Below are positions 1 to 64,000 of a DNA stretch of 64,000 nt, piece after piece. Made by a program: the position numbers and the translations under genes. The stretch is from an uncultured Bacilli bacterium (GTDB lineage: Bacteria > Bacillota_I > Bacilli_A > RF39 > UBA660), in NCBI GenBank assembly GCA_949451605.1, contig CASTSB010000005.1, positions 1,096-65,095 of the forward strand. Reading direction: 5' to 3'. How positions within the stretch are numbered: position 1 is the stretch's first letter; every line of letters starts with the position of its first letter. Below the pieces are notes generated by a model. The model saw only the letters and a list, made by a program, of their open reading frames with translations, did not search any database and was not told the origin of the DNA.

Positions 1-747
1 GCTAAATTATAATCATCATATAAATCTTTTCCATAAGCATTTACATTTTGACCTAATAATGTAACTTCTTTATATCCATCACTTACAAGCTCTTTTACTT
101 CTTTAATTATATCTTCACGTCTTCTGCTTCTCTCTCTTCCTCTAGTATAAGGAACTATACAATAAGTACAAAATTTATTACATCCATAAATTATATTTAC
201 AAATGCCTTATAGTTATTAGTTCTAATTACTGGTAACCCTTCTACCAAATCAGCTTCTCTAGATAAAACTTCAATTTGTTGAGTATTAGTTTTAATTGCC
301 TCATCAATAATATTAGGTAATTGATACATATTATGAGTTCCAAATACAAAATTAACAAATTTATAATCTCTTAATATTTCTTCTACAACACTAGCTTCTT
401 GTGCCATACACCCACATAGACCAATTATCAAATCCTTCTTTTCCATTTTTAAATGTTTTAATCTTCCAAGCATTCCAAAAGCTTTATTATGAGCATTTTC
501 TCTAATACTACAAGTATTTAGAAGAACTAAATCAGCTTTTTCATAATCTTCAACTTCTTCAAATCCTAAACTAACAAGTAAAGCTTTAATATTTTCACTA
601 TCATGTTCATTCATTTGACATCCATAAGTTTTTAAATGAAATTTCATACCTTTATATTTATTTTTTATCTTATTATCAAATTTAAATTCAACAGTTTTGT
701 ACTCTCTAATATCTCTTGTTCTAGCTTCTTTATAATCAGGTAATTTC
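1..747 (-). CDS. miaB: tRNA methylthiotransferase MiaB/RimO-family radical SAM enzyme, 5' part of the gene (3' end lies outside the window)
   Basis: Minus-strand translation from the ATG at 747 gives MKLPDYKEARTRDIREYK...TYGCQMNEHDSE...LNTCSIRENA...YGCNKFCTYCIVPYTRGRERSRR. This shows an MTTase N-domain plus the CxxxCxxC radical SAM motif. The ORF runs off the window start. Confidence 0.8.
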
Positions 748-823
748 ATACTACTATCCCCTTCCAATCGTATATATAATATAATATTTAACAAAATAAA
801 ACAAGATAATAATATTATCTTGT

Positions 824-1573
824 TTAAGCATAAGCCTCATCTAAAGACGACATAATAATTGATTCAAGAGAATTTGAAGTATTATTCATTATCTCATTTT
901 TTATTATATCCATATTTTTATTTATATCATCAATAACTTTCTTCATACTAGGTATTAGTTCTTTTTTCTCTAAATTATTAACTATTACTTCAAGATTATT
1001 TAACTTAGAATATTTACCATAATAAGTATTCTTAATACAAGCAGTAATTAATTTATTAAAAGAAAAAATATCAATATTATTAAAACGCTTATCTTCTAAT
1101 ACCTTAAAAGCAGTACAAATATAATTATTACTAATAGCTTTATCTAATATTGTTTCTCCTCTTGCATTTTTAATATTAGGAATAAAATTAGATTTTTTTA
1201 CTAATTGATTTACCAATTTTATTGCAGATAAAGAATTATCTTGTGCCAAAATATGACCGAAAGTATTTCCTTCTACATTTTGATGATTAACATCCCAATT
1301 TCTTTTTTTCATTAATTCTAAGACCAAATGATATTGTTTAGCCTTTAAAAGTCTAGTAACCACATCATTACCCACACTATCGCATTGATTAACGTTAATT
1401 TTATTCTTTTCGATAAGTAACTGAATAGCCTCAAATTCTCCCTGTTTAATTAAAGTAAAAACCAGGGATGGCTCCTCAGAACATGCATTAAGCATCTCTA
1501 TATCACTTTTAAACATATTAAACACCTCTTTGTTTGTGTGACAGTTAATAATTATACTACCAGTATTAATCAT
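824..1573 (-). CDS. ankyrin-repeat-like protein
   Basis: ANK-like segments GNTFGHILAQDNSLSAIKLVNQLV and GETILDKAISNNYICTAFKVL. The likely start is MINTGS at 1573, with RBS ggagtgag upstream; the track ORF starts earlier, at 1630. Confidence 0.4.
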   Translation of the reverse strand: MINTGSIIINCHTNKEVFNMFKSDIEMLNACSEEPSLVFTLIKQGEFEAIQLLIEKNKINVNQCDSVGNDVVTRLLKAKQYHLVLELMKKRNWDVNHQNVEGNTFGHILAQDNSLSAIKLVNQLVKKSNFIPNIKNARGETILDKAISNNYICTAFKVLEDKRFNNIDIFSFNKLITACIKNTYYGKYSKLNNLEVIVNNLEKKELIPSMKKVIDDINKNMDIIKNEIMNNTSNSLESIIMSSLDEAYA

Positions 1574-1682
1574 TGTCAAACTCTCACTCCTTCTACCTCT
1601 ATTATGGTAGAAACAAAAAAAACTATACAAAAAAATAGTTTTATGATATAATAAGCGCAGCTATTAAAGGGGGACGATATTT

Positions 1683-2684
1683 ATGATTAATATAAATATT
1701 AGAGAAACATTAATACATAATTTGATAAATACTTCAAAAACAATAAAATGCTTATATGACAATATGAATTTTTTTAATAAAGAAAACTTAGAAAAACAAT
1801 TAGAATCTGAAATAAAAAAAGAAGATTTGATTCTAGACTTATTAGAAATAAATGAAGAAAATTCTAAAGAAATTTATGATGAATTAAGTAATGAATTAAA
1901 CGATAGTCTTTTAGACAACATAAAAATAAATGTTAAAGATGATAATTTAAATAAAATGTTTAATGATTATTTCGAATTAAGCAGAATTAATACACTACAT
2001 ACAAATGATTTAGTAAGAGAAAGATTTGAAAGCTATCTTATAAAAAAATTTAAATCTAATCCAACAATCTCTGAAAAGAAAAAAGAATTAGAAAATATGC
2101 TTATCGATTATTATGGCAAAGAAACAAAAGATTTAATGAATGGCCTAAAGCAAGAAAAAGCTATGATAAGACACCAAGCAAATATTGATTACTACACAAG
2201 TACTATAAAGTTTTTAAATGAACTTCAAGAAAAAAATGAAGATACTGATATTATAAATCAAACTTTATATGTAAAAAATCAAATATTATTTAAAGATAAA
2301 GAAATTGAAGAAAAATATTATAATAACAACTTAACTATTGATGGTTATAATAAATGTTTAGAAAATGGTCACAATAAAAAGTTTGTTGATAATCTATATA
2401 ATGAGTTTATATTTGATAATATTAATGGTTATGGAAATAAATGTTATTTATACAGTGATAAATCTTTACAAAACTACAAAGAAAAAACGCAATTTGATAT
2501 CACTTTACAATTTTTTAAAGCTGGACTTTATCTAATGGATTTAGAAGATTTAAAAGAAGTTTCTATGGATTATCAATGTAACAATATAAATAATTCTAGA
2601 AAAAGTGTAAGTTTAATTGAAGACTCTATGATAGAGATTATAGAGTTAAAAGAAAACAAAAAACAAATAAAACTTAAAAAATAA
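1683..2684 (+). CDS. hypothetical K/N/E-rich protein
   Basis: 333-aa ORF with RBS aaagggggacg upstream. No motif recognised. Confidence 0.45.
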   Translation: MININIRETLIHNLINTSKTIKCLYDNMNFFNKENLEKQLESEIKKEDLILDLLEINEENSKEIYDELSNELNDSLLDNIKINVKDDNLNKMFNDYFELSRINTLHTNDLVRERFESYLIKKFKSNPTISEKKKELENMLIDYYGKETKDLMNGLKQEKAMIRHQANIDYYTSTIKFLNELQEKNEDTDIINQTLYVKNQILFKDKEIEEKYYNNNLTIDGYNKCLENGHNKKFVDNLYNEFIFDNINGYGNKCYLYSDKSLQNYKEKTQFDITLQFFKAGLYLMDLEDLKEVSMDYQCNNINNSRKSVSLIEDSMIEIIELKENKKQIKLKK

Positions 2685-2763
2685 AACTAAATAATAGTTT
2701 TATTTTTTTGTCTTTATAATCTTGTATTTATAATATATAATTAAGATTATAAGGAGTATTTAT

Positions 2764-3408
2764 ATGAAAAAGGATAAGAGATTAATTTTTGTAATTTTAT
2801 TATTAATTGGAATTGGAACATTATCAATTGGACTTGCAACATTTTCTAATATATTAACAATAAGATCAAGTACGACCGTTAGTCCTGATGAAAGCAGTTT
2901 TAAAGTTTTCATATCTGGCAATGCTAAAGATATTAATTACTTGTTTGTCAATTATGGATCTAGCTATCCTGATGCAAATCATAAACCATCAGGCAATTCA
3001 GGGCACATAATTAGAAATAGTACAAATCAATCATCAATTTCTGATATTAATGTAACATTTACTGGCCCTAATCAAACTGCAACTTGGACAGTTTATATAC
3101 ATAATCAAAATAATTATGATGTTTACTATAGTTATAATCAAAATGAACCTAATCTTAAATGTATTGCTGGAGAAGGAACAACTGATGAATTAGTACAAAA
3201 AGCTTGTAGTTGCATTTCTAATCAGCTAAAAAGAAAGGAATCTACAACTTATACCAAACTTGAACCTACTTCTAAATATAAGGTTTCAAAAAATTCTGTA
3301 GAAGAAATAAAATTAGAAATTAAATATAATAGATGTGATTATTTAGCCGATGGCCCTTTTGATATAGAAATAGGAGACTACGAAATAATAACAACATCTG
3401 CTCCATAA
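2764..3408 (+). CDS. secreted or membrane-anchored protein with SipW/TasA-like N-terminal signal; paralog of 10916..11587
   Basis: N-terminus K-rich then hydrophobic then GLATFSNILTIRSSTTVSPD. C-terminal motifs GEGTTDELVQKAC and ADGPF are shared with the ORF at 10916..11587. Confidence 0.5.
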   Translation: MKKDKRLIFVILLLIGIGTLSIGLATFSNILTIRSSTTVSPDESSFKVFISGNAKDINYLFVNYGSSYPDANHKPSGNSGHIIRNSTNQSSISDINVTFTGPNQTATWTVYIHNQNNYDVYYSYNQNEPNLKCIAGEGTTDELVQKACSCISNQLKRKESTTYTKLEPTSKYKVSKNSVEEIKLEIKYNRCDYLADGPFDIEIGDYEIITTSAP

Positions 3409-3419
3409 AATATCAAAAG

Positions 3420-3455
3420 AAAAAGTTGTGAATTAATTCCACAACTTTTTTATTT
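3420..3455. terminator. bidirectional rho-independent terminator between convergent genes
   Basis: Hairpin aaagttgtggaattaattccacaactttt flanked by A and T runs. Confidence 0.5.
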
Positions 3456-3460
3456 CCTAT

Positions 3461-4549
3461 TTATTTTAATTTTGTTCCACAATTTGTACAGAAGTTTCCA
3501 CCTACTGATTTAGTTCCACAGTTAGGGCAAAATTCTCCAGCTACATTTTGAGTTTGAGATTGTTGAGCTTGAGTTGAAGCATTATTTACTGCTCCTCCAA
3601 ATACTCCACCTGATGCCATATTCATCATTCCAACACCCATGAAACCATTCATTGCTCCATTTGCATTATTCGCAGCATCAACTACTGCATTTGCATATGC
3701 ACCAGTAAGAGTACCTTGTTGCATTTGAGCATTTGAAGATAATTCATAATTATCGATTTTCTTATTAGATTCTTCATCTAAAGTTACAGACTCAACAACG
3801 AACCCAACAATATTTAAACCACGATCTCTTATTTGTTGATCAAATACATTTTGGTCCATTAAATTTTTAATCTTTTCTGTACTACTTGGTAATTCAAGTA
3901 CAGGAACTTTATTTTCACTATTACCTAATGCATTAAGTACGTTTTGGAAAGAACCCACTACTTCAGATCTCATTTGTTCACAAATTTCATCTTTTCTATA
4001 TACTTCTGCTACTCCAGCAATTCTACTCATAAATACTGCAGGATCTGAAATCCTAAAAGTGTATTTTCCAAAACATTTTACATCAACTCTTAGCGGTGAA
4101 ACTTCGCCAGTCATTTGATTTGGAATTGGATGAGACCAGTCCTGATAAGGAACAGGTGCTGGTGTTCCAAATTTATTATCCATTATTTCTTTTGCATTTA
4201 AATAAAATACTGCTTGTTCTTTACTTGTTCCACCATTATATGTAAAACGTGTCCACATTTCTTTAAATACTTCACCAAATTGACCTGCAAAAAATGAAGG
4301 AGATGTAGATTGATCAAAAGTATACATACCCTCTTCTGCTGTTGCATCTAAAATTTGTCCATTTTGGAAAATAATTGCAATTTGACCAGGTGCTACTTGA
4401 ATAGCACTATCCTTAGAGATTACTCCATTTGGAGTAGAAACTCTTTTCATTAAAATATCTTGTCCTAAGTCTTCACATCTAATGTACTCTTTCCATTGAT
4501 CATGTAAAGTACTTCCTACAGCACTTACAGCTGCTTTAATTAATCCCAT
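3461..4549 (-). CDS. SPFH/band-7-like protein with C-terminal double zinc ribbon (YdjI-like)
   Basis: 362 aa. C-terminus is CPNCGTKSVGGNFCTNCGTK preceded by a Q/N/G-rich linker. The body resembles SPFH-family virion-core-like proteins. Confidence 0.6.
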   Translation of the reverse strand: MGLIKAAVSAVGSTLHDQWKEYIRCEDLGQDILMKRVSTPNGVISKDSAIQVAPGQIAIIFQNGQILDATAEEGMYTFDQSTSPSFFAGQFGEVFKEMWTRFTYNGGTSKEQAVFYLNAKEIMDNKFGTPAPVPYQDWSHPIPNQMTGEVSPLRVDVKCFGKYTFRISDPAVFMSRIAGVAEVYRKDEICEQMRSEVVGSFQNVLNALGNSENKVPVLELPSSTEKIKNLMDQNVFDQQIRDRGLNIVGFVVESVTLDEESNKKIDNYELSSNAQMQQGTLTGAYANAVVDAANNANGAMNGFMGVGMMNMASGGVFGGAVNNASTQAQQSQTQNVAGEFCPNCGTKSVGGNFCTNCGTKLK

Positions 4550-4568
4550 AATATACCTCTTTTCTTAA

Positions 4569-5468
4569 TTAAAATTTATGTCCTCCGCCACCATGGCTAA
4601 TACCACTACTGCCAGAATGAGTAGAAGATCCTCCCCCACTACCAGTATCTGATGGTAAAGCAACTTTACTAACATGCGATCCTAAAAAAATATCACGCAC
4701 TTTATTAACCCTCATCGTACTATTATTTAAATAGCTGCGAGAAGAATTAGCCTTATGAACTGTCTTATTTAAATAAGCCATTATTAATATTATAACGATA
4801 GTACCAATTAAAGCAAATATAAAAACCCCAACTATAAAACTATTATCTTTAACTATCATACCATCATTATCTATAGTATAATTGGTATCCTCAGAAGATT
4901 CAATACTACTATATGATAAAATTGCATTTATAAATACTCTAGTGCCTTCAAAATAATCTTCATCACTCATATATCTAAATACTTTATCTAAAATAGCATT
5001 TTTTCTATAATCTGTATAAACTGAAATAGCATCCCCCGTAGTAGTAAAATATATTTCTCTAGTATCCATATCTATAAGAAATAATAATCCACTATTATCA
5101 TCACCTATACCAAAGTCATTATAATCATAAAAATCATCTGAATAGACACCAGCATTATGCTTGTTATTATAACTAATAGTCACAACAGCTAAATCCATAT
5201 TAGTATTTTTTATGAATTTATTTATTTGATCATATAAATCTTTTTCTTCCTGATCATCAAACAAATCAGCAAAATCATAGACTTTTTCTTTAGCATCTAC
5301 TGAAGGAGTAAGTAATATGTTACTCTTGTTTTCTTCAGTAACATTTATATAGTCAGGCACCCGTAAATCTTCATTAGTTCTTTCAAATGTTTTTGTACTA
5401 GCATTTACATCTTTTATCCAAAAAACGGATAAAATAATTACTAATAATAAAAATAATCTTTTCTTCAT
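4569..5468 (-). CDS. TPM-domain membrane protein (YdjH-like)
   Basis: Signal peptide, then TPM-like core DFADLFDDQEEKDLYDQINKFIKNTNMDLAVVTI, a TM helix and a Gly/Ser-rich tail GSGGGSSTHSGSSGISHGGGGH. Confidence 0.6.
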   Translation of the reverse strand: MKKRLFLLLVIILSVFWIKDVNASTKTFERTNEDLRVPDYINVTEENKSNILLTPSVDAKEKVYDFADLFDDQEEKDLYDQINKFIKNTNMDLAVVTISYNNKHNAGVYSDDFYDYNDFGIGDDNSGLLFLIDMDTREIYFTTTGDAISVYTDYRKNAILDKVFRYMSDEDYFEGTRVFINAILSYSSIESSEDTNYTIDNDGMIVKDNSFIVGVFIFALIGTIVIILIMAYLNKTVHKANSSRSYLNNSTMRVNKVRDIFLGSHVSKVALPSDTGSGGGSSTHSGSSGISHGGGGHKF

Positions 5469-5476
5469 ATTTTCAC

Positions 5477-6520
5477 CTACATTAAAATATTAAACAAATA
5501 CCCAATCACAAATAATATAATAAATATTAATATTGACCAAATAATTGTTTCTTTCTTACCAATAGGTATATTTCCAACCATTTTACCAGTCTGACCATTT
5601 ACCGCAAAAGTATAAGTTTTATTATTATAAATGATATTTACCATCCAAACAGGTAACATAATGTAATAGGAATTAATTTTTTTCATAGAAACAGCATTGT
5701 TTTTAACAATATTTGTTTGATGTCCACATCTTCCACGTGACATATCAATACATGTTTTCAAGCATCTATCACTTGCTCGATTAAATCCACCATCTTCTAA
5801 AACATCATATTTTTCAGCCAAAAATCCTGATAAATATGCATGATTATAATCAACTAAATCTTTAAAATTAAATGGTTCTAATGAATCCATCAAATCATCA
5901 TCAAATCTGCTAGACCCATCTGCAAGTACCTTTGAAAAATCTAGATGAGTATTTATAGTAACATCAAAGTTACTTACTTTAGTATAGCTGTATCTAGAAT
6001 CACTCCAATGCATAGTATCAGTACAAGCAAAGGTTATATCTCCATCACTTTCAACATCAAAAGCCCAAAAAGGAATATAAACGCCAGATATTTTATCTAT
6101 ATTTTTTATATCCTTAAACTTTCTTGGCATTAATGGTTTATTTTTAGTAAGCTTAGCAAAAGACTTAGCCGCTACATCCTTAGTATTTTTAAAAGGTATA
6201 ATCAAATCAGGGGCTCTTCCATCATCTATTTTTTCTTTTAATATAGCAGTACTTCCACAATAAACGCAAAATGTTGCTGTAGTTGTTTCATCTGCTAATA
6301 TTTCAGCGCCACAATTTTTACAATGAAAGTTACTAAAACCCTTTAATTCTTTTTCTTTTTTCAAAACTTCATTTGCTTTTTCATTACTTGCATTTTTATA
6401 CTTTTTCATTTCTTCTAAAGTAAATTTACTTCCACAATAATCACAATGCCAAAGTTGCTCTTTAGGATCAAAATCTATTTTAGCCGAACATGAAGGACAT
6501 TTATTATCCAAAGCTTCCAC
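5477..6520 (-). CDS. zinc-ribbon protein with C-terminal TM helix (YdjG-like)
   Basis: CPSCSAKIDFD...CDYCGS and CKNCGAEI...CVYCGS CxxC pairs. C-terminal hydrophobic helix. Confidence 0.5.
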   Translation of the reverse strand: MEALDNKCPSCSAKIDFDPKEQLWHCDYCGSKFTLEEMKKYKNASNEKANEVLKKEKELKGFSNFHCKNCGAEILADETTTATFCVYCGSTAILKEKIDDGRAPDLIIPFKNTKDVAAKSFAKLTKNKPLMPRKFKDIKNIDKISGVYIPFWAFDVESDGDITFACTDTMHWSDSRYSYTKVSNFDVTINTHLDFSKVLADGSSRFDDDLMDSLEPFNFKDLVDYNHAYLSGFLAEKYDVLEDGGFNRASDRCLKTCIDMSRGRCGHQTNIVKNNAVSMKKINSYYIMLPVWMVNIIYNNKTYTFAVNGQTGKMVGNIPIGKKETIIWSILIFIILFVIGYLFNILM

Positions 6521-6574
6521 TTATACCACATCCCATCATATAAAAATATTATAGCACACTAAAAAAAATTACAA

Positions 6575-6600
6575 AAGAAAAAGCATCTTTAAGATGCTTA
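6575..6600 (-). terminator. rho-independent terminator
   Basis: aagcatctttaagatgctt hairpin with a T-tract on the minus strand. Confidence 0.45.
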
Positions 6601-7260
6601 TGCAAATTCTTCGTCCAATGAAAGAATTTCAATCTCATTTTCAAACTTTTCTACTAAACTATTAACTTTAACAGTCACTTTGTTATCTTCAATTTTTTTA
6701 TTATCATCTAATAATTCATTTTCATATTTTTTAATATTGTTTAAACAATTTTTATTATCTCTAACTTTATAAAGCTTATAAAAATCGTCTCCATTACCAA
6801 TATACTTTTCTTTTCTAATTAATGATGAACTATTTTTATTTATTCTTTGATCAAAATTATCTTTATCTTTAAATTTATCAATTTTAATAGATCTATTTGA
6901 ATACTTTTTTATTCCTTTAATTTTTTTATTTGTTAATGACTCTTCTATTATATTAACAAAATTAAATTTATTTTCTTTAATAAATTTGCCAGTTTCCCAA
7001 ATTTCCCCAAACATAGGAATATTTTGTACTTGTTTAGCAATTGGCTCAAGAAAAGAGTCTATTTCTTCTTCATCTTCTTCAAAGCTATTAAATTCAAAAT
7101 CATCTAATAAATCTTCTTCATCCACTTCAATCATTATAGGAGGATAAAATCTGAATTCATTCTCAACTACTTTCAAATTCCAATTAACATATTTTTTATT
7201 ACTATGTATTTTAGCAACCCTATTAATATCCGTCGTACTAATATAATCTACTTTAACCAT
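6598..7260 (-). CDS. hypothetical acidic protein
   Basis: 220-aa ORF with an E/D-rich middle. No motif recognised. Confidence 0.35.
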   Translation of the reverse strand: MVKVDYISTTDINRVAKIHSNKKYVNWNLKVVENEFRFYPPIMIEVDEEDLLDDFEFNSFEEDEEEIDSFLEPIAKQVQNIPMFGEIWETGKFIKENKFNFVNIIEESLTNKKIKGIKKYSNRSIKIDKFKDKDNFDQRINKNSSSLIRKEKYIGNGDDFYKLYKVRDNKNCLNNIKKYENELLDDNKKIEDNKVTVKVNSLVEKFENEIEILSLDEEFA

Positions 7261-7317
7261 AATTTACTGCCTCCTAAACTACCTAGAACCAGTATATCAT
7301 AATCATCATAAAAAAGA

Positions 7318-7478
7318 TTTAATTTTCTTTATTAATTCTTTTTAACTCGTCAATATTTATATTAAGAGATTTTGCTATAACTTCAATTGAAACACCATTT
7401 TTCATTAAGTTAATAGCATCTTTTATCTTTTCATTCGAAATAGTTTCTAAATTATGTTTTTCTTCATCATATTTGGAG
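7318..7478 (-). other. tandem second copy of the Rpn-family C-terminal tail module, in a different frame
   Basis: Translates KIKDAINLMKNGVSIEVIAKSLNINIDELKRINKEN*, homologous to the ENAINFMKMGTPLKDISKALGLSIKKLEEL tail of the adjacent ORF. Confidence 0.4.
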
Positions 7479-8400
7479 ATAGAATTTTTTCTCTTAATTC
7501 TTCTAATTTCTTAATACTTAGTCCTAAGGCTTTAGAAATATCCTTTAATGGTGTTCCCATTTTCATAAAGTTAATTGCATTTTCTTCATTCTTTTTCTCT
7601 GCTGCTTGATATGCCATTGCCTTAGACATCCATTCATCTTCTTCCTCTTTATCATATAAACCAATTATCTCATCATCAATTGAAGCTTTATACGCATCTT
7701 TTTGTATTTCTTCCATTATCTTATTTTCCTCCTTTATATCAGAAAACTCTCCTACTTCCTTAGAGTTTAATACTAATAATAGTTTCTCTAATTCAGTTAA
7801 CTTGTCTTTATTATAATATTTTTCCAATATTTTAGGAAGATAAAAATACATAAAATGTGATTTATCTGTTAATGATTTTTTATTATCCTTAACTTTTATT
7901 ATTTCATATTCTTCTACAGTTTCATTATTTCCTTCAAAATAGAAATTATTTATATTTATTTGAAATACATAATCGTAATTATATTTTGTTCCTCTTTTTC
8001 CAGAGCTTGCATAAAGTCTAGTAGCATAGTCAATATTTCTTTCTAGTGATAAAACATTTTTATTATTGTTCATTTCAATATTATAAATCTTATCACCAAG
8101 TCTAATTATTATATCAACACTTCTTTTAGATTCCATAAATTTATCTTGATCTAGATCGTTTTTAATAAATTCCATATTATCTTCAATTTCCTTTCTATCT
8201 CTTTTTAATATTAAAGACAAAAAATAAGCAGTAAATTTTTTCTTCTTTTCATTTCATAACAATATCTTAAACATAGTATCAGATACTATTGGAATAATAT
8301 CTCCCTTCTTTAGTTCCTTAGCAGGAACTAATCTTATACTTTTATCAGTCTTAATTGCTTTATTTAATAATACTTCCAGATAAAATACCTCCTCTTCGTC
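7447..8400 (-). pseudogene. Rpn/YhgA-like (Transposase_31, PD-(D/E)XK) recombination-promoting nuclease, interrupted by an in-frame TGA
   Basis: Single frame reads ...IIPIVSDTMFKILL(TGA at 8254..8256)NEKKKKFTAYFMSLIL...RSVDIIIRLGDKIYNIEMNNNKN...NFMKMGTPLKDISKALGLSIKKLEEL. The TGA sits where the family FKK-IFG Gly would be. No ATG precedes the N-terminal part. Confidence 0.55.
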
Positions 8401-8491
8401 CTAACAAGATACACTAAAGTTTTATCCCTGTAAAATGACAAATTTAGTAATTTTAAAAAGAAAAAAATTTGAAAAAGATAAATCTATTTAG

Positions 8492-8524
8492 ACAAAAAAA
8501 GAAAAGTAATCCTAATTACTTTTC
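8492..8524 (-). terminator. serS rho-independent terminator
   Basis: Hairpin gaaaagtaat/attacttttc followed by a T7 run on the minus strand. Confidence 0.5.
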
Positions 8525-8566
8525 AATTAACTTAGTTAGTATAAATTCAGTTTTTTTATATTTTTA

Positions 8567-9856
8567 CTATTTTTCTTTTGGCTTAATAACTTCAATACCA
8601 CCCATATAAGGTTGAAGAATTTTTGGAACTTTAATAGTACCATCTTCTTGATAATTATTTTCTAAAACAGCAATTAGTCCTCTTGGAGTAGCAACTACAG
8701 TATTATTTAAAGTATGTAAATAATATGTACCATTAGGTCCCTTAGCACGAATACCTAAACGTCTAGCTTGAGCATCTCCTAAAGTTGAACAGCTTCCAAC
8801 TTCAAAGAATTTTTGTTGTCTTGGACTCCAAGCTTCTACATCGCAAGACTTAACCTTTAAATCAGCTAAATCTCCACTACAACATTCAAGTTGTCTTACA
8901 GGAACATCAAAACTTCTAAATAAATCAACAGTTAACTTCCACATTTTTTCATACCAATCCATAGATTCTTCAGGTTCACATATTACTATCATTTCTTGCT
9001 TTTCAAATTGATGAACACGGTATAAACCTCTCTCTTCCAATCCATGAGATCCACCTTCTTTTCTAAAGCATGGTGAATAACTAGTCATATTAATTGGAAG
9101 CTCTTTTTTATCTATAATTTGTCCTTTAAATTTACCAATCATTGAATGTTCACTAGTACCAATTAAGTAAAGATCTTCACCTTCTATTTTATACATCATA
9201 GCTTCCATTTCAGGAAAAGACATAACTCCAGTTACAACATCACTATGAATCATAAAAGGAGGAATTGCATAAGTAAATCCTGCATCTATCATAAAATCTC
9301 TTGCACAAGCAAGCATTGCTTCATGAAGTCTAGCAATATCTCCCATTAAATAATAGAAACCTTCTCCACTTGTTCTTCCAGCTGCTTCTTTATCCATTCC
9401 ATTAAATTTTGCAATAATATCTGCATGATGTGGAATTTCATATTCAGGAACAACTGCTTCACCAAATCTTTGAACTTCTACATTATTGGTATCATCTTCA
9501 CCAATTGGAACAGATGGATCCATGATATTAGGTATAACCATCATTCTATCTTTTATTTCTTTATTTAGACGTACTTGTTCTTCTTCTAAAATCTTGATTT
9601 CTTCTCCCATATTAGCTATTTCTTCTTTTATCTTGTCAGCTTCATCTTTATTTCCAGTTGCCATTAATTTACCAATTTCACTACTTTTTTTATTCTTATC
9701 AGCTTTTAATGTATCTGCTTTAACTTGTACATCACGTACTTTTTTATCTAATTCTTCAACTTCATCTACAAGTACCAATTTTTCATCTTGGAATTTCTTC
9801 TTAATATTTTCTTTTACTAGTTCTTTATTTTCTCTTATTAATTTTATATCTATCAT
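8567..9856 (-). CDS. serS: seryl-tRNA synthetase
   Basis: 429 aa with N-terminal coiled coil and class II core: FRKEGGSHGLEERGLYRVHQFEKQE, GRTSGEGFYYL. Confidence 0.9.
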   Translation of the reverse strand: MIDIKLIRENKELVKENIKKKFQDEKLVLVDEVEELDKKVRDVQVKADTLKADKNKKSSEIGKLMATGNKDEADKIKEEIANMGEEIKILEEEQVRLNKEIKDRMMVIPNIMDPSVPIGEDDTNNVEVQRFGEAVVPEYEIPHHADIIAKFNGMDKEAAGRTSGEGFYYLMGDIARLHEAMLACARDFMIDAGFTYAIPPFMIHSDVVTGVMSFPEMEAMMYKIEGEDLYLIGTSEHSMIGKFKGQIIDKKELPINMTSYSPCFRKEGGSHGLEERGLYRVHQFEKQEMIVICEPEESMDWYEKMWKLTVDLFRSFDVPVRQLECCSGDLADLKVKSCDVEAWSPRQQKFFEVGSCSTLGDAQARRLGIRAKGPNGTYYLHTLNNTVVATPRGLIAVLENNYQEDGTIKVPKILQPYMGGIEVIKPKEK

Positions 9857-10175
9857 ATTTTTTCTCCTCTTTTCATTTTATATTTATTTATCATAATAAA
9901 AGTACACGAGACTTTTCTTACCATAAAACACCTCCTAAATAAACAAAAAAGAATGATACCTAAGGAGTGCATAAAGCACGGTACCATCCTTTTATTAACT
10001 TAATTACATAACGGTATTACCCGAGGCCTAAGCCTAGTCTATAGAGTAGACAAATAAGACATTCAAGATCGTTTTCACCAACCACGAACTCTCTACGTAG
10101 AAAAATCTTATTATTAGTTCTAATAATCGACTTCTGTTTATATTCTACCCGATTTATTATAAAATATCAAGTTTT
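9857..10175 (-). promoter_or_regulatory. T-box riboswitch leader of serS with intrinsic terminator
   Basis: Minus strand reads AAGGAUGGUACCGUGC (T-box consensus AGGGUGGNACCGCG) at 9976..9991. This overlaps a 10-bp terminator helix (ggatggtacc/ggtatcattc, two G-U pairs) followed by UUCUUUUUUG. Confidence 0.75.
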
Positions 10176-10889
10176 TTATTCACAAACAGATTCTCCCTCA
10201 GGATAAGGGACCTCTTCTAACTCTTTTAAAGCACTTTTCATTTTATCTTTATCATAGATAATATCTTTAAAACCATATTTTCCATCACTTACACTAACAA
10301 CATAATTATGACTACCATCTGGATTATCTATAATTTGAATTGCACCTTGAAAATAATCAAAAGTATAAAAAGAAAATAATGTTGATACATAATCAGCAGA
10401 ACTATAAAATATAAAGTACTTTTTTCCATCATTAGTCTTTGTAAGACATCCTGCAATAGACGGATCGTCATCTAACTTTTCTACTATTTTAGTAATTTGA
10501 TTAACATACATTGTCTTTCTAAAATTATCAAAAATATTCATTACACTTTTATAATTAATTATTAATACAATTATAATAACAACAAAAAGCAAAGTTAACA
10601 CTTTATTTACTGTGGTATAATTTTTTTCCTGTTTGCTGATTCCATTATCATCAAGTTTAGTTAATCTTATATCTTTTCTTTTTGCTTCTTTTTCTTCTTC
10701 CTTTTTCTTAAGCTTCTTACCAAGAATAACAAAAGGCTTCATCGAATTATTATCTTTATTTAAAAAATTAAGTTCTCCACAATGCATACAGCATCTCCAT
10801 GATTTTTTCATAGGAGCACCACATTTAGGACACTTAATCATTTCTTCACTTTCTTCTTGTTTTATATTATTTTCCACTTCATTATGCAT
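10176..10889 (-). CDS. zinc-ribbon / single-TM / extracellular-domain protein
   Basis: CPKCGAPM...CMHCGE, K/E-rich linker, TM helix LTLLFVVIIIVLII, C-terminal domain. Confidence 0.5.
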   Translation of the reverse strand: MHNEVENNIKQEESEEMIKCPKCGAPMKKSWRCCMHCGELNFLNKDNNSMKPFVILGKKLKKKEEEKEAKRKDIRLTKLDDNGISKQEKNYTTVNKVLTLLFVVIIIVLIINYKSVMNIFDNFRKTMYVNQITKIVEKLDDDPSIAGCLTKTNDGKKYFIFYSSADYVSTLFSFYTFDYFQGAIQIIDNPDGSHNYVVSVSDGKYGFKDIIYDKDKMKSALKELEEVPYPEGESVCE

Positions 10890-10915
10890 TTAATCATCTA
10901 CTTTCTATAAATAAT

Positions 10916-11587
10916 TTAACTACTAACACTAGAAAACCCAATTGAAATATTTCCAAATTTTACAGTAAAAGGTCCATCCGCTCTTACTCCGTTTGAATTA
11001 TAAGAAACTTTAACAGTTACAGGTATAAAAGAATTTTTTAAAATAGCATTATTGTTTTGATAACTAAATATAAAGTTTGGAGAAAATTTAATATTAGTTA
11101 CTGCAATACCAGTTATTTCCACACTCATCGCTTTACATGCTTTTTGAACTAAATCATCAGTTGTACCTTCTTCTGGAATACAAACAATAGGAGAACTATA
11201 GCCATTAGCATTATGCATTTGTGCACTTCTTAAATAAGCATCATACTGTCCAACATTCAATAAATAAAAGTTATAATCAACATTTTGGCCAGGTTCTGTA
11301 AAGTAAACATTTAAATTTGAAATAGTTTTTCCATCTTCTGATATTGATGCAGAAGAAGAATTAAGTGTTAACTCATTGTCATTAGAAGTAGGTTCAATTT
11401 GACCATTAATAAGCTCTGAAGACGAAGTAGAAAAGCTTACATTAAACCCACTAGCATCGGGTGTAACTGTAGCTTCTGAATTAATATTAAGAGTAGAAGA
11501 AAATAAAGCAAAACCTATAGATAAACACATAATAGATAACAATAATAAAACAACAATTATTTTCTTATTTTTAATATTTTTTCCCAT
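10916..11587 (-). CDS. secreted protein with SipW/TasA-like N-terminal signal; paralog of 2764..3408
   Basis: N-terminus KKIIVVLLLLSIMCLSIGFALFSSTLNINSEATVTPD. Shares EEGTTDDLVQKAC and ADGPF with the other copy. Confidence 0.5.
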   Translation of the reverse strand: MGKNIKNKKIIVVLLLLSIMCLSIGFALFSSTLNINSEATVTPDASGFNVSFSTSSSELINGQIEPTSNDNELTLNSSSASISEDGKTISNLNVYFTEPGQNVDYNFYLLNVGQYDAYLRSAQMHNANGYSSPIVCIPEEGTTDDLVQKACKAMSVEITGIAVTNIKFSPNFIFSYQNNNAILKNSFIPVTVKVSYNSNGVRADGPFTVKFGNISIGFSSVSS

Positions 11588-11656
11588 ACAAAAACACCTC
11601 CATATTATAAACTAATTATAACATAAAGAAAAAAAGTACACAATGTGTACCTTTAT

Positions 11657-11926
11657 TTAATTTGCTTGAACAATAAGCTTAATTGCAGTTCTTTCTTCTC
11701 CATCTATTGAAATATCAGAAAATGCAGGAATACATACAAGATTCTTTCCAGATGGAGCTACAAATCCTCTTGCAATAGCAATAGCTTTAATTGCTTGATT
11801 TAATGCTCCAGCTCCTACTGCTTGAATTTCAGCTTCTCCTTTTTCTCTAAAGACATTAGCAAGAGCTCCCGCAACGCTATTTGGATTAGACTTACTACTT
11901 ACTTTTAATGTTTCTATATTAATCAT
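11657..11926 (-). CDS. spoVS: stage V sporulation protein S
   Basis: 89 aa. KVSSKSNPNSVAGALANVFREKGEAEIQAVGAGALNQAIKAIAIARGFVAPSGKNLVCIPAFSDISIDGEERTAIKLIV is near-identical in pattern to Bacillus SpoVS. Confidence 0.85.
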   Translation of the reverse strand: MINIETLKVSSKSNPNSVAGALANVFREKGEAEIQAVGAGALNQAIKAIAIARGFVAPSGKNLVCIPAFSDISIDGEERTAIKLIVQAN

Positions 11927-11994
11927 CCTTTCTGTATATTAAATAATATGAAAGCTAAAATAAATTAATACAAAAAAATTAGATTTCTCTAATT

Positions 11995-13236
11995 TTAATC
12001 TTTACTATACCAAGTGGTAGCAATAAATCTTTTTTCAACCTCAGCTCCATCCTTAAACACATGAAGATAAGATTTATATCCTCTATAACCTATTTGTACA
12101 GATTCTGTTGAATAAGTATAACCCTTCTTAGCATCACTATTAGACCAAAACTCTACTGTTGCTTTACCGTTATCTGCATAAGCTCTAATATAAATAGGAT
12201 AATCATAAGTATTTTTAAATTGAAAATCAACATTCCAGCCACTAGAATAACTAGCAACTGTAGCATCAAGTCCACCAGCTACATAAACACTCTTCGCTGC
12301 ATGTGGATACCTTTTAACAATTTCAAGTCCACCAAGTAAAGCTGCATTATATACGGTTGTTGCAATCTGGCATACTCCATTTCCTACAAATTCATAATAA
12401 AAAACATAACCTTTTTTATTATATGGACCCGCATATTTATAATAAGAGAATACCTCACCTGGTTCTATAATAGCCCCATTTATATAGTTTAATGCAGTAT
12501 ATAAATTTGTAGCTCTAGCATAAACATATCTATCAAAATTAGTTGTAAAAGTGGAAACCAAAGAATTAACCTTTTCATAATTAGGATTATTACTAGAGCT
12601 AATAACATTCCCTACTAATTCAACTTTAGTATCATCTTTTATACCTGTACTTACTAGTTCTTTTACTTTTTTAAGTGATTCTGTTTTATTAAGTGAAAAT
12701 CCATCTGCACCTTTAATGTAAGAAACACTGCCAGATTCAACAGAAAAATGGCCATCTACTTTATTACAATTAACTTCTTTTTCTAAATTCTCAAAAAATT
12801 TTTTTAATTTATTCTCATCATATTTAAAAACATAATCATATATTTTCTTATCTTTATTATTAATTAAAGCTACTTTTTTACCATAGGATAAACTATTCTG
12901 ATAATTAATTATCTCTTCTTTAAGCTTTTCAAAATCTATAACTAATCCAACATCATTATATTTATATTTATATTCTTTTCCATTCGCAACAAAAGAAATA
13001 TTTTTTTTGTTAAGATTTTCGTCGACAAAAAAAACAAATTCTTCCAAAGTTTTAAAAGAGTAACCGCCAATTGAATAATTTTGTAAATAAGAATTTGGTA
13101 AAACTTTACTATCAAAACTTTTAACTTTATGAAAATTATATAAAACAAGAAGTAAATAAAAAAAGATAAGTATAGTTAATATAATACATACAATCAAAGT
13201 TTTAATATTATATTTTTCCATAAACTTATCTTTCAT
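11995..13236 (-). CDS. VanW-family protein with N-terminal TM anchor
   Basis: C-terminal GVCQIATTVYNAALLGGLEIVKRYPHA...GLDATV block typical of VanW/YoaR. Confidence 0.65.
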   Translation of the reverse strand: MKDKFMEKYNIKTLIVCIILTILIFFYLLLVLYNFHKVKSFDSKVLPNSYLQNYSIGGYSFKTLEEFVFFVDENLNKKNISFVANGKEYKYKYNDVGLVIDFEKLKEEIINYQNSLSYGKKVALINNKDKKIYDYVFKYDENKLKKFFENLEKEVNCNKVDGHFSVESGSVSYIKGADGFSLNKTESLKKVKELVSTGIKDDTKVELVGNVISSSNNPNYEKVNSLVSTFTTNFDRYVYARATNLYTALNYINGAIIEPGEVFSYYKYAGPYNKKGYVFYYEFVGNGVCQIATTVYNAALLGGLEIVKRYPHAAKSVYVAGGLDATVASYSSGWNVDFQFKNTYDYPIYIRAYADNGKATVEFWSNSDAKKGYTYSTESVQIGYRGYKSYLHVFKDGAEVEKRFIATTWYSKD

Positions 13237-13247
13237 AGCACACCAGC

Positions 13248-14474
13248 CTACATATATTTCTTTAATTCTTCTGTTATTACTTCATAACCTTTATCCGAAA
13301 TGTGTAATCCTTCTTTTGTATATTCAAGTTTCAATTCTTCTTTTTCTGTATCATATAACTTAGAAAACATATCAATATAAGTTACATTTTTCTCTTTTGC
13401 AATTTTCTTTATAATTTCATTTGCTTCAATAATTTCTGAGTTTTTTCTATTACCAACCATTTCTTTATTAATTTTATCATCATCTGAACTATTAATAGGA
13501 TAAATAGATTGTATATATATTTCTGCTAAAGGTCGATTTTTTTGAATTTCTTCTATTATTTTCTTTATATTTTTCTCAATACTTTCATTACCATCTAATT
13601 TTACATAATCATTTGTTCCAATTAAAATAAATATCTTAGATGGATTATATTTATATACTCTAGACTTCATATCATCTAAAATATCTTCAGTAGTATTACC
13701 ATTGATACCACTCTGAACAACAGGCATATCTTCAAAATATTCATCTAAATCATAAAAGTCTGTTATTGAGTCACCTAAAAAAACATAATTATCATCTATT
13801 ACTTTTTTCTCTTTTATAATTTTCTTTTCCTTTACGACTATTTCAGTTTTGGTCACAAAGAAATAACATCCAAGAAAACCAGAAAGACCTGCGATTATCA
13901 TCAAGAAAAGAATCAAAATGACAGGGGTTTTTCTTCTAGAAGAATTATCTATATTTTCATCTTTTTTTCTTTTAATTTTTTTAGTTTTAACTTCAGTCTC
14001 TACTAATTTTTTCTTATTTTTAATTCTTCCTTCTAAAAAACTAGTATCTAAGCTATCAACTTCAGCAAGTCTTTCATTATCAAATTTAAAGTCATAAAGA
14101 TTTGTATCACCTGTTCTCTTTCTTTTTACAGGAATCTTTTCAGATTTTTCTATTTCTAATTTTTTTGTATTCTCTTTCTTTTCTTCTTTAAAAAGATCTT
14201 GAATAGCTTCCTTTTTTTTATCTTCATTTTTATAATCGTCATTGTCACTTTTTTTATCTTCTACAATAGCTTTTTGAACTTTCTTAGGAATAATATAATC
14301 TTCCATGTCTGTAGTATCATCAAAAATAGTATTTTTTTCTTGGGCTTCTTTAGAAATTTTATCCAAATTTCCTGTTCTTTCTATCTCTTCAACCAATAAA
14401 TCTACTGTTTGTTCAAGCTTTTCTTTTGATTTAGCAGTTGACTTAGTTTTAGTTTTAATACTTTTTTTAGCCAT
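13248..14474 (-). CDS. membrane-anchored SGNH/GDSL hydrolase
   Basis: K/E-rich N-terminus, TM helix, then YVFLGDSITDF (GDS block) and ILIGTNDY. Confidence 0.6.
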   Translation of the reverse strand: MAKKSIKTKTKSTAKSKEKLEQTVDLLVEEIERTGNLDKISKEAQEKNTIFDDTTDMEDYIIPKKVQKAIVEDKKSDNDDYKNEDKKKEAIQDLFKEEKKENTKKLEIEKSEKIPVKRKRTGDTNLYDFKFDNERLAEVDSLDTSFLEGRIKNKKKLVETEVKTKKIKRKKDENIDNSSRRKTPVILILFLMIIAGLSGFLGCYFFVTKTEIVVKEKKIIKEKKVIDDNYVFLGDSITDFYDLDEYFEDMPVVQSGINGNTTEDILDDMKSRVYKYNPSKIFILIGTNDYVKLDGNESIEKNIKKIIEEIQKNRPLAEIYIQSIYPINSSDDDKINKEMVGNRKNSEIIEANEIIKKIAKEKNVTYIDMFSKLYDTEKEELKLEYTKEGLHISDKGYEVITEELKKYM

Positions 14475-14597
14475 AGATCACTCATCCCATCCTCTTTATA
14501 AATTATAACATAAAGTAAAAAAAGAAAAATTAATTTTTTAATTTTCTTTTTCTAAATTAACATAATAATGTCTACTTTTCAACAAATTTAGAATTTA

Positions 14598-15605
14598 TTA
14601 TCTTCTTGCCTTATTATTAAAATAATTCATTTCTTCACAACTAGATATTGAGTTATTTAATTTATGAGTTGCCTTATTTCCTTCTTTATTAGTAGTTATA
14701 ACAAAATTATATCTAGTTTTATATCCACCATTTAAATAAGCAATCATTGTAAGTTTATAAACATATTGACTTTCGGTAATTTCCTCTAAAGATATTTGAT
14801 AAGTTCCATTTTCATATGTGTTTTCTTTATTTAAATATTGCATAGCATAAGATCCATCGTCATTAAAATCATATTGGAAATAAGTAGAAGTATCTCCACT
14901 TAACTCACCATTACTTAATTGTGAACCACATACCCAAGTCTTACCCTTTATATAATTAGGATTTTCTACTAAGCTGTACTTACTTTTAACTTCTTCTTCA
15001 CCTTTACCTTTATCAATACTAAACTCCTCACTATGTTTTTTATTAGTTATAAAGAATCTAACAATTAATAAAAGAACAATTACTAAAAGAACTACTCCAA
15101 CTATAATAAATACCAATTTGATAGAAATAGAATTAAGTTTAATATCTTTTCTCTTATTTGTAAAATCAACATCCTCATAATAATCATTATTTGAATTATC
15201 AGACAATTTAACTAAATCATCCATATCAAATTCACTATTAGAACTTTCATTTTTTACTGCCGGATTATTAAAAGTATTATTGTAACTACTAATACTATCT
15301 TCTTTAAAAGAGCTAAAATCATTTGTCTCATTTTTCTTATTATTTGAAGTCTCAAAGCTACTATAATCTGGTATTGATGAGGAGTTATTTTCATTTCTAT
15401 AAGAATTTAATAAAGCATCTAATTCCTCAGAATACACTTTATCATCATTTTCATCTTCTATTGATAGATCTTCATCATCTGTATTAATTTCATCATACAA
15501 ATCATTCTCTTCTGAGGAAACCAGCGCACCACAATTTAAACAAATTCTATCAGTTTCTCTTAACTGTGCACCACATCTTTTACATTTCATTTTATCAACT
15601 CCCAA
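14598..15605 (-). CDS. zinc-ribbon / TM / extracellular-domain protein
   Basis: MKCKRCGAQL...CLNCGALV, acidic linker, TM helix LVFIIVGVVLLVIVLLLIV. Confidence 0.5.
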   Translation of the reverse strand: MGVDKMKCKRCGAQLRETDRICLNCGALVSSEENDLYDEINTDDEDLSIEDENDDKVYSEELDALLNSYRNENNSSSIPDYSSFETSNNKKNETNDFSSFKEDSISSYNNTFNNPAVKNESSNSEFDMDDLVKLSDNSNNDYYEDVDFTNKRKDIKLNSISIKLVFIIVGVVLLVIVLLLIVRFFITNKKHSEEFSIDKGKGEEEVKSKYSLVENPNYIKGKTWVCGSQLSNGELSGDTSTYFQYDFNDDGSYAMQYLNKENTYENGTYQISLEEITESQYVYKLTMIAYLNGGYKTRYNFVITTNKEGNKATHKLNNSISSCEEMNYFNNKARR

Positions 15606-15606
15606 T

Positions 15607-16233
15607 TTATTTCTTTAAACATACATACATTTTTCCAGTATTTAAATTACTAACCAAAGCATAAGTATCTCCACTAAAGATATCAAATTCATAAGTATTA
15701 CTTTTAGCTTTTTCAAAGTATTCTTTACTATCTTCAATTAAAGAAGAAAATGTATTAACCTTCTTTACAGATACAACACTAGAATCATAATCATCAGGAA
15801 TAGAAGATTCAGTTTCTGTATAACTTCCACTAATCGTTGAATAACCATCTAATGACTTTTGCATAAAAGTTCCATTCTTAAAAAATTGAAACTGAAAATA
15901 ATGCTCAATATTAGCTAAAGAAGCATACTGCTTATCCGAATCAAAATCTCCACAATTCCATATACCCTGAAGACTAAGAGTCCTATCATAATTAAAAAGC
16001 AAAGTATAACTAAATAATAAAGTAAATATAAAAACTGCCAAAAACATAATTATTTTTGTTATTCTCCATTTCTTTCTATTAATAACAAGTTTTCTAATTT
16101 TTTGTTCACTAATATTGCTTCCGCAATTTGCACAATAATCATAATGTTCTTCAATTAAACTTCCGCAATTAGTACACTTCATATATCCACCTACTATATA
16201 ATATAGATTATCATTTAAACAAGAAAAAATCAA
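15607..16233 (-). CDS. zinc-ribbon / TM / extracellular-domain protein
   Basis: MKCTNCGSLI...CANCGS then TM helix IIMFLAVFIFTLLFSYTLL. Confidence 0.5.
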   Translation of the reverse strand: MIFSCLNDNLYYIVGGYMKCTNCGSLIEEHYDYCANCGSNISEQKIRKLVINRKKWRITKIIMFLAVFIFTLLFSYTLLFNYDRTLSLQGIWNCGDFDSDKQYASLANIEHYFQFQFFKNGTFMQKSLDGYSTISGSYTETESSIPDDYDSSVVSVKKVNTFSSLIEDSKEYFEKAKSNTYEFDIFSGDTYALVSNLNTGKMYVCLKK

Positions 16234-16241
16234 TTAAAGAA

Positions 16242-16721
16242 TCAAATATCTAGTGTAAAAAAAGTATGATTAAAATAATTTAAAAACCTTATTAAATCAC
16301 TATAATCAATATTTATGGTTCTATCATTTCGATTGGGATGAAAAAGAAGCTTTTTGTCAATTAAATAACTATCAATTAAAACTGTAACCACATTTTCTAA
16401 ATCATTAATTATCCCAAGAGGAGTAACACTTCCTTTTTCTAATCTAAGAACATTATAAAGCTCCTCTTCTTTAGCAAAAGATAAATTATTAGAATTAATA
16501 AACTTCTTAACTATTTTTAAATCAGCTCTTTTATCATCTTTTAAAACCAGTAGAAAATATTTATCCTTACTTTTTAAAAATAGATTTTTACATTCTATTC
16601 CCTCAATAGATATATTAATTTTATTGGCCTCTTCAATCGTAAAAACTTTTTCATGGCAAACTTCCTCATATTTAATATTTAAAGAAGAAAGTACTTTATA
16701 AATATCCATAAATATCACCAA
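16242..16721 (-). CDS. YbaK/ProX-family aminoacyl-tRNA deacylase
   Basis: GSVTPLGIINDLENVVTVLIDS and the overall YbaK pattern. Confidence 0.65.
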   Translation of the reverse strand: MVIFMDIYKVLSSLNIKYEEVCHEKVFTIEEANKINISIEGIECKNLFLKSKDKYFLLVLKDDKRADLKIVKKFINSNNLSFAKEEELYNVLRLEKGSVTPLGIINDLENVVTVLIDSYLIDKKLLFHPNRNDRTINIDYSDLIRFLNYFNHTFFTLDI

Positions 16722-16761
16722 TTTAAATTATAAACAAAAAAAGTTATTTATTAAATAACTT

Positions 16762-17910
16762 TTAATATACTCCAGAAAATATATCAATTAAAGAATTTTT
16801 AATAAGTGTAATAAAACCTAATTTATTTACATCTTCCATTACAGTTAAATCACTACTAGCAACTTTCTTTCCTTTATAATAAGCATCAATTGTCCCAACT
16901 TTTTGTCCTCTTTTTATAGGTAAATCAAATCTTTCTACTTTTATATCATAAGTATATTTCTTTTTTAAAGCTGAGCTATCATCATAAACACTTAAATTAT
17001 TTTTTAGGCTTATTTGTACTATCTCTTTTGTTGCTTTATCAATTCTTATCTTTTTTACAACAGTATTTTTCTCTTTAATAACATTAACTTTAACAGTACT
17101 AAATCCATAATCTAGTAGTGACATAGTTTCTTGATTTCTTACTTTACTATTATCTTCTCCTAAGACTATAGCGATTAAACGAAGCTCTCCTCGCTTAGCA
17201 GTTGCTGCCAAACAATATTTAGCAGCATCAGTATGACCGGTTTTTAATCCATCTGCTCCTTCATAAAATCTAATTAATTTATTTGTATTAACAAGCCAAA
17301 ATTTATTTTCCGTATCTTCTCTTAAATAATCTTCATAAAGAGAGGAAAAATCTAATATTTTAGGATGATTATTTAATAAGTGTTGTGCAATTAACGCCAT
17401 ATCATAAGCAGAAGAATAATGTCCTTCTTCATCAAGACCTGTACAATTTTTAAAAGTAGTATGTTTAAGTCCCAATTTTTTAGCTTTTTTATTCATAAGT
17501 CTCACAAACTTCTCTTCAGTTCCTGCTATAACCTCAGCCATGGCTACAGTTGCATCATTAGCACTCGCAACACTAATACCTTTCATTAAGTCTTCTATTG
17601 TAATTTTCTCACCTTCACTAAGGTATATCTGCGAACCACCCATATCAGCTGCATTACGACTTACAACAATCTCATCTTCCCACTTTATACTTCCATCTTC
17701 TATCTTTTCTAAAATAAGAATTTGTGCCATCATTTTAGTCATAGAAGCAATAGGAACCTCTTTATCCTTTTCCTTTTCAAAAATAATTTTACCAGTACTT
17801 GCCTCAATTAATATTCCACTAGTTGCATTTGGAATAAGACTTTCCTCTGCTCTAACACTAAAAGGAATAAAAGCAAATACTCCAATCAATAAAATAAGTA
17901 TTCTTTTCAT
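16762..17910 (-). CDS. serine-type D-alanyl-D-alanine carboxypeptidase (PBP5/DacB-like)
   Basis: Signal peptide, SMTKMM (SxxK), SANDA (SxN), KTG (LKTGHTD). Confidence 0.85.
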   Translation of the reverse strand: MKRILILLIGVFAFIPFSVRAEESLIPNATSGILIEASTGKIIFEKEKDKEVPIASMTKMMAQILILEKIEDGSIKWEDEIVVSRNAADMGGSQIYLSEGEKITIEDLMKGISVASANDATVAMAEVIAGTEEKFVRLMNKKAKKLGLKHTTFKNCTGLDEEGHYSSAYDMALIAQHLLNNHPKILDFSSLYEDYLREDTENKFWLVNTNKLIRFYEGADGLKTGHTDAAKYCLAATAKRGELRLIAIVLGEDNSKVRNQETMSLLDYGFSTVKVNVIKEKNTVVKKIRIDKATKEIVQISLKNNLSVYDDSSALKKKYTYDIKVERFDLPIKRGQKVGTIDAYYKGKKVASSDLTVMEDVNKLGFITLIKNSLIDIFSGVY

Positions 17911-17988
17911 AATACCTCCTAATTTTTTTTATGATAATAAATGTCAATTTATACATATTTTAGTTATTTTTTGCTATTATATAATTAG

Positions 17989-18885
17989 GTGAAGAATATG
18001 ACAAAGGTAGTAAAGAAAAAATTAAAATTAAAAAAGAAAAACTTCACAATATTATTAATACTTATATTCACATGTTTATTCATAGTAACTAACGGCATTA
18101 ATGTTATAAATAAAATTATTACTAATAAAAATACATCATCTACAAAACAAACAGAAAAGAAAAAAGAAATAAATGAAAAAATATCTCATTATAATAAAAA
18201 CTTTAAAGATCGTTACATCGCATATAAAAAGAAAAATAAAAATTTATCCGATGAAGAAATAATCACAAGAGTAAATATTGGTTTAGATAATGAATATTAT
18301 ACAAATACAAAACCAAGTACTAACCTTAATAAAAACACTATACTAGTAAATAAATATAATTATTTAGAAGAAAATTATATACCAAATGATTTAGAAGATA
18401 TTAGTCTACAATATGCAAGAAGTGGTATGAAGCTTGTACGTGAAGCCAAAGAGGCATACGAAGCTATGGCAAAAAACGCATCAACTTCAAATTTAAAACT
18501 AGTCGCTACTTCTTCATATAGAAGTTATGAATACCAAGAAAAACTTTATAATAACTACATTAAATCAGATGGTATAGAAGCAGCTGATACTTATTCAGGT
18601 AGACCAGGATTTTCAGAACATCAAACAGGACTAGCAGTCGATATCTATAACGGAAAAGAAACATATACAAATTTTGAAAAAACAAAAGAATTTGAATGGA
18701 TGCAAAAAAATGCTTATAAATATGGATTTATCTTAAGGTTTCCAAAAGATAAAGAAAATATAACAGGATATATTTATGAATCTTGGCATTATAGGTATGT
18801 AGGTACAAAAATCGCAACTTACATTCACGAAAATAACATTTCTTATGAAGAATACTATGTAAAATTTATAGAACCAAAAAAATAG
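17989..18885 (+). CDS. M15B (VanY-like) D-Ala-D-Ala carboxypeptidase
   Basis: SSYRSYEYQEKLY...SGRPGFSEHQTGLAVDI...ESWHYRY zinc-peptidase motifs. N-terminal TM helix. Confidence 0.75.
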   Translation: MKNMTKVVKKKLKLKKKNFTILLILIFTCLFIVTNGINVINKIITNKNTSSTKQTEKKKEINEKISHYNKNFKDRYIAYKKKNKNLSDEEIITRVNIGLDNEYYTNTKPSTNLNKNTILVNKYNYLEENYIPNDLEDISLQYARSGMKLVREAKEAYEAMAKNASTSNLKLVATSSYRSYEYQEKLYNNYIKSDGIEAADTYSGRPGFSEHQTGLAVDIYNGKETYTNFEKTKEFEWMQKNAYKYGFILRFPKDKENITGYIYESWHYRYVGTKIATYIHENNISYEEYYVKFIEPKK

Positions 18886-18901
18886 ACTAAAAAGTCTATT
18901 T

Positions 18902-19486
18902 TTATATAATTTCTTCATCAAATTTTTTTTGATAAAATAGATAAAGTCTATAAAAAAATGTAAATATAAACCATACAAGTAATAAGAAATTACTTCCTTG
19001 TATCAAAACTAAAACAGTTTCATTTGAATATAAATTAGTAAGACTACCAAAATCTACTCCATTATAACTAGTTAAAGAAATAACAGACATAAAGAAAAAG
19101 TATAATATTGAAAAAAATAAATAGTTAAAAAGCTTTTTAAATTTACTCATATCTTTAGAAAACAAAGTATATATCATAACTACTGTAATTAGTACTATAC
19201 TCATATAAAAAGCCTCAATTGTAGGAAAACATATATAACTAATTATTAATTTAAAGAAAGATTTAACACACAATATAACATATTCATTATAAGCAAGTAA
19301 TGTACCAATAAGTAATCCCAAGTAAATAACTATGGGAAAATATATAAACAATTTTTCTTTTCTTTTCAAATTAACTATTAATAGTACAAATAATAATAAA
19401 CTAAATATAAATAGTTCAATTGATAAAAATGAAGAAAATATATAATCAAATATTTTTATAATTTTCTCAAATATTGTTAAGTTCAT
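18902..19486 (-). CDS. polytopic membrane protein
   Basis: 194 aa, about five hydrophobic helices. Confidence 0.35.
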   Translation of the reverse strand: MNLTIFEKIIKIFDYIFSSFLSIELFIFSLLLFVLLIVNLKRKEKLFIYFPIVIYLGLLIGTLLAYNEYVILCVKSFFKLIISYICFPTIEAFYMSIVLITVVMIYTLFSKDMSKFKKLFNYLFFSILYFFFMSVISLTSYNGVDFGSLTNLYSNETVLVLIQGSNFLLLVWFIFTFFYRLYLFYQKKFDEEII

Positions 19487-19499
19487 TATTATCCCCTCT

Positions 19500-20183
19500 T
19501 TATACTTGCTCAGCTATATAAATAGTTTGAGACTGATCATTATTTTTTGTACAAGTAATTAATGTCAAAGTAGTTTTGTTATAATTTCTATTTATTGTAA
19601 CTTGACCTACTTTTGGAACATCATAAATATTAACTATTCTATAAGTATATTTTTTCTTTTTATAAGTGACATAAACAGGATCTCCTGGCTTTAACATATA
19701 TAAGTATGCAAAGTAAGATATATATGCATCGCCAGAATGAGCCATTAATATTAAGTTTCCATTTACTTTATCTGGTAAGGTAGAACCTCTAACCATTGTT
19801 ACATTATATTGGATATCATTATATTTAGAATTTAGATCAAAAAAGCCTCTTTTTAAACTAATTCTAGGTATTTCTAAAACTCCTAAGTAATTATCATAAT
19901 TAATTGTATTTGTCTCAGGCTTTGAGTTATTTTCTTCTCTTTCATCAAGAGGTAAATTGTTAGTTACTGGTACTTTAGTAACATCCTTCTTACCATCACT
20001 CTTTTGTATTACAATATCTACTTTCATCTCAGAATAAACTTCATCACGTAAAACTAAAAAGTTATTCCAAAATATTACTAATATTCCTACAAATACAAGT
20101 AAAGAGCCAATTAGTAAAATCTGGCTCTTTTTAATTTCTTTTTTTTTACTATTGATTTGCTTTACTAGGTTTAACATTTGCAT
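19500..20183 (-). CDS. sortase (probably class B-like)
   Basis: N-terminal TM helix, NLILMAHSGD (His), TLITCT (catalytic Cys TLxTC), conserved Arg region. Confidence 0.75.
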   Translation of the reverse strand: MQMLNLVKQINSKKKEIKKSQILLIGSLLVFVGILVIFWNNFLVLRDEVYSEMKVDIVIQKSDGKKDVTKVPVTNNLPLDEREENNSKPETNTINYDNYLGVLEIPRISLKRGFFDLNSKYNDIQYNVTMVRGSTLPDKVNGNLILMAHSGDAYISYFAYLYMLKPGDPVYVTYKKKKYTYRIVNIYDVPKVGQVTINRNYNKTTLTLITCTKNNDQSQTIYIAEQV

Positions 20184-21393
20184 AAATAATTCCTACACCA
20201 GCTAATAATATAACTAATCCAATAAAGTAAATTGATTGTGCAACAGTAATAGAAGTATCTGGTACATCAGGAGTATAATTAAATGATAAATCTAATCCTG
20301 CATTTACATGTTTTGTAACTTTTCCAACATAAGCTATAGCTTGATATTCTCCACTTGTATATCTGTATGCAATATCTGTTTTAAATGCTCCAGTTACTGA
20401 AATTGGGAATGTTTTTAATTCTTCTGTTATTTTATCAACAGGTACTCTTACAAAGAATTGTTTTCCCTCTGAAATATTATCTAAGTCTTTAATTTCATTA
20501 TTATTTGTATCAATTAAAATTGTACCTTTAGGAGCTTTTGAAATATCTATTTTATATCCTAAGAAACCATTTGAACTAGGAGTTACAGTAATTAAATCAG
20601 ATTGATAATATTTTTCATCACTAGTTAGAGAAACTTTATCAGATTTCTTAGAAATATTTAAACTTATTTGATTCCAATTAGAAGTTCCATTATGAATTGC
20701 TAAAGCTTCATCTAAAATACCACCAATAGTATTATTTCTTAAACTACTTCCACTTAATTTACAAGCTTCATATAATGGTTTAGTTGAATTAATAAGATTA
20801 GTAGAAAAATCAGCCATTGTATATAATCTTGTTTCTGCTCTTACTTTTGCCTCATTAATAGCAGCCGTACCACCAATAGTTTTATTATTTAGTGCTCCAA
20901 CCTTATTTTGATAAATCCAAATTGCAGTTTGAACTAACCAACCTTTAACTTTTTCATTAACTTCTGCACCAGACTCATCGACAATTTTATAATCATCTGA
21001 TAATAAATAACTCATTAAATATAAAAGTCCATTATCAGTAATTTCTTTTTCTTTATTATAAACTTGGTTAGAAGCAATATCTTTTTCACTTTCTATACAA
21101 AATACTAATTTTGATACTCCATTAATAGTTGCATAATGAAGTGCAATCTGTTGATCAGCTACAGGACCTCTTATTTTGTTTCCTTGATCTGCTTCACTTC
21201 CTGTTGTTATTGTTCCAGGAAATGGAGTAGTCTCTTCATTTGGAATAGCAAATGAAATTGAGTCAAATCCAACAGTTATAATTGATGCCATGGCTACAAA
21301 AGCTAAAACAAATGACATCATTATAGAAAATTTTGATTGCATGGATCTTTTTTTATTATTTTGATTACCATTTTGTTCATATATTTTTTCCAT
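20149..21393 (-). CDS. thioester-domain (TED/TIE-like) surface adhesin with C-terminal sorting signal
   Basis: Signal peptide. Cys in LVFCIESEK and Gln in WLVQTAIW resemble the Cys-Gln thioester motifs. C-terminus has VPDTS, a hydrophobic helix and a K-rich tail. Confidence 0.5.
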   Translation of the reverse strand: MEKIYEQNGNQNNKKRSMQSKFSIMMSFVLAFVAMASIITVGFDSISFAIPNEETTPFPGTITTGSEADQGNKIRGPVADQQIALHYATINGVSKLVFCIESEKDIASNQVYNKEKEITDNGLLYLMSYLLSDDYKIVDESGAEVNEKVKGWLVQTAIWIYQNKVGALNNKTIGGTAAINEAKVRAETRLYTMADFSTNLINSTKPLYEACKLSGSSLRNNTIGGILDEALAIHNGTSNWNQISLNISKKSDKVSLTSDEKYYQSDLITVTPSSNGFLGYKIDISKAPKGTILIDTNNNEIKDLDNISEGKQFFVRVPVDKITEELKTFPISVTGAFKTDIAYRYTSGEYQAIAYVGKVTKHVNAGLDLSFNYTPDVPDTSITVAQSIYFIGLVILLAGVGIIYANVKPSKANQ

Positions 21394-21453
21394 ATTTACA
21401 CCCTACCTTTATATTTTTATTATAACACAAAATTTATTTTTTCAAACTATTTT

Positions 21454-22680
21454 TTATACTATCTCAAAAATAGAATTAACTTCTGGCATATCAAACTTTT
21501 TATTGTAATAAACTCTGGCTAAAACATCGCCTTTTTTAACGGACTCATTAACAAGCTTTTCTAATTTTATACCAACTTCATAATCAATTTTTTCTTCTTT
21601 ATTAGTGCGTCCTGCACCAAGTGCCATAGAAAGTTTTCCAAGTTCTAATGCATTAATACTTTTTATCTTTCCGCTCTTACTAGCTTTTAATTCTTTTACT
21701 TTATCACTTACTTTTAAAGAATCTATTTTCCCGCCTTGTGCACTAACAAGTTCTAAAAACTTTTCATAAGCATGACCTCTATTTAAAGAATCAACAACTT
21801 CTTTTATAGCATCACCAAGTTCGATTCCTTTTCCCATACTTACCATATTCGAAGCAAGTTCTATACACAAATCATACAAATTATTATCTGTTTCTCTTCC
21901 CTTTAAAATATCAATAGCTTCCAATACTTCTAAAGAATTTCCAATCGAAGTTCCAAGAGGAACATTCATATCACTAATAATAGTTCTAACTTCCCTCTTA
22001 TAAATTTTACCAATTTCAATCATTAAACGGCTTAGTTCATTAGCATCTTTTTTAGTTGTTAATAAAGCACCATTTCCTACCTTTATATCTATTAAAATTT
22101 TATCTGCTCCAGATGCTATCTTCTTACTCATAATACTTGAAGCAATTAATGGTATAGAAGAAACAGTACCAGTTACATCTCTTAAAGCATATATTGCTTT
22201 ATCCATTGGTACTAAATCTGCAGTTTGACCTGTCACAACAACCCCTATTTTCTTTACTTGTTTAACTATATCTTCATCATCTAAATCTATACGATATCCT
22301 TTAATACTCTCAAGCTTATCAATTGTTCCACCAGTATAACCAAGTCCACGACCACTCATTTTAATAACAGGAATACCCAAGCTCGCAACAATTGGCGCAA
22401 TAATAAGCGTTGTCTTATCACCAATTCCACCAGTAGAATGTTTATCAACTTTTATACCAGGAATATCATCAAACTCTAAAATATCACCACTATCAATAAA
22501 AACCTTTGTTAAAGCAAAAACTTCCTCATCACTCATACCATTTATACAAATAGCCATAAGTAGGGCGCTCATTTGGTAATCTTTAATTTCCCCATCCAAA
22601 TATCCATTAAAAAATTTATCTATTTCTCTATAAGATAATTCTTTTCCTAATCTTTTTTTATTTATAATATCTACTATCAC
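21454..22680 (-). CDS. pdp: pyrimidine-nucleoside (thymidine) phosphorylase
   Basis: KHSTGGIGDKTTLI, SGRGLGYTGGTIDKLESI. Confidence 0.9.
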   Translation of the reverse strand: MIVDIINKKRLGKELSYREIDKFFNGYLDGEIKDYQMSALLMAICINGMSDEEVFALTKVFIDSGDILEFDDIPGIKVDKHSTGGIGDKTTLIIAPIVASLGIPVIKMSGRGLGYTGGTIDKLESIKGYRIDLDDEDIVKQVKKIGVVVTGQTADLVPMDKAIYALRDVTGTVSSIPLIASSIMSKKIASGADKILIDIKVGNGALLTTKKDANELSRLMIEIGKIYKREVRTIISDMNVPLGTSIGNSLEVLEAIDILKGRETDNNLYDLCIELASNMVSMGKGIELGDAIKEVVDSLNRGHAYEKFLELVSAQGGKIDSLKVSDKVKELKASKSGKIKSINALELGKLSMALGAGRTNKEEKIDYEVGIKLEKLVNESVKKGDVLARVYYNKKFDMPEVNSIFEIV

Positions 22681-23087
22681 TCTATCACCAACCTAAATAA
22701 ATTTGTTTGTGCTTCTAAAAAGCCACATTTCTCATAAATATGTCTTGCACAGGCTCTTTTAGAAGAACATGTCAATTGAATAAAAGAAATATTATCTTCT
22801 TTAGCTAACTCTTTTATATAATTAATCATATATTGACCATATCCTTGACCTTGATTTTCTAAATCAATACATACATAATCAACTAAAAAATAACTAATAT
22901 TCTTAACAATATCCCAATTCTTAGTTAAAACAAAGTACCCTACCACTCTTGCATCCGCTTCTAAAACATACTCAAATATATTATCAGGAATATCTTCTTT
23001 CTTTTTTTCATAAGAAAAATTTTCAATTAACATTTTATTAACTATTTCTTTATCTGAATCTTGATATCTTCTAACAACTAAACTCAT
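22677..23087 (-). CDS. GNAT N-acetyltransferase
   Basis: QGQGYGQYMINYIKELAK acetyl-CoA binding motif. Confidence 0.7.
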   Translation of the reverse strand: MSLVVRRYQDSDKEIVNKMLIENFSYEKKKEDIPDNIFEYVLEADARVVGYFVLTKNWDIVKNISYFLVDYVCIDLENQGQGYGQYMINYIKELAKEDNISFIQLTCSSKRACARHIYEKCGFLEAQTNLFRLVIE

Positions 23088-23155
23088 AACTACTCCCCTA
23101 TCTTATATAAATAATATCACATTAAAATAAAATTTTCTACAAAAGAAAAAGCAGA

Positions 23156-23497
23156 TTACTCTGCTTCCAATTTAGTTGATTTATTACTACTTAGAAAAGT
23201 AACTTTTTCAGCGATAATTTCTACTACTGTACTTTTTTTATTATCTTCTTCTACTACTTTAGACTGCACACGACCTTTCACACCAACTATGTCGCCCTTA
23301 TTACAATATTCAGCAGTGTTACTCGCAACATTATCAAAAGCTACACAGTCAATAAAATCAGTATCATAAGTACCTTCAGAATTTTTAAAACTTCTTGGTA
23401 CTGCTAAAGGAATAGTCGCAACTTTAGTGCCATTATCTGATTTAAAAACATTAACATCCCTTGTAAGTCTACCAACAACAATTATCTGATTTAACAT
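23156..23497 (-). CDS. short single-stranded DNA-binding protein (OB fold, no acidic tail)
   Basis: MLNQIIVVGRLTRDVNV...KGDIVGVKGRVQS. 113 aa; lacks the C-terminal DDDIPF tail. Confidence 0.55.
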   Translation of the reverse strand: MLNQIIVVGRLTRDVNVFKSDNGTKVATIPLAVPRSFKNSEGTYDTDFIDCVAFDNVASNTAEYCNKGDIVGVKGRVQSKVVEEDNKKSTVVEIIAEKVTFLSSNKSTKLEAE

Positions 23498-23587
23498 GTA
23501 TTACCTCCTTTCTGAGGTCATATTATCCTAAATAAAAATACATATCAAATCGCACTTTTAAACTATTTACTATTAATTTACCAAACA

Positions 23588-23628
23588 AAAAAGTAAATTT
23601 TCTAATAGAATTTACTTTTTTCATTTCA
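23588..23628 (-). terminator. rho-independent terminator downstream of sufB
   Basis: aaaagtaaatt/aatttactttt hairpin followed by a T-tract on the minus strand. Confidence 0.45.
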
Positions 23629-23659
23629 GTTATTTATTAATACAACTAATTTCATAGTT

Positions 23660-24973
23660 TTATAAATTTCTTTTAATTAACTGGTTAAGTTCAACAGCGT
23701 ACTCCATAGGAAGTTCTTCTCTAAACTCTTCTAAAAATCCTAAAACAATTAATTCCATTGCTCTCTCACGAGAAATTCCACGGCTCATCATATAAAATAA
23801 ATTATCCTCGCTTATTTTGGATACAGTTGCTTCATGTTCAATACTACTATTTAAATTAAAACATCCATTAGTTGGAATTGTATCACTTTTAGATTCACCA
23901 TCAAGAATTAAAGTATCACACTTAACATTAGCAATAGAGTTATCAGCAGATTCTTCAATCTTAGCAGTTCCTCTATAAGTAGCATTACCTCCATTGCTTG
24001 CAATACTCTTAGAAATTATATTACTTGTTGTATTCTTTCCTAAATGAATCATTTTTGCCCCAGTATCTTGGATTTGTCCTTTACTTGCCACGCTAATAGT
24101 AATACATGTACCTTTAGAATTGTCACCACTTAAAATACAACAAGGATATTTCATAGTAACTAAACTACCAATATTTCCGTCAATCCACTCCATAGTACCA
24201 TTAGTATCAACTAAAGCTCTCTTAGTAACTAAATTATAAACATTAGGTGCCCAATTCTGTACAGTTGAATAACGACATTTACTATTCTTACCTACATATA
24301 TTTCAACAACAGCAGCATGCAGACTACTTTCACTATAAGTAGGAGCAGTACATCCCTCAACATAATGAAGCTCACTATTATCATCAACAATAATTAAAGT
24401 ACGTTCAAATTGCCCCATATTTTTACTATTAATTCTAAAATAACTTTGCAGTGGACGATCAAGCTTAGTATTAGGAGGAATATAAATAAAACTTCCTCCA
24501 CTAAATACTGAACTATTTAGCGCCGCAAACTTATTATCATTATTCTTAACAATCTTACCAAAATACTTCTTAACAAGATCTGGATAAGTCTTCATAGCTT
24601 GTTCAATAGATGTAAATATAACTTTCTTATTTTCAATTTCTTCAAGCATTTTATGGTATATTACTTCACTCTCATATTGAACACCCATACCACCTAAATG
24701 CTTTTCACTCTCAAGTACACCTAAATCATCAAGCTCATTAACAATTGGCTTTAAAACATTATTCCAATCACTTTGAATTTTCTCATCTGCTTCATTAGAT
24801 TTATAATAAATTATCTTTGAAAAATCCAAATCGATATTAGGTCCAAATTTAGGCATAAGAAACTTATTAAAAATTTTAAAACTCTCAAGTCTATAATCTC
24901 TTATCCAATCATCTTCATTTTTCTTCTTAGATATTTGTAGAACATTCTCTTCACTAATACCTACTATTTCCAT
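23660..24973 (-). CDS. sufB: Fe-S cluster assembly protein SufB
   Basis: 437 aa; conserved C-terminal GISRERAMELIVLGF. Confidence 0.9.
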   Translation of the reverse strand: MEIVGISEENVLQISKKKNEDDWIRDYRLESFKIFNKFLMPKFGPNIDLDFSKIIYYKSNEADEKIQSDWNNVLKPIVNELDDLGVLESEKHLGGMGVQYESEVIYHKMLEEIENKKVIFTSIEQAMKTYPDLVKKYFGKIVKNNDNKFAALNSSVFSGGSFIYIPPNTKLDRPLQSYFRINSKNMGQFERTLIIVDDNSELHYVEGCTAPTYSESSLHAAVVEIYVGKNSKCRYSTVQNWAPNVYNLVTKRALVDTNGTMEWIDGNIGSLVTMKYPCCILSGDNSKGTCITISVASKGQIQDTGAKMIHLGKNTTSNIISKSIASNGGNATYRGTAKIEESADNSIANVKCDTLILDGESKSDTIPTNGCFNLNSSIEHEATVSKISEDNLFYMMSRGISRERAMELIVLGFLEEFREELPMEYAVELNQLIKRNL

Positions 24974-24987
24974 ATAACCACCAGTTT

Positions 24988-25506
24988 CTATTTTACTTTA
25001 ACTTTTTCTTTAGCACGTTCTTCAAAATAATAATTCATATAGTCTTCATGCTTTCTATCATTTTTTATTATCCTTAGCATTTTAAAATAATTATCAAACT
25101 TCTTCATTCTTCGAGCAGCAATGCTTTTTCTATCCTTAAAATAATTCTTAGAATTTAATACAATATTTTCTAAATCTTCCATACTAACATTCTCAGGTAA
25201 AGATGTATCTTTCAAAGAAGATTTAATAAGCCAACAAGGTCCAGTTTCAAAAAAACTACTTACTGACTCAATTTTGCTTCCATAACAAATACCATTACTA
25301 TAATTTTCATAACAAGTATTTCTTTTAAATACTGGAAAAGTTTCTAATCTATCAAATACATTTAAGAAAGTATAACCTTCCTTTTCATTGCCAAAACGTT
25401 CTATTATTACATAAGATAAATCCTCTGTAACTTCAATTCCATTATGGTCTTTATCAAAATATTTTAATTCTGCTAAAAATAGATTTTCTTTATTCATTGT
25501 TCTCAT
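24988..25506 (-). CDS. hypothetical protein inserted in the suf operon
   Basis: 172-aa ORF between sufU and sufB. No motif recognised. Confidence 0.4.
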   Translation of the reverse strand: MRTMNKENLFLAELKYFDKDHNGIEVTEDLSYVIIERFGNEKEGYTFLNVFDRLETFPVFKRNTCYENYSNGICYGSKIESVSSFFETGPCWLIKSSLKDTSLPENVSMEDLENIVLNSKNYFKDRKSIAARRMKKFDNYFKMLRIIKNDRKHEDYMNYYFEERAKEKVKVK

Positions 25507-25930
25507 TATTTCCTAATTCCCCTAACATTTTTTCTATTGCATTACTTGATAAAAGAGCACAGCCCTTTCTATTTGGTTGTTTACAAATTTCATCATAAAC
25601 ATTTAACTCACCTAGAATATCACTATTATATTCTTCTTCTGCAATCATATTTTTATAATTAATTAAAATGTTTTTGGCATCATCTACACTTTTACCAATT
25701 AAACTTCTAATCATTATAGAAGAAGCTGAGGTACTAATAGCACAAGCTTCTCCATCAAATCTTATATCTTTAATAATTCCATCTTCTACTAACATCATAA
25801 AATCCAAATTATCAATACAACTCTCACTATTAGTATTAACTTTTAAATAACTTTCATCATCAACTAATCCTCGATTCATTGGCTCTTGATAATTATCTAA
25901 AATAACTTGTCTTCTTAAATTACTATCCAT
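25490..25930 (-). CDS. sufU: SufU-type Fe-S scaffold (IscU-like)
   Basis: GEACAISTSASS and CKQPNRKGCALL cysteine ligands. Confidence 0.8.
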   Translation of the reverse strand: MDSNLRRQVILDNYQEPMNRGLVDDESYLKVNTNSESCIDNLDFMMLVEDGIIKDIRFDGEACAISTSASSIMIRSLIGKSVDDAKNILINYKNMIAEEEYNSDILGELNVYDEICKQPNRKGCALLSSNAIEKMLGELGNNENNE

Positions 25931-25938
25931 AATTACTC

Positions 25939-27132
25939 CTATAATACTACTTTAAAAATGTCTTCTGATTTTTCTAATGCAGAGACTAATCTTTCAACAT
26001 CAGAAAAATTATTATAAAAATACATACTACAACGAACTGTATTTTTAATTCCAATTTCATCTTTTAATATTTTGGCACAATGATTACCAGCTCTTACAAA
26101 GATTTTATAATGATTTAAATAAACAGATGAGTCTTGTGCAAAAACATCGTTAATATTAAAAGCTAAAATACCACTATCAGATTTTTTATTATATATTGTA
26201 ATATTTGGAATAGCTTCAAGTTTAGAAATCAAATATTCTTTTAACTTCATTTCATGTTCATGAATCTTATCCATTCCAATTGATTCTAAATATAATATAG
26301 CTTCTCTAAGACCAATAACTTCTGCAATAGGTGGAGTTCCAGCTTCAAACTTTATAGGAACTTCTTTCAATTCATAAGATGAATCAGCCTCAAAGAAATT
26401 GTTCATTCCTCCACCATAACATAAAGGATCCATTTCTTTTAATAAATCATATTTACCAACTAATACTCCAACACCAGTAGGTCCACACATTTTATGTCCT
26501 GAAAAACTTAAAAAATCAATATTGCTATTTTTAAAATCTTCCTTCATATGAGGTACACTTTGAGCACCATCTACACAAAAATAAATATTATTATCTTGAC
26601 ATATTTTACCTATTGTTGAAACATCCCTAACATCTCCAATTACATTAGTTACATGAGCAATTGAAATAACTTTAGTATTAGGTGTAATACTTTTTCTTAC
26701 ACTGTCAACAGTTAATTCATATTCATCATTTAAATCCATATATTTAACAACTATACCAATTTCTTCACTAAGCTTTAACCATGGAAGAACATTTGATGCA
26801 TGTTCACTCTTAGTAATTAATACCTCATCCCCTGCTTTAAGATGCTTCTTCATAAAGCCAAATACTACCATATTTATTGACATAGTAGTACCAGAGGTAA
26901 AAACTACTTCCTTACTTGATGCATTAACAAATCTTGCGACTACTTCTCTTGTATCATCATAAAGCTTATTAGTTACAATAGCAGCATCATAATCTCCCCT
27001 ATGTATATTTGAAGTATGACGACTCATATATTTCACAATACTATCTGTTACACATCTAGGTTTTAATGTAGTTGCACCATTATCAAAATAAACAATATCC
27101 TCATCTAACATAGGGAAATCTTCTCTATTCAT
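25939..27132 (-). CDS. sufS: cysteine desulfurase SufS
   Basis: FSGHKMCGPTGVGVL (PLP lysine), RAGNHCA. Confidence 0.9.
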   Translation of the reverse strand: MNREDFPMLDEDIVYFDNGATTLKPRCVTDSIVKYMSRHTSNIHRGDYDAAIVTNKLYDDTREVVARFVNASSKEVVFTSGTTMSINMVVFGFMKKHLKAGDEVLITKSEHASNVLPWLKLSEEIGIVVKYMDLNDEYELTVDSVRKSITPNTKVISIAHVTNVIGDVRDVSTIGKICQDNNIYFCVDGAQSVPHMKEDFKNSNIDFLSFSGHKMCGPTGVGVLVGKYDLLKEMDPLCYGGGMNNFFEADSSYELKEVPIKFEAGTPPIAEVIGLREAILYLESIGMDKIHEHEMKLKEYLISKLEAIPNITIYNKKSDSGILAFNINDVFAQDSSVYLNHYKIFVRAGNHCAKILKDEIGIKNTVRCSMYFYNNFSDVERLVSALEKSEDIFKVVL

Positions 27133-27143
27133 TAAAACACCTC

Positions 27144-27719
27144 CTAAATATTTTTTATTTCTTCTATAAATGGAAGAATCCTTTCTTTTTCCACATCATT
27201 ATTTATCAAAAATCCATTTAAAAGTAATCTATAACTTTCATTTCGACTAATACCTCTACTCATTAAATAGAATAAAACTTCATCCCTAAACTTTCCAATA
27301 TAAGCAGAATGATTACTTATAACATCATAATTATCTATTAATAAATTAGGACTAATATTACTTTTACCATTACTCATATTTATGATTTGATTTTCTTGAT
27401 CACAAATACATCCACTACTTGTTTTTAAAACTACACCATTAATAAAATAATTAAGTTTAGAACTTCCAACGTTTACACCATGATTAAAAACATAACTTTT
27501 AGTATTAGAAGCTAAATGGTTAACTTCTAAATTAAACTGATTATTATCATAGTTAATATTGTTATAATAATACTTTAATTCTACATTTTCACTGTCTAAA
27601 TTAATCGAAACTTTAGAACTACTATTTATAGAAAAATGATAAATAATTGTATCTTCTTTAATACTATATTGGTAATCCTTTTTTTCATTATTATCCAATA
27701 TATACAATATTTTACTCAT
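27144..27719 (-). CDS. sufD: SufD-like protein, unusually short (191 aa)
   Basis: C-terminus LFYLMSRGISRNESYRLLLNGFL matches the SufB/D C-terminal block. Start overlaps the sufC stop. Confidence 0.5.
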   Translation of the reverse strand: MSKILYILDNNEKKDYQYSIKEDTIIYHFSINSSSKVSINLDSENVELKYYYNNINYDNNQFNLEVNHLASNTKSYVFNHGVNVGSSKLNYFINGVVLKTSSGCICDQENQIINMSNGKSNISPNLLIDNYDVISNHSAYIGKFRDEVLFYLMSRGISRNESYRLLLNGFLINNDVEKERILPFIEEIKNI

Positions 27720-28491
27720 TTACACCATTTCCAATCATTTCATTTATCATAGAATATCCATTTTTTTCTATTTCTAAAGCAAGCTTCATATCACCTGTAT
27801 ACTTTATATTCCCATCATTTAAAATATGAACATAGTTAGGTTTAATATATTCTAAAATTCTTGGATAATGAGTAATAATTAAAACCGAAGTATCCTTATT
27901 TTCTTCTAAATAATCATTAATATTTTTACAAACAATTCTCAAGCTATCTACATCAAGTCCTGAATCTAATTCATCTAAAATTATAAACTTAGGCTTTAAA
28001 ACTTTTAATTGTAATATTTCATTCTTTTTCTTTTCTCCACCGCTAAATCCCTTATTTAGAGATCTATGTAGCATATTTTTATTTAGAGATAAATCATCCA
28101 TTGCACTTTCCATATCTTTAATAAAAGTATATAGATTAACTTTCTCATTAATAATTTCAGACTTAGCAGTTCTAATAAACTCACTATTTGATACTCCATC
28201 TATAACAGTAGGATCTTGCATACATAAAAATATTCCTTTTTTAGCTCTATCAGATACATCTAAAGAAGAAATATCTTCACCCATAAACTTTATCTTTCCT
28301 GAAGTAACTTCATAATTATAATGTCCCATTATGGCTTTAGATAAAGTACTCTTACCAGTTCCATTAGGACCCATAATCGCATGAACCTCTCCTGGCTTTA
28401 TTAAAAGTGATAAATCTTTTAAAATCTCTTTATCACTATTTTTTAATTTTACATTTAAATTATTTATTTCTAACAATTGAATCATCCCCAA
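27712..28491 (-). CDS. sufC: Fe-S cluster assembly ATPase SufC
   Basis: GPNGTGKSTL Walker A, LSGGEKKKNEILQL, ILDELDSGLD. Confidence 0.9.
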   Translation of the reverse strand: MGMIQLLEINNLNVKLKNSDKEILKDLSLLIKPGEVHAIMGPNGTGKSTLSKAIMGHYNYEVTSGKIKFMGEDISSLDVSDRAKKGIFLCMQDPTVIDGVSNSEFIRTAKSEIINEKVNLYTFIKDMESAMDDLSLNKNMLHRSLNKGFSGGEKKKNEILQLKVLKPKFIILDELDSGLDVDSLRIVCKNINDYLEENKDTSVLIITHYPRILEYIKPNYVHILNDGNIKYTGDMKLALEIEKNGYSMINEMIGNGVNE

Positions 28492-28569
28492 TTTCTATAA
28501 AGCAACTATATTTTATCACATAAAGTCTATAAAAACAAAAAAAAGTCACAACAATTGTGACTAATTTAT

Positions 28570-29790
28570 TTAAGCAATTTTTCTTGTATTTTCAGAGTTA
28601 TTTGAATTATCTATTATACTTCTAGCATCTTTTAAAACTTTTGCTAAATCACTACTTACTTCTGGCTTATAATTAGACATTCTAGTTTCTAATTCTTCCT
28701 TCTCTTCTTTTAATCTAGCAATTTCATTATTTAATTCATCAATTACAGATTGTTGATTACGATTTATTTCTACAAGTTCTGATATTGTATAAGTAACATC
28801 AGCTAAAATATTATCTTCACTATTTGTAGTCTCTTCATAATTATTAGCTTCCTCTTCATATACAGGAGCATCCACTTTTGTATTATCTTCTTCTGAATAA
28901 ACATCAGGTACTATTACATCTTCTCTTACTTCTTCCTCTACAGGATTATCAACTTTCTCTTCTTCTACTTCACTATTATCTAACCCTAATGGAGTATTAG
29001 TAATTGCAGAATTAACTTCATCATGACTAATCATATTATCAACTGGAGCTTCATCAACAGCAGGTATAAAACTTTCTTCTTCATTAACTTCAGTTTCTTC
29101 TTTGTTTTCTCCACTCATGGCATTATCAATAGTATCTTGAGAAACTAAATTATCGCTAACATCTAAATCATTAGATGGATTATTATTCATTACTGAATTA
29201 TTTATAGGGAATATATTAAATTGCATAATATCAGAATTTACTGTATTCTTACTAAAATAAATCTTATCATTAGTAATACCCATAAAACTATAGAATTCAT
29301 TACCAATTAAATTATTACCATTCAAATCACATAAAGTAGCTTCAGAAAATTGATCATTAAAGACAAACTTTCCACTATTATTCATAACCGCATTAATTTT
29401 TTCTTTAATAGTTGCAGGAGTAGTAACAAGTTGTGTAGCACTAGCTGGATCTTCTCTTAATCTAATGCTTTCTAAAACACTAGGAGATGTAGGTTGTGCT
29501 TTTTCAACTAATAAAATACCTTCTAAGATATTTTTAATAGTTTTATTATCGCATGGAATTAATATTTTACCATTACTATCTATTAAACCAATATGAGTAG
29601 CAACAACAGTTGGATCAACTGCCTCTACTAAAGAAGTAGAAACAATTACATTACCATTGCTTAGTTTTCCTCCATCTAAAAAATAATACTGTAACCCTTC
29701 ATCAGTCACACCATACGTACAAATAATATCATTACGATCCTTATATTTTACAATTCCCTTTTGTATTTGCATATTACACACACCACCCAA
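28570..29790 (-). CDS. hypothetical protein with acidic middle and C-terminal coiled coil
   Basis: 406 aa; C-terminal SELVEINRNQQSVIDELNNEIARLKEEKEELETR heptad-like segment. Confidence 0.4.
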   Translation of the reverse strand: MGGVCNMQIQKGIVKYKDRNDIICTYGVTDEGLQYYFLDGGKLSNGNVIVSTSLVEAVDPTVVATHIGLIDSNGKILIPCDNKTIKNILEGILLVEKAQPTSPSVLESIRLREDPASATQLVTTPATIKEKINAVMNNSGKFVFNDQFSEATLCDLNGNNLIGNEFYSFMGITNDKIYFSKNTVNSDIMQFNIFPINNSVMNNNPSNDLDVSDNLVSQDTIDNAMSGENKEETEVNEEESFIPAVDEAPVDNMISHDEVNSAITNTPLGLDNSEVEEEKVDNPVEEEVREDVIVPDVYSEEDNTKVDAPVYEEEANNYEETTNSEDNILADVTYTISELVEINRNQQSVIDELNNEIARLKEEKEELETRMSNYKPEVSSDLAKVLKDARSIIDNSNNSENTRKIA

Positions 29791-29910
29791 TTACTATTCC
29801 CCTTATCTTCTTTTATATTAACACAAATTAAATACTAAAACAATAACAATTTTACTTTTTCTTTCCTTGTCAATAAAAAAAAATTAAGATAAAATAAAAC
29901 TGGTGATAAA

Positions 29911-30663
29911 ATGCAAAAACAAAAAAGATTAATGTATGGAATGATGGTACTATTTCTTATAGTTTTCGTAACTTTTGGAGTAATAATCATGAACGAAAAA
30001 ATAGCTCCTCTAAAAATAAATAAAGTAACAGAAAAACTAAATAACTATATAAAAGAAAACTATAGTGATTTAAAAAATATAAGCCTTTCAAAAGTAGAAT
30101 ACAAACATTTAAGATATGAGGCTAAAGTAGAATCTACTGAAAATAAAAATTACTATTTTAATATTTATTATGAAAATAAAAAAATTACTGATACATATAA
30201 AAAAGATTATCTAGAAGGAAATACTATTATTAAATATCAAGAAAATAATATAAAACAAAATATTAAAAAGAAAACAAATAACAGTTACAATATATCTATT
30301 AATAAAAAATTAAATAAATTTACAGAAAACATAAAAAAAGAAATTATTAATAATAAAAATCTAGAAGCATATGAAATATACACCCTAGAAGCAAACATTA
30401 CAGTAAAAGAATTAACTAGTAAAAGAATATCTAATACATTAAAAACATTTATTAATAATATGCATGATAAAAAGATAACACCTAAATCATATAATTTTAT
30501 AATTCAGTCAAGTAGTGACAAAGTAAAAGCTATCAAAATTTCTAATATTACATATGAATTAGTAAATAGTAATAACTTAAAGACTATAATTAATGATATA
30601 ATTAATAACGAAAAAACAAATATTTTAAATAAATATGATATTCAATATGAATATTTAAATTAG
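29911..30663 (+). CDS. N-terminally anchored hypothetical protein
   Basis: TM helix MVLFLIVFVTFGVII then a K/N-rich repeated domain. Confidence 0.4.
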   Translation: MQKQKRLMYGMMVLFLIVFVTFGVIIMNEKIAPLKINKVTEKLNNYIKENYSDLKNISLSKVEYKHLRYEAKVESTENKNYYFNIYYENKKITDTYKKDYLEGNTIIKYQENNIKQNIKKKTNNSYNISINKKLNKFTENIKKEIINNKNLEAYEIYTLEANITVKELTSKRISNTLKTFINNMHDKKITPKSYNFIIQSSSDKVKAIKISNITYELVNSNNLKTIINDIINNEKTNILNKYDIQYEYLN

Positions 30664-30672
30664 GAGGTATTT

Positions 30673-31068
30673 ATGGAAAATTGTCTTTTTTGTAAAATAA
30701 TAAATGGTGAAATCCCATCACGTACTATTTATGAAGATGAAATGGTAAAAGTATTTATGGATATTAATCCATCTACTAATGGTCATTTACTAGTAGTTCC
30801 AAAAAAACATATCGTAAATATATTAGATATGGACAAAGAAACTTATATTTATATGTTTAACTTAATAAAAGAAAAGCTTTATCCTTTATTAAAAGAAAAA
30901 TTAAATTGTGAAGGATTAACAATTGCTCAAAATAATGAATTAGGTCAAGAAGTAAAACACTTCCATATTCATTTAATACCAAGATATCAAAATGATTGTG
31001 GAGATTTCAAATATGATAAATCTTTATTAATTGATCTAGATGAAGTAGAAAAGAAATTAGCCAACTAA
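30673..31068 (+). CDS. HIT-family hydrolase
   Basis: HFHIHLIPR histidine triad; RBS taggaggt. Confidence 0.8.
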   Translation: MENCLFCKIINGEIPSRTIYEDEMVKVFMDINPSTNGHLLVVPKKHIVNILDMDKETYIYMFNLIKEKLYPLLKEKLNCEGLTIAQNNELGQEVKHFHIHLIPRYQNDCGDFKYDKSLLIDLDEVEKKLAN

Positions 31069-31100
31069 AAATACAAAGCTGAAACTTTGTATTTTTTTAT
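31069..31100 (+). terminator. rho-independent terminator
   Basis: aaatacaaagctgaaactttgtattttttt. Confidence 0.5.
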
Positions 31101-31101
31101 T

Positions 31102-31248
31102 TTACCAGTTAGTAAAACTTCCTCCAAGGATAATAGCTAGTAAGATATATAAAATAATGATTATTAAGAATCCATTATTTCCTCTATTACTATTACAGCA
31201 AGAAGTTGTTACTGTAGTACATGGATTTTCATTACAATTACAAGTCAA
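31102..31248 (-). CDS. YjcZ-like tiny Cys-rich sporulation membrane peptide (TTG start)
   Basis: RBS gggaggtga then TTG. Peptide TCNCNENPCTTVTTSCCNSNRGNNGFLIIIILYILLAIILGGSFTNW resembles the tiny_TM_bacill / YjcZ family. Confidence 0.45.
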   Translation of the reverse strand: MTCNCNENPCTTVTTSCCNSNRGNNGFLIIIILYILLAIILGGSFTNW

Positions 31249-31262
31249 CTGACTCACCTCCC

Positions 31263-31343
31263 TTAAATATAAGCACCTAAGATAATTATTAAAAGAATAA
31301 ATAATACTAAAATGATAGCTGAAGATGATACGCAATTATTCAT
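31263..31343 (-). CDS. YjcZ-like tiny sporulation membrane peptide
   Basis: RBS aaaggagg 7 nt upstream of ATG. MNNCVSSSAIILVLFILLIIILGAYI compares with GGGFALIVVLFILLIIVG of YjcZ-type peptides. Confidence 0.45.
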   Translation of the reverse strand: MNNCVSSSAIILVLFILLIIILGAYI

Positions 31344-31465
31344 GTCTATTCCTCCTTTTTTTATGCTTTCAATTTATTCTATGGCAAAAGTTCAAAATGG
31401 TGATTATAACTATAATTTATTGCACTAAATTTATTTTTTTGCTATTATATCTTCAGGAGGTTAGT

Positions 31466-32458
31466 ATGAAAAAAAATAATGTAATTTTAGGATTAAGTGC
31501 ATTTCTTCTAATCGCATCTTTATTCACAACTGGATGTGGAAAAGAAGTTAAAATAAGTAAAAAAGCTGTTGTTGGTTTTGAAAATGGTGAAATCAGTGCC
31601 AATGATTATTATAAAGAAATAAAAGAAGATAATATTTCAAGAATCATTGATATGATTGATCATAATTTATTAGATGAAAAATACAAAAAAACTGACGAAG
31701 AAGATAAAGATGTAAAAAAACAAATAGATAACTTAAAATCTACTTATTCAGATGGTCCTGCATTTAAACAAGTTATAGAACAATACTTTGGTGCAGAAAG
31801 TGAAGAAGAACTAGAAGAAATACTTAGACTAGAATATAAAAGAGAACAAGCAGTAAACGACTACATCGAAAAACATTTATCAAATAAAGAAATCAAAAAA
31901 TATTATGATGAAAATGTCTATGGTGATATGTCCGCAAAGCATATTTTAATTTCTACAAATGTTGCAGATAACGCATCTGATGAAGAAAAAGAAGAAGCTG
32001 AAGAAGAAGCTTTAAAAAAAGCTAAAGAAGTTATTGAAAAATTAGAAGATGGAAAAGATTTCGATAAACTAGCTAAAAAATATTCAGATGATGAAGGATC
32101 TGCTACAAATGGCGGAGATTTAGGAAAATTCTCATATGATGAAATGGTAGAAGAATTTTCAAGTGCTTGTGCAAAATTAAAAGTAAATGAATATTCTAAA
32201 GAACCAGTAAAATCATCTTTTGGATATCATATAATTTTAAAAACTGCTCAAGAAAAAAAGCCTAGTCTTAAAAAAGTAAAAAATGACATCAAAGAAAAAT
32301 TAAGAGAACAAAAATTAGAAGATTCAAAAACTCTATATTATGAAACTCTTGATTCAATGAGAAAAGATAATGGCATTACTTGGAATGACAGCGCAATGAA
32401 AAAAGCTTATACTAAATTCATTGACAAATTAAAAGAAAATGCAAAAAAAGATAAATAA
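31466..32458 (+). CDS. prsA: foldase lipoprotein PrsA (parvulin-type PPIase)
   Basis: RBS caggagg, lipobox LFTTGCG, parvulin block GGDLGKFSYDEMVEEF...FGYHIILKT. Confidence 0.8.
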   Translation: MKKNNVILGLSAFLLIASLFTTGCGKEVKISKKAVVGFENGEISANDYYKEIKEDNISRIIDMIDHNLLDEKYKKTDEEDKDVKKQIDNLKSTYSDGPAFKQVIEQYFGAESEEELEEILRLEYKREQAVNDYIEKHLSNKEIKKYYDENVYGDMSAKHILISTNVADNASDEEKEEAEEEALKKAKEVIEKLEDGKDFDKLAKKYSDDEGSATNGGDLGKFSYDEMVEEFSSACAKLKVNEYSKEPVKSSFGYHIILKTAQEKKPSLKKVKNDIKEKLREQKLEDSKTLYYETLDSMRKDNGITWNDSAMKKAYTKFIDKLKENAKKDK

Positions 32459-32463
32459 CAAAA

Positions 32464-32492
32464 AATAGCACACTAAAGTGCTATTTTTTTTG
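32464..32492 (+). terminator. rho-independent terminator of prsA
   Basis: atagcacactaaagtgctat hairpin plus T8. Confidence 0.55.
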
Positions 32493-32953
32493 AAAATAAT
32501 AAATCTTATTTTCTATCGCAATTAAAAGTATTTTATCTTTTTTATCATAGTAATATAAATTTCCTAATCTATATAAAACGTCTTTCCTTATATGAATATT
32601 AAATAGGATCTTTTCGTTACAATCCAAACTATCATAATAATCTGATACGAGATCTTTTACATATTTTTGATTGTTCATTTTAATCAGCTTAAATTTATCT
32701 AATTTTAAAGCCCTATCATAATAGAATATATAAAAGTCTGCTCCTTTTCTATAATAGTAATTTTCTCTCTACTAGGTGGTACAGGTAGTAGTTCTTCCTT
32801 ATAACTTATATTAATATTTTTTACGTCGAATAAAACATAGCTGCTTAATATTAATATAAAGAGGAAAGGTAAGAAAATAATTAGAAATAATAAGATAGAT
32901 ATAATTTTAAATGCTTTAATTAAATACTCTCGAAACTTTCTCAATCTTACCAC
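32481..32953 (-). pseudogene. frameshifted gene (N-terminal TM anchor plus Y-rich domain split over two frames)
   Basis: 82-aa ORF (TM anchor) and 65-aa ORF overlap around 32700..32790. The second frame stays open upstream as RENYYYYRKGADFYIFYYDRALKLDKFKLIKMNNQKYVKD... Confidence 0.35.
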
Positions 32954-33017
32954 CTAATATAGTATATAGAATAGTTCTATTTCTGCCCGGGCATTAATAA
33001 CGAGTTATAAAAAAATT

Positions 33018-33115
33018 TATTTTTTTTAATCTAAACTCTTATAAAAGTCTTTAATATGTCTAAAAAGCTCTTTAATTTTAATCGGATTCAGTTATATTAT
33101 TATCCTAAATAATAA
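33018..33115 (-). pseudogene. orphan 3'-terminal remnant of a third copy of the 151/155-aa paralog family
   Basis: About 85 percent DNA identity to 33884..33975. With a 1-nt deletion it encodes ...KIKELFRHIKDFYKSLD*, matching the C-termini of the two intact paralogs. Confidence 0.5.
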
Positions 33116-33240
33116 TATAAAAGAGTTCCTTTCTTCAATTTAAGAAGACATAATACTAAAAATTATTCAAAATGCTTAATAAAATGAAAAAAACTCTATT
33201 TTATACAAAAATATATTATAATAATTTAAAGGTGAAGAAA

Positions 33241-33807
33241 ATGAATAAATTTTTCGAATCAAAATTTACATTAATAACAATAATCTTATTATGCTTTTTA
33301 AGTAATTGGTATAAAGATAATATATCCTTAATATTTTATATCATAATTAGATTAATATTAATTATTTTATGCATGTATTTTTTTTACAAATTATATAAAA
33401 AAAGTTTTACATTAAAAAACAAAATCATCACATCTTTTATATTTATTATTACTTTATTTCTATTTTTTTATGATTTTAGATTAACAAAAACTAAAATTGA
33501 ACTAAATATTTTTAAAAATCAAAGAAATATAATTATTCAAAAAATTAAAAACAATGAATTTAAATATTATTATAAGAACAATATTAAATTGTCCAAATAT
33601 AAATATACTTCTAATGATGGTGAGATTTATGTATATAAAAATGATACTGAAGGACAAGTTATTTCCTTTTGGATATATCGTGGTTTAATGAGTGATTCAA
33701 TTCAACTAATTTATACAACAGATAAAGATTTATTAGAAAAAAATATAAAAAACATTAATAAAAGCATTAAGTTAAATAAAAATTGGTTTTATATTACAAC
33801 TAAATAA
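33241..33807 (+). CDS. small polytopic membrane protein with Y/K-rich tail
   Basis: RBS aaaggtgaag. Three hydrophobic helices, then a soluble tail. Confidence 0.4.
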   Translation: MNKFFESKFTLITIILLCFLSNWYKDNISLIFYIIIRLILIILCMYFFYKLYKKSFTLKNKIITSFIFIITLFLFFYDFRLTKTKIELNIFKNQRNIIIQKIKNNEFKYYYKNNIKLSKYKYTSNDGEIYVYKNDTEGQVISFWIYRGLMSDSIQLIYTTDKDLLEKNIKNINKSIKLNKNWFYITTK

Positions 33808-33883
33808 TAAGTAAAGCAAATAATTATAAAAAGAAAAAGTGAATCTATATATACAGATTCACTTCGAAATTTAGTATTTCATT

Positions 33884-34351
33884 TTAATCTAAACTCTTAT
33901 AAAAATCTTCAATATGTCTAAAAAACTCTTTATTTTTAAAATCGGACTCAGTTATATTATTATCCTCAGCAAACATATAAAGAAATTCCATCCATGAATA
34001 ATCTTTTGCTTTAATAGCCTTTTCTGTAGCCTCTTCAAAGCTACTAACCAAAACATCTCTAGGTAAAGTAGATAATAATTCCATAATTACATCTGCTCCA
34101 GGCCAATTAATATCTTGTAACCAATAATACAATTCAGGTATAACATCTTTCACTCTAGGATAGCCTCTTAACAATAGTACTCTAGCTTTATAATGCCATC
34201 TCCAATTAGCACGCTCATCCATTATGAACTTTCTGTTATCATAATCTTTAGCATTTACCAATAATTTAACATTTTCTTCTTGTATTTTCTCAGGCAATAC
34301 AGAATACATTATATCATTATAAGCTTTATCAGCTGCTTTCATTTTTATCAC
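33884..34351 (-). CDS. cytoplasmic immunity-like protein, paralog A
   Basis: 155 aa. ARVLLLRGYPRVKDVIPELYYWLQDINWPGADVIMELLSTLPRDVLVSSFEEA shared with 34400..34855. Confidence 0.5.
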   Translation of the reverse strand: MIKMKAADKAYNDIMYSVLPEKIQEENVKLLVNAKDYDNRKFIMDERANWRWHYKARVLLLRGYPRVKDVIPELYYWLQDINWPGADVIMELLSTLPRDVLVSSFEEATEKAIKAKDYSWMEFLYMFAEDNNITESDFKNKEFFRHIEDFYKSLD

Positions 34352-34399
34352 CTCTTTTTATAAAAAGTATTAAATTTTTGAAATATATTCTACAAAATA

Positions 34400-34855
34400 T
34401 TAATTTAAACTAGTATAATAATCTTCAATAATCTTAAAAAGCTCTTTATTTTCAAATTCAGATTCTATTATATTATTATTTTCCGCAAATTCATAAAGAA
34501 AAAGCATCCACTCTTCATCATTCTGCTTAACAGCCCTACCCACTGCTTCTTCAAAACTGCTAACCAAAACATCTCTAGGAAATGTAGATAACAACTTCAT
34601 AATCTCATCTGCTCCAGGCCAATTAATATCTTGTAACCAATTATACAATTCAGGTATTACATTCTTTACTTTAGGATACCCTCTTAAAAGTAGTACATTG
34701 GCTCTATATCTCCAATAAAACTTTGAACCATTATTAAGAAACATATCGTTTCCATAATTTTCAGAGTTAGCTAATATTTTTACATTTTTTTCTAATTGTT
34801 TTTGAGTAAGTCTACTTGTATTAATTTCTAAATAAGCCTTTTCTTCTTTGGTCAT
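34400..34855 (-). CDS. cytoplasmic immunity-like protein, paralog B
   Basis: 151 aa. ANVLLLRGYPKVKNVIPELYNWLQDINWPGADEIMKLLSTFPRDVLVSSFEEA; high DNA identity to paralog A in the core. Confidence 0.5.
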   Translation of the reverse strand: MTKEEKAYLEINTSRLTQKQLEKNVKILANSENYGNDMFLNNGSKFYWRYRANVLLLRGYPKVKNVIPELYNWLQDINWPGADEIMKLLSTFPRDVLVSSFEEAVGRAVKQNDEEWMLFLYEFAENNNIIESEFENKELFKIIEDYYTSLN

Positions 34856-34871
34856 TAATTTACCTCACTTT

Positions 34872-35126
34872 TTACCATGCTTCCCACTTATGTATTACTT
34901 CATTTGTTTTATCATTGAATGCTGCAAATAAGAATTCCCCATGATTACAATAATCTGAATTATCACAATAGCTTTCAATAAAATATATTAAATACTCATT
35001 TTCATTTTTACCATAGGAAGGTGTATTAGAAAACAAACCATTAGGTAATCCTAGTTTGTCATCATAATCTTGCAGTTTACTAACACTCTTAGATTTATAT
35101 TTTTTATTAAATTTATCGATTGTCAT
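34872..35126 (-). CDS. small hypothetical protein
   Basis: 84-aa ORF with Cys/His cluster CDNSDYCNHGEF. Confidence 0.3.
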   Translation of the reverse strand: MTIDKFNKKYKSKSVSKLQDYDDKLGLPNGLFSNTPSYGKNENEYLIYFIESYCDNSDYCNHGEFLFAAFNDKTNEVIHKWEAW

Positions 35127-35165
35127 ATTTTTATCAACATAATATAAAGCTAATTCTGATCCACT

Positions 35166-35606
35166 CTACAAAGCCCCTGGAGAAAAAATAAAGTGAACTT
35201 TTTCCACAGAATTTGGAATTTCGTCAGGAAAAGCTTTCAAATATGAACCACGAACAATGTCTTTATAATATTTTACATCAGTAATTGGATTTTCAGCCAA
35301 TTCAAATGAACATATAAACATCCCACTTAAATAATAAGCTGGCAAAAAGAAAGTCAAAATAAAAGATATTATTGATAACAAAATCTGCGACTTCCGTATG
35401 CTACATTTAAAACAACAAATTATCAAAAGTTGAAAAAATATTAAAAATGGTAAATAAGCAAATATCAAGATTTTTACTCTTGTATTAGTTGAATAATATT
35501 TACTTAAACAAAAAAATATACAACCAATAGCTAATGATATAATTGTTAAAGCTAAAAGAAAAATAAATAATATTACTTTTTTTCTATTCCATTCTTCTTT
35601 TTTCAA
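35166..35606 (-). CDS. four-TM small membrane protein (possible membrane immunity protein)
   Basis: 146 aa, four hydrophobic helices rich in Cys/Phe. Confidence 0.4.
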   Translation of the reverse strand: MKKEEWNRKKVILFIFLLALTIISLAIGCIFFCLSKYYSTNTRVKILIFAYLPFLIFFQLLIICCFKCSIRKSQILLSIISFILTFFLPAYYLSGMFICSFELAENPITDVKYYKDIVRGSYLKAFPDEIPNSVEKVHFIFSPGAL

Positions 35607-35738
35607 AATAGTTCACTTCCGAATACATTAACAATATAATTATACCACAACTTTATGCTTATACAATTTGAATACATAATTTTGTTAAAATATTCTTTTT
35701 CAATATTACATCTGATATAATAAAATTAGGTGATTAAA

Positions 35739-36803
35739 ATGTGTAAAACTTTAACTAATAAAAAACACAAAAATATTGATTATTCAAATCTTTCATATGA
35801 AAATTCAAATTTCATATTTGATGAGTTATACAATGACTTCAAAAAAAATCCATTAAGCTTAAAAATTATTAAAGGATATATAATAATATTTATAATTAAT
35901 TTTTTAACTTATTATCTTATAAATCTAATAATAAAACAGAAACTGGAATTATCAATTACCATTATCATTTTTATTTCTATCTTAAGTTTATTTTTTACAG
36001 TATTTTTTAAAATTAAGGGACTTAAAAACACTTCAAAAAATTCTAATGCAAAATTTTACTTTTATGATGATTTTATTTTATTAAAAAGAAAAAAAGACAT
36101 TGAATATATTTTTTTAAATGAAATAAGTACTATATCCGAATCAGAAAAATACTTTAATCTTTACAAAAATGGAAATAGATATGTTTTAATAAAAACCAAA
36201 TTAGAACAAAAATTAATAGACTATCTAAGACAATTAAAACAAAATATAAAAGAACAAAAAAAAGATAAATATTATAGTTACAAAAATTTTATTAAAAATT
36301 ATAAGAATGATTTAATATTATATTCTAAAAATGAAATAAATGAAGAAGTATTAAATAAATACTATAAAATAAAGAAAGTAAATAAAGATTTATTTATAAA
36401 TAGTTTGTTTGTTAATTTATTTAGTATTCATATTTTATTATTAATCATATACAAATTTATATTTAAATCTTACAATTTTAATATAAAAATTTATCTTTTT
36501 ATAATATTCGAAATACTTTTATTAACAATAATATTTCAAAAACACTATAAAACAAGAGATATGAAAACAATTATAAAAGATAAATTTATAGATACTTATT
36601 TGTATAACAACTTTATACTAGTAAATTTCAAAAATAAAATAATAAGATATAATTATAGTGATATTAAATATATATGTGAAAAAGATAATTTATTAGTCAT
36701 CAAATTTAAAGAATACAATTCTCAACCAATATTTTTTAATAAAAACACATTTAAAAAAGACCAATTTGACTTTTTAAATAGTAAAAAAATACATACTAAA
36801 TAA
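35739..36803 (+). CDS. membrane protein with internally duplicated TM-pair plus PH-like (YcxB/bPH-like) module
   Basis: RBS aggtga. Two repeats of (two TM helices + FYFYDDFILLKRKK... / LYNNFILVNFKNK...). Convergent with the RHS gene. Confidence 0.4.
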   Translation: MCKTLTNKKHKNIDYSNLSYENSNFIFDELYNDFKKNPLSLKIIKGYIIIFIINFLTYYLINLIIKQKLELSITIIIFISILSLFFTVFFKIKGLKNTSKNSNAKFYFYDDFILLKRKKDIEYIFLNEISTISESEKYFNLYKNGNRYVLIKTKLEQKLIDYLRQLKQNIKEQKKDKYYSYKNFIKNYKNDLILYSKNEINEEVLNKYYKIKKVNKDLFINSLFVNLFSIHILLLIIYKFIFKSYNFNIKIYLFIIFEILLLTIIFQKHYKTRDMKTIIKDKFIDTYLYNNFILVNFKNKIIRYNYSDIKYICEKDNLLVIKFKEYNSQPIFFNKNTFKKDQFDFLNSKKIHTK

Positions 36804-36871
36804 TATAGTATATATTTTTCAAATAATAATTTTGAATAAATAATTTAATTAAGTTTCTGTTATAACATAAT

Positions 36872-39800
36872 TTAAGAAAACAGTAGTTTTAAACCATCTG
36901 TAAACAATTTTAAAGAGTCACCAAGTGCTTTTATTGCAGTTGCAGATGTTTTTATGTAAGGATATGCAACTATAGTTAGTGGTACAAGAGCCACCGAAAA
37001 CAATGCAACCTCTTTTTTTATATTTATTCTTGTATAACCACTTACACTTTCATTATCTCCTGTCTCTATTTCAACATCTACTCCAAAATAAATATAGTCA
37101 TCATCAAAATCAAAAGTATTTTTGACAGTAGTGTCTCCTGTTGTTGAAGAAATATAAAAATCTGCAGAAGTTGGACCAACATCATAACCATAATTACCAA
37201 AATTATGATCTGCTGAAATATCGCAAGTACCAAATACGGTGGAAATAGAACCTTTATTTGTTTGAGTAACTATTTTTTTATTCTTTGAAACACCAGAAGT
37301 TTTACTTACAGCGCCTGATGGGGTAGAATTGTTACAAAAACTAGCAGTCGAACTTTTTTTATTTTTCTTTTTTGCCTGTTCTTTTACTTTTTTCTTAGTA
37401 CTTTTAGAAAATAGATTAACAATAGCTGAAAAAAGATTGTTCAAAAATTTTCCATTTCCAGTTTTATCATAATTGACTATAGGATTATTACTTACATAAG
37501 CATACAAATTATAAGATAAAATATCTTCATTTGCTCCTAATACAACATCAGGAGAAATGAATCTTCCTAATTCAGGATTATAATATCTATGATTTAAATA
37601 ATACAGACCTGTTTCTAAATCATAATAATAGCTTCTATATCTAAATGGATTAATATTTCCTATATGATTTAGATCATTTGAAATATCATTACCATTCTCG
37701 CCTTTAATAGATAATAATTTTCCCCAACTATCATATATATAGGTTACAATCTTATTACCCTCTTCATCAAAAATTCCTATAATATCATTATGTAGATTTT
37801 TTAAATAATAAAATATTTTATTATTATATTTAAAACCGATCAAACCTTCAGCATCATATAGATAATAAATTACTGTATCATTTCTATCTTCATATACAAT
37901 TTCATCATTTAATGTATAATATTTTGTCTCCAAACCATTATAAATTTTAGATTTTCTAATACCATTTTCATCATATTTAAATTTTAAATTTTTATTTTCT
38001 ATAATATTTCTTATTTCAGATAATTCAACTCCATTTTTCCATAAGAAACTATTATTATTAAACGATACAATGTTTCCTAATTGATCATAAGTGATATCAT
38101 TATCATTATAAGAAGTTAATTGATCTTCCCAATTTTCATTATTATAATTGTAATTAGAAATTTTTAATACTTCATTTGTTTGAAGATTTTTTTCTATTTT
38201 TTTAAGCAAATTCCCTGTATTATCATATAAATATTCAATTTGCGTATTTAAATCATAATTTTTTTCTTCTATTAATTCATTATAGTTATCATAATCATAC
38301 TGTTTTATCAAGCTTTCATTTAAATATATATTTTTAATATTATATACTTCATCATAATCATATTTATAAATATCATTATTAACTTGATATGAATTTATTA
38401 GATTACTGGTTCTTTTTCCATTTGAAACAAAATTACTTGCTGTATTTATAATGTTATTAATATTTTTACCAACATTTCTATTTAAGCTATCATAATTGTA
38501 ATTTACCTTTACTTCACCAAATAAAGTTGTTACTAATTTTTCTCCATCAAAATTATTTATTTGCTTATTAATATTATTATTGTATTTATATTCTTTGGTT
38601 GTTATAAAGTTTTCTGTATCATAATCATATATTACTTTAAAACTATCATTTTTATATAAGTGAAGTCTATTATTTTTATCATAATTAAACTTAGAAACAG
38701 AATCATTTGAAATGATTTTCGAAATATTACCATTAGTATCATAATAGAACTTATATTTATCATTTTCTTTTTTTATTTCATTAACCCTTTCAAAATCATC
38801 ATACAACATTTCGATATATTGATTATTTCCATATGTAATTTTCTTTAAATTTCCATTATTAGTTTCATATTCATTTTTAGTTAAAATGTTATTATTTAAG
38901 TAAATTGTATCTATATTCATAAAATTATCATAAGTTATCAAATACTCTTTATTTCCCTGAGTAATATTAGTTAATAAATTATTAGATCCATAAGTATAGT
39001 TAATTTCCGAATTATTTTGTTTAACTTTAGTACATTGACCTTTAGTATTATACTCATACTTTGTTTCTATACCTCTAGGATCTATTACTCTATTTATTTT
39101 ACCAGTCAAATTATTAACTTCATAAGATGTTTTTCTAAATATTGAATCAACTTTATCACTAATAAATCTTTCGTCTTCAGTATATTTAGTATTATTTTCT
39201 ATAAATAAGCTTTCTGGAATTTCTAAATAAAAATCTATATTTGTAAGATTATCACTATACTTATTTAATTTTACAGAATCGTCTTCTAAAACATTTAAAT
39301 ATCTAACAATATTTTTTTCTACATCATCAAACTTGATATTATAAGAACCGTCATCATTTTTTTCTAAATAAAATAAATTATTTATATTAACTTCATTTAA
39401 TATTAAAAATTCATTACTACTAGAAATACTATAATTATCTTTTAATCCATACTTAATTTTGTATCTGTCTTCATGTTTTTCTAAAAACCATATATTATTA
39501 CTACAATCACTCTCTTCCATTACAAGATTATTTAATAATGCTTTTAAATATTTTTTAGTACCTTTAAGTCTTATTTTATAAAATCCTTCTTTTATTTCAT
39601 TAACATACTTTTTAGAAATTCTATTTGCTATTGGATTTCCATTCTTATAAGTAATGCTATTTGATAAACCATTTGAGTATATTGTATTTAACAATCGATT
39701 TTTTTTATTATAATCATATTCATATATTTGACTTTTACCTAAAGTATTTGTTATACGAGTTATTTGATTTTTCTTATCATAATTTAGAGTATCTTTATTT

Positions 39801-42800
39801 TCTGATTGATCTTCAATAGATATTAAATTATTACTATCATCATAATGATACTCTTCCCTTGTAACATCTTTATAAAAAGATAGATTAGTCATATAAAAGT
39901 TATTACCACTTCCATAATTATGAAAAACAATTATAATTGATTTAAAATTTTCAATTGACTTTTCAGTATGAACAAAATGTTGCCAAGAATCACCATTTGT
40001 TATAGGTAAAGTATAAGATAATATGCAATGTCCATTATCTTCATCATATGGTTCATAAAAAATTGTTACATTACTTCCTACATTAGGGGCATATGGAATA
40101 GTTGCTTCATTTTTAAACCAAAATGATAACGTATATGTATCTCCTTCTTTTCCCTTAATATTAAATTTCTTTTCAATTGAAGTACCTAGATTATAATCCA
40201 TTTTTACTTTTAATGCTTTTGTATTATTTATATCAACAACACTTATAAAATCAGATGGATTTACATCATTATCATTTATACTTGCCTTACAAGCCCAACC
40301 TGCCAGTCCTTCCTTAAAATCAGAATTTTCTATCATATTATAATAATTTACAACTCCGCTTTTTTCTAATTGTATATCATCTATATTAATAGAACCAACT
40401 TCTAACAAAGTAACTTTTATTTTCAATTCACTAACTGCATCTTCCCCATAATAAATTGTTACATCTCCTCTTTCAAAATTACTTGATGAATCTAAAATTT
40501 CTTCACTACTTATTTCTTCACCATTATTATTTATATAACTAAGAGATATTTGTATAGGAATATCGGATTTTATGTATCCACTAAAAGTATAATAATTTTC
40601 TTTTTCCAGTGTTATTGTTTGCTCTAAAGATTTATTTGCAATTGATGACTCTACTTTTAAACTTCTAAGACCAGTATTAACATTGCTCATATCAAATGAT
40701 GTTATTATGCCATTTTCATAAGTAAAGAGATTTTCATCAGATTCAAAGCTAGTATTTTTTAAATAATTTTTTATGTATCTATTTGGTATCATTTCTGAAG
40801 TTAAACAGTTTTTATTATTGTATGATTTTTCAATAGAATAAGCATCATCTATTTGATTTCTTCCTTTTAGAATACTTCTTGAAGTAACATTTCCATATTC
40901 ATTAAAAGCTACAGTTTCCAATATTCCTTTATTATTAATTATTGAAGTTTCATATAAACTATATTCTAATTTATAAATATTACCATAAAAATCATTTGTA
41001 CCAATTTCCATTATTTTTTTTATTTTATATGGAATATTTTCATAATATTCATACTCTATTTTTAATCCACTAATATCTTTAATAGAACTTAGAATGTCCT
41101 TTTCTTTATATTCAAATATAGTACATCCATTTACTGTTTCTATATTTATTAATAAATCATTTAAAAAATTCATTTTAGTAACTGTATTATCTGAACTGGT
41201 AACTATAATGTTATCACCATAATATTGAATATTTATTTCATTATTATTTTTGTCCACAATTTTATTGATAGAATGATCTTCATTAAATTCAATTCTAATT
41301 GTATTATTATCTATATCTCTGATATCTGTTAAAAAATACTTATTAGCATTCTTTGAAAATATCATTTCATTATTATTTGCATCAATCAACTTTAATTGAC
41401 CATTTAATTCTTCAATTATAAGATCTAATCCATCTTCATCATAATAAAAATTATCAAGCTCAACATCATTATTAAAAATATTTGATTCTTTTTTATTGAA
41501 ATAATGAGTAGTTCCATCTTCATCTATATATTGATAGCTATTTTCAATTTTTTCTATTACTTGTTCTAAATTCAATTTATAACCTTTTCCAAAAAAAGTT
41601 TTATTATTAAGAACAACATCATTGGTATTGTAAATAAGCTTTAATGAAGCTGGCATTACCCCACCTATAGTTTTTCCTAAATCAAAAATAGTAGTTAAAT
41701 TTCCTGTATGGGTATTTACATAAGCTTTTCCATTGGAAAATGATTGTTCTTTATAATCCCAATAGCTCTCTATTCCATTATTATTTCTATATTTAATTAT
41801 AAAAACAGGCTTTGGATTACCACTTATAGTATTATCTTTTGAAAAGAATAAAGGATAATTATCGTTAATATAATTTTCATTACAAGATTTTATCATAATT
41901 CCATAATTTGGAGTATCCTCATACCATTTCTTCACTAATCCTGTGATATTCATTTCTATCGGATATGCATCGATAACATTATTAACCATAGTTGATCTAT
42001 AAGTAGGCCCTATATATTCAACTCTAGGATCATATTTATTATGCAAATTATCCCAACTTGCATCACTTTCAGACCAGTTAGATGTCATTCTATGTATTTC
42101 TACTAAATGCTCATATGGATTATCAGAATTATTTGATCCAATACAAGGAGTCAAATTTATAGATGCATCAATTATTTCATATCCTGTTCCAATTATAGGC
42201 AAGTCAAATTTTATTAAAGTTCTATTGACCCTATTTTGTCCATTTACCTTTTCTACTCCAGCTACTAAATATCCTAATTTTCCCTTATCATCATTACTAT
42301 CTCCTGGATAAATATAAGTATCAGTTAAAGTAATGTTCTGACTTTCATTTGTAATAGTTGGATCTACATATACAGGATAAACTACATCCTCCCTACTTAG
42401 CCAATTCTTATCAAGTATTACTTTTATTTGATATTTATCATCAACTAGTAACAACTTATAATTAACATTAGTACATCTCATACCAGATGCATCTTCCATA
42501 AAAGGTTTATCAATAGTAAAAATTACCATCTCATCATTTTTCGCAACAATTAAATCATCTTCTTGTACTAAATCCAAATTAGTATCTACAACAAATGTAA
42601 ATTCGCTATAATTATCATTTTTAAGTATCAATGTTTCTTTAATTTTATTAGATAATGTTTGATATTCTATATCGACACCATCATAAATATTAGTGTATAA
42701 AATATCTTTAAATATTTTTGACTTAGTATGCTTCTTTAATATTTCTGAATCATTCGCATATTTTAGTTTTAAATCAATATAATACTTTCCCTTTGCCATT

Positions 42801-43027
42801 TTAACTAAAGAATTTTTACCATTACTTTTAAAAGTAACTCTATAATCATTCTTCTTATTTCTATATATATTTTTCCTTTTTTCTAAAGTATTATCTATTT
42901 CTTCATATTTACCATTTTTTAGATAATGAATATCACTATCATAAATTTTAGCAAGAATAGTTCCATCTTTTTGTAAAAAGTGTTTTTCTCTAGGTTTTCT
43001 TTTTTCAATTAATTCAATTTCATCCAC
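36872..43027 (-). CDS. RHS/YD-repeat polymorphic toxin (2051 aa) with unrecognised 192-aa C-terminal domain
   Basis: GTG start. DNRLRE-like domain (GQNRVNRTLIKFDL), two CBM4/9-like modules, many YD repeats (YDxxGNL/YxYDxxNRL), and RHS core RYYNPELGRFISPDVV...LYAYVSNNPIVNYDKTGNG. The CT has no recognisable motif. Confidence 0.85.
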   Translation of the reverse strand: MDEIELIEKRKPREKHFLQKDGTILAKIYDSDIHYLKNGKYEEIDNTLEKRKNIYRNKKNDYRVTFKSNGKNSLVKMAKGKYYIDLKLKYANDSEILKKHTKSKIFKDILYTNIYDGVDIEYQTLSNKIKETLILKNDNYSEFTFVVDTNLDLVQEDDLIVAKNDEMVIFTIDKPFMEDASGMRCTNVNYKLLLVDDKYQIKVILDKNWLSREDVVYPVYVDPTITNESQNITLTDTYIYPGDSNDDKGKLGYLVAGVEKVNGQNRVNRTLIKFDLPIIGTGYEIIDASINLTPCIGSNNSDNPYEHLVEIHRMTSNWSESDASWDNLHNKYDPRVEYIGPTYRSTMVNNVIDAYPIEMNITGLVKKWYEDTPNYGIMIKSCNENYINDNYPLFFSKDNTISGNPKPVFIIKYRNNNGIESYWDYKEQSFSNGKAYVNTHTGNLTTIFDLGKTIGGVMPASLKLIYNTNDVVLNNKTFFGKGYKLNLEQVIEKIENSYQYIDEDGTTHYFNKKESNIFNNDVELDNFYYDEDGLDLIIEELNGQLKLIDANNNEMIFSKNANKYFLTDIRDIDNNTIRIEFNEDHSINKIVDKNNNEINIQYYGDNIIVTSSDNTVTKMNFLNDLLINIETVNGCTIFEYKEKDILSSIKDISGLKIEYEYYENIPYKIKKIMEIGTNDFYGNIYKLEYSLYETSIINNKGILETVAFNEYGNVTSRSILKGRNQIDDAYSIEKSYNNKNCLTSEMIPNRYIKNYLKNTSFESDENLFTYENGIITSFDMSNVNTGLRSLKVESSIANKSLEQTITLEKENYYTFSGYIKSDIPIQISLSYINNNGEEISSEEILDSSSNFERGDVTIYYGEDAVSELKIKVTLLEVGSINIDDIQLEKSGVVNYYNMIENSDFKEGLAGWACKASINDNDVNPSDFISVVDINNTKALKVKMDYNLGTSIEKKFNIKGKEGDTYTLSFWFKNEATIPYAPNVGSNVTIFYEPYDEDNGHCILSYTLPITNGDSWQHFVHTEKSIENFKSIIIVFHNYGSGNNFYMTNLSFYKDVTREEYHYDDSNNLISIEDQSENKDTLNYDKKNQITRITNTLGKSQIYEYDYNKKNRLLNTIYSNGLSNSITYKNGNPIANRISKKYVNEIKEGFYKIRLKGTKKYLKALLNNLVMEESDCSNNIWFLEKHEDRYKIKYGLKDNYSISSSNEFLILNEVNINNLFYLEKNDDGSYNIKFDDVEKNIVRYLNVLEDDSVKLNKYSDNLTNIDFYLEIPESLFIENNTKYTEDERFISDKVDSIFRKTSYEVNNLTGKINRVIDPRGIETKYEYNTKGQCTKVKQNNSEINYTYGSNNLLTNITQGNKEYLITYDNFMNIDTIYLNNNILTKNEYETNNGNLKKITYGNNQYIEMLYDDFERVNEIKKENDKYKFYYDTNGNISKIISNDSVSKFNYDKNNRLHLYKNDSFKVIYDYDTENFITTKEYKYNNNINKQINNFDGEKLVTTLFGEVKVNYNYDSLNRNVGKNINNIINTASNFVSNGKRTSNLINSYQVNNDIYKYDYDEVYNIKNIYLNESLIKQYDYDNYNELIEEKNYDLNTQIEYLYDNTGNLLKKIEKNLQTNEVLKISNYNYNNENWEDQLTSYNDNDITYDQLGNIVSFNNNSFLWKNGVELSEIRNIIENKNLKFKYDENGIRKSKIYNGLETKYYTLNDEIVYEDRNDTVIYYLYDAEGLIGFKYNNKIFYYLKNLHNDIIGIFDEEGNKIVTYIYDSWGKLLSIKGENGNDISNDLNHIGNINPFRYRSYYYDLETGLYYLNHRYYNPELGRFISPDVVLGANEDILSYNLYAYVSNNPIVNYDKTGNGKFLNNLFSAIVNLFSKSTKKKVKEQAKKKNKKSSTASFCNNSTPSGAVSKTSGVSKNKKIVTQTNKGSISTVFGTCDISADHNFGNYGYDVGPTSADFYISSTTGDTTVKNTFDFDDDYIYFGVDVEIETGDNESVSGYTRINIKKEVALFSVALVPLTIVAYPYIKTSATAIKALGDSLKLFTDGLKLLFS

Positions 43028-43035
43028 ATTATCAC

Positions 43036-43575
43036 CTACTTAACTCTTTTCCACATATTAACACTTAAATATGGTGGCATATGATCAATAGGTTGTTCAT
43101 TTGTTAATTCTGCATCAGCTAAGCAAATATTAGCCCAACCATTCTGCATGCTATTATTAGTACAAGAATGTTTTCCAGATACTATAAGACGTTCTACAAC
43201 ACGTGGTGGAAGATTTTCATTTCTAATAATATGGCTAACTCTACCTCCACTAGTACCTTCTTTATAGTCATCACTTGATGCTAGGAGGAATTTTCCATTT
43301 ATGGCTTCCCACTCTCCTCCAAAATAAACATTTGGATTAGTATTTTGAACACTAATATAAATTGAACCTACAGGATAAATCATATTTAATATGGCATCAC
43401 TTGCTAAAGATAAACTATTACAAGTTAAACTATTAACTACCAAATTTCCTTGATCATCCAATTCAAATTTGTTATCCAAAGAAGTAATACAAGATACATT
43501 TAAATTGTTTACTTCCAAGTTTAAATTATCGCCTTCTTTTGTGAAAGCATTCTCAATATTTTCTAATTGAGTCAT
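43036..43575 (-). CDS. phage-tail-collar-domain (MdpB-like) protein
   Basis: IYPVGSIYISVQNTNPNVYFGGEWEAINGKFLLASSDDYKEGTSGGRVSHIIRNENLPP follows the Collar-domain pattern. Its TAG stop lies 8 nt before the RHS start. Confidence 0.55.
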   Translation of the reverse strand: MTQLENIENAFTKEGDNLNLEVNNLNVSCITSLDNKFELDDQGNLVVNSLTCNSLSLASDAILNMIYPVGSIYISVQNTNPNVYFGGEWEAINGKFLLASSDDYKEGTSGGRVSHIIRNENLPPRVVERLIVSGKHSCTNNSMQNGWANICLADAELTNEQPIDHMPPYLSVNMWKRVK

Positions 43576-43709
43576 TTTATCGCCTCTTTCCTTTTTTTGA
43601 GATTTTCACATCTCATGGTAACTTATTAGGAAAGACTTTTTTAGACAAATAAAAACACCCAATATTCGGATGATTTATTTTTAATAACATTTTTTTAAAT
43701 TATAAACAT

Positions 43710-44471
43710 CTAGTTTTCGTCACTATAGTTTAAACCTTTTTGATACATTTTTTCTTTTATTTTATTTTTTAATTCTACCCCTTCATACTTACGACTTAAC
43801 CTTTTATAAAGTTTATCATATTCTTTTTTTGCAATTTCTTCATCTACCGAGAAATCTAATTTATTAAGAACTTCCATAATTAATTCTGAATCATAACCAT
43901 AATTAATTAAATCAGTCATGATTTTCCTTTTTAGTATATTTCCTCCCCTACTTTTATTGCTTTTATAAAATCTATTAACCAACTTTTCTATTTTTTCTAG
44001 TTGCATTTCCTTATCAAAGATTTCTATTTCATTATAAATAATTTCTTCACTAATACGATGTTTTTCTAATTCATTAATTATCTTTTTTGGACCATTATTA
44101 GTTGTTACTAATTGATTATTAATAAGTCCTTTAGCATAACTTAAATCATTTAAGTAACCTTGATTTAATAATTTATCTATTGCTTTATCTACACTATCAG
44201 ATGAATATTCTTTCTTTAAAAGAAATAGCCTCATATCATAAGCACTTTTAAATCTTGATTTCAAACTTTTTAACGCAACATAGTAAGCTTCACACTCATT
44301 ATTAAACTCAACTATTTCATCAAGTAACTTAGCAGTAATCTCTTTCTTTAGTAAAAGTTCATACTTTAGTATTACATCCTCATATAAATTAATATCTCTA
44401 TTATCTAAACTTACTTTATATTGACCATTTGCTAGTTTTTTATATTTAAGTATTTTCATATACATCACCAA
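43710..44471 (-). CDS. recX: RecX-family regulatory protein
   Basis: Three-helix-repeat pattern: YLNDLSYAKGLINNQLVTTNNGPKKIINELEKHRISEE. Confidence 0.65.
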   Translation of the reverse strand: MVMYMKILKYKKLANGQYKVSLDNRDINLYEDVILKYELLLKKEITAKLLDEIVEFNNECEAYYVALKSLKSRFKSAYDMRLFLLKKEYSSDSVDKAIDKLLNQGYLNDLSYAKGLINNQLVTTNNGPKKIINELEKHRISEEIIYNEIEIFDKEMQLEKIEKLVNRFYKSNKSRGGNILKRKIMTDLINYGYDSELIMEVLNKLDFSVDEEIAKKEYDKLYKRLSRKYEGVELKNKIKEKMYQKGLNYSDEN

Positions 44472-44509
44472 GAAAATTATATCAAAAAAAACATAATAAA
44501 AAAAGGAAG

Positions 44510-44719
44510 CTATGCTCCCTTTTTCTTAACCTCGATAAGTCCTTCAGCGACTTCTTCAAGGGCCCTTCCAATATTCTTTTTACTTTTATATTCGGTTTCG
44601 GCTAGTTGTAATAATCCATTCTTTGATATTTCTTTACTCCTTTTTGCAGATATATGAACCAACTCATATTTTGAATCTACTAGATTAAGAAGTTTATCTA
44701 TAGAAGGATAAATCATCAT
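44510..44719 (-). CDS. rpoZ: RNA polymerase omega subunit
   Basis: IDKLLNLVDSKYELVHISAKRSKEI. Confidence 0.75.
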   Translation of the reverse strand: MMIYPSIDKLLNLVDSKYELVHISAKRSKEISKNGLLQLAETEYKSKKNIGRALEEVAEGLIEVKKKGA

Positions 44720-44798
44720 ATCACACTCCCTATTATTAGAATAAACTACATAAAATATTTAATCAATAATAGAGAAAAAATTAGACAAGAAATTTACA

Positions 44799-45119
44799 CT
44801 ATCTAAAATTACAGCAAGAACCACATTGAACATTACTTACAGTATTTTCTTCGCTACAAGTGTATCTTGGTTGATATGTATGTCTATAAACGTGATGATT
44901 AATTACTCTAGTATGAATAGGACAAACATGTGGAACATCATGTACGATAGTACGATGTACACATTTTTCCTGAACACCTTCAGTGATTGGAGCATTCATT
45001 TGAGCAGGCATTGCTGCAGTATTAGTATTCATATTTTGTAATGAGTTTGTCATATCACTATCGATAGTATTGTTATTACCATCTACAAATAAATTATTAA
45101 TTACATCATTATTATACAT
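44799..45119 (-). CDS. CotD-like His/Cys-rich spore coat protein
   Basis: CVHRTIVHDVPHVCPIHTRVINHHVYRHTYQPRY repeated HxxV/P motifs. Confidence 0.4.
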   Translation of the reverse strand: MYNNDVINNLFVDGNNNTIDSDMTNSLQNMNTNTAAMPAQMNAPITEGVQEKCVHRTIVHDVPHVCPIHTRVINHHVYRHTYQPRYTCSEENTVSNVQCGSCCNFR

Positions 45120-45204
45120 TCTTATACCTCCTAACTTATATTATGTAAATATATCCATATAGTTAATATTAACGCCCAAAAAAAATTAAATTCTAAATAA
45201 GAAT

Positions 45205-46797
45205 TTAACTATTTTTAATTGATAAAGTTTTAAATATTAAAAACAACATAAAAGGTAAACATACAAATATAGGATATACATATCTCATTAAGGCAACTGG
45301 ACCTAATAAATTAGTAATAAATAATGATATAAGAAGTAATATTGGTAAACATAATTTATATTTCTTTTTATATAAAAGCAAAAATAAAGTATAAAACATT
45401 ACAAAAACATTAAATCCAATATTCATAAATATATTAAGTATCGGAACTTTTTGATAATTAGCTTTTTCTAATAAATCATCATACAAATTATAAATAAAAT
45501 TATTATTACAATCATCTACACAAGAAAAGCTTTCATCTTTTCCCATACAATTAACCCAAATATAAGTTTTTGTTCCACTAATTGGTAATTTATCAAAGAA
45601 ATAAAAATATCCATAATTATTAACTAAAAAAGAATCTATATAAGTTAGTGGATATTTTATCCCTAAGTTCAAATAAAGTTTTATATAACTAGAAATATTT
45701 GAAAATAATACTCCACTATCAAACTCACTTTTAACAGGATCAGATATCTGTGAATTATATCTACTAAGAGAATCATTTTTATATAAAGCACTAACTTGTT
45801 CTTTCTCACTAACAGTCAAATCTTCTTTATTATAGACTCTCGCCAATTGCTGAATTATTACACTAAACGCTTCAACTCCTGGTCCTTTTTCTACTTTAAA
45901 TACTTTTGTTAAAGTTAAATTATAAGCTTCATAAATTAATATTGGGATTAATAAAATTACCATTATTTGCTTCCACTTTTTTCTAAAAATAATTATAAAG
46001 AAAACAGAAAAAATTATTAAAGCATAAAGCATATTATTTCTAAACATTAAAGAAAGTAAAATAACACTTATTAAAGAAATTAAGTTCTTATTATTATCTA
46101 AATATTTTTCATCAGTTACAAAATAATAAAATTTAATTACAAGTAATAATATTAATCCCGAAAATATAATGTCTTTTGTAGTAGAGATTGCTAAAACACT
46201 ATGAGTTGGTAAAAACATAAATAAAACAGTAGATAAAATAACTAACCATCTAGGTGCCCTTTCTTTAACTAAAAATAAAATACAATATGAAAAAATTAAA
46301 TTCATTATAGTAGCTTGAATAATTCCATACATAAAGTTTCCAATAGTATAAGTACCAAACAGTAAATAAGAAAGCTTTACTAATCCTCCTAAAAAGATAG
46401 TATGAATAACTGGATGATAAGTACTTAAAGAATTATACATAATCATTCTAACTTGAGTACTAGCATCAAATGCAAAGTTATTAGGATAAAAACTTATAAT
46501 GATGGGTATCCAGGCAAGAAAAATTAAAATAAAAGCTGTAAAAAATACTTTTTTACTGTTAATCTCCTGATCTTTACTTTTATACTTATAAGGAAATTTA
46601 AATAAAAATTTAAATATATAATAAAATAATGGTACAAATATAATAAAAATATAAGTTTTTAGATCAAATAATCTACTAGAATCATATTTTTGGCAATTAT
46701 AACCAATTACTTGTATAAAAAGAAAGAAAAAAGAAAAACAAAAAAGAATTATTCTTTCTAAAATAGTTGTCTTCTTAAATAATATTTTCTTTATCAT
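45205..46797 (-). CDS. large polytopic membrane protein (possible GT-C-like glycosyltransferase)
   Basis: 530 aa, at least 12 hydrophobic helices. Function not recognised. Confidence 0.4.
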   Translation of the reverse strand: MIKKILFKKTTILERIILFCFSFFFLFIQVIGYNCQKYDSSRLFDLKTYIFIIFVPLFYYIFKFLFKFPYKYKSKDQEINSKKVFFTAFILIFLAWIPIIISFYPNNFAFDASTQVRMIMYNSLSTYHPVIHTIFLGGLVKLSYLLFGTYTIGNFMYGIIQATIMNLIFSYCILFLVKERAPRWLVILSTVLFMFLPTHSVLAISTTKDIIFSGLILLLVIKFYYFVTDEKYLDNNKNLISLISVILLSLMFRNNMLYALIIFSVFFIIIFRKKWKQIMVILLIPILIYEAYNLTLTKVFKVEKGPGVEAFSVIIQQLARVYNKEDLTVSEKEQVSALYKNDSLSRYNSQISDPVKSEFDSGVLFSNISSYIKLYLNLGIKYPLTYIDSFLVNNYGYFYFFDKLPISGTKTYIWVNCMGKDESFSCVDDCNNNFIYNLYDDLLEKANYQKVPILNIFMNIGFNVFVMFYTLFLLLYKKKYKLCLPILLLISLFITNLLGPVALMRYVYPIFVCLPFMLFLIFKTLSIKNS

Positions 46798-46856
46798 AAT
46801 TGCACATCCTCAAAACAATTATATAATACGACAAATTAAAAATCAAAAAAAGATAC

Positions 46857-48164
46857 CTAAAAAGGCATCTTAAAATTTCCATTACTCATTTGTTTCATCA
46901 TTTTTTTCATTTGATCAAATTGTTGAAGTAATTTATTAACCTCTTGTACAGAAGTACCTGATCCTTTAGCAATTCTAGTCTTTCTACTAGCCTTAATAAT
47001 ATCAGGATTTCTTCTTTCTTTAGGAGTCATTGATAAAACAATAGCTTCTACATGAGCCATTTGTTTTGGATCAATCTTTACATCATTAAGTCCCATCTTC
47101 TTCGCACCTGGAAGTAACTTTAATAAATTCTCAAGAGGCCCAAGTTTTTTCATTTGCTTCATTGTATCTAAAAAATCTTCTAAATCAAATTTACCTTCTT
47201 GCATTCTCTTAGCAGTTTTCTCAGCAGCTTTTTCATCTATTGATTCAGTAGCTTTTTCAACAAGAGATACTATATCACCCATACCAAGAATTCTACCAGC
47301 CATTCTTTCAGGATCAAATAATTCTAATCCATCTAACTTTTCACTAATACCCATAAATTTAATCGGTACATTAGTTAAATGTCTAACAGATAGTGCGACA
47401 CCTCCACGAGTATCACCATCTAGTTTAGTTAATACAACTCCAGTTAGAGGAAGTTTATCATTAAAACCTGTTATAACATTAATAGAATCTTGACCCATCA
47501 TAGAATCAATTACTAATAATATTTCATCAGGATTAATACTAGTTCTAATATTTTCTAATTCATCCATCAATTCTTCATCGATATGAAGTCTACCAGCTGT
47601 ATCAATAAGTACATAATCAAATTTATTTTCTTTAGCATAATTTAATGCATTATTAACTATTTCAACAGGATCTTTCTTACCCTCTTCATAAACTTCGATA
47701 TTTAATTGTTTTCCCAATTGTTTTAATTGGTCAATAGCAGCAGGTCTATAAACATCACAAGCTACAAGTAAAGGCTTTTTACTATGTTTTTTTCTTAAAA
47801 ATTGAGCAATTTTAGCAATTGTTGTAGTTTTACCTGAACCTTGTAAACCAACTAACATTAAAGTAGCAGGATTCCCTTTTAAATTAAGAGGAGCATTTTC
47901 TCCACCTAATAATTCAGTAAGTTCATCTTTTACAATTTTTACAAACAAGTCTCCTGGATTAATACTACTAGCAACTTCACTACCTAAAGCTTTCTCTTTT
48001 ACAGTATTAGTAAATTCCTTTACAACTTTATAGTTAACATCTGCTTCAAGTAAGGCTAAACGTATCTCTCTCATCATTTCAGAGATATTATCTTCTGTAA
48101 TTTTTCCATATCCTTTTATTTTATGTAAAGCGTTTTGTAATCTATCTCCTAAACTTTCAAACAT
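46857..48164 (-). CDS. ffh: signal recognition particle protein Ffh
   Basis: GLQGSGKTTT, DTAGR, TKLDG GTPase motifs; Met-rich M domain. Likely start is ATG at 48164 (RBS aggtga) rather than the GTG at 48173. Confidence 0.95.
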   Translation of the reverse strand: MFESLGDRLQNALHKIKGYGKITEDNISEMMREIRLALLEADVNYKVVKEFTNTVKEKALGSEVASSINPGDLFVKIVKDELTELLGGENAPLNLKGNPATLMLVGLQGSGKTTTIAKIAQFLRKKHSKKPLLVACDVYRPAAIDQLKQLGKQLNIEVYEEGKKDPVEIVNNALNYAKENKFDYVLIDTAGRLHIDEELMDELENIRTSINPDEILLVIDSMMGQDSINVITGFNDKLPLTGVVLTKLDGDTRGGVALSVRHLTNVPIKFMGISEKLDGLELFDPERMAGRILGMGDIVSLVEKATESIDEKAAEKTAKRMQEGKFDLEDFLDTMKQMKKLGPLENLLKLLPGAKKMGLNDVKIDPKQMAHVEAIVLSMTPKERRNPDIIKASRKTRIAKGSGTSVQEVNKLLQQFDQMKKMMKQMSNGNFKMPF

Positions 48165-48175
48165 TCTTATCACCT

Positions 48176-48225
48176 GCTTCCTATTATATCAATTAAACAT
48201 TTAAAAATAAAGAAAAAGGCAATAT
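48176..48225 (-). promoter_or_regulatory. candidate sigma-A promoter for ffh
   Basis: Extended -10 TGaTATAAT on the minus strand at 48183..48191, about 12 nt before the RBS. Confidence 0.3.
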
Positions 48226-48400
48226 ATTTATATAAAGATTCATACGAAAAAAATATTAATTACTATTTTTTACTATTTTGCTATTTCTCTATTGTATTTT
48301 TTTTAGATGTACTTTATACTGTGAATAGAGATTTTATCTAAGACAAAGTTAGGTGATACCTCCACGAAACTTGAAATATGGTTTTAAGGAGGTGATTCTT

Positions 48401-48508
48401 ATGCAGAGACTATTATTTCTTACAAAATGCATAAATACTTTTTATGGAGTATTTAATAATAGGTTTTGCTATATTAGTAGTTATTCTACTAATGATTATA
48501 GCAGTTAA
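48401..48508 (+). CDS. small ORF (35 aa) with near-perfect RBS inside the element
   Basis: aaggaggtgattcttATG; MQRLLFLTKCINTFYGVFNNRFCYISSYSTNDYSS. Confidence 0.3.
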   Translation: MQRLLFLTKCINTFYGVFNNRFCYISSYSTNDYSS

Positions 48509-48515
48509 AAAATAA
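48444..48515 (+). CDS. alternative-frame 23-aa hydrophobic peptide (type-I-toxin-like)
   Basis: MEYLIIGFAILVVILLMIIAVKK. No SD. A 15-bp-stem hairpin (48532..48565) lies 17 nt downstream. Confidence 0.2.
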   Translation: MEYLIIGFAILVVILLMIIAVKK

Positions 48516-48880
48516 CGTTAAAGCAAAAGAAAGACACCTAACTTCAGCCATGAAGTAAGGTGTCTACACAAAAAAATATTGTGGAGATAATACCTAACGA
48601 GCAAAAATTAGATAAAATCTCTTTTATATTTTATGCAAAAAACATAAAATAATACATTTCTAATTAAGAAATAACTCTTATTATATAAGGCTATTCTTAA
48701 AAAGTCAACAAACAAACGGAACGAACAAAGTTTAAAACATCAGCTAGTAAACTACTACCGTTCTAACTTAATTATAGCTATGTCAACTAAAAATTTCAAC
48801 TGTTATTTTAATAATAAATATGAAAATTTCAATAAATTGTATTTAACTATAAAGAAAAAGAGCTATAACTCTTTTCTTTT

Positions 48881-51055
48881 TTATTTTTGATCAACAAGTG
48901 TTACAAGTGGTCTTGGTGGAGCTACTACAACTTCTGGTTGTACAGGAGCACTTGGCATTTCATTAACATTTGTGCTTGGATTTAAATTAGTTTGCTGATT
49001 ACCACCAAATAAAACCTTATCTAATTCTGAAGAATTATTATCTTCAAAACTATTTTCAAAATCATCATCTTCATCTAAATCAAGTTTAGGTAATGAATTT
49101 TGATTTGTAGTTACATTAGATATTATATCTTCCATCGAAGTTTGATTATTAATGTCGTTAACTGGAGTCTCCATTTCAGGAATTGCCTCAATTCCTGCAT
49201 TTACATTCTTCTTAGTAGCAGTCATATAGTCATAATCACTTACTTTTGGAACTACAGGTGCTGGCTCTGCTACCTTTTCTTCTTCATAAATTTCTCCAGG
49301 TGCACGCCCATTCCAAATAGTAACAACGTCTACATTACCACTCCATGGAGCTGGATTTGGCATTTCCATTTTTACAATTAAAGGAATTTTAAAAGCTGTA
49401 CCAAAACCTAAACAAGTACCAGATTGTAAAGACTTCTGTTTTTCTACTATTTCATCACTAATATTTGGAACCATTTTTCTAATATATTCAACATCTACTG
49501 GATGGTTCATTTTAAATATTAAGAAATTCATACATTGAGAAATACATGTATCACTCATTTCACTTGGTCTTTGCGAAATAAGTCCAAGTAAAACTCCATA
49601 TTTACGACCTTCTTTAGCAATACGTTCAAATATATTATATCCAATCAAAAACCTATCTGTATCATTTTGAATATATCTATGAGCTTCTTCAACAACAACA
49701 TGGAAAGGAATACTACCTCTTTGTTGTAAACCCTTAGCAAATTCAAATACAAGTCTTGAATAAATCTTAGTAATTACCTTAGCAAAATCATCATCTACAT
49801 CATCTAAATTAATATTTACAATTTGATACTTAGTACCATTATCAATAATTAAAGATGACAAGTAAGATTCAAGTGGTGTATAAGTATCATATTCAAAGAA
49901 TTTAGCATATTTTCCAACTATTAATGAATGAAGTCTTACTTTAATAGTAATAGCATCACCATAAGTATTCGCATTTCTTAACCATCCTTCACTAATTAAT
50001 GCAAAGTTTAAAGCTTTCTCTAAAGTATCTAAATCATAATAAACATCTTCTTTTGGCTCATAACTATCTAGTTCACTCTTAATAAATGAAGAAATATATT
50101 CAGTAAGTAAAACACTTTCAGTAAATTGTCCTGAATTATCTATTAAGAAACAATCTCTAAATTTTCTTGTATATCCAATTCCTTGAACTGGTGCTTCCAA
50201 ATTAAACTGTGGAGTTGAACAACTAGCTAAAATTGAAAATACTTCATTTCTCTTATTAGGAGAAGTCTCATTAGTATACAAAATAGTCATAATAGCTTTT
50301 GCGATTAAATGGTTCATATATTGATTAGCATCCATTCCTTCTTGTGAAAAGATAAGTGCTAACTTTTGCATTCTTTCAATTAAAGGAAGCTGAGAATGAT
50401 TGGTACATTGTAATAATAGTGCTAAATCATCTTTATTTAATAAATAAATTGGTAATCTTAATTTTTCACCTAAATTATCTGACTCATTAGTACTAAAGAA
50501 ACGGTAATGATAATTATTATCAATTTTATTTAAATCTTTGAAAGCATTATAATACTCTCCAGATGAATCAAATAGTAATATATTTGCTTTATAAGGAAAT
50601 AATCTCTTATCTAAAAACATATTTTGAAAAAGTCTTGAAATACCACAAGATTTACCAGAACCTGAATTACCAAATATGGCAAAATGTCCTCCAAAGAAAT
50701 TATTAACATCTAAATAAGCAGGTAAATTATTATAGAAAGGACTAACTCCTAAAGGCATATAACCTTTTTCATTCTTACCTGTAATCATTGGAATTTCTGC
50801 TGGCTCTATTACTCTTACACTAGCATCAAGAGAAGGTTTACGAAGAGTTCCACCAATTAAATTTCCATTTACTATCTCACCCAAAAATCTAGCTTTAACT
50901 AACTCTCCATCTAAATTATCAACTTCCGCTAAAATCTTTTTATCCTTATCTTCAAAAACCAAATGCAAATTCATTAAGTTAATTGTCAAATGTTCTGCAT
51001 CTTTTAACTTAATGTTTGCATAATGATCACCGATATAAACTATTCTATCAAACAC
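48881..51055 (-). CDS. DUF87/HerA-FtsK-like P-loop ATPase with disordered acidic, Pro-rich C-terminal tail
   Basis: Walker A FGNSGSGKSCG, Walker B HVVVEEAHRY, and a C-terminal E/P/N-rich low-complexity region of about 150 aa. Confidence 0.65.
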   Translation of the reverse strand: MFDRIVYIGDHYANIKLKDAEHLTINLMNLHLVFEDKDKKILAEVDNLDGELVKARFLGEIVNGNLIGGTLRKPSLDASVRVIEPAEIPMITGKNEKGYMPLGVSPFYNNLPAYLDVNNFFGGHFAIFGNSGSGKSCGISRLFQNMFLDKRLFPYKANILLFDSSGEYYNAFKDLNKIDNNYHYRFFSTNESDNLGEKLRLPIYLLNKDDLALLLQCTNHSQLPLIERMQKLALIFSQEGMDANQYMNHLIAKAIMTILYTNETSPNKRNEVFSILASCSTPQFNLEAPVQGIGYTRKFRDCFLIDNSGQFTESVLLTEYISSFIKSELDSYEPKEDVYYDLDTLEKALNFALISEGWLRNANTYGDAITIKVRLHSLIVGKYAKFFEYDTYTPLESYLSSLIIDNGTKYQIVNINLDDVDDDFAKVITKIYSRLVFEFAKGLQQRGSIPFHVVVEEAHRYIQNDTDRFLIGYNIFERIAKEGRKYGVLLGLISQRPSEMSDTCISQCMNFLIFKMNHPVDVEYIRKMVPNISDEIVEKQKSLQSGTCLGFGTAFKIPLIVKMEMPNPAPWSGNVDVVTIWNGRAPGEIYEEEKVAEPAPVVPKVSDYDYMTATKKNVNAGIEAIPEMETPVNDINNQTSMEDIISNVTTNQNSLPKLDLDEDDDFENSFEDNNSSELDKVLFGGNQQTNLNPSTNVNEMPSAPVQPEVVVAPPRPLVTLVDQK

Positions 51056-51190
51056 TAAAACATCACCTTATCCTTTTTCCCCTATCATAATAAAATTATA
51101 ACTTTTTATATTAAAAAAAACAATAAAAAGAAAAAAGAAAATAAATTTGCATTTACTTTCTACTAAAATTATTTAATAATTGAATCATTT

Positions 51191-51925
51191 TCAAAATTTT
51201 AACTTTATAACTATTTTTTTTAAAATAAAACAAACGCCTACCCCAACAAATATTAAACTTACAATTTGATTACAAGATAAAAAAATATTAATATGACTTG
51301 CTCTTAAATATTCTAGTAAGAATTTAGATAATCCACATAAAATAAAAGCAAAGCCAATAATATAATCTTTATTTTTTTCTTTCTTTATTAAAAAAGATAA
51401 ATAAACAAATATTAATATAAATACAAATGCCTCCAATAATTGTATTGGAAATAAACTTTCTCCTTTAGGAGCACTTAAAGAATAATTATAAATAACTTTA
51501 AAAATGCCATTATATTTTATACCATAGCAACATCCTGATAAAAAACACCCTATCTTACCAATCCCATACATTAAAGGAATAGATGTAACTAGTAAATATA
51601 TTAAATCCTTATATTTTATTTTAAACTGCTTACTATAAATAAATAGCACTATTAAAATACCAATAACTGCTCCATAAGAGGAAAGACCAAGTTTAAAAAA
51701 ATCAAATACACCTTTAAATTTTTCATAATTTGTATAATAAGTATAGTATTTTGCCCCAATAATTGCTCCTAAAGCAATATATATTAAAAGCGCATATACT
51801 TTTTCATTTTCTAAAATGACTTTTTTAGCATTAAAATAAACAACTAATAATCCTAAAATAACTCCTATAATAATACAAAATCCATACAAAGTAAGATCAA
51901 CATTAAACATTATATAACACCACAA
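51191..51925 (-). CDS. Lgt-family-like membrane protein with divergent signature
   Basis: YGIGKIGCFLSGCCYG in place of the Lgt signature YGLGRIGNFINGELWG. Seven hydrophobic helices. Confidence 0.45.
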   Translation of the reverse strand: MWCYIMFNVDLTLYGFCIIIGVILGLLVVYFNAKKVILENEKVYALLIYIALGAIIGAKYYTYYTNYEKFKGVFDFFKLGLSSYGAVIGILIVLFIYSKQFKIKYKDLIYLLVTSIPLMYGIGKIGCFLSGCCYGIKYNGIFKVIYNYSLSAPKGESLFPIQLLEAFVFILIFVYLSFLIKKEKNKDYIIGFAFILCGLSKFLLEYLRASHINIFLSCNQIVSLIFVGVGVCFILKKIVIKLKF

Positions 51926-52305
51926 CTTTTTAAAAATTGAAATGTAATTATCATAACTAGACCAATAAAATAAAGAAAAATTATTAATAAAATACTACAA
52001 ATAGTTCTTACATGTTTATTTTTTTTATATTTTATAACTCCACCTATACTTAAACTTAATAAAGCATAAATTAAAAAAGGAATTATTTCTTCCAATACAC
52101 CTGTAAAAAGACAAATTAATAAAATAGCCATTAAAAGAAAGATAAAATTTACATAATTATTTCCTTCTTTTAAAGACGCTTTTGCTTTTTCAACATCAAT
52201 TCGTTCCTCAAAAATTTCTACTCCACAATTAGGACAGACTTTTATATTGTCAATGGCTAGTTTTTCTCCACAATTTCTACAATAATTATTCATAATCTTC
52301 TTCAC
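51910..52305 (-). CDS. zinc-ribbon membrane protein
   Basis: CRNCGEKL...CPNCGVEI then three TM helices. Confidence 0.45.
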   Translation of the reverse strand: MKKIMNNYCRNCGEKLAIDNIKVCPNCGVEIFEERIDVEKAKASLKEGNNYVNFIFLLMAILLICLFTGVLEEIIPFLIYALLSLSIGGVIKYKKNKHVRTICSILLIIFLYFIGLVMIITFQFLKSCGVI

Positions 52306-52861
52306 CTACTTCATCTTCAGAATATGAATTTAAATCTTCTTGTTTCTTATCTTTTCCATAAATATTTTTACCCTCTACAGCATAATATTGATTATTTTTC
52401 TCAACAACTGTAATTATATGATCAATCCCATCAATTTCAACATTAAAATAATAAGATTTACAATCATTTTCATATTTATATTCTTCGCACATACCACCAT
52501 CACATCCCATAACAGGATCAGCTTTACAATTACCAGATTTTATACACTGTCCAGAAGAATCATACTTAATTTCATATTCAAATACATTAGGCATTTTCTT
52601 TATATATGGAACAACATACTCTTTTTTCAATTTATAGATAAATATTTGATACATCCCTTCTTTTACTAAAAAGAAACCTAAAACAAAAATAAAAATTATT
52701 AAAAAACAATTTCTTATTACTCTATTTTTTTCTTTTTCCGCAGGAGTTTTATAATTATAAGGAATATCAACTACGGGAGTATTACATTTATTACACACAA
52801 AATCATCTTTTAGTAATTTATTTCCACAATTAGTACAGTAATTATTCATATTTAACACCAC
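52286..52861 (-). CDS. zinc-ribbon / TM / Cys-rich extracellular-domain protein
   Basis: CTNCGNKL...CNKCNT, TM helix, CIKSGNCKADPVMGCDGGMCEEY. Confidence 0.45.
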   Translation of the reverse strand: MVLNMNNYCTNCGNKLLKDDFVCNKCNTPVVDIPYNYKTPAEKEKNRVIRNCFLIIFIFVLGFFLVKEGMYQIFIYKLKKEYVVPYIKKMPNVFEYEIKYDSSGQCIKSGNCKADPVMGCDGGMCEEYKYENDCKSYYFNVEIDGIDHIITVVEKNNQYYAVEGKNIYGKDKKQEDLNSYSEDEVGEEDYE

Positions 52862-52910
52862 TCTTTATTATCTATAAGTATAACAAAAAAAAATAGATAT
52901 CGCTATCTAT

Positions 52911-53204
52911 TTAAATTAATTCTTCTAACTCTTCTTTTAATTTTTTATCACTTATTAAAGAAGCAATTTCAATAAGTCTTTCTCTTTTCTTTTTTAATTC
53001 TAATTTTGTTTCAAATTCTTCTAGCTTTTCTTTTGTTATTTTTAATTGTTTAAATATAGCATTTCTACTTACAGAATATTTATCAGCCATCTCTGAAAAG
53101 CTTAAGTTCATAAAATAATAATCTTCAAAATATTCTTTCTGCTTTTCAGTAAGAAGCTTTGAATATAAATCATACAATTCATTATAGTAAAGTACTTCTT
53201 CCAT
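52911..53204 (-). CDS. ylxM: YlxM/UPF0122 SRP-associated HTH protein
   Basis: YYFMNLSFSEMADKYSVSRNAIFKQLK sigma-70 region-4-like HTH. Adjacent to ftsY. Confidence 0.7.
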   Translation of the reverse strand: MEEVLYYNELYDLYSKLLTEKQKEYFEDYYFMNLSFSEMADKYSVSRNAIFKQLKITKEKLEEFETKLELKKKRERLIEIASLISDKKLKEELEELI

Positions 53205-53205
53205 A

Positions 53206-53478
53206 CTACACCCCCAAAAATGATAAAATAGTATTTAATAACACTACAACACCAAGTAAAAAATAAATGACAGTAAAATATTTTCTTTTATAGATTAAAT
53301 GATTATTAATTCCCATAGAAATCAAAGAAAGTCCTAAAAAAAGTTCAACATATATAACTATGCTTTGATTAAAGAAAAACCATATTAATAAAATTATCGT
53401 AACAATGGTAAAAAACAACTGCAAATCTACAAAGAATATATTCTTATTATTAATTTTACTTTTATCTTTATCTTTCAT
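53206..53478 (-). CDS. small two-TM membrane protein
   Basis: 90-aa ORF, two hydrophobic helices. Confidence 0.35.
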   Translation of the reverse strand: MKDKDKSKINNKNIFFVDLQLFFTIVTIILLIWFFFNQSIVIYVELFLGLSLISMGINNHLIYKRKYFTVIYFLLGVVVLLNTILSFLGV

Positions 53479-53485
53479 AATTCAC

Positions 53486-54571
53486 CTACATCATATCTTT
53501 AAATAAACCATAGATATATTTTTCTATATCAAATACTTGAAGATCATCTTTTGTCTCACCAAGTCCAATATACTTAACAGGCAAACTAACATCTTCTTTT
53601 ATCGCTAGTACTATACCACCTTTAGCAGTACCATCAAGTTTTGTTAAAACAATACCAGTTATATTTGTTATTTCTTTAAAAGCCTTCGCTTGACTAATTC
53701 CATTTTGACCAGTAGTAGCATCAATAACAAGTAAAGTTTCACTTGCGCCACCTTCAACTAAAGAATCAATAACTTTATTCATTTTTTCCAATTCTTTCAT
53801 TAGATTAACTTTATTTTGAAGTCTACCTGCTGTATCAATTAATACAACATCATAACTATCATCTTGAGCTACTTTAATACCATCAAACACAACACTTGCA
53901 GGATCTGAACCTTCTTCTTTACCATAGAATCCTACATCAATTTTTTTGCTCCACTCTTTTAATTGTTGAACAGCTCCTGCTCTAAAAGTATCAGCTCCAA
54001 CTAAAAGAACCTTCTTTCCTTCACCCTTCATCTTATTTGCAAGTTTTCCAATTGTTGTAGTTTTACCAACACCATTAACGCCTACAAACAAAATAACAGT
54101 TGGACCATTTTCTCTATAATTTATCTTACTAGATAATACTTCATCATTTACATAAATAATAAACAATTCATCTACAATAATTTCTTTTAATTCTTCAGGA
54201 TCCGTTAAATTTTCATGACGAACTCTATCTCTAATTCTATCCATAAAGTTCATAACAGTATTAACACCAATATCTGCCATAATAAGTATTTCTTCTAACT
54301 CTTCAAAATACTCTTCATTTACTTTACTATATTTTGAAGTAAGAGAAGCAAGCTTTGATACAAATCCTTGTCTTGATTTAGTTAAACCTTTTTCATATAC
54401 TTTAACACTACTTTTGTTTGTATCATCCTTTTTTATATCATTATTTGAAGTGTTAATAGACGCATCCGCTGAATTGTTCTCACTATCTTCAACCTTTAAA
54501 ACAGTATCAGTTTCTTCAACTTCCTTCTTAAACATATTTCTAATTTTGTTAAATAAACCCATTATAATCAC
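53486..54571 (-). CDS. ftsY: SRP receptor FtsY
   Basis: GVNGVGKTTTIGKLA, DTAGR, TKLDGTAKGG. Confidence 0.9.
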   Translation of the reverse strand: MIIMGLFNKIRNMFKKEVEETDTVLKVEDSENNSADASINTSNNDIKKDDTNKSSVKVYEKGLTKSRQGFVSKLASLTSKYSKVNEEYFEELEEILIMADIGVNTVMNFMDRIRDRVRHENLTDPEELKEIIVDELFIIYVNDEVLSSKINYRENGPTVILFVGVNGVGKTTTIGKLANKMKGEGKKVLLVGADTFRAGAVQQLKEWSKKIDVGFYGKEEGSDPASVVFDGIKVAQDDSYDVVLIDTAGRLQNKVNLMKELEKMNKVIDSLVEGGASETLLVIDATTGQNGISQAKAFKEITNITGIVLTKLDGTAKGGIVLAIKEDVSLPVKYIGLGETKDDLQVFDIEKYIYGLFKDMM

Positions 54572-54647
54572 CTATTTCATATTATAACATGAACTATCCT
54601 TTAAAATAAACGAAAAAAGAGAATTATAATTCTCTAAATTCTAAAGA

Positions 54648-55472
54648 TTAATCATTATTTTTATATCTAAATAATACAGAAGGCCTATGTCCCCCTCCGG
54701 TTTTCATTTTTTCTGTTTTCTCTACTTTATTCGCAATAATTCTTCTAAAAGCTGGATCTAACAATTTTTTACCTAATATAACTTCATATACTTGTTGTAG
54801 CTCTCCTAACGTAAAATACTTAGGCATCATATTAAATACAATATCTGTATACTCTATTTTATTCTTTAATCTTGATATACCAGTCGCAATAACCAATGCA
54901 TGATCAAAAGCTAATTTATCATTTTCAATAATTTCATACTTATAATTTTCAGCTGTCCTAGAAGATAAAATTTTCTTTAACTTAAATTTAATTGTTTCAT
55001 TTCCATTATCTAGAGTAACATTAATTTCTTCTTTATCTTCTAATACAAATATATTAAACCATGAAGCCTTTTTAGAAATACTATTAGTTAATTTATTTTT
55101 ATCAATTAAAGCCATATACGAAGTAGATATAACTCTCATTCTAGGATCTCTATTTGGATTACTATAAGTATATAGTTGTTCTAAATAAATATTTTTAATG
55201 TTAGCCTCATCTTCTAATATCCTTTTAGCAGCATCTTCAATCTCTTCATCAATTCTTATAAAGCCACCTGGTAAACACCATTTATCTTTAAAAGGATAGG
55301 TATCTCTTTTTACAAGTAACACACTAAAATGTTTTTCATTTAATTTCCTATAATTTTCTTGTAAACCATCTGATACACTAAATATAAGAATATCTGTTGT
55401 AAGAGATAGTCTATCAAACTCATTAGGATTATAATCTTTTAAAAACTCTTCTTCGGATTTATATTCTTTCAT
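54648..55472 (-). CDS. nrtR: NrtR-like Nudix-related transcriptional regulator
   Basis: Nudix fold (LPGGFIRIDEEIEDAAKRILEDE) plus C-terminal winged-helix-like FTLGELQQVYEVILGKKLLDPAFRRI. Lies next to nadD-nadE-pncB-pncA. Confidence 0.65.
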   Translation of the reverse strand: MKEYKSEEEFLKDYNPNEFDRLSLTTDILIFSVSDGLQENYRKLNEKHFSVLLVKRDTYPFKDKWCLPGGFIRIDEEIEDAAKRILEDEANIKNIYLEQLYTYSNPNRDPRMRVISTSYMALIDKNKLTNSISKKASWFNIFVLEDKEEINVTLDNGNETIKFKLKKILSSRTAENYKYEIIENDKLAFDHALVIATGISRLKNKIEYTDIVFNMMPKYFTLGELQQVYEVILGKKLLDPAFRRIIANKVEKTEKMKTGGGHRPSVLFRYKNND

Positions 55473-55500
55473 ATCTCTACCTCTTTTTCTTATAACTTGA

Positions 55501-56100
55501 TTATATCACAACAACTTTTTTTCGGGAAAAATTATATAATTTATTATTTTCTATATATTCTACTACCTCATTATCTACTAAATTTAAAACATTTTTTCCC
55601 TCTTCAAGCTCTTTTCTAATATATGTTGAAGATAAATTACCAAAAACTTTATCTATTACAATAATATTTTTAATATTTAAATTTTCAAGTATTTTTTCTA
55701 TATTATCATCATTTCTTTTAAAAACTATCAATCTATAATTGTTTAAAATATAATTAAATTTTTTCCAAGTTTTAAACTCTCTTAAATTATCCGACCCACA
55801 TATAAAATAAATCTCAGAATCTTTATATTTGTTTTTAAAATAATCTAATGTTTGATAAGTATAAACTAAATTGTTTTTTATTTCATAATCAGAAACTTCC
55901 AAATAATTATTATTTTTTATCATTATTTTTAACATTTCTATTCTACTATTTGAACTAATTAAATCTTTCTTTTCATACTTATCACCAGTTGGTACATAAA
56001 TAACTTTATCCAAATATTTACTATTAACTAAATACATACCAATTTCCTTATGTATTTTATGAGGTGGATTAAAAGAACCTCCAAATATTCCTATCTTCAT
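55501..56100 (-). CDS. nadD: nicotinate-nucleotide adenylyltransferase
   Basis: GIFGGSFNPPHKIH. Confidence 0.85.
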   Translation of the reverse strand: MKIGIFGGSFNPPHKIHKEIGMYLVNSKYLDKVIYVPTGDKYEKKDLISSNSRIEMLKIMIKNNNYLEVSDYEIKNNLVYTYQTLDYFKNKYKDSEIYFICGSDNLREFKTWKKFNYILNNYRLIVFKRNDDNIEKILENLNIKNIIVIDKVFGNLSSTYIRKELEEGKNVLNLVDNEVVEYIENNKLYNFSRKKVVVI

Positions 56101-58019
56101 TACTCTATTCCTTCTAACTCTTCTAAAAAAATATTATAAGAAACATCACTTACCATCTTAAAATCTCCTCTTGGAGATAGAGAAATATCACAGACTTTTA
56201 CTCCATCGGGAACACAATTTCTTTTAAATTGTTGGGTAAAAAATCTTTTAAAAAACACTTTTAACCATTTTAATATTTCTTTTTCATTAAATTCATCTTT
56301 AAACGTTTCTTTTGCTAAAAAGTAAATCTTCTTAGGTCTAGCCCCATATTTTAGAAAATGATATAAAAAGAAATCATGTAATATATAAGGACCAATAAAT
56401 TTCTCTGTATCTTGTACTACTTGTTGCTTACTAGTAGGTATTAACTCTGGTGAAATTGGCGTATTTAATATATCTTCTATAACTTTTTTATTTTCTTTAT
56501 TAGTATCATTATTTCTTATATATTCAACTAAATATCTTATTAAGGTTTTTGGAATACCACTATTAATTCCATACATACTCATATGATCTCCATTATAAGT
56601 ACAAAATCCTAAAGCAGCTTCACTTAAATCCCCAGTCCCAATTACAATAGCATTTTCTTTATTCGCAATATCCATAAGTATTTGTGTTCTTTCTCTAGCT
56701 TGAGCATTTTCATAAGTTATATCATGAATATTCATATCTTGACTAATATCTTCAAAATGACTAATACAAGTTTTTTTAATATCTATTTCTTTAAATGTAG
56801 CATTATTAATACTAATTAGCTTTAAAGCATTTTTATAAGTTCTAGTAGTTGTTCCAAAACCAGGCATTGTAATCGCAATAATATTTTTATTATCTATTCC
56901 ATACTTTTCAAAAGTTCTTTTTATAACTAAAAATGCCAGTGTTGAATCTAATCCTCCAGATACACCTATTACACATTTAAAATTATTTAGATGTTTTAAT
57001 CTCTTATATAGTGCACAAGATAAAATGTTTAATATTTCTTCGCATTGAACATTTCTCTTTTCAAATTCATTTAAAACAAAAGGCATCTTAGAAAAAGTTC
57101 TAGTTAATTTTAAATTCTTACTATTTTCAAAATAAATCTTTCTAAAATCATATTCACTATTACTAAAACAATTATTTTTACATCTTTTATTAATTAATCT
57201 ATCAACATCGATATCTGTATATATTAAATTACTTTCAAAATTAAATCTTTCATTTTCTTCAAGCAAATCTCCATTTTCAAAAATCATACTAGAACCTGAA
57301 AATAAAAGATCTGTACTACTTTCATTAACTCCACTTGATGCATAAACATAACCTGAAATAGTTTTAGCAGACTCCACTTTTATTAAATCTTTTCTATAAT
57401 CATATTTAAAAGCTGTTTCATTACTTGCCGATAAATTAAATAAGATAGAGGCACCACCTAAAGCATAATCACTACTTTTAGATTTTACATTCCAAAGATC
57501 TTCGCATATTTCTATCGCAAACCTAAAATTTTTATTATTTAAACTGCAAAATATCAAATCATTTCCAAACGGAATATTTTGTCCAAATAAATTAATCTTT
57601 GTATCATTTTCTAATTCAGCACTACTAAACCACCTTGCTTCATAAAATTCATTATAATTTGGAATATAGGTTTTAGGTACAATTCCCAATAACTTACCAT
57701 TATTTATCACTACTGCACAATTATATAATTTATTTTTAACTCTTATTGGACAGCCAACAATAAAAATTATTTCTTTATTTAAAGAATACTCAATTAAATC
57801 CTTCAAACTATCTTCTGCTTTGATAATTAATTGATCTTGATGAAACAAATCTAAACAAGTATAACCAGTAATAGAAAGTTCAGGAAAAACTAATATTTGA
57901 ATATTTTTAGAAATAGCCAAATCTATTTGTTCTTTAATTTTAAGAGTATTGAATAAAGTATCCGCTACTTTAAGTTCAGGAACTGACGCCCCAACTTTTA
58001 TAAATCCATATTCATCCAT
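56100..58019 (-). CDS. nadE: glutamine-dependent NAD+ synthetase
   Basis: N-terminal CN-hydrolase domain (FPELSITGY, catalytic C in EICEDLW) and C-terminal GVSGGLDS PP-loop. Confidence 0.9.
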   Translation of the reverse strand: MDEYGFIKVGASVPELKVADTLFNTLKIKEQIDLAISKNIQILVFPELSITGYTCLDLFHQDQLIIKAEDSLKDLIEYSLNKEIIFIVGCPIRVKNKLYNCAVVINNGKLLGIVPKTYIPNYNEFYEARWFSSAELENDTKINLFGQNIPFGNDLIFCSLNNKNFRFAIEICEDLWNVKSKSSDYALGGASILFNLSASNETAFKYDYRKDLIKVESAKTISGYVYASSGVNESSTDLLFSGSSMIFENGDLLEENERFNFESNLIYTDIDVDRLINKRCKNNCFSNSEYDFRKIYFENSKNLKLTRTFSKMPFVLNEFEKRNVQCEEILNILSCALYKRLKHLNNFKCVIGVSGGLDSTLAFLVIKRTFEKYGIDNKNIIAITMPGFGTTTRTYKNALKLISINNATFKEIDIKKTCISHFEDISQDMNIHDITYENAQARERTQILMDIANKENAIVIGTGDLSEAALGFCTYNGDHMSMYGINSGIPKTLIRYLVEYIRNNDTNKENKKVIEDILNTPISPELIPTSKQQVVQDTEKFIGPYILHDFFLYHFLKYGARPKKIYFLAKETFKDEFNEKEILKWLKVFFKRFFTQQFKRNCVPDGVKVCDISLSPRGDFKMVSDVSYNIFLEELEGIE

Positions 58020-58029
58020 ATTTCTATCA

Positions 58030-59502
58030 TCACTTTCTCTTAATTAATTTTTTTGCATCTTTAATTAAATCAGTTTTCATTTTTACATAACTTTCTGTTC
58101 CATCAACATAATATTCATGTGGCATTTTATTTCTTTTAACTTCAGGATATAATGTTTTCATTTGTAAATCACAGTACTTTTTCTTAGTTAAAATATCTGG
58201 ATCAGTATAAACTAAGTTTCCACTTCTAAAAATCGGCTTTTGTAGTTCAACTAATTTAAAATTATCAAGTATAGAACTTTTTAAATTATCATTAATACTT
58301 ATAATAGTTAAATCTTTAGTATTAAGTTTTTCATCTTTCTCTGCCATAATATCTGCTAAGGCAAAACCAGTATTTTTATCATATGCTCTATATAATTTTT
58401 TGTATCCTGGATTAACAATTTTTACTGTATCATTACTAAGTTTTATTTTAGGAATCCATTTATTATCTTCCTTTAAAGCCACCTCTTTATACACACAACC
58501 CATTCTACCTTCTGGTTTAGAGATATTATCTCCCACACCCAAACTATTAAACTTAGCTCCTTCATTAACTAAAGATTCAATAACCTCAGCAGTAAGACCA
58601 TTACTCAAACAAATCTTAGCTTGTGGAAAACCTGCTTTATCTAGAATCTTTCTTGCCTCTTTAGATAAATAAGCTAAATCCCCAGAATCAATTCTTATTC
58701 CTATATTATTAAGACTAAGATTATTTCTCTTCATATAATCAAATACCTTTATTGCATTAATAACTCCACTTTTTAAAGTATCAAAAGTATCTACTAACAA
58801 AATACAGTTATCAGGATAAGCCTTAGCATAACTTAAAAATGCTTCATACTCACTTGGAAAAGATTCTATAAAACTATGAGCTAATGTTCCCATAGCCTTC
58901 ATATTTAACATATCAGCTACTATAACATTACTTGTTCCAACACATCCAGCCATAATCGCATATATAGAAGAATCAATTGCAGCTTCACACCCATCAGCTC
59001 TTCTTGCTCCAAACTCCATAACACCAACACCACTTGGAACAGATTCAATTATTCTCCTTGCCCCAGTAGCATGTTCCATTGCCCCATTAACAATAGATAA
59101 AATAGCTGTTTCAATTATTTGTGCTTCAATTAAAGGTGCTTTTACAGTAATAATAGGCTCATTTGGAAATACTGGAGTACCATCAGGAACAGCATAAATA
59201 TCTCCACTAAATTTAAAATTTTTTAAGTAATTTACAAATTCATTAGAATAACCTTTTCTCCTAAAATAATCTAAAGCTTTTTCATCAAATTTTAAATTTT
59301 CTATAAAAGGAATTAGCTTATCAATACCAGCCATAATCGCATATCCACCATTATTAGGTACTTTTCTAAAAAACACATCAAATACAGCCTCTTCCTTTTC
59401 CTTACCAGCAAGTAAATAACAATTAGCCATTGTATATTCATATTCATCTGTTAGTAATGAATAATTACGAGATAATCTTTCATAGCCATTATATATTTTC
59501 AT
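58030..59502 (-). CDS. pncB: nicotinate phosphoribosyltransferase
   Basis: LLTDEYEYTMANCY N-terminal motif, 490 aa. Confidence 0.85.
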   Translation of the reverse strand: MKIYNGYERLSRNYSLLTDEYEYTMANCYLLAGKEKEEAVFDVFFRKVPNNGGYAIMAGIDKLIPFIENLKFDEKALDYFRRKGYSNEFVNYLKNFKFSGDIYAVPDGTPVFPNEPIITVKAPLIEAQIIETAILSIVNGAMEHATGARRIIESVPSGVGVMEFGARRADGCEAAIDSSIYAIMAGCVGTSNVIVADMLNMKAMGTLAHSFIESFPSEYEAFLSYAKAYPDNCILLVDTFDTLKSGVINAIKVFDYMKRNNLSLNNIGIRIDSGDLAYLSKEARKILDKAGFPQAKICLSNGLTAEVIESLVNEGAKFNSLGVGDNISKPEGRMGCVYKEVALKEDNKWIPKIKLSNDTVKIVNPGYKKLYRAYDKNTGFALADIMAEKDEKLNTKDLTIISINDNLKSSILDNFKLVELQKPIFRSGNLVYTDPDILTKKKYCDLQMKTLYPEVKRNKMPHEYYVDGTESYVKMKTDLIKDAKKLIKRK

Positions 59503-60150
59503 TTATTTACCACCTAACATTAATACTTTTTCTTTTTCCTTAAATTCAGCATAATCTTTAACATAAATTACTCCTGCTTGTTCCATCACCATACGCGCAA
59601 TTCTTTTCCATTCACTACGAGAATGATTAGCTGAATCAAATGTATCTACTGCGTCTTCTATCACAAACAAATTTACTTTCCTATTAATCTCATCTAAATA
59701 CCTTGCATATGTTCTTACAAAGTCCATTACACATAAGTCTTCGCAAACTCCTACAAATACACAAATATCTAAATTAGTCATTTCTAAAATATCTTTTCTT
59801 AGTTGATCATTAAACATCCCATTAATTGAATTTTTTCGGTAGATTCTTGTATTCTTCAAATCAAGATAATTTCTAAACTCTTTAATAAATTCAGCTTCTT
59901 CAGTACCAATAACACAATGCTTAGGATAACTTTCAAATTCTAAAGCATTTTCACTATGTCCTTCTCCAATAAAGTTAATACAATCATTACTAGTCTTAAA
60001 ATCTTCTAAAAATTTTAATTGTTCAGGAACCAATTTGTTATATTCCTTATTTGACATAGGTCCAATATTTACAAAGCCTTGTACCATATCAATGTTATAT
60101 AGTGCCCTCCTATAATCTTTCAATTTTTTTAATTCTTTTTTTCTATTCAT
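59503..60150 (-). CDS. pncA: isochorismatase-family hydrolase, probably nicotinamidase
   Basis: Isochorismatase-like core ICVFVGVCEDLCV. Sits in the NAD salvage context. Confidence 0.55.
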   Translation of the reverse strand: MNRKKELKKLKDYRRALYNIDMVQGFVNIGPMSNKEYNKLVPEQLKFLEDFKTSNDCINFIGEGHSENALEFESYPKHCVIGTEEAEFIKEFRNYLDLKNTRIYRKNSINGMFNDQLRKDILEMTNLDICVFVGVCEDLCVMDFVRTYARYLDEINRKVNLFVIEDAVDTFDSANHSRSEWKRIARMVMEQAGVIYVKDYAEFKEKEKVLMLGGK

Positions 60151-60254
60151 ATAGCCTCCTTTTGTTATTAATATTTTATTAATAACATATAATAAAAAAA
60201 TAGAACATCTAAGTTGTTATTAACATTTTATTAAAAAGATAAAAATTTGTCAAT

Positions 60255-60284
60255 AAAAAAATAATTGAGAATTTTCTCAATTAT
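60255..60284 (-). terminator. rho-independent terminator after the decayed gene
   Basis: attgagaattttctcaat palindrome followed by T7 on the minus strand. Confidence 0.45.
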
Positions 60285-61000
60285 CTTACTTTACCATTAC
60301 TATTAGTATTTACGTTATTATACTTATAATCTTTATTAATAGAAGTTAACATATCCTCTACTACTTCACCAAACTGTGGTCCTTCATAATAACTATTATC
60401 TGCTCTAGTCTTTCTTTCCTGTACTCCAGAAGTACCCTTATAAATATTATAGTCAGTAGTTAATTTTTCAAACTCTTCTTTATTATCATATTGATAATCA
60501 AGTTCATTTCTTTTTACTTGCCATATGTAAAAATATACACCTGCTGTTTTACATAAAACTTCTTTTTTTCAAACTAGCTAAATCAGGATCATATGGAACA
60601 TTATATTCTCCAACCTCACATCTATAAGCTAATTAAGACATAAAATTCTTCGCAGTAAAATCTTTAAAGAAATCATTTTGTTCTCTTAAGCGTAACATCT
60701 CATGTAAATTATTTTGTGCATTAAAAACCTCAGGTACAAATTTTGGAATATCATAGTTAGTAGCTTTTCTATTTTCTTCATCTAACATAGGATACCCAAA
60801 CTCATTATAATATTCATTATATTTAGAAACCAAAACTCCATAATCAACAACACAATCTACTATTTCGCTAAAATTAGGATCGGTATTTGGATTTTGTTTT
60901 ATAAAATTGTTAATATTTTTATACCTTTCACTTAACTCGTAAGCATTATTATTTAATTCTTCTAAACTAATAAATAATCTCCTATTCCTAAACTTAAAGC
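60281..61000 (-). pseudogene. decayed gene of unknown function (in-frame TAA at 60633..60635 plus frameshift in an A7 run at 60560..60570)
   Basis: Continuous reading ...YNEYYNEFGYPMLDEENRK...AKNFMS(TAA)LAYRCEVGEYNVPYDPDLASLKK | frame switch | EVLCKTAGVYFYIWQVKRNELDYQYDNKEEFEKL...EGPQFGEVVEDMLTSINKDYKYNNVNTNSNGKVR*. No ATG at the 5' end. Confidence 0.5.
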
Positions 61001-61093
61001 TAATATATCATTAAATCTAAAAAAAGTAAAATATAGACAAAATATTAAATTTATAGTATAATCTATACGTTAGTTCTTTATAAAAAAAATTTA

Positions 61094-62812
61094 ATGAAAG
61101 GAGTTTTTATGAAAGAAACCAATGAAACAAAGTTAGTTGTTTTAGGTGGTTTAGGAGAAGTCGGAAAAAATATGTACTGTATAGTACATAAAGACGCTAT
61201 TGTTATTATTGATGCCGGTGTAAGTTTTCCTGAAAGTGAACTAATGGGAGTTGACTATGTCCTTCCTGATTTTACTTATCTTAAAGAAAACCAAGATAAA
61301 ATTAAAGCTTTATTAATAACTCATGGACATGAAGATCATATTGGAGCTATCCCATTTTTACTTCAAAGTGTAAATATTCCTGCAATCTATGCGCCAAATC
61401 ACGCAAAAGAATTAATCGCAGTAAAGCTTCAAGATAAAAATATTAGATATGATAATTTATTTGTCTATACCGAAGATACTAAACTAAAATTCAAAGATAT
61501 TGAAATTGAATTTTTTAGAACAACTCACTCAATTCCTGATTCACATGGAATTGCTATTACTACACCTGATGGAACAATTGTTACAACAGGTGACTATAAA
61601 TTTGATCTAACACCTATTGGTCCAATGGCTGATTTATATAAAATGGCTTGTATAGGAGAAAGAGGTGTAGATATCTTATTAGGAGACTCTACTAATGCAT
61701 TAAATGAAGGTTTTTCAAATAGTGAATCTGTAGTAGATGAAACTCTTGCTGAAATGTTTGATAAATGTAAAACAAACAGAATAATAATCGCAACATTTGC
61801 TTCAAACATTTACCGTGTAAAACACATATTTGAAACATGTTATAAACATAACAGAAAAATTTGTATATTCGGAAGAAGTATGGAAAACAATATTAATATC
61901 TCTATTAATGGAGGTTATATTGATCATAAAGAACTATTAATTTCTCCTGAAGAAGCAAACACTTTAAAACCTGGTGAGGTTACAATACTTTGTACTGGTA
62001 GTCAAGGAGAACCACTCGCAGCTCTATCAAGAATTTCTAATGGTACTCATAAACAAATTAAATTAAGACCAGATGATGTTGTAATTTTCTCATCAAGCGC
62101 AATACCTGGGAATGCCTTAAGTATTTCAAAAACAATTAATAAATTATATTTAAAAGGTGTTAAAGTTTACACAAATAATATCTTAGCCGATTTACATACT
62201 TCAGGTCATGCTAATGAAGAAGAAGTTAAATTAATGATAAGATTAATTAGACCAAAATATTTAGTACCTTTCCACGGTGACTACAGAATGTTAAAAAAAC
62301 AAGCAAATATAGGAATCAATTGTGGCATCCCAAAAGAAAATACATTTGTTATAAAAAATGGAGATGTATTAATTCTTAAAGACCATCAATTATCAATGGG
62401 AGATCCAATACCTGGTAATGATATATATGTAGATGGTAAGCGTATTGGTGAAATTGGAAGTGCAATTATTAAAGACCGAAAGATTATGTCAAGTGATGGT
62501 ATTCTTGTAGTAATAATTAATGTTGATATGAAAAAACGTGAATTATTAATTAAACCTAATATAACTACAAGAGGCTTTATCTTAGTAAATGAAAATGAAG
62601 AACTAATTAGAAAAATTGAAAATAAAGCCGAAAATACAATCAAAAGTGCACTACAAGATCCAAAATCAACTTTCCAAACTTTAAAGAGTGATATTACGGA
62701 AAACTTATATCCTTATATCTATAACTTAACTGGAAGAAAGCCAATAATCTTACCAATCATTTTAGATATTAAAAGAAATAAAGAAAAAGACAGTGTATCT
62801 AGTGAAAACTAG
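61094..62812 (+). CDS. rnjA: ribonuclease J
   Basis: HGHEDHIGA metallo-beta-lactamase motif, beta-CASP region, 572 aa. Confidence 0.9.
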   Translation: MKGVFMKETNETKLVVLGGLGEVGKNMYCIVHKDAIVIIDAGVSFPESELMGVDYVLPDFTYLKENQDKIKALLITHGHEDHIGAIPFLLQSVNIPAIYAPNHAKELIAVKLQDKNIRYDNLFVYTEDTKLKFKDIEIEFFRTTHSIPDSHGIAITTPDGTIVTTGDYKFDLTPIGPMADLYKMACIGERGVDILLGDSTNALNEGFSNSESVVDETLAEMFDKCKTNRIIIATFASNIYRVKHIFETCYKHNRKICIFGRSMENNINISINGGYIDHKELLISPEEANTLKPGEVTILCTGSQGEPLAALSRISNGTHKQIKLRPDDVVIFSSSAIPGNALSISKTINKLYLKGVKVYTNNILADLHTSGHANEEEVKLMIRLIRPKYLVPFHGDYRMLKKQANIGINCGIPKENTFVIKNGDVLILKDHQLSMGDPIPGNDIYVDGKRIGEIGSAIIKDRKIMSSDGILVVIINVDMKKRELLIKPNITTRGFILVNENEELIRKIENKAENTIKSALQDPKSTFQTLKSDITENLYPYIYNLTGRKPIILPIILDIKRNKEKDSVSSEN

Positions 62813-62824
62813 AAGCTGTCTTTT

Positions 62825-63166
62825 TTATATTCTTTCATAGCATTGATTATTTATTAACTCTTTTAATTCTTCTACACTACTCTTACAAAAAAATATTATC
62901 CAAAAATAAAAGTATCTTTTACTATTCTTTTTAATACTAACTAATATTTTAAAATGTTTAATACTTAATTCATCAAATTTTTGTAGATAGATAGGAAAAT
63001 ATAAATAAAATCTTTCCATAAAATTAATATTTTCTCTACTAAATTTTAAACTATTACCATAATAGTAAGAATAATAATCAGAAAAATATTTATGATAATT
63101 ATTTTTTTTATTATGATTTTCAAACACTTCTTTTCCTATATTCCAATATAAATAATTGTTTCTCAT
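62825..63166 (-). pseudogene. N-terminal fragment of a YhcG/DUF1016-like PD-(D/E)XK nuclease
   Basis: YLYWNIGKEVFENHNK...LKFSRENINFMERFYLYFP matches the DUF1016 N-domain. Only 113 aa; the nuclease domain is absent. Confidence 0.45.
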
Positions 63167-63227
63167 ATTTAATTACCTCCATTTAATTATTCGAAGTAAA
63201 TTACTCTTTAACAAAAAAAAGAAGCAT

Positions 63228-64000
63228 TTATTTTGCTTCTTCTTGAGCTCTTGTTTCGCGAACTACCGTAATTTTAATTGTTCCAGGATATTTCATAGTT
63301 GACTCAATCTTTTCTTTTACTTCACGAGCAATCTTATGAGCACCTAAATCGTCTACTTCTTCAGGTTTTACTATTACACGTAATTCTCTACCAGCTTGAA
63401 CTGCATAAGTTTTTTCAACACCGTCAATTTCATTTCCTGCTTCTTCAAGTTGAGATAAACGCTTAATATAATTTTCTAAAGAATCATTTCTAGCACCAGG
63501 TCTAGATGCACTTAAAGCATCAGCTATTGCTACTATAATTGAAATAACACTTGTAGCTTGAGTATCACCATGATGAGATGCTATTGCATTAATAACAGTT
63601 TCATTTTCATGATATTTTTTAGCAATATCTACTCCAATATCAACATGGCTTCCCTCTATTTCATGATCAATAGCTTTACCAATGTCATGTAAAAGACCGG
63701 CACGTTTAGCTAAAGTAATATTTTCTCCTAGTTCTCCGGCAATAAGTCCAGATAAATGAGCAACTTCAATTGAATGTTGTAAAGCATTTTGACCAAAACT
63801 TGTTCTAAAATGTAATTTACCAATTGTTTCAATTAATTCAGGATCAAACTTAGTAAGACCTAAATCAAATATAGCAGTTTGTCCTAACTCAATAGTTTTT
63901 TGCTTCATATCCTTACAAACTTTATCATATAACTCTTCAATTCTTGTAGGATGAATTCTTCCATCCTTAATTAAGCTTTCTAAAGTAACTCTAGCAATTT
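63228..64000 (-). CDS. rny: ribonuclease Y, C-terminal KH/HD part (5' end lies outside the window)
   Basis: HD domain [17 protein letters not shown]...[12 protein letters not shown]. The frame stays open to the window end. Confidence 0.85.

Follow-up and report, generated by a model that had tools for sequence, protein, structure and literature searches.

Two diverged DUF5071 paralogs near a strain-variable RHS locus as probable orphan immunity genes

The 64-kb stretch of DNA analysed here (the window) carries two neighbouring, co-directional gene duplicates, paralogs A and B, on the minus strand near a large RHS gene (Table 1), and the locus raises the question of whether this pair confers immunity to a toxin and, if so, to which one. 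An initial annotation, made from the sequence, had described both as immunity-type genes shaped by cassette recombination. The immunity part of this description is supported by the synteny of homologues with a putative toxin domain: A and B are probably DUF5071-family immunity genes of the orphan type, a reading that is supported by comparative evidence and not by annotation, the Pfam label being merely DUF5071.

Table 1 Features of the A/B locus and its surroundings, in window positions
Feature	Position	Strand	Remarks
DUF5071 remnant	33024..33129	-	Non-coding, 106 nt; last ~36 codons of a B-like gene
211-aa membrane-protein ORF	33172..33807	+	From ORF list; between B and remnant
Terminator-like hairpin	33836..33865	-	13-bp stem and T tail, 18 nt after B stop
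Paralog B	33884..34342	-	152-aa DUF5071 protein, ATG 34342
Paralog A	34400..34855	-	151-aa cytoplasmic, all-helical DUF5071 protein; read as orphan immunity gene
Split membrane-protein gene, ~244 aa	34872..35606	-	TAG at 35166-35168 gives 146-aa and 84-aa ORFs
Extended -10 promoter-like element TGgTATAAT	35639..35647	-	By eye; upstream of split gene
357-aa membrane-protein gene	35730..36803	+	From ORF list; convergent with RHS gene, separates RHS from DUF5071 unit
RHS protein, 2051 aa	36872..43027	-	RHS_repeat and Rhs_assc_core matches

Both adjacent paralogs and the motif that they share (LLLRGYP.VK.VIPELY.WLQDINWPGAD.IM.LLST.PRDVLVSSFEEA) are present as initially annotated, with B likely encoding 152 aa and not 155 aa. 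The longer B frame (33884..34351, 155 aa) starts at a GTG that sits within the GAGGTGA ribosome-binding site, so that translation likely begins at the ATG listed in Table 1, as in the gene calls; A has a GAGG ribosome-binding site 9 nt upstream. The two proteins are 61% identical (BLASTP, E 2e-65), which is lower than the approximately 70% first given, and the genes are 76-79% identical at the DNA level. The nucleotide similarity peaks mid-gene (80-89% over codons 61-105) and the 3' end is not the sole similar part; the earlier picture of conserved 3' ends flanking variable bodies does not fit a pair of which the gene centre is most conserved. Both copies, with a GC content of 28%, are under purifying selection (dN/dS 0.36 and dS 0.81 between A and B). 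Besides A, B and the remnant, the 64-kb window contains no further DUF5071 copy and no 5' part of a third one.

A and B match the Pfam family DUF5071 (PF16804) with 51.2 bits (E 1.8e-13) and 39.9 bits (E 5.9e-10), respectively, both above the gathering threshold of 27 bits. DUF5071 is the only family that Pfam returned, and NCBIfam, PADLOC and PHROGs gave no match to A, B or their neighbours. Pfam assigns no function to the family and holds no link to a toxin, and a literature search returned no paper naming DUF5071 or PF16804. The sole studied member is Cthe_2751 of C. thermocellum (PDB 3UT4/3UT7/3UT8), for which no function was found (PMC3282739). A and B belong to the same Pfam family as this protein, but the relationship is distant (19-20% identity, TM 0.4-0.5). 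AF2 confidently models A as a helical repeat of nine helices (pLDDT 97) with the all-helical fold of Cthe_2751, and the top Foldseek matches of this model are 3UT7 (probability 0.99) and 3UT4 (probability 0.97), with a TM of only 0.43-0.50, followed by HEAT/ARM repeat proteins. Furthermore, a profile of 60 A/B relatives matches 3UT4 (E 8.4e-5) via the WLQD.NWP motif. An all-helical repeat with HEAT/ARM fold matches ranking after Cthe_2751 resembles Imm-HEAT, which was listed with other toxins, Ntox34 and Tox-REase-7, by Zhang et al. 2012 (PMC3482391), who do not mention Cthe_2751. However, A has no HEAT-family sequence match and its HEAT/ARM fold matches are weak (E 0.3-2). A word-indexed protein search with A returned near-identical copies of A only, and a look for presence/absence polymorphism in other species found no A/B relative above ~43% identity in the genome and metagenome collections.

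The link to a toxin comes from other organisms. A 12-sequence alignment was used to find loci. In a comparative sample of 149 loci (80 from genomes and 69 from metagenomes), a conserved C-terminal domain of ~100 aa (IYRYGG..NL.P..D..GLSFST..TT..N.TG..A..D..HV) recurs near DUF5071 genes. Intact or as a remnant, this putative toxin domain is present 42 times, and 40 of these copies end at most ~100 nt upstream of a same-strand DUF5071 gene. The genome loci account for 13 intact and 6 partial copies in a search with the toxin-domain profile, all 19 with their ends at -72 to +26 nt relative to the start codon side of a same-strand DUF5071 gene; the metagenome loci gave 23 matches, 21 of them within ~100 nt upstream of the DUF5071 domain. 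The domain is often the tip of an RHS protein of 1000-2200 aa, located after the core motif: five copies from the genome loci are the ends of proteins of 1020-2176 aa (two of these RHS by Pfam), one protein (P0168) keeps the last residues of the RHS core, and one match carries a PT-HINT domain. With 10 members, RHS_repeat also outnumbers every other Pfam family in the 146 immediate neighbours of DUF5071 genes. In the reciprocal test, three of three toxin-domain proteins, taken from 345 database matches, have a DUF5071 gene next downstream; one is a 174-aa toxin-tip ORF that, together with its DUF5071 gene, belongs to an array located downstream of an RHS gene of full length (2177 aa; locus L097), and one other lies near an Imm32 gene. 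Taken together, in these loci one particular RHS-borne toxin domain seems always to be followed by a DUF5071 homologue. About three quarters of the sampled DUF5071 genes stand among miscellaneous neighbours without an adjoining toxin domain, and some DUF5071 proteins consist of 2-3 tandem DUF5071 repeats, resembling poly-immunity proteins. The toxin domain itself has no match in Pfam, NCBIfam or the PDB, and its AF2 model (pLDDT 96) finds a best PDB match of E 0.9. The residues that never vary in it are R, D, H, N and T-T.

The downstream, co-directional position after a toxin C-terminal domain is found for the DUF5071 family, but not for A and B. The profile of the DUF5071-linked toxin found nothing in any frame of the 64-kb window (best E 0.24), and neither a toxin-tip nor an RHS-core fragment stands upstream of A or B. 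Since no toxin lies beside the pair in the window, its assignment rests on homologues that are 25-43% identical to A. The RHS gene of the window is located 2 kb from A/B, beyond a convergent gene, and the ~190-aa C-terminal domain of its product is unrelated to the DUF5071-linked toxin domain, matches no family and has no relative in the metagenome scan. Likewise, no homologues of this C-terminus or of the other small ORFs of the window were found near DUF5071 genes elsewhere, and the window contains no rRNA, tRNA or Rfam match. The convergent 357-aa gene has a GC content of 0.156-0.164 and a weak YcxB-like match (E 8e-5).

Comparison between strains supports the RHS locus of this species being recombinationally polymorphic. 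In strain L177 the RHS gene is replaced from ~aa 250 onward, the breakpoint of the allele swap being at 36466, inside the 357-aa gene; the RHS toxin end of this strain is another one and is followed by a 288-aa gene of its own, and both A (99% identical) and B are kept. The C-terminus of this RHS protein looks GIY-YIG-like by eye; neither it nor its 288-aa neighbour matched Pfam or NCBIfam. The suggestion of cassette recombination is not supported for the A/B pair, which lies outside the segment swapped between RHS alleles and has no toxin fragment ahead. Paralog A is otherwise invariant among the strains sampled, and B is polymorphic, with clustered changes at 34199-34313. Gene conversion from A to B as the source of these changes was rejected, the variants matching A at 9 of 25 sites, which is approximately the chance rate. 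B may be dispensable, since one assembly (L008) carries a 146-nt deletion in it. Gene content is identical in all assemblies of this species that extend across the region. The pair is best read as orphan because the window holds no trace of the toxin domain, its own RHS protein is unrelated and distant, and both genes are kept across RHS alleles. DUF5071, a small cytoplasmic helical-repeat protein that is elsewhere encoded directly after the specific ~100-aa toxin domain, would presumably bind and neutralise this domain at the RHS tip. A and B would then likely guard the cell against such toxins delivered by competing bacteria, and two diverged paralogs would broaden the range of toxin variants covered.

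Orphan and poly-immunity loci have been described before (Zhang et al. 2012, PMC3482391; Serratia Rhs, PMC10539506; Bacteroidales acquired interbacterial defence, PMC10470768 and PMC12247911), and the window likewise has tandem diverged paralogs without an adjacent toxin, next to a strain-variable RHS locus and with a gene fragment nearby. However, an extended poly-immunity locus requires four or more genes (Zhang et al. 2012, PMC3482391), of which the window falls short with two genes and one remnant. In addition, there is no recombinase near A/B, the gene content is constant among the sampled strains, and the host is low-GC and apparently Gram-positive, unlike the T6SS-bearing Gram-negative hosts of those systems. 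Arrays containing DUF5071 that are of the same type as the rhs orphan modules of Salmonella and E. coli (PMC7043789) exist elsewhere, as at L097, whereas A and B have no toxin-tip or RHS-core fragment and the defining toxin half is missing. With about equal chances either way, DUF5071 and the IYRYGG..GLSFST domain may form a toxin-immunity pair, not described before and widely distributed among Clostridia of the gut and rumen, in which the toxin fold has no solved relative, A and B then being a Gram-positive counterpart of the Bacteroidales acquired interbacterial defence. This would give a testable function to a family with a crystal structure but no role, and the partner would be a compact candidate toxin domain that Pfam, NCBIfam and the PDB lack and that many Bacillota of the gut and rumen carry on their RHS proteins. 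Two diverged genes that are kept under purifying selection without a nearby toxin, beside an RHS gene exchanged wholesale from strain to strain, form a pattern that is expected if defence against the toxins of neighbours is selected independently of offence. As the orphan-immunity principle is already established, the locus adds a new family and an example from a Gram-positive host rather than a new concept.

Other readings of the pair have to be set against this one. A and B could be ordinary cognate immunity genes that protect against an own or sibling toxin of the IYRYGG type encoded elsewhere in the genome. Toxin and immunity genes are occasionally apart, RHS loci are often multiple per genome, and the window covers 64 kb of a contig that measures at least 333 kb, such that a matching toxin could be encoded outside it; this is nevertheless unlikely, given the 40 of 42 cases in which toxin domain and DUF5071 gene are direct neighbours and the gaps of merely 16 and 57 nt upstream of A and B, respectively, which contain no toxin fragment. 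That A, B or both serve as immunity for the neighbouring RHS toxin is scarcely credible. Although they lie downstream of it on the same strand and no same-strand gene directly follows the RHS gene, its C-terminus is of an unrelated type, the convergent gene and the split gene intervene, and the strain with the other toxin end and its own downstream gene still keeps the pair. A very improbable alternative is that the helical DUF5071 proteins have another role, such as in nucleic-acid processing or as a toxin chaperone or adaptor, and that the pair is an ordinary duplication. Most DUF5071 members do occur in miscellaneous contexts, and the only structural paper, on Cthe_2751, proposed nucleic-acid processing, but its own gel-shift assay was negative (PMC3282739). 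Moreover, the placement right after a toxin domain, the many stand-alone copies, the truncated toxin remnants upstream and the multi-repeat proteins together look as immunity genes do. Against a chaperone speaks that the genes of known RHS chaperones lie upstream of the toxin.

The 3' fragment of a B-like gene is real (BLAST E 2e-31 in the 64-kb window), with the span given in Table 1 instead of 33018..33115. The reported identity of ~85% to a paralog 3' end holds for B (86% over 108 aligned nt), the identity to the A gene being only 79%, and the reported 1-nt deletion proved to be a 2-nt deletion together with an in-frame TAA; the fragment can still be translated, as ..DNNITESD / KELFRHIKDFYKSLD* compared to ..EDNNITESDFKNKEFFRHIEDFYKSLD* in B. 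The remnant is present in all strains covering its site and forms, with 33882..33989, direct repeats of ~106 nt that flank the 211-aa ORF. This ORF, which likely starts at ATG 33241 after an AGGTGA site, has ~17% GC (0.17-0.19) compared to a window mean of 0.255, has no family match and varies more between strains than any other stretch, indels included; a relationship of its product to the 357-aa membrane protein was rejected, as comparison revealed no relation. The remnant could be the leftover of a third B-like copy or of the recombination that imported the 211-aa gene, and may be a by-product of the insertion of this AT-rich gene and not a decayed cassette. In the case of an insertion, a DNA molecule, circular or linear, that bore the 3' end of a DUF5071 gene together with a terminator and the 211-aa gene would have integrated by crossover in the B 3' end, leaving the remnant as a duplicated recombination arm. 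This is quite possible, though we lean slightly against it: the direct repeats enclose precisely the terminator plus the 211-aa gene, the homology of the remnant ends with the stop codon in one direction and breaks off abruptly near codon 117 in the other, the GC content is 17% in the enclosed segment and 28% in the DUF5071 genes, and a 5' part of a third copy is missing from the window. Conversely, the two repeats differ by 14%, neither an integrase nor a mobile-element gene was found near the remnant, and the insertion is carried by all sampled strains, so that there is no empty site among them.

The 84-aa ORF upstream of A, initially considered a further cassette, is in one frame with the 146-aa ORF preceding it, and the single TAG between them reads CAG in another assembly, where the protein (P0281) continues through this site (..FSPGALQSGSELALYYVDKNMTIDKF..). 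The ORF has no Shine-Dalgarno sequence, and a database search with it returned near-identical copies only. Its candidacy as a diverged toxin tip was also rejected, given a score of -0.7 bits against the toxin profile and the split gene as explanation. At the other end of the pair, the hairpin after B is one of two terminator-like sites in 4.6 kb (0.4 expected), and likely marks the end of a transcription unit. This unit would probably run on the minus strand from the -10 element near 35640 through the split gene, A and B to the terminator at 33865..33836. The TGgTATAAT element was not listed by a consensus promoter scan because its -35 hexamer is weak; it is a possible promoter of the split gene, A and B.

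Paralogs A and B, the two adjacent genes beside the RHS locus, both score above the DUF5071 cutoff of Pfam (51 bits for A and 40 bits for B). The best reading of the pair is that they are orphan immunity genes, which would be kept to resist toxins made by other bacteria, of the type that DUF5071 genes accompany elsewhere. The initial annotation of tandem, immunity-like paralogs was confirmed as a whole and its quoted motif is present in both proteins, with several numbers corrected: A and B share 61% protein identity (E 2e-65) instead of about 70%, and B likely measures 152 aa and not 155 aa, because GTG 34351 is part of the ribosome-binding site (GAGGTGA) that precedes ATG 34342. The window has a GC content of 25.5%, is identical in sequence to a contig of JGI metagenome 3300006217, and yielded neither tRNA genes over its 64 kb nor Rfam families at gathering score.

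Features around paralogs A and B (window positions)
Feature	Position	Strand	Remark
RHS gene, 2051 aa	36872..43027	-	other minus-strand features listed lie downstream
Membrane-protein gene, 357 aa	35730..36803	+	very AT-rich, convergent
Membrane ORF, 146 aa	35166..35606	-	
84-aa ORF	34872..35126	-	
Paralog A, 151 aa	34400..34855	-	
Paralog B, 152 aa	33884..34342	-	
Hairpin terminator, strong, predicted	33865..33836	-	after B
Membrane ORF, 211 aa	33172..33807	+	AT-rich
Remnant (3' gene fragment)	33024..33129	-	followed by two small ORFs, a second terminator and a prsA-like gene

An exhaustive HMMER search (E ≤ 0.001) gathered 586 cluster representatives of DUF5071 relatives, typically of ~150 aa. 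A few proteins carry two or three repeats, and in one DUF5071 is fused to DUF4085 (P0079, P0082 and P0130 are of these repeat or fusion types), a fusion hinting that DUF4085, too, could be of immunity type. Searches of NCBIfam, PADLOC and PHROGs with A and B gave no match, and the species-representative genome collection holds no close relative of either, the best match having 42% identity. A profile of 60 relatives matched Cthe_2751, whose crystal structure is known (3UT4), at E 8.4e-5 via the WLQD.NWP motif. The AlphaFold model of A consists of nine helices at pLDDT 97; in fold comparison it comes closest to 3UT7 and 3UT4 and next to HEAT/ARM repeat proteins. The sole paper on Cthe_2751 (PMC3282739) could assign it no function, and its DNA-binding assay was negative; a literature search for DUF5071 or PF16804 returned no paper with either name.

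The genomic neighbourhood of the family was mapped by ORF in 80 loci encoding relatives of A, on contigs from a one-genome-per-species set. RHS_repeat was the commonest Pfam family among the 146 immediate neighbours (10 members), the remaining families being miscellaneous. At five loci a protein of 1020-2176 aa, Pfam-confirmed as RHS in two cases, ends -14 to +5 nt from the DUF5071 start. The tips of these proteins share a ~100-aa domain (IYRYGG.NPGNL.P..D..GLSFST..P.PG...VTTI..LN.TG.V.A..D...HV.V.P) that matches no Pfam family. Its profile recovered 13 intact and 6 truncated copies over the 80 loci, every one of these 19 ending -72 to +26 nt from a co-directional DUF5071 gene. The link was replicated in an independent set of 69 metagenome loci, where 21 of 23 domain matches lie within ~100 nt upstream of a DUF5071 domain. 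A reciprocal search from the domain returned 345 database proteins without names and nearly without Pfam domains; in each of the three that were looked up, the next gene downstream is a DUF5071 gene. Upstream of one of them lies a full-length RHS gene (2177 aa), and another has an Imm32 gene beside it. From this adjacency across loci it is concluded that DUF5071 is probably the immunity partner of an undescribed, putative toxin domain, and we infer that it would bind and neutralise that domain. The domain has invariant residues (Y-R, D, GLSF, T-T, N, H, P and W) and a confident AF2 model (pLDDT 95.8); the model has no fold match in the PDB (best E 0.9), and the sequence has no match in PDB or NCBIfam. 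The domain often occurs as a short ORF of its own (100-205 aa), in some cases with the last residues of the RHS core still attached; carriers include loci L014, L058, L060, L076, L079 and L097, and proteins P0155-P0274.

Within the window, the toxin profile had no match in a scan of all frames over the 64 kb (best E 0.24, all filters switched off), and a further DUF5071 copy was likewise absent. The C-terminus of the window RHS protein differs from the toxin domain and is unclassified, and one convergent gene and one split gene lie between the RHS gene and A. That A and B serve as cognate immunity to this RHS protein is very unlikely from comparison with a related strain (L177), which is 96.7% identical to the window over 24389..36466. 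Its RHS protein is only 30-55% identical from ~residue 250 on and ends in another tip, after which comes a 288-aa gene of its own; the breakpoints lie near 41499 and at 36466 (L177 942..8387 is the counterpart of 36466..41499). L177 nevertheless retains A (99% identical) and B unchanged, so the pair sits just outside the swapped segment. One breakpoint falls inside the convergent 357-aa gene. By eye, the L177 tip (VYILVD..IEYVGRT) looks GIY-YIG-like; it matches nothing in Pfam or NCBIfam.

Both paralogs are intact, and dN/dS between them is 0.36 at dS 0.81. A is invariant among six assemblies, and B shows clustered substitutions in its N-terminal half, which were not copied from A. In one assembly (L008 1144..1187, window 33980..34126; also protein P0006) a 146-nt deletion reduces the product of B to 82 aa, which may reflect either a true loss or a misassembly across the A/B repeat. 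The arrangement resembles the orphan immunity genes and small, homogeneous poly-immunity loci of polymorphic toxin systems (PMC3482391, PMC10539506, PMC10470768, PMC12247911). It does not qualify as a classical orphan rhs module, since neither gene is preceded by a toxin-tip fragment, and compared with an extended poly-immunity locus it is too small and too stable. What is new is that DUF5071, a roleless family with a solved structure, can be assigned as the likely partner of an uncatalogued putative RHS toxin domain, with the window example coming from a low-GC, apparently Gram-positive organism.

The 3' fragment noted initially also stands, at 86% identity over 108 nt to the 3' end of B (E 2e-31 in the window) and 79% to that of A, with its extent shifted from 33018..33115 to 33024..33129. 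It carries a 2-nt deletion, not a 1-nt one, plus an in-frame stop; its translation can nevertheless still be read as ..DNNITESD/KELFRHIKDFYKSLD*. The suggested pattern of conserved 3' ends flanking variable bodies did not hold, as the gene centre is the most conserved part. The homology to B starts 2 nt past the stop codon and stops abruptly at ~codon 117. The remnant may be a third B-like copy that lost most of its body, a reading that fits the data; no 5' part of a third DUF5071 gene was found in the window. The data also fit a duplicated recombination arm, in which a crossover in the 3' end of B would have inserted the terminator and the 211-aa gene: the remnant and the B 3' end form direct repeats enclosing exactly these two elements, and the 211-aa gene has 17% GC versus 28% for the DUF5071 genes. 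The stretch between the repeats varies more from strain to strain than any other, with as many as 29 differences per 500 nt (indels included), and the arrangement is present in all strains sampled. Just downstream of the remnant, a GC-only palindrome (TGCCCGGGCA, 32987..32996) lies within very AT-rich sequence. The following 82-aa and 65-aa ORFs (32481..32953, minus strand) are called as a single 133-aa ORF in another strain (L172 3085..3486), so the gene is probably disrupted in one of the two arrangements.

The 84-aa ORF, initially suggested as a further cassette, is instead half of a ~244-aa membrane-protein gene (34872..35606, minus strand) cut by a nonsense codon: it shares its frame with the 146-aa ORF, the two are parted only by TAG 35166-35168, and a 149-aa protein of another assembly (P0281) has CAG at this position. 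The 84-aa ORF lacks a ribosome-binding site and matched only itself in the database, and the fused protein matched no family. The 146-aa half has no gene call in several strains. The two plus-strand membrane-protein genes have 15.6-17% GC and are mutually unrelated, the larger being a weak YcxB-like match.

Strain divergence is very uneven across 32500..37000: 34400..36999 is identical in five diverged assemblies, its flanks (RHS body, paralog B) are variable, and 32500..34000 is up to ~6% divergent with indels. Upstream of the RHS gene, a 179-aa protein (43036..43575, minus strand) that matches the C-terminal domain of phage baseplate Gp10 (E 2e-17) and PHROG tail proteins ends 8 nt before the RHS start; since it is conserved ahead of both RHS alleles, it may act as an accessory or adaptor of the RHS protein.

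Follow-up and report, generated by a model that had tools for sequence, protein, structure and literature searches.

A gene for a large WapA-type RHS toxin that lacks an export signal and the gene preceding it, which encodes a homologue of phage fibre tips (COL), form a two-gene operon in the 64-kb window, i.e. the whole stretch of DNA analysed. In uncultured gut Bacilli of low GC content the pair is conserved over a large family, and it was found across hundreds of uncultured gut bacteria, often beside phage lysis genes. It points to a phage-derived way to release and aim an RHS toxin, for which no description was found in the literature. The reading that we prefer, with the fibre-tip protein aiming the toxin and lysis setting it free, is given a probability of about 0.5.

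The coordinates, strand, lengths and 8-nt gap reported for the two ORFs in an earlier note were reproduced when the sequence was re-checked (Table 1). The TAG stop codon of COL (43038-43036) is overlapped, as that note had described, by the AGGTGA sequence (43037-43032), which is followed by a TAAT spacer and the GTG start codon of RHS (43027-43025). In three further metagenome assemblies, gene calling done independently gave the same 179-aa and 2051-aa genes. There is no terminator-like site between COL and RHS, and at the hairpin with T-run located 5' of COL a transcription unit of its own begins.

Table 1. Features of the COL-RHS locus (positions in the window)
Feature	Position	Strand	Basis
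COL, phage fibre-tip-like (Gp10_C family), 179 aa	43036..43575	-	PF21939 E=2.2e-17; no signal peptide
COL residues 1-55, family-specific N-terminal adaptor/shaft segment	43411..43575	-	conservation 0.64-0.77
COL residues 62-179, Gp10_C head, hypervariable loop ~131-160	43039..43392	-	PF21939, family alignment
Terminator-like hairpin and T-run between RecX-like gene (upstream) and COL	43656..43672	-	terminator scan
Junction: AGGTGA Shine-Dalgarno over TAG stop, 4-nt spacer, GTG	43028..43037	-	sequence
Leaderless WapA-type RHS polymorphic toxin, 2051 aa	36872..43027	-	Pfam and NCBIfam domain matches
RHS residues 1-230, all-beta N-terminal domain	42338..43027	-	AF2 model pLDDT 90; conservation 0.70
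DNRLRE (CBM96-like) domain, residues 236-408	41804..42322	-	NCBIfam NF033679 E=6e-21
Two CBM_4_9-like modules, residues 749-892 and 893-1058	39854..40783	-	PF02018
RHS-associated core, residues 1765-1857, DKTGNG at its end	37457..37735	-	TIGR03696 E=3.7e-19
Polymorphic C-terminal toxin, residues 1858-2051, TM-like segment 2007-2025	36875..37456	-	conservation, hydropathy
YcxB-like duplicated membrane protein, 357 aa, convergent; candidate immunity protein	35730..36803	+	weak YcxB match; L017 context
Two ORFs, 146 aa and 84 aa, halves of a 248-aa membrane protein	34872..35606	-	intact in L025
Two tandem DUF5071 genes, orphan immunity-type	33884..34855	-	PF16804
211-aa membrane protein	33172-33807	+	homologues elsewhere lie after orphan RHS C-terminal cassettes
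Third DUF5071 copy, 3' fragment	33024-33139		similarity to tandem copies

Among 79 genome loci retrieved with the COL protein as query, 71 had, directly downstream of COL, a homologue of RHS that is full-length and begins at residue 1-5, mostly at a distance of ~10-30 nt. In 57 loci the gaps measured mostly 8-20 nt. In the reciprocal check a Gp10_C gene was found upstream of all three independently picked leaderless RHS genes, and upstream of none of five cousins bearing a signal peptide. The adjacency of COL and RHS, which the earlier note had taken as meaningful if it exceeded chance, is not due to chance.

The same note had found no signal peptide, LXG or WXG domain in the RHS protein, and this holds. 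The maximal 12-residue Kyte-Doolittle hydropathy within the first 70 residues is 0.44, compared with 2.0-3.4 in the signal-bearing cousins; no LXG or WXG Pfam match was obtained; and the start position is conserved across 57 aligned homologues, none of which has a hydrophobic N-terminus. Correcting the start brings neither a signal peptide nor an LXG domain to light. Of the ~100 nearest clusters at 50% identity, most have the N-domain from residue 1-5 onwards, whereas in remoter ones it begins after a Sec signal. The N-terminus is predicted to be all-beta (AF2, pLDDT 90), unlike helical T7SS signals.

Residues 1-50 of RHS are the best-conserved stretch of the whole protein. The DNRLRE domain, the YD repeats and the RHS core claimed earlier were confirmed by matches to NF033679, Pfam RHS_repeat (also YD_repeat_2x) and TIGR03696, respectively. 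Two CBM4/9-like modules had also been proposed; the first was above the Pfam cut-off when searched alone (E=2.6e-6, 28.3 bits), but the second was under it (E=1.4e-3, 19.5 bits). The motif RYYNPELGRFISPD occupies residues 1814-1827, and DKTGNG (1854-1859) does stand in the place of DPxGL. It is, however, an ordinary lineage variant rather than an unusual feature, because the counterparts in relatives have the form D-x-x-G-N/E (DEDGN, DKTGN, DENGN, DPTGE). Past residue 1858 conservation falls to 0.1-0.24 in the 57 aligned homologues, and no Pfam match was found in the C-terminal toxin region, which is probably membrane-active. A homologous toxin C-terminus occurs in a single locus, L017, and this locus shares a convergent gene of the 357-aa type (30% identity, E=1e-22), which suggests that the convergent YcxB-like membrane protein is likely to be the cognate immunity factor. 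The 146-aa and 84-aa ORFs are, by comparison with the intact gene, one gene that has been split, perhaps an orphan immunity gene in decay. The tandem DUF5071 genes are duplicates (79% nucleotide identity); DUF5071 lies directly 3' of RHS in L061 and inside the post-RHS array in L054.

COL had been assigned to the PF07484 Collar family. This assignment has to be corrected: the window protein and four homologues gave no PF07484 match even at E≤10, and COL matched PF21939 (Gp10_C), which makes it a phage fibre/baseplate C-terminal domain of another family than the one named. Proteins of the PF07484 tail collar/MdpB-like type are small bacterial-chromosome proteins with phage-fibre-derived domains, and their motifs (GG..H.L...P.H.H, and a C-terminal one of N-M-P-Y type) resemble those of COL in sequence. 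That COL belongs to a phage-type family, and not to an unrelated one, was upheld by matches to PHROG tail protein families, by the match of the family profile to the T4 gp10 C-domain (PDB 2fkk, E=2e-8) and to 7z47_I (E=3e-9), and by the homology of the head to the last ~150 aa of a Lactobacillus delbrueckii phage antireceptor (E=2e-20). More than 1100 COL homologues, of 180-215 aa, were found. The AF2 model of COL alone was poor (pLDDT 54), and hydropathy revealed neither a membrane segment nor a signal.

The two parts of COL differ in their relation to RHS. Residues 1-55 (consensus ..AFTK.G.NTNLEVNNLNV.CITSKNNKFELDS.GNLTV) are missing from phage fibres, whose matches begin near residue 62. 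Pairwise distances in this N-terminal segment track those of RHS (Mantel rho 0.67, p≤0.0005), whereas those of the head do not (rho 0.15, p=0.07); the difference between the two coefficients is 0.52 (95% CI 0.33-0.68). In L050 and L062 the head is 68% and 60% identical, respectively, to the fibre tip of the adjacent resident prophage. COL is a mosaic, whose N-terminus follows the RHS phylogeny and whose head does not. The correlation of the N-terminus with RHS may come from co-inheritance instead of binding. One homologue, P0028, carries the N-terminal segment twice.

At least one phage-type lysis gene was found near 36 of the 71 pairs, and a lysin together with a holin-like gene near 21, an enrichment judged against five control loci and a rough expectation. 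The clusters contain Peptidase_M23/endolysin, Phage_holin_4_1 (E=7.5e-38), phrog_443 holin, XhlA-like and sigma-70 region 4 factor genes; the lysis genes flank the pair on the same strand, often with phage-type regulators (sigma-like, ArpU-like, HTH). Most of these islands are without phage structural genes, and several lie amid housekeeping genes. Half of the related loci had no lysis genes within ~10 kb, and no homologues of lysis or regulator genes were found in the window. Lysis is thus not an obligatory linked component, and in the organism of the window release would have to rely on other parts of the genome, e.g. a prophage. COL-type genes adjoin prophage tail genes in four of the 79 loci: L045, L050 and L062 hold the pair, and L041 has COL genes without RHS. 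In the prophage-adjacent loci the pair is placed past the lysis cassette, outside the tail module.

Putting these observations together, an ancestral Sec-exported RHS toxin may have lost its signal peptide and become linked with a phage late operon at its end (fibre gene, then lysis cassette). The toxin would fold in the cytoplasm and get out of the producer by means of holin and endolysin, which would either lyse a subpopulation or act non-lytically, in a T10SS-like way. COL, probably a trimer, would dock on RHS via its conserved N-terminal adaptor, and its exchangeable head would serve as a receptor-binding tip steering the complex towards related bacteria and their envelope; the RHS aspartyl autoprotease would then free the C-terminal toxin. 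From the genes, we infer both the physical interaction of COL with RHS and the release by lysis. Several points count against this reading: lysis genes are missing from the window and from half of the related loci; the conserved N-terminus of RHS is also conserved in signal-bearing cousins without COL and is therefore not a COL-specific docking motif; and the window COL has PPRVV in place of the family-typical HxH motif. There are precedents for its parts. In the L. delbrueckii phage antireceptor family the C-terminal part determines how specifically the phage adsorbs to lipoteichoic acid (PMC3870949), and lysis cassettes release large leaderless toxins in Yersinia entomophaga, whose Tc toxin includes an RHS cocoon (PMC10847048), and in the case of TcdE/TcdL (PMC3369941, PMC11344133). 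The earlier note had suggested that the linked fibre-type gene serves in delivery or receptor binding, or else is a sign of an unrecognised export route. This is supported by the recurrence of the pair, the leaderless starts and the phage family of COL; it is sharpened by the signal-bearing cousins without COL, the lysis cassettes and the head exchange.

COL could instead be an export adaptor or chaperone that takes the folded RHS through an unrecognised non-lytic route, such as a holin-type channel or another translocon, and not a targeting subunit. The strictly inverse occurrence of signal peptide and COL gene among the sampled RHS genes, the co-variation of the COL N-terminus with RHS and the lack of linked lysis genes in half of the loci, the window included, would agree with this, and non-lytic holin-dependent secretion is documented (PMC9527704). 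We consider it unlikely, as a head exchanged with prophage fibre tips and carrying a hypervariable loop suits the recognition of receptors on the outside more than chaperoning within the cell, COL is devoid of membrane segments and signals, and no conserved translocon gene accompanies the pair.

Slightly less likely again is that COL and RHS help to build a phage or tailocin particle, with RHS at the tail tip, COL as its fibre and the remaining tail encoded elsewhere, the particle delivering the toxin. The N-domain of RHS is homologous to gp18 of Bacillus phage PBC1, a YD-repeat 'virion structural protein' whose gene is directly 3' of the tape measure gene, the usual place of Dit (PMC9128512); one siphovirus protein matches the N-domain model with a TM of 0.83, COL is a fibre-tip homologue, and COL-type genes adjoin prophage tail genes in the four loci named above. 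Yet the fold of the N-domain is not Dit-like, and the prophage-adjacent pairs lie outside the tail module. In the window and in 75 of the 79 loci no genes for tail, tape measure or capsid occur within ~10 kb, phage-DNA matches being to lysis genes only, and in viral contigs none of 79 Gp10_C fibre genes adjoins an RHS gene. Moreover, polymorphic C-termini, orphan cassettes and immunity arrays typify free or cell-bound polymorphic toxins.

Action inside the producer, e.g. abortive infection in which COL senses phage components and RHS kills the infected cell, would suit the phage-related components, the missing export signal and the frequent link to prophages and lysis cassettes, but is highly improbable: PADLOC gave no match for COL or RHS, the CBM, DNRLRE and lectin-type modules and the Sec-exported cousins point to extracellular carbohydrate binding, and toxins used between bacteria are recognised by polymorphic C-termini together with immunity arrays. 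The gene of a HerA/FtsK-like ATPase 6 kb upstream would speak for export by one of the known routes (Sec, Tat, T7SSb), with a wrongly called start or a hidden signal and with COL functionally unrelated, but this reading is already largely refuted. The RHS frame has no upstream start codon and opens at the GTG 8 nt past the COL TAG; the N-terminus is all-beta and free of LXG/WXG matches, and in 57 homologues it is hydrophilic and the start is conserved. The ATPase (724 aa) is HerA-type (E=3e-104) and not EssC, and its presence beside the pair is not conserved, and the adjacency in 71 of 79 loci rules out chance.

The window RHS is homologous across its whole conserved region to the Sec-dependent WapA-type toxins (Bacillus subtilis WapA; Streptococcus suis WapA, PMC12704120), with which it shares the N-terminal beta domain followed by DNRLRE, the YD shell, the RHS core with autoproteolysis motif, the polymorphic C-terminal toxin and the immunity genes. 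WapA has a Sec signal peptide at its start and wall-anchoring repeats, whereas the family of the window RHS starts at the mature N-domain and is preceded by a Gp10_C gene, which the sampled signal-bearing cousins do not have.

In type 10 secretion (Y. entomophaga Tc, PMC10847048; Clostridioides difficile TcdA/B with TcdE, TcdL and TcdR, PMC3369941, PMC6200909, PMC11344133) large leaderless toxins, in Tc likewise with an RHS cocoon, have as neighbours genes of phage origin for holins, endolysins and alternative sigma factors, and loci related to the window carry Phage_holin_4_1 (TcdE family), M23 endolysins and sigma-like regulators. Type 10 systems, however, have no fibre-tip partner and target eukaryotic cells, whereas lysis genes are present at only about half of the COL-RHS loci and not in the window.

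Siphophages of Bacillus cereus have a YD-repeat tail protein (PBC1 gp18, Wes44, Carmen17; 'organisation C', PMC9128512) that is also leaderless and whose N-domain is homologous to that of RHS (tblastn, E=1e-11; phrog_37549, E=5e-12); phages of this type encode a separate receptor-binding protein and a lysis cassette as well. The phage protein has ~1060 aa and is a virion component, whereas the window RHS is twice as long, has an RHS core, a polymorphic toxin and immunity genes, and is without tail genes nearby. The COL head is homologous to the T4 gp10 C-terminal domain (2fkk) and to the L. delbrueckii antireceptor (LL-H Gp71 family, PMC3870949). In phages the Gp10_C domain forms the extreme C-terminus of a fibre, whereas COL is a stand-alone protein of 180-215 aa with ~55 extra N-terminal residues and an RHS toxin gene beside it.

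The gene pair consists of a 179-aa ORF (COL) and, directly downstream of it, a 2051-aa WapA-type ORF (RHS), embedded in very AT-rich DNA (~25% GC). At the junction an AGGTGA sequence overlaps the TAG stop codon of COL, and is followed by a TAAT spacer and the GTG start codon of RHS. A terminator-like hairpin was found upstream of COL, no such site was found between COL and RHS, and the two genes form an operon (coordinates of this and other features are in the table). Gene calling in three independent metagenome assemblies of this organism arrived at the identical two ORFs. RHS lies in the -1 frame, and a programmed frameshift fusing COL to RHS was considered, but each of the 57 aligned pairs has COL and RHS as distinct ORFs, and the length of the 120 best COL homologues (125-302 aa) also counted against a fusion. 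The earlier observation of a collar-like gene followed by a signal-less RHS ORF was thus confirmed, with a correction in the family assignment of the small protein. A prophage context was rejected for the window, the neighbors being housekeeping genes (RecX-like, rpoZ, ffh, lgt and ylxM upstream, PrsA-like and HIT farther downstream); a DUF6020 gene and a HerA-type ATPase gene are also located upstream. Only the SSB and SpoVS-like proteins of the window match phage loci, and an Rfam scan of the window gave no hits.

Features of the COL-RHS locus (positions in the window)
Feature	Position	Strand	Remarks
COL ORF	43036-43575	-	179 aa, ATG start, TAG stop
RHS ORF	36872-43027	-	2051 aa, GTG start at 43027
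Terminator-like hairpin	43672-43656		between RecX-like gene and COL
COL residues ~116-127	43195-43230		M-P-S-H-x-H replaced
RHS residues 1140-1279	39191-39610		insertion in YD shell
YcxB-like membrane protein	35730-36803	convergent	candidate immunity
Split 248-aa membrane protein	35166-35606 + 34872-35126	-	146-aa + 84-aa ORFs, N- and C-terminal halves; intact in related locus L025
DUF5071, two tandem genes plus remnant	33024-34855		79% DNA-identical; 3' remnant of third copy at 33024-33139
HerA-type ATPase	48881-51055	-	724 aa, between lgt and ffh; PADLOC HerA E=3e-104; Pfam DUF87
708 nt after HerA gene	48174-48880		no ORF >=60 aa (longest 51 aa), no Rfam match

In RHS, residues 236-408 form a DNRLRE domain (E=6e-21), the shell matches YD/RHS repeat models (PF05593, E=8e-17; TIGR01643, E=9e-7), and residues 1765-1857 match the RHS-associated core TIGR03696 (E=3.7e-19), so that the repeat, core and DNRLRE assignments made in the earlier note all held. 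When the modules were searched singly against CBM_4_9, residues 749-892 scored above the gathering threshold (E=2.6e-6) and residues 893-1058 below it (E=1.4e-3). The core ends with NYDKTGNG, in which the Asp and Gly of the PxxxxDPxGL autoproteolysis motif are kept, whereas Pro and Leu are replaced. The replacement of DPxGL, noticed before, is real, but it is not an oddity: many relatives carry D-x-x-G-N/E variants at the end of the core (DEDGN, DKTGN, DENGN, DPTGE and similar), and DKTGNG is therefore a lineage variant rather than an anomaly. Past residue 1858 conservation drops from ~0.6 to 0.1-0.2, and orphan C-terminal cassettes were seen in many related loci. Judged from its sequence, RHS has the features of the RHS/YD-repeat polymorphic toxins, namely the repeats, a core with a predicted autoproteolysis motif and a hypervariable C-terminus with an array of immunity-type genes downstream. 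The insertion in the YD shell (residues 1140-1279) has a three-fold internal repeat character and no Pfam match; because relatives that keep a Sec signal peptide carry annotated RicinB_lectin_2 domains, it is possibly a beta-trefoil lectin.

COL is of phage ancestry. It had been described as a PF07484 phage tail collar or MdpB-like protein, but neither COL nor four of its homologues matched PF07484 at E<=10, and COL belongs to PF21939 Gp10_C (E=2.2e-17, 64.7 bits against a cut-off of 27, profile positions 1-139), the C-terminal domain of the T4 baseplate protein gp10. COL also matches PHROG tail proteins, and among solved structures its family profile matched the C-domain of T4 gp10 (2fkk, E=2e-8) and a phage structural protein (7z47_I, E=3e-9). 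In T4 gp10 the domain assembles as a homotrimer; an AF2 monomer model of COL (25-sequence alignment, pLDDT 54) was too poor for a fold search. Matches in viral contigs and sequenced phages are almost confined to COL residues ~62-178 and are located at the extreme C-terminus of long fibers. The best annotated ones (E=2e-20) were Lactobacillus delbrueckii phage proteins labeled 'putative antireceptor'; in the LL-Ku antireceptor the last ~150 of 647 residues match COL, and in the LL-H antireceptor, a member of this family, C-terminal host-range mutations change adsorption to lipoteichoic acid (PMC3870949).

COL is a mosaic protein. The first ~55 residues form a conserved, repeat-like segment that is duplicated in the homologue P0028 and absent from phage fibers. 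The heads, i.e. the Gp10_C domains, are 55% identical on average between loci, and those of two prophage-associated loci, L050 and L062, are 68% and 60% identical, respectively, to the fiber tip of their own prophage. Distances of COL residues 5-52 correlated with RHS distances with a Mantel rho of 0.67 (p<=0.0005), those of the head did not (rho 0.15, p=0.07), the difference being 0.52 (95% CI 0.33-0.68). At the level of sequence comparison, this contrast is the pattern that would be expected of an adaptor staying with RHS and of a head that is exchanged. In the COL of the window and its two closest relatives, P0002 and P0003, the M-P-S-H-x-H motif conserved in the family (window COL residues ~116-127) is replaced by LPPRVV / LPSRVM; all three have a shortened variable insert, and most other homologues keep the HxH.

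More than 1100 COL homologues were found, nearly all of them 180-215 aa long and, among the matches listed, all carrying PF21939. Scanning of one genome per species yielded 79 loci, which derive from uncultured low-GC gut MAGs mostly labeled Bacilli or 'Tenericutes' (e.g. Candidatus Faecimonas, Scybalousia, Coprovivens, Clostridium sp. CAG:1000), some bins being labeled otherwise, e.g. Muribaculaceae. In 71 of the 79 loci COL is accompanied on the same strand by a full-length RHS homologue starting at RHS residue 1-5, mostly after a gap of 8-20 nt; the adjacency suspected from the single locus is thus conserved in related genomes. Since the flanking genes are otherwise not conserved, the pair is a self-contained unit inserted at varying places in the chromosome. 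At some loci RHS is preceded by COL paralogues in tandem, two or three of them and 38-58% identical, and a subfamily of long COL proteins (350-430 aa) has an N-terminal extension of ~170 residues, in some cases with a gene for a ~120-aa coiled-coil protein between COL and RHS. These variant layouts were found in L021, L036, L042, L070, L073; L024, L027, L029, L061, L064, L068, L072.

RHS is leaderless. The maximum 12-residue hydropathy within its first 70 residues is 0.44, as compared to 2.0-3.4 in relatives with signal peptide, no upstream start codon is possible, and Pfam searches detected neither an LXG nor a WXG domain, in agreement with what had been noted from the sequence. A word-indexed search with the N-domain gave 10 fragments only, and was replaced by an exhaustive HMMER search with residues 1-235, which yielded 4258 proteins. 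Among the ~100 closest 50%-identity clusters, whose proteins are mostly 2000-2100 aa long, the N-domain starts at residue 1-5 in the majority, a few calls starting 15-60 residues in; in more distant relatives it starts at residue 40-130, behind a classical Sec signal peptide. A Gp10_C gene was located upstream of none of five signal-bearing RHS proteins, but immediately upstream of all three leaderless ones that were picked via RHS instead of via COL. In the sampled loci the pairing is inversely related to the signal peptide. Taking into account signal-peptide state and Gp10_C contexts, the family looks derived from Sec-exported WapA-type toxins, and loss of the signal peptide looks to have gone with the gain of a fiber-tip partner.

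The pairs are frequently linked to phage lysis genes and regulators. Recurrent neighbor clusters include M23 peptidases matching phage endolysins, Phage_holin_4_1 (TcdE family, E=7.5e-38), a second holin (phrog_443), an XhlA-like protein and small phage membrane proteins; the regulators are a sigma-70 region-4 factor, an ArpU-like activator and HTH proteins. At least one lysis gene lies within a few genes of 36 of the 71 pairs, a holin-like gene near 26, an M23 endolysin-like gene near 31, and a lysin together with a holin-like gene near 21. Typical orders on one strand are HTH-XhlA-holin-M23-COL-RHS-immunity and sigma-COL-RHS-immunity-tm-tm-M23. Phage structural genes are lacking near most of these islands, and several of the islands are located among housekeeping genes. 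In L025 (~10001-10528) a sigma-COL-tm-tm-M23 endolysin arrangement is retained without an RHS gene, and in L071 the COL gene follows an RHS-immunity-tm-tm-M23 unit. These two loci suggest that fiber gene and lysis cassette together formed the ancestral unit and that RHS genes entered it by insertion.

In the reading that we favor, the RHS toxin would fold in the cytoplasm and leave the cell by holin/endolysin action, and COL would bind RHS via its N-terminal adaptor to supply a swappable receptor-binding tip. We put the probability of this combined reading, a lysis-released RHS with COL as docked targeting tip, at about 0.5; it is weakened in that the window, like half of the related loci, lacks lysis genes. 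A tblastn search of the 64-kb window with all accessory clusters detected no lysis or regulator homologue (best E=0.04). More tentative, at somewhat less than even odds, is the proposal that such 'fiber-guided' RHS bacteriocins make up an undescribed trafficking class, combining domesticated lysis-cassette release with a swappable docked phage receptor-binding tip. In effect the module would be what is left of a phage late operon without tail and head, and would be widespread among uncultured gut Bacilli. Alternatively, COL could be an export adaptor for a non-lytic route, which we consider unlikely.

Delivery of the toxin in association with a phage particle is quite improbable, even though some relatives have phage connections. 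In three loci (L045, L050, L062) the pair directly follows a prophage tail module and lysis cassette, in the order Tal-like protein, ~650-aa fiber ending in Gp10_C, small membrane proteins and M23 endolysin. Relatives of the RHS N-domain include gp18 of Bacillus phage PBC1, a YD-repeat 'virion structural protein', and its kin (tblastn E=1e-11; phrog_37549, E=5e-12). The 1063-aa gp18 (NC_017976.1, 13781-16972) is encoded directly after the tape measure gene, and the YD gene of PBC1-type phages thus occupies the usual Dit position (PMC9128512). The protein gp18 starts with the N-domain common to RHS of the window and the Sec-exported cousins, which connects the WapA-type toxins of bacteria with the YD proteins of phage tail tips. 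However, gp18 belongs to a tail module, whereas the window has no phage structural genes, and no RHS gene was found at any of 79 viral Gp10_C fiber loci. Given the Dit position of gp18, the N-domain was also considered as a Dit-like ring, but this was not supported: in a Foldseek comparison the predicted model matched beta-sandwiches of the CAZyme type, and these weakly (PL33 lyase, TM 0.49), whereas Dit was not among the matches. An intracellular, e.g. anti-phage, defense role is very unlikely, as PADLOC gave no matches for it. An AF2 model of RHS residues 1-235 (pLDDT 90) is all-beta from ~residue 3; the probability that RHS uses a known export route via a cryptic signal is close to negligible.

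The C-terminal toxin region (RHS 1858-2051) has one TM-like segment and no family match; its only homologue is in L017. As the next gene in both the window and L017 is convergent and encodes an internally duplicated YcxB-like membrane protein (30% identity, E=1e-22), this protein is the best immunity candidate, and we infer that it is cognate to the toxin of the window. Past the YcxB-like gene comes an island of immunity-type genes, made up of the split membrane protein gene, the DUF5071 genes with the remnant of a third copy, and a gene for a 211-aa membrane protein. The split membrane protein gene is probably decaying. DUF5071 genes directly follow RHS genes in L061 and L054 and therefore behave as immunity genes, orphans in the window. 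Homologues of the 211-aa membrane protein of the immunity island follow orphan RHS cassettes elsewhere. HerA in defense systems is usually partnered (SIR2, DUF4297 or NurA types), and no defense partner gene is evident for the HerA of the window.

It is poorly understood by which route very large RHS toxins exit Gram-positive cells and how they reach their targets. Wall passage was called unresolved in a study of S. suis WapA (PMC12704120), and of the teneurin-like YD proteins of bacteria some are, according to a 2026 study, without a signal peptide and 'may utilize alternative mechanisms' (PMC13018210). In the 2012 survey of how polymorphic toxins are trafficked, whose classes include T2SS, T5SS, T6SS, T7SS, PVC, TcdB/TcaC and PrsW, the word 'holin' does not occur, and we found no description in the literature of Gp10_C-linked or lysis-cassette-linked leaderless RHS proteins in Bacillota. 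The COL-RHS family, a widespread and cleanly delimited module, offers a concrete, testable answer, in that signal loss coincides with fiber-tip gain, often beside a lysis cassette. If the favored reading is true, holin/endolysin-type release would reach beyond host-directed toxins to inter-bacterial ones of the RHS type in the gut microbiota, an exchangeable module for targeting could explain the killing spectrum and let it be re-engineered, and a function would be assigned to more than 1000 Gp10_C proteins of gut metagenomes that are without annotation.

Among known systems, T7SSb substrates differ from RHS, which has an all-beta N-terminus without LXG/WXG100; no EssC was found, the nearby ATPase being of the HerA type. 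Pfam and NCBIfam searches of RHS detected no SpvB, TcdB_toxin_midN or beta-propeller domain of the Tc (TcB/TcC) type, and the window has no TcA-like gene. For release, parallels are provided by the holin/endolysin-dependent RHS-containing Tc toxin of Yersinia entomophaga (PMC10847048) and by the large clostridial toxins with TcdE/TcdL (PMC3369941, PMC11344133). By analogy the related loci resemble T10SS-released toxins, but the window is not assignable to this class, in which holin and endolysin are linked to the cargo, both being absent from the window. S. suis WapA has the same head of 'unknown N-domain + DNRLRE', but behind a signal peptide (PMC12704120), and WapA combines a Sec signal peptide with wall-binding repeats, whereas RHS has no signal peptide and no LysM or CWB repeats matching Pfam. 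Although it lacks the WapA-defining signal peptide, RHS of the window belongs to the RHS polymorphic toxin superfamily and is closely related to WapA.

Follow-up and report, generated by a model that had tools for sequence, protein, structure and literature searches.

The C-terminal tip (CT) of an RHS/YD protein encoded in the window (the whole stretch of 64,000 nucleotides analyzed here, from an uncultured Bacilli bacterium) is, judged by its sequence, a rare toxin-tip family without a match in the libraries searched, and it is paired across lineages with a convergent gene for a membrane protein with YcxB-like domains. That the two form a module, putatively of toxin and immunity gene, is well supported. 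We infer that the toxin acts on membranes, such that an acidic β core would dock, a C-terminal helical hairpin would insert, and the YcxB-like protein would protect the producer, a reading to which we assign a probability of roughly 55%. The features are listed in Table 1.

Table 1. Features of the RHS locus, with positions in the window
Feature	Position	Strand	Basis or remark
RHS/YD polymorphic-toxin gene, 2051 aa	36872..43027	-	ORF call and domain matches
RHS-associated core (plug and autoproteolysis region)	37457..37735	-	TIGR03696, translation checked
Pre-toxin element: amphipathic helix GKFLNNLFSAIVNLFSKS and Lys-rich linker	37355..37456	-	Helical moment 0.53; net charge +8
Family-specific CT domain, 160 aa	36875..37354	-	8 homologues, alignment A1
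β region, predicted eight-strand up-and-down antiparallel	37016..37309	-	AF2 with A1
TM-grade hydrophobic helix VALFSVALVPLTIVAYPYI	36953..37009	-	Kyte-Doolittle 19-residue mean (KD19) 2.01
C-terminal amphipathic helix ATAIKALGDSLKLFTDGLKLLFS	36875..36943	-	Moment 0.47-0.55 (last 18-23 residues); low-confidence AF2 helix
Protein resembling a phage tail fiber or baseplate tip, 179 aa	43036..43575	-	Pfam Gp10_C 2e-17; PHROG tail proteins
Best immunity candidate, 357-aa membrane protein, (TM hairpin + YcxB-like domain) x2	35730..36803	+	Pfam YcxB
ORF of 146 aa, TTG start, three hydrophobic blocks	35166..35606	-	Earlier immunity candidate
Membrane protein of 211 aa, likely orphan immunity gene	33172..33807	+	Homology to L018 gene

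The RHS carrier and its upstream partner

The RHS protein contains a DNRLRE domain at aa 236-408 (NCBIfam DNRLRE_dom, 6e-21) and YD repeats (YD_repeat), and matches Pfam RHS_repeat at 8e-17; no N-terminal signal peptide was found in its 2051 aa. The RHS-associated core aligns with model positions 1-75 of 76 of Rhs_assc_core (4e-19) over aa 1765-1857, its last residues are ...NNPIVNYDKTG, ending at residue 1857, and the boundary motif Dx(x)G is present. Because the core stops there, the post-core region is aa 1858-2051 (36875..37456), and the variable domain begins immediately C-terminal of the core, which places the protein among the polymorphic toxins. Matches of the solved Rhs shells 8h8a, 7q97, and Tse5 (8cp6) to the protein all stop at or before aa 1865. 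When the core was used for a genome scan, the only match was a Nitrospirota RHS protein of 25% identity, and further RHS or CT fragments sought within the window were not found.

The tail-fiber-like gene, a partner conserved upstream of RHS genes of this type, stops 8 nt before the RHS gene begins, and a 42%-identical counterpart occupies the same position in L003, L004, and L005. No T6SS, T7SS, or contractile-injection genes were found near the RHS gene, whose neighbors are the housekeeping genes recX, ffh, ftsY, lgt, prsA, and suf, and an Rfam search of the window gave no match.

Organization of the C-terminal region

The original prediction had placed an unrecognized 192-aa toxin domain at 36872..37450. 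On the minus strand, this stretch reads as exactly 192 codons and a TAA stop, corresponding to residues 1860-2051 of the RHS ORF, and all of the peptides quoted for it are present in the translation: the linker KKKVKEQAKKKNKK, FCNNSTPSG..., EVALFSVALVPLTIVAYPYI, and TSATAIKALGDSLKLFTDGLKLLFS. Its order is amphipathic helix, Lys-rich linker, β-rich core, TM-grade hydrophobic helix, and amphipathic end, and the predicted hydrophobic helix and amphipathic tail are borne out by the hydropathy and helical moments given in Table 1. The 192-aa domain is thus real, but it includes the pre-toxin helix and linker, so the family-specific part is shorter, at 160 aa. The same helix and linker precede an unrelated tail in L001, where the sequence beyond the linker differs, and an equivalent helix and Lys-rich linker precede the Ntox44 tip in L018; as tips of other types in this RHS lineage have them too, they lie outside the family-specific domain. 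Because the helix and linker front every tip type examined in the lineage, they are probably a delivery or membrane-docking element.

With alignment A1, AF2 predicted strands at 16-113 with pLDDT of 61-80 across the block (mean pLDDT 63; tail, <50), compared with a pLDDT of 38 for the single-sequence model of the CT. The C-terminal ∼70 aa of the β region form the conserved core, which is acidic, with a net charge of about -9. We regard the CT as genuine coding sequence and not a chance reading frame because it has eight homologues, and because an orphan copy in sister strains (see below) differs from it by six synonymous and two nonsynonymous codon changes.

A rare family of putative toxin tips

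Among 1.84 billion proteins, all scanned with HMMER, there were eight CT relatives (clusters), with E values from 2e-29 to 3e-4. At least four of these are RHS tips with the same architecture (P0002, P0003, P0004, and P0006), and free-standing copies of the CT occur in three cassettes (P0005, P0007, and P0008/9). Word-indexed searches of 5.8 billion proteins recovered only P0001, a linker-sharing fragment, with the CT as query, and only P0008 and P0009 with profile A1; scans of 185,579 species genomes, JGI metagenomes, and IMG/VR found no CT relatives. Across the family, mean identity is 36% in the ∼70-aa β core and 21% in the tail, and in the closest pair (the window CT and P0002) the core is 61% identical and the tail 17%. 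Despite this divergence, a hydrophobic segment directly follows the β core in all eight members, and it is TM-grade at the same position (KD19 about 1.9-2.2) in all but P0004, where the peak is 1.25.

The only invariant residues in A1 are G, T, K, and Y, together with near-invariant D/E and R/K positions, and no His/Asp/Glu/Cys catalytic set was found among the invariant columns. The reported absence of nuclease, deaminase, ADP-ribosyltransferase, and peptidase motifs is upheld, with no significant match in Pfam, NCBIfam, PHROGs, or the PDB. No Pfam or NCBIfam family matched the window CT, and no match at E≤1 to enzymatic, colicin pore, or Ntox families was common to the members; the CT likewise had no match in PHROGs, and profile A1 retrieved no chain from PDB sequences (best E value 0.13, NifU). 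Foldseek comparison of the CT model with PDB folds gave a best E value of 7e-3 with TM scores of 0.24-0.30 and rmsd of >10 Å, viral folds behaved similarly, and all fold matches are insignificant (TM≤0.31). The profile and structure searches that had been proposed as a check on the CT therefore provide no confident match to a known toxin family.

Some apparent resemblances were considered and rejected. The START/Bet v 1 helix-grip fold accounts for the top Foldseek matches, but the superposition is insignificant and the resemblance is that of a generic β meander. The strings SST and E-I-E in the window sequence recall an ADP-ribosyltransferase, although inspection of A1 by eye shows that the second Glu and the remaining motif are not conserved. 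Inspection by eye also revealed no consistent small-xxx-small pattern among the members, such as a glycine-zipper reading of the tail would call for.

A convergent membrane protein gene as the probable immunity partner

On sequence comparison, the cognate immunity gene of the CT is probably the convergent gene at 35730..36803, and not the 146-aa ORF put forward in the original prediction. The convergent gene and the RHS gene lie tail to tail with stop codons 68 nt apart, and its product has four TM-grade blocks. The match to Pfam YcxB (PF14317; 8e-5, in two stretches) scores 22.7 bits, just below the cutoff of 23.3 bits; P0013, which is 58% identical to it, scores 31.6 bits (1.4e-7), above the cutoff, and P0014 scores 17.8 bits (2.8e-3). 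YcxB, which we take to be a member of the PH-like clan, was the only family matched, with no match to bPH_2 (PHb2). A convergent TM-hairpin/YcxB-like gene lies 30-260 nt past the CT stop in six of the seven informative lineages (the window, L003-5, L006, L008, L009, and L012-14). The partners are collinear homologues, chained by BLASTP links from 2e-8 to 1e-3, and their identity of 22-30% parallels the divergence of the tail, not that of the core. The exception is L007, which has an HTH gene at the partner position and a CT that is frameshifted from the RHS; in L025 the partner gene is present without the CT. Convergent orientation is unusual among immunity genes. Atypical as the arrangement is, the adjacent gene covaries with tip type, being YcxB-like with this CT and a different convergent gene, also encoding a membrane protein, with the Ntox44 tip. 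A literature search on YcxB or DUF5071 as immunity proteins found nothing relevant.

The 146-aa ORF had been described as a four-TM protein, a label that does not agree with its three hydrophobic blocks. Were it the immunity gene, the convergent gene would be an unrelated insertion; consistent with this, the ORF encodes a small multi-TM protein on the RHS strand, and all 10 loci of the same species, those with the orphan cassette among them, carry it intact and unchanged. That identity is, however, uninformative on selection, since nucleotide identity is 100% along the whole flank. Moreover, a tblastn search (E≤1) of the loci of the other CT lineages, which included loci of 15-22 kb, finds no homologue, and the opposite-strand gene of 1.07 kb intervenes between the ORF and the RHS gene. 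A consensus scan shows promoter-like matches in the gap at 35607..35729 and just one terminator-like site, at 33865..33836; the ORF seems to form part of a distinct minus-strand unit of four genes. We consider it very improbable as the immunity gene. The paralogs at 33884..34855, also suggested as partners, fare no better, as they encode DUF5071 proteins that tblastn shows to be absent from the loci of the other lineages.

Cassette exchange among sister strains

The main RHS of the sister strains L018, L019, L021, and L022 bears an Ntox44 tip (4e-15 on the L018 RHS tip). Downstream of it, the CT, the YcxB-like gene, and about 2.4 kb from the 3' end of rhs form an orphan cassette with 97% nucleotide identity. 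The CT thus acts like a swappable toxin cassette, with both tip exchange and displaced orphans observed. The 211-aa membrane protein of the window is 59% identical (E value 8e-65) to the product of L018 4759-5313, a gene convergent to the Ntox44-tipped RHS, and is therefore likely encoded by an orphan immunity gene.

Proposed mode of action

Membrane-directed, nonenzymatic action appears to be the best reading of the CT. The protein would be a Gram-positive-type RHS polymorphic toxin in which autoproteolysis at the core end (...NYDKTG) may release a fragment of ∼194 aa in two parts, the helix with its Lys-rich linker and the 160-aa CT domain, the latter predicted to comprise an acidic eight-strand β meander and, after it, a hydrophobic helix that leads through a turn into an amphipathic helix. 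Once delivered, the β core would dock at the envelope or membrane of the target, and the C-terminal helical hairpin would enter the cytoplasmic membrane, probably as an oligomer, and dissipate the membrane potential; oligomerization must be assumed because a pair of helices is a small number for a pore. The producer would probably be protected by the YcxB-like protein binding the hydrophobic tail inside the bilayer. As counterpoints to the membrane reading, we note that the conserved β core might itself hold activity, and that a membrane-protein partner is no proof of a membrane target; the candidate partner of the Ntox44 tip is likewise a membrane protein.

The CT could instead be a membrane-anchored effector in which the β core is active, as an enzyme or as a tight binder of an envelope target, with the tail serving only as a tether; such a target might be a membrane protein or a lipid-linked precursor of the cell wall. 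The core is the best-conserved part of the CT, includes the invariant T, K, Y, and G and the near-invariant D/E and R/K, and is the only part modeled confidently by AF2, but the invariant set lacks a typical catalytic constellation, and neither the family libraries and PDB sequences nor the fold comparisons point to an enzymatic or binding family, such that we regard this as rather unlikely. A toxin that acts in the cytoplasm, with the hydrophobic tail and pre-toxin helix merely carrying it across the target membrane, seems improbable to us: the similar helix and Lys-rich linker in front of the Pfam-recognized Ntox44 in sister strains suggest a generic translocation device, but the hydrophobic tail is specific to the CT family and kept in all of its members, no catalytic signature was found, and the partner is an integral membrane protein. 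We give very little credence to a nontoxin role as a C-terminal anchor or structural domain holding the RHS in the producer's own membrane, which would fit a hydrophobic helix acting as tail anchor and the absence of a signal peptide, because the CT sits past the RHS core boundary, at the site of toxins, is exchanged for Ntox44 in sister strains, is retained with its partner in an orphan cassette, and also occurs in free-standing copies.

Comparison with known systems

The membrane reading has a precedent in Tse5 (RhsP1) of Pseudomonas aeruginosa, whose CT of about 150 aa is encapsulated by RHS and lies beyond the aspartyl-protease motif of the core; it has no predicted enzymatic function, and its TM and amphipathic helices insert into membranes and form ion-selective pores that cause depolarization (PMC9637101). 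Immunity to it is provided by Tsi5, a membrane protein for which two TM regions are predicted (PMC9637101). The window CT is similar in its TM-grade and amphipathic helices, and its partner in having TM hairpins. However, no sequence relationship was detected, with the 8cp6_B match stopping at aa 1857 and A1 matching nothing in the PDB, a comparison to be read with the caveat that the deposited chains may not include the Tse5 tip. The window tip also has a large β core, in contrast to the TM and amphipathic helices described for Tse5-CT; Tse5 is a T6SS-delivered, Gram-negative toxin, whereas the window RHS carries a DNRLRE domain and has neither a signal peptide nor a T6SS in its vicinity; and the window partner differs from Tsi5 in its YcxB-like domains and convergent orientation.

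CDI ionophores (CdiA-CT/CdiI) also have a two-part tip, with an N-terminal entry domain and a C-terminal membrane-spanning helical part, and their immunity proteins are highly polymorphic membrane proteins (∼30% identity), with the toxin varying at immunity-facing positions (PMC11630599). The tail and partner of the window family are likewise fast diverging, although the ionophore domains are predicted five-helix bundles, compared with about two helices in the window tail, the scaffold is CdiA and not RHS, and homology was not detected. WapA of Streptococcus suis combines DNRLRE, an RHS shell, a pre-toxin segment, a variable C-terminal toxin, and an adjacent immunity gene, and its loci contain displaced "orphan" truncated rhs-CT/immunity cassettes (PMC12704120), a behavior also seen in the window's species. 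WapA differs in its Sec signal peptide, LysM wall-binding repeats, and nuclease-like characterized tips, and the window RHS differs from it in having a conserved tail-fiber-like upstream partner and convergent partner genes. For the partner protein, the closest parallel in build is with the TM-anchored bacterial PH-domain proteins YdbS (two TM and one PH-type domain) and YdbT (six TM and three), which, like DdE/DdF of leaderless-bacteriocin loci, adjoin membrane-active antibacterial peptides and are implicated in handling them (PMC8657885). The window partner is similarly built of repeated units, with four TM segments and two YcxB-like domains, although DdE/DdF act in exporting a small peptide and not in neutralizing an RHS tip.

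It is possible, though we suggest it tentatively, that the CT represents an undescribed class of interbacterial toxins that insert into membranes, with a β meander and a helical hairpin, neutralized in the bilayer by a YcxB-like partner and carried on a signal-peptide-less DNRLRE-RHS protein that for targeting or delivery depends on a conserved tail-fiber-like partner in place of Sec, T6SS, or T7SS.

Implications

RHS tips hold a store of new antibacterial activities, and the window CT, for which the searched libraries of curated domains and solved structures contain no homologue, is very rare, with eight clusters among 1.84 billion representatives. Its predicted build, an acidic β core followed by a hydrophobic helical hairpin, differs from that of the helical membrane toxins described so far. 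The comparative data put the immunity assignment right and hint at what YcxB-like membrane proteins may do; if the proposal is right, this uncharacterized family would gain its first function, immunity to a membrane toxin. The locus further shows live cassette turnover between co-occurring strains, with an Ntox44 tip and displaced CT in some and an orphan immunity-like gene in the window, and offers a natural and tractable setting in which to study how strains of an uncultured low-GC bacterium antagonize one another.

The RHS protein ends in a family-specific tip

The RHS gene lies in DNA of about 22% G+C, and housekeeping genes (recX, ffh, ftsY, lgt, a PrsA-type foldase gene and suf) surround the locus, which places it on the chromosome of an uncultured low-GC bacterium. 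As no TGA occurs in frame, the gene is read with the standard bacterial code. Its product has a DNRLRE domain at aa 236-408, followed by YD/RHS repeats and an RHS-associated core (Pfam, NCBIfam). The core model extends to aa 1857 (...NNPIVNYDKTG); the alignment of solved Rhs shells, Tse5 included, stops at about aa 1857-1865. The segment 36872..37450, singled out in the original prediction, covers the stop codon and the 192 aa before it, and every peptide quoted there is found in the translation. The tail-fibre-like gene ends 8 nt ahead of the RHS start, and a gene 42% identical to it occupies the equivalent position before the RHS gene of P0006, a relative described below. Because the RHS protein lacks a signal peptide and none of the nearby genes belongs to a T6SS, T7SS or CIS, the product of this gene may be a targeting or delivery partner.

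Features of the RHS locus and its flank
Feature	Coordinates	Strand	Description
Minus-strand run	33884..35606	-	146-aa membrane ORF, 84-aa ORF, two DUF5071 paralogs; ends at a terminator-like site (33865..33836)
Partner gene	35730..36803	+	357 aa; four TM-grade blocks; two YcxB-like stretches (Pfam 8e-5)
Family-specific CT domain	36875..37354	-	160 aa
Amphipathic helix and Lys-rich linker	37355..37456	-	helical moment 0.53; linker net charge +8
RHS gene	36872..43027	-	ORF, 2051-aa product
Tail-fibre/baseplate-tip-like gene	43036..43575	-	179 aa; T4 Gp10 C-terminal domain

A word-indexed search with the C-terminal tip (CT) returned a single match, a fragment having the linker in common; HMMER, run in full over 1.84 billion cluster representatives, returned eight relatives (E 2e-29 to 3e-4). 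P0006, an RHS protein of 2059 aa, shares the N-terminus and architecture of the window protein; P0002 is a fragment of an RHS protein, P0004 an in-frame RHS tip whose start was miscalled, and P0003 an RHS tip that a frameshift has split; P0005, P0007 and P0008/P0009 are without RHS attachment. No relatives were found in 185,579 species genomes, JGI metagenomes or IMG/VR. In P0007 (L009, 3961-4890) the N-terminal part is an unrelated 150-aa region without a Pfam match, joined to the domain in place of an RHS, and a convergent YcxB-like partner is kept beside it; P0007 is either the CT on a different carrier or a recombination product.

The original prediction saw no nuclease, deaminase, ADP-ribosyltransferase or peptidase motif in the CT, and the profile and structure searches agree. 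Pfam, NCBIfam and PHROGs gave no match for the window CT or any family member, and the family profile found none among PDB sequences. No Foldseek match (PDB and viral models) was better than E 4e-3, and TM values were at most 0.31, the matches being a generic mix of START/Bet v 1 folds, OMP barrels and avidin with a beta meander common to all. The family alignment has only G, T, K and Y as invariant residues, and therefore offers no obvious catalytic set.

The AF2 model, built on an input alignment of eight sequences (mean pLDDT 63), has eight antiparallel strands in up-and-down order at domain residues 16-113 (block pLDDT 61-80), followed by helices of low confidence. The conserved core is acidic (net -9) and the region preceding it carries +14. 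Beyond the core are the hydrophobic helix VALFSVALVPLTIVAYPYI, with a Kyte-Doolittle score of 2.01 in a 19-residue window, and a final 23 residues that are amphipathic. Across the family, the beta core averages 36% pairwise identity and the tail 21% (61% and 17% for the closest pair, the window CT and P0002). A hydrophobic segment nonetheless stands at the equivalent position in all eight members, with a peak of ~1.9-2.2 in seven and 1.25 in P0004; in the tail, hydrophobic character is conserved and sequence is not.

A convergent YcxB-like membrane protein accompanies the CT

The CT stop codon is 68 nt from the partner gene on the opposite strand. A convergent gene of like build lies 30-260 nt past the CT at L003/L004/L005, L006, L008, L009, L012/L013 and L014; the exception is L007, where an HTH gene follows a CT frameshifted from its RHS, and L010 and L011 have no DNA downstream of the CT. 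The partner proteins are collinear and linked in a BLASTP chain (window-L006, 3e-8, reciprocal 2e-8; window-L009, 2e-7; L009-L003, 5e-7; L003-L014, 3e-6; L006-L008, 2e-5). P0013, 58% identical to the window partner, exceeds the Pfam YcxB cutoff, and P0014, the full-length L008 partner, represents the minimal unit of two TM segments and one YcxB-like domain. Identity among partners is only 22-30%, a divergence like that of the CT tail and unlike that of the core. At L025 (2366-3250) a YcxB-like partner gene, encoding P0012, lacks an adjacent RHS or CT, the pattern expected of an orphan immunity gene; the N-terminal half of P0012 is close to P0010, but the TM region and C-terminal half have diverged, which suggests an immunity gene that is orphaned or diversifying. 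Together, we regard the evidence for pairing of the CT with a convergent partner as strong.

The original prediction had instead proposed 35166..35606 as the immunity gene, which is not borne out: it has no homologue in the loci of other lineages, and the partner gene lies between it and the RHS gene. It is intact in all same-species loci, but this is uninformative about selection because the flanking nucleotide sequence is itself 100% identical. It is first of the four genes in the minus-strand run; a consensus scan gave promoter-like matches in the 35607..35729 gap, which are weak evidence (39 in the scanned region versus 32 expected from shuffles), and a single terminator-like site, at the end of the run. 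The paralogous genes at 33884..34855, which the original prediction also listed for co-expression with the CT, encode DUF5071 proteins, on which a literature search found nothing. The four genes of the run may form an island of orphan genes of immunity type.

The CT as an exchangeable cassette

The exact partner protein is found on 22 contigs. L015-L017 and L020 have the locus as in the window. In L018, L019, L021 and L022 the full-length RHS has an Ntox44 end instead (Pfam 4e-15), and downstream of it is a truncated rhs 3' fragment with the CT and partner gene, an arrangement matching the "orphan" displacement known for rhs and wapA loci (PMC12704120). L018 1-4707 corresponds to window 34612..39318 at 97% identity, and the orphan CT differs from that of the window by six synonymous and two non-synonymous codons. 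Since these loci hold the CT as a displaced orphan, near-identical strains of this species from different metagenome samples have two RHS tip configurations. There is strong support for the CT behaving as a swappable cassette.

At L001 the RHS is 99.7% identical and diverges exactly at the end of the Lys-rich linker (window 37353/37354), after which come an unrelated tail of ~70 aa and a GC-rich hairpin (4760-5039); the gene is split by a 14-nt deletion, and the locus could reflect either genuine recombination or a chimera introduced by assembly at the A-rich linker. The 211-aa membrane protein encoded at 33172..33807 (+) is 59% identical (E 8e-65) to that of L018 4759-5313, which is convergent to the Ntox44-tipped RHS in sister strains; on this similarity, 33172..33807 is likely an orphan immunity gene against a toxin absent from the window strain.

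Possible mode of action

The membrane-active effector of the original prediction gains from the hydrophobic segment in all family members and the amphipathic end; as to the mechanism itself, a non-enzymatic toxin acting at the membrane is the best-supported reading of our analysis, with a probability of about 0.55. On this view the CT would attach to its target through the conserved beta core and insert its hydrophobic helical hairpin into the membrane, dissipating the membrane potential, with the membrane partner neutralising the CT in the producer. There are precedents for such a system. Tse5-CT, also an Rhs tip with no predicted enzymatic function, inserts spontaneously and forms cation-selective pores, and its antagonist is a membrane protein with two TM segments (PMC9637101). 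In the CDI ionophores an entry domain is joined to a helical domain that spans the membrane, and the immunity proteins lie within the membrane and diverge fast (PMC11630599). Genes for membrane-active leaderless bacteriocins have, as neighbours, genes for TM-hairpin proteins that carry bacterial PH domains (PMC8657885).

However, two helices would need to oligomerise to form a pore, and the activity may lie in the conserved beta core. In this lineage the Ntox44 tip, too, has a membrane protein as its candidate partner, so the nature of the partner is only a weak pointer to a membrane target. The Ntox44 tip (main RHS of L018) is likewise preceded by a hydrophobic helix and Lys-rich linker, which are thus an element of the RHS lineage and not of the toxin family. 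Ahead of every tip type examined in this lineage (CT family, Ntox44) there is a helix, hydrophobic or amphipathic, joined to a Lys-rich linker, and the element may be a generic pre-toxin membrane-docking or translocation device.

Polymorphic RHS toxins paired with their own immunity genes are a known kind of system, as are membrane-attacking RHS tips. Judged against the libraries and literature searched, what appears to be new is the tip family, its beta-core-plus-hairpin build and its conserved convergent YcxB-like membrane partner.

Follow-up and report, generated by a model that had tools for sequence, protein, structure and literature searches.

A strain-variable cassette with the anatomy of a candidate type I toxin-antitoxin pair upstream of ffh in uncultured Bacilli

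Type I toxin-antitoxin families have a narrow distribution, and homology searches recover them poorly (PMC5367252, PMC8594479). Their toxins commonly share small size, a single membrane helix and C-terminal cationic residues (PMC8309996), and the determinants for recognising their mRNAs comprise pairing of the Shine-Dalgarno sequence (SD) with an anti-SD, a 5'-3' long-distance interaction and terminal stem-loops (PMC6733600, PMC8594479). In the bsrG/SR4, txpA/RatA, bsrE/SR5 and yonT/SR6 systems of Bacillus subtilis, convergent genes on horizontally acquired DNA generate an mRNA of ~300 nt and an antisense RNA of 100-200 nt that overlap at their 3' ends, and the mRNA encodes a small hydrophobic peptide with a cationic C-terminus (38 aa in BsrG). 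For bsrG/SR4, the antitoxin has been described to bind the 3' end of the mRNA, triggering RNase III cleavage and tightening the sequestration of the SD (PMC8309996). The hok/Sok and aapA/IsoA systems of Proteobacteria and Epsilonproteobacteria present full-length mRNAs with paired 5' and 3' ends and an SD masked by an anti-SD (PMC6733600). Their mRNA is kept inert by the long-distance helix and activated by trimming of its 3' end, and it is bound by the antisense RNA in its 5' region. Other Firmicutes systems with convergent toxin and antisense RNAs are par (fst RNA I / RNA II) of Enterococcus faecalis, whose two RNAs share a terminator that is truly bidirectional, and SprG/SprF of Staphylococcus aureus, in which SprG1 yields peptides of 44 and 31 aa from two starts in one frame (PMC8309996).

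The locus analysed here lies in a 64-kb stretch of DNA (hereafter, the window), which comparison of its Ffh protein assigned to uncultured gut and rumen Bacilli. Ffh identity to relatives, including 'Clostridium sp. CAG:710' and 'CAG:302', reached up to 91%, and we take this lineage to be the RF39 group. The ffh gene (46857..48164, minus strand; true start at ATG 48164) encodes a protein of which an identical copy is already on record, and is preceded by a DUF87 gene (48881..51055, minus strand). An earlier note, made from the sequence of the window, had pointed to about 700 bp without a sizeable open reading frame (ORF) between ffh and the DUF87 ATPase. This spacer measures 716 bp, none of its ORFs exceeds 51 aa, and the inverted repeats, SD, ORFs and hairpin described in that note are all found in place.

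The best explanation for this arrangement, to which we assign a probability of about 0.5, is that an accessory cassette of ~650 bp carries a candidate type I toxin-antitoxin pair with 3' overlap, as in bsrG/SR4 and txpA/RatA. According to this reading, the inverted repeats would form the two ends, paired with each other, of a small, tightly folded mRNA facing a 150-nt antisense RNA. We put forward a type I assignment because a predicted folded mRNA of ~300 nt with SD/anti-SD pairing and a long-distance helix between its 5' and 3' ends, an ORF for a KK-ended membrane helix, a predicted convergent antisense RNA overlapping over ~110 nt and strain-variable DNA are found together. The main features of the plus strand are as follows.

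48292..48320, plus: promoter-like site TTGTAT-17-TATACT, read from the sequence, with 8/12 consensus bases
48328..48634, plus: predicted mRNA of ~307 nt (candidate toxin mRNA), -94.1 kcal/mol, ends paired with P ~1.0
48328..48365, plus: 5' arm of the long-distance helix, containing the anti-SD UACCUCC (48357-48363)
48386..48395, plus: SD AAGGAGGTGA, paired with 48357-48363 in the minimum-energy structure
48401..48508, plus: ORF A, 35 aa (MQRLLFLTKCINTFYGVFNNRFCYISSYSTNDYSS), the only frame served by the SD, not hydrophobic
48439..48443, plus: T5 run just before the second ATG, read from the sequence
48444..48515, plus: ORF B, 23 aa (MEYLIIGFAILVVILLMIIAVKK), a single predicted membrane helix with a KK end, in the +1 frame relative to ORF A
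48581..48621, plus: 3' arm of the long-distance helix, of which 48608-48621 closes the outer 14-bp helix

The imperfect inverted repeats with a perfect 14-bp outer part that had been reported at this locus comprise an outer part of 18 nt (48324-48341 and 48608-48625; 94% complementary, outer 14 nt perfect) and an inner continuation of 25 nt (48348-48372 and 48574-48598; 76%). A search with a two-arm pattern, requiring both 12-nt arms at a distance of 251-281 nt, returned one match in the 64-kb window versus 0.00 expected from 100 shuffles. The 294-nt element showed a predicted folding energy of -92.9 kcal/mol on the plus strand (z = -9.6) and of -85.9 kcal/mol on the minus strand (z = -8.3), and its reported features are far beyond chance. 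With fold z-scores almost equal on both strands, folding cannot say which strand matters.

The predicted plus-strand RNA begins downstream of the promoter-like site at 48292-48320. This site falls below the cut-off of 9/12 consensus bases used in the promoter scan. It would set the transcription start at ~48327-48328, coinciding with the first base of the 5' repeat arm. At the other end, the 3' arm is followed by CUCUUUUAUAUUUUAU and could instead fold into a local 3' hairpin, a weak one (-9.8 kcal/mol, z = -2.1), and no canonical terminator was found for this RNA. To attain its predicted length, the transcript must read through the hairpin at 48532-48565 to the closing helix and the U tract near 48621-48634, and the terminator hairpin of the DUF87 gene, located further downstream, could also halt read-through on this strand.

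The near-consensus SD that had been noticed ahead of a 35-aa ORF corresponds to AAGGAGGTGA at 48386-48395. It is the sole copy of this sequence in the 64 kb, where 0.04 are expected, as well as the strongest SD of the window, and the ATG of ORF A follows 5 nt downstream, at 48401. Fold prediction indicated a probability of 0.08 for this SD to be unpaired in the full-length RNA, and of 0.00 when positions 48524-48634 are unavailable, as they would be in an antisense duplex, or in an RNA cut short at the hairpin. The segment 48581-48598 of the 3' arm is predicted to be able to pair with the anti-SD region, freeing the SD. Forcing the anti-SD to pair with 48581-48587 resulted in a structure of -94.0 kcal/mol versus -94.1 kcal/mol for the unconstrained fold, a cost of 0.1 kcal/mol. 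The alternative conformer, in which the SD is weakly paired, accounts for 25% of the ensemble, and blocking of 48524-48634 eliminates it.

The predicted mRNA thus combines, in silico, an SD sequestered by an anti-SD with pairing of its 5' and 3' ends, both of which are documented for type I toxin mRNAs. The alternative of a structured RNA whose ends pair, raised in the earlier note, is compatible with the mRNA reading, in which the paired ends (P ~1.0) would be those of the mRNA itself. Paired ends and a masked SD are shared with hok/Sok and aapA/IsoA. Unlike in those systems, however, the predicted antisense RNA covers here the 3' end instead of the 5' region, and whereas their mRNAs are activated by 3' trimming, an RNA truncated in silico at the hairpin keeps its SD fully buried. 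The host is furthermore a Firmicute, and not a member of the Proteobacteria or Epsilonproteobacteria.

Analysis of the opposite strand identified the elements of a putative convergent transcription unit.

48680..48708, minus: antisense promoter TTGACT-17-TATAAT, 11/12 consensus bases in the promoter scan
48771..48799, minus: second promoter-like site TTGAAA-17-TATAAT, 11/12 consensus bases, which would give a longer form of ~240 nt
48522..48673, minus: predicted antisense small RNA of ~150 nt (candidate antitoxin), with five hairpins
48532..48565, minus: intrinsic terminator, a 15-bp stem with one mismatch and a 4-nt loop, followed by UUUCUUUUGCUUU

The predicted 150-nt RNA folds at -46.6 kcal/mol (z = -9.1), with the minimum-energy structure accounting for 15% of the ensemble, and its ORFs, as read from the sequence, do not exceed 8 aa. 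It is complementary to positions 48522-48634 of the mRNA, which constitute its last ~110 nt. The additional 5' segment of the longer form presented no significant fold (z = -0.3). The terminator hairpin, the arms of which are 93% complementary, showed an energy of -19.1 kcal/mol (z = -5.0); a simple terminator scan missed it, presumably because the internal mismatch breaks the stem criteria. In agreement with what had been observed previously, its two 15-nt arms are followed by a U-rich tract (UUUCUUUUGCUUU) on the minus strand only, and the plus strand continues as ACACAAAAAAA.

These data bear on the proposal, made in the earlier note, of a convergent toxin mRNA and antisense RNA sharing a terminator. 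The predicted convergent layout is supported by the 11/12 promoter, the fold of the 150-nt RNA and the sequestered SD, but the shared terminator has to be given up, given that the hairpin would end transcripts of the minus strand only. In this respect the locus resembles par and SprG/SprF in its predicted convergent toxin and antisense RNAs in a Firmicute, and departs from par, where one terminator serves both strands. A predicted convergence with a 3' overlap of ~110 nt, an mRNA of ~300 nt and an antisense RNA in the 100-200 nt range are all in line with the bsrG/SR4 group.

A working model consistent with these predictions can be outlined. The mRNA would be made with its SD locked by the upstream anti-SD. 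Once the 3' end is complete, the ends would pair and segment 48581-48598 would compete with the SD for the anti-SD, setting up a two-state equilibrium with ~75% of the molecules off and 25% on. The antisense RNA would pair with the last ~110 nt of the mRNA, removing the competitor and leaving the SD buried, and the long mRNA/antisense duplex would be a substrate for RNase III too. Such a switch would probably work in the same direction as the tightening of the SD described for bsrG/SR4, although competition between the 3' arm and the SD for the anti-SD is, in the case presented here, a prediction. The relevant product would be the hydrophobic, KK-ended membrane peptide, which in this allele lies in a different frame from the single ORF that has an SD.

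A hydrophobic 23-aa peptide with a KK end had been singled out at this locus, and is indeed encoded by ORF B (48444..48515, plus strand). Its best 17-residue Kyte-Doolittle mean is 3.46, and an equally hydrophobic ORF appears in 0.3% of random 716-bp sequences of the same composition. Being shorter than 60 aa, with one predicted helix and a cationic C-terminus, ORF B conforms to the profile of type I toxins and resembles the peptides of the bsrG/SR4 group. Nonetheless, no SD was detected upstream of its ATG at 48444, so that the toxin-like ORF is not the one that the SD serves, and a stop codon at 48432-48434 closes its frame upstream. The strong SD and the toxin-like frame, which the earlier note had described side by side, are both present, but the SD serves the non-hydrophobic 35-aa ORF and the toxin-like frame is shifted by +1. 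This sets the locus apart from the bsrG/SR4 group, as does the lack of sequence similarity.

Deletion of a single T in the T5 run would join ORF A and ORF B into an SD-led peptide of 37 aa, MQRLLFLTKCINTFMEYLIIGFAILVVILLMIIAVKK, composed of MQRLLFLTKCINTF followed by MEYLIIGFAILVVILLMIIAVKK. The resulting hypothetical 37-aa/23-aa pair can be compared to the long and short peptides of SprG1, with the difference that both SprG1 starts are in frame and those of the cassette differ by +1. Five assemblies, originating from at least four samples, agree on the T5 run, which rules out a sequencing or assembly error at this position. Given the frame offset between the membrane peptide and the SD-led ORF, the toxin has most likely been disabled by a 1-nt insertion, or else its product is made at trace level.

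The most likely source of the offset is, in our view, a genuine frameshift mutation that leaves the toxin disabled or nearly silent, and we prefer it over programmed +1 slippage on UUU_U, which is formally possible. A by-eye search for stimulators of +1 frameshifting did not reveal any SD-like element upstream. The next codon is UAU (Tyr) rather than a stop codon, and we assume that it is not rare in an AT-rich genome. We deem it very unlikely that ribosomes starting on the strongly initiated ORF A reach the membrane peptide solely by shifting, at low frequency, into the +1 frame on the U5 stretch (ACU UUU U|AUG), with its output gated by both the antisense-controlled two-state SD switch and a low-frequency frameshift, in which case the type I toxin would be deliberately kept out of frame rather than dead.

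Much of ORF B consists of a palindromic hairpin of NTA-type codons, and a purely structural origin of its frame is possible. This leads to the rival explanation that fares best, namely that the locus is a non-coding RNA locus devoid of any toxin, from which the 150-nt minus-strand RNA would act on other targets, an end-paired plus-strand RNA would be made, or both, with the small ORFs arising as by-products of AU-rich hairpins. We regard this explanation as possible, if on balance unlikely. Both strands fold exceptionally well, palindromic hairpins of NTA-type codons can yield hydrophobic frames without coding selection, and the two ORFs are out of frame with each other and have no homologues. 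What a non-coding locus hardly explains is a perfect 10-nt SD (0.04 expected per window) at an ideal distance from an ATG and precisely masked by an anti-SD, nor does it readily account for a hydrophobic KK-ended ORF with a 0.3% probability of arising by chance. Furthermore, no Rfam family was matched.

A scan against Rfam, proposed in the earlier note as a check on the element, returned no family at the gathering score across the whole window, and only matches with E > 4 when positions 48150-48900 were searched with E-values up to 10. A known riboswitch or leader was rejected because no gene follows on the plus strand, and a retron because a reverse transcriptase is lacking. Searches of both peptides against Pfam and NCBIfam yielded noise only (E >= 0.09), with no match to known type I toxin families (Fst/Ldr, TxpA/BsrG, Hok, Ibs, ShoB, TisB and others), and no homology was apparent between the cassette peptides and those of par or SprG/SprF. 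HMMER searches with ORF A against 1.84 billion proteins returned three matches, all of them long, repetitive, low-complexity proteins that are not homologues, and a 53-aa fused construct did not match any entry of the protein database.

At the nucleotide level, blastn and nhmmer searches with the element and the cassette, for which the remainder of the window and 80, later 95, related loci served as targets, detected same-lineage copies only. Distant-mode blastn with the cassette and tblastn with the fused peptide did not return any match in phage and plasmid collections. The two-arm repeat pattern had no matches in viral and metagenome contigs, and degenerate peptide patterns allowing for any hydrophobic codon likewise gave none in viral contigs and none in metagenome contigs. 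A full-text literature search did not retrieve any paper tying type I toxins to RF39. We regard the cassette as a plausible orphan candidate of an already known class.

A second rival explanation holds that the cassette carries a small membrane or regulatory peptide gene under antisense control, whose product would be no toxin and would play no part in addiction or defence. This lineage is rich in tiny membrane proteins, as illustrated by the YjcZ_2 pair at 31102-31343, and the same anatomy would suit any tightly repressed small gene. A scan of all loci for SD-led small hydrophobic ORFs identified almost exclusively YjcZ_2-like pairs, together with two unrelated singletons, none of them akin to ORF B. 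The 23-aa peptide, however, matches neither YjcZ_2 nor any other family: ORF B did not match PF09680 (YjcZ_2) with E-values up to 10 and did not align by BLASTP to the YjcZ_2 member of the window, which itself matches PF09680 at E = 2.4e-4. Moreover, SD sequestration, a long-distance helix and a convergent antisense RNA, all on an accessory insertion, constitute a signature specific to type I loci (PMC6733600, PMC8594479), and we therefore consider a non-toxin peptide gene unlikely.

The accessory nature of the cassette emerges from comparison of the spacer among relatives and close strains, which delineates the following features.

48219..48860: strain-specific insertion (cassette) of ~640-650 bp, absent from near-identical strains
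48199..48218: right copy (ATTTAAAAATAAAGAAAAAG) of a 20-nt imperfect direct repeat, 90% identity, spacing 642
48841..48860: left copy of this repeat, which in the filled allele forms the tail of the DUF87 terminator
48857..48874: terminator hairpin of the DUF87 gene (AAAGAGCTATAACTCTTT), read from the sequence, with T-rich runs on either side

The DUF87 gene lies directly upstream of ffh in 40 of 80 related loci, and in 28 of these 40 the spacer does not exceed 126 bp (18-126 bp, mostly 50-75, with overlapping genes in one locus). The short spacer of these relatives contains a terminator hairpin with a TTTTTCTTT tail, analogous in position to the DUF87 terminator hairpin of the window, an extended -10 box (TGnTATAAT) and an AGGTGAT SD. 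The larger spacers of other relatives harbour ordinary, unrelated genes. Alleles from close strains, drawn from the same 90% DUF87 protein cluster, fall into three types. Four of them (L082-L085) are empty sites with a 68-bp spacer and flanks 98.5% and 99.5% identical to the window, and L093-L095 are likewise empty; L086 and L087 carry at the same place a different gene, of 293 aa; and the filled alleles L088-L092, originating from JGI 3300006217 and four Logan sequencing runs, present the same 716-bp spacer with 100% identity. Samples with the filled allele include SRR32520750, SRR32520742 and SRR24860768. The cassette is hence missing in the 28 relatives and in near-identical strains and kept in L088-L092, a strain-variable pattern that is usual among toxin-antitoxin cassettes.

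Alignment of filled and empty alleles revealed that divergence sets in directly behind the stop codon of DUF87 (48880) and that homology is regained at ~48228-48219, placing the boundaries of the insertion at ~48219-48232 and 48880. The earlier note had described an element bounded by the inverted repeats. The empty sites show that these repeats do not bound the inserted unit, as the insertion spans ~650 bp and its ends lie ~100 bp and 240-260 bp outside the repeats, which are located well inside the unit. Similarly, the 20-nt direct repeat flanks a 642-bp unit and not the 294-bp element. Its right copy corresponds, in the orientation of ffh, to a T-rich terminator tail (CTTTTTCTTTAT...) that is present in the empty allele too. 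Location on apparently acquired DNA is a further point in common with the bsrG/SR4 group, but the cassette is a bare 650-bp insertion and not part of a prophage.

Filled alleles also differ in their flanks. Compared to the window, L089-L091 show 29 differences within 48896-50033, the adjacent 1.15 kb of DUF87, and nine within 47838-48096, in the first 330 bp of ffh, versus none in the 716 bp of the spacer, which is unchanged in four other samples. The empty alleles share many of the flanking differences of L089-L091, and position 48886 differs in the empty alleles alone. The cassette is thus an insertion polymorphism, and an identical copy of it, along with the final few codons of DUF87, occurs on flanking haplotypes that differ. 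A local divergence of ~2.5% would predict ~18 differences in 716 bp, and the locus-wide value of 0.5% would predict ~4. From the absence of any, we infer a recent transfer or sweep by homologous recombination, and hence that the cassette has probably spread recently among strains by recombination. An intact and identical cassette on different haplotypes would also fit selection for an arrangement with an out-of-frame toxin.

The same data weigh on the notion that the cassette is an inert remnant of imported DNA with coincidental signals. Its orphan sequence and the frameshift in its toxin-like frame are what would be anticipated from such a remnant, but coincidence would have to account for several independently improbable features, and for the lack of a single substitution in the cassette across haplotypes that differ by ~2.5% alongside it. 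We accordingly view this explanation as rather doubtful. The weakest explanation is a MITE-like non-autonomous transposon, an alternative put forward in the earlier note: the 294-bp size and the terminal inverted repeats of 14-36 nt with a perfect 14-nt core recall MITEs and other small repeat elements (Correia, RUP, bcr1), but the bounds of the ~650-bp insertion lie ~100 bp and 240-260 bp beyond the repeats, no target duplication flanks these, since complementarity carries on into the flanks (pair I4), and, alleles of the same lineage apart, no further copy was found in the window, the 95 related loci, the viral and metagenome contigs, the phages and the plasmids (other matches to the terminal repeats in the window have two mismatches and are at chance level), leaving this origin highly improbable on grounds of both boundaries and copy number.

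If the type I reading is correct, the cassette would represent a candidate type I module of RF39-like Bacilli, uncultured gut and rumen bacteria with reduced genomes. Even then, it would be one more case of a well-known class, and possibly a disabled one. The predicted logic is that of an antisense RNA directed at the 3' end which would take away the competitor of the anti-SD. In addition, the presence of an identical copy on divergent flanks and the presence/absence pattern among strains provide a clean natural example of a tiny, putatively RNA-based cassette that appears to have been spread by recombination.

The spacer separating ffh from the DUF87 ATPase gene is a hotspot for accessory DNA, with unrelated genes occupying it in different relatives. 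Accessory genes were found in this spacer in related loci from other genomes, comprising L086 (positions 2343-3224), L087, L022, L054, L072, L075, L028 and L046. These include a 293-aa ORF with no Pfam match, an ORF whose N-terminus looks like that of a lactate dehydrogenase, and genes for large secreted proteins. A T-rich TTTTTCTTT tail is often retained at the ffh-proximal junction of the relatives' spacers.

Within the window, the stretch upstream of the proposed plus-strand promoter (48219-48291) carries short direct repeats, consisting of two copies of TACTATTTT followed by GCTATTTCTCTATTG, which may represent an UP element or a site bound by a regulator. On the other side of the spacer, differences with respect to strains with and without the cassette concentrate in the 3' half of the DUF87 gene (48896-50033), with 29 differences in 1.15 kb and almost none farther upstream. 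The length of the DUF87 C-terminal tail also differs between cluster members (709, 718, 724 or 738 aa). The clustered differences and varying tail length suggest either that this stretch is a recombination tract or that the low-complexity tail evolves fast.

The gene order at approximately 51191-54000 (minus strand) was viewed through an empty-site (L082) and a filled-site (L088) locus. In this lineage ylxM (UPF0122) and ffh, which usually form a pair, have four genes between them: lgt, DUF87 and two ORFs, one of 187 aa and one of 127 aa, the latter matching NinF weakly. The ftsY gene is found just upstream. The automated ORF list opened ffh at a GTG (48173; 438 aa). The real start is an ATG downstream of AGGTGAT, at 48164: the resulting 435-aa product is recorded on 6 contigs, and the 438-aa form on none. 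A few kb downstream of ffh, as observed via related locus L081 (9138-9308), starts a gene (approximately 43027 downward, minus strand) encoding a 2051-aa RHS-repeat/YD-shell protein of the polymorphic-toxin type. Ahead of it comes a protein of 179 aa that carries a Gp10_C domain.

Elsewhere in the window, two tiny membrane-protein genes, each led by a Shine-Dalgarno sequence, lie in tandem at 31102-31343 (minus strand):

31263..31343, minus strand, first YjcZ_2-like gene, 26 aa (MNNCVSSSAIILVLFILLIIILGAYI)
31102..31248, minus strand, second YjcZ_2-like gene, about 48 aa, rich in Cys/Asn, TTG start

The 26-aa protein matched Pfam YjcZ_2 (PF09680) at the gathering score (E = 2.4e-4), and the longer one matched it below that score (E = 2.8e-3). 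The pair is kept in several related loci (L007, L020, L022, L027, L029, L033 and L048).
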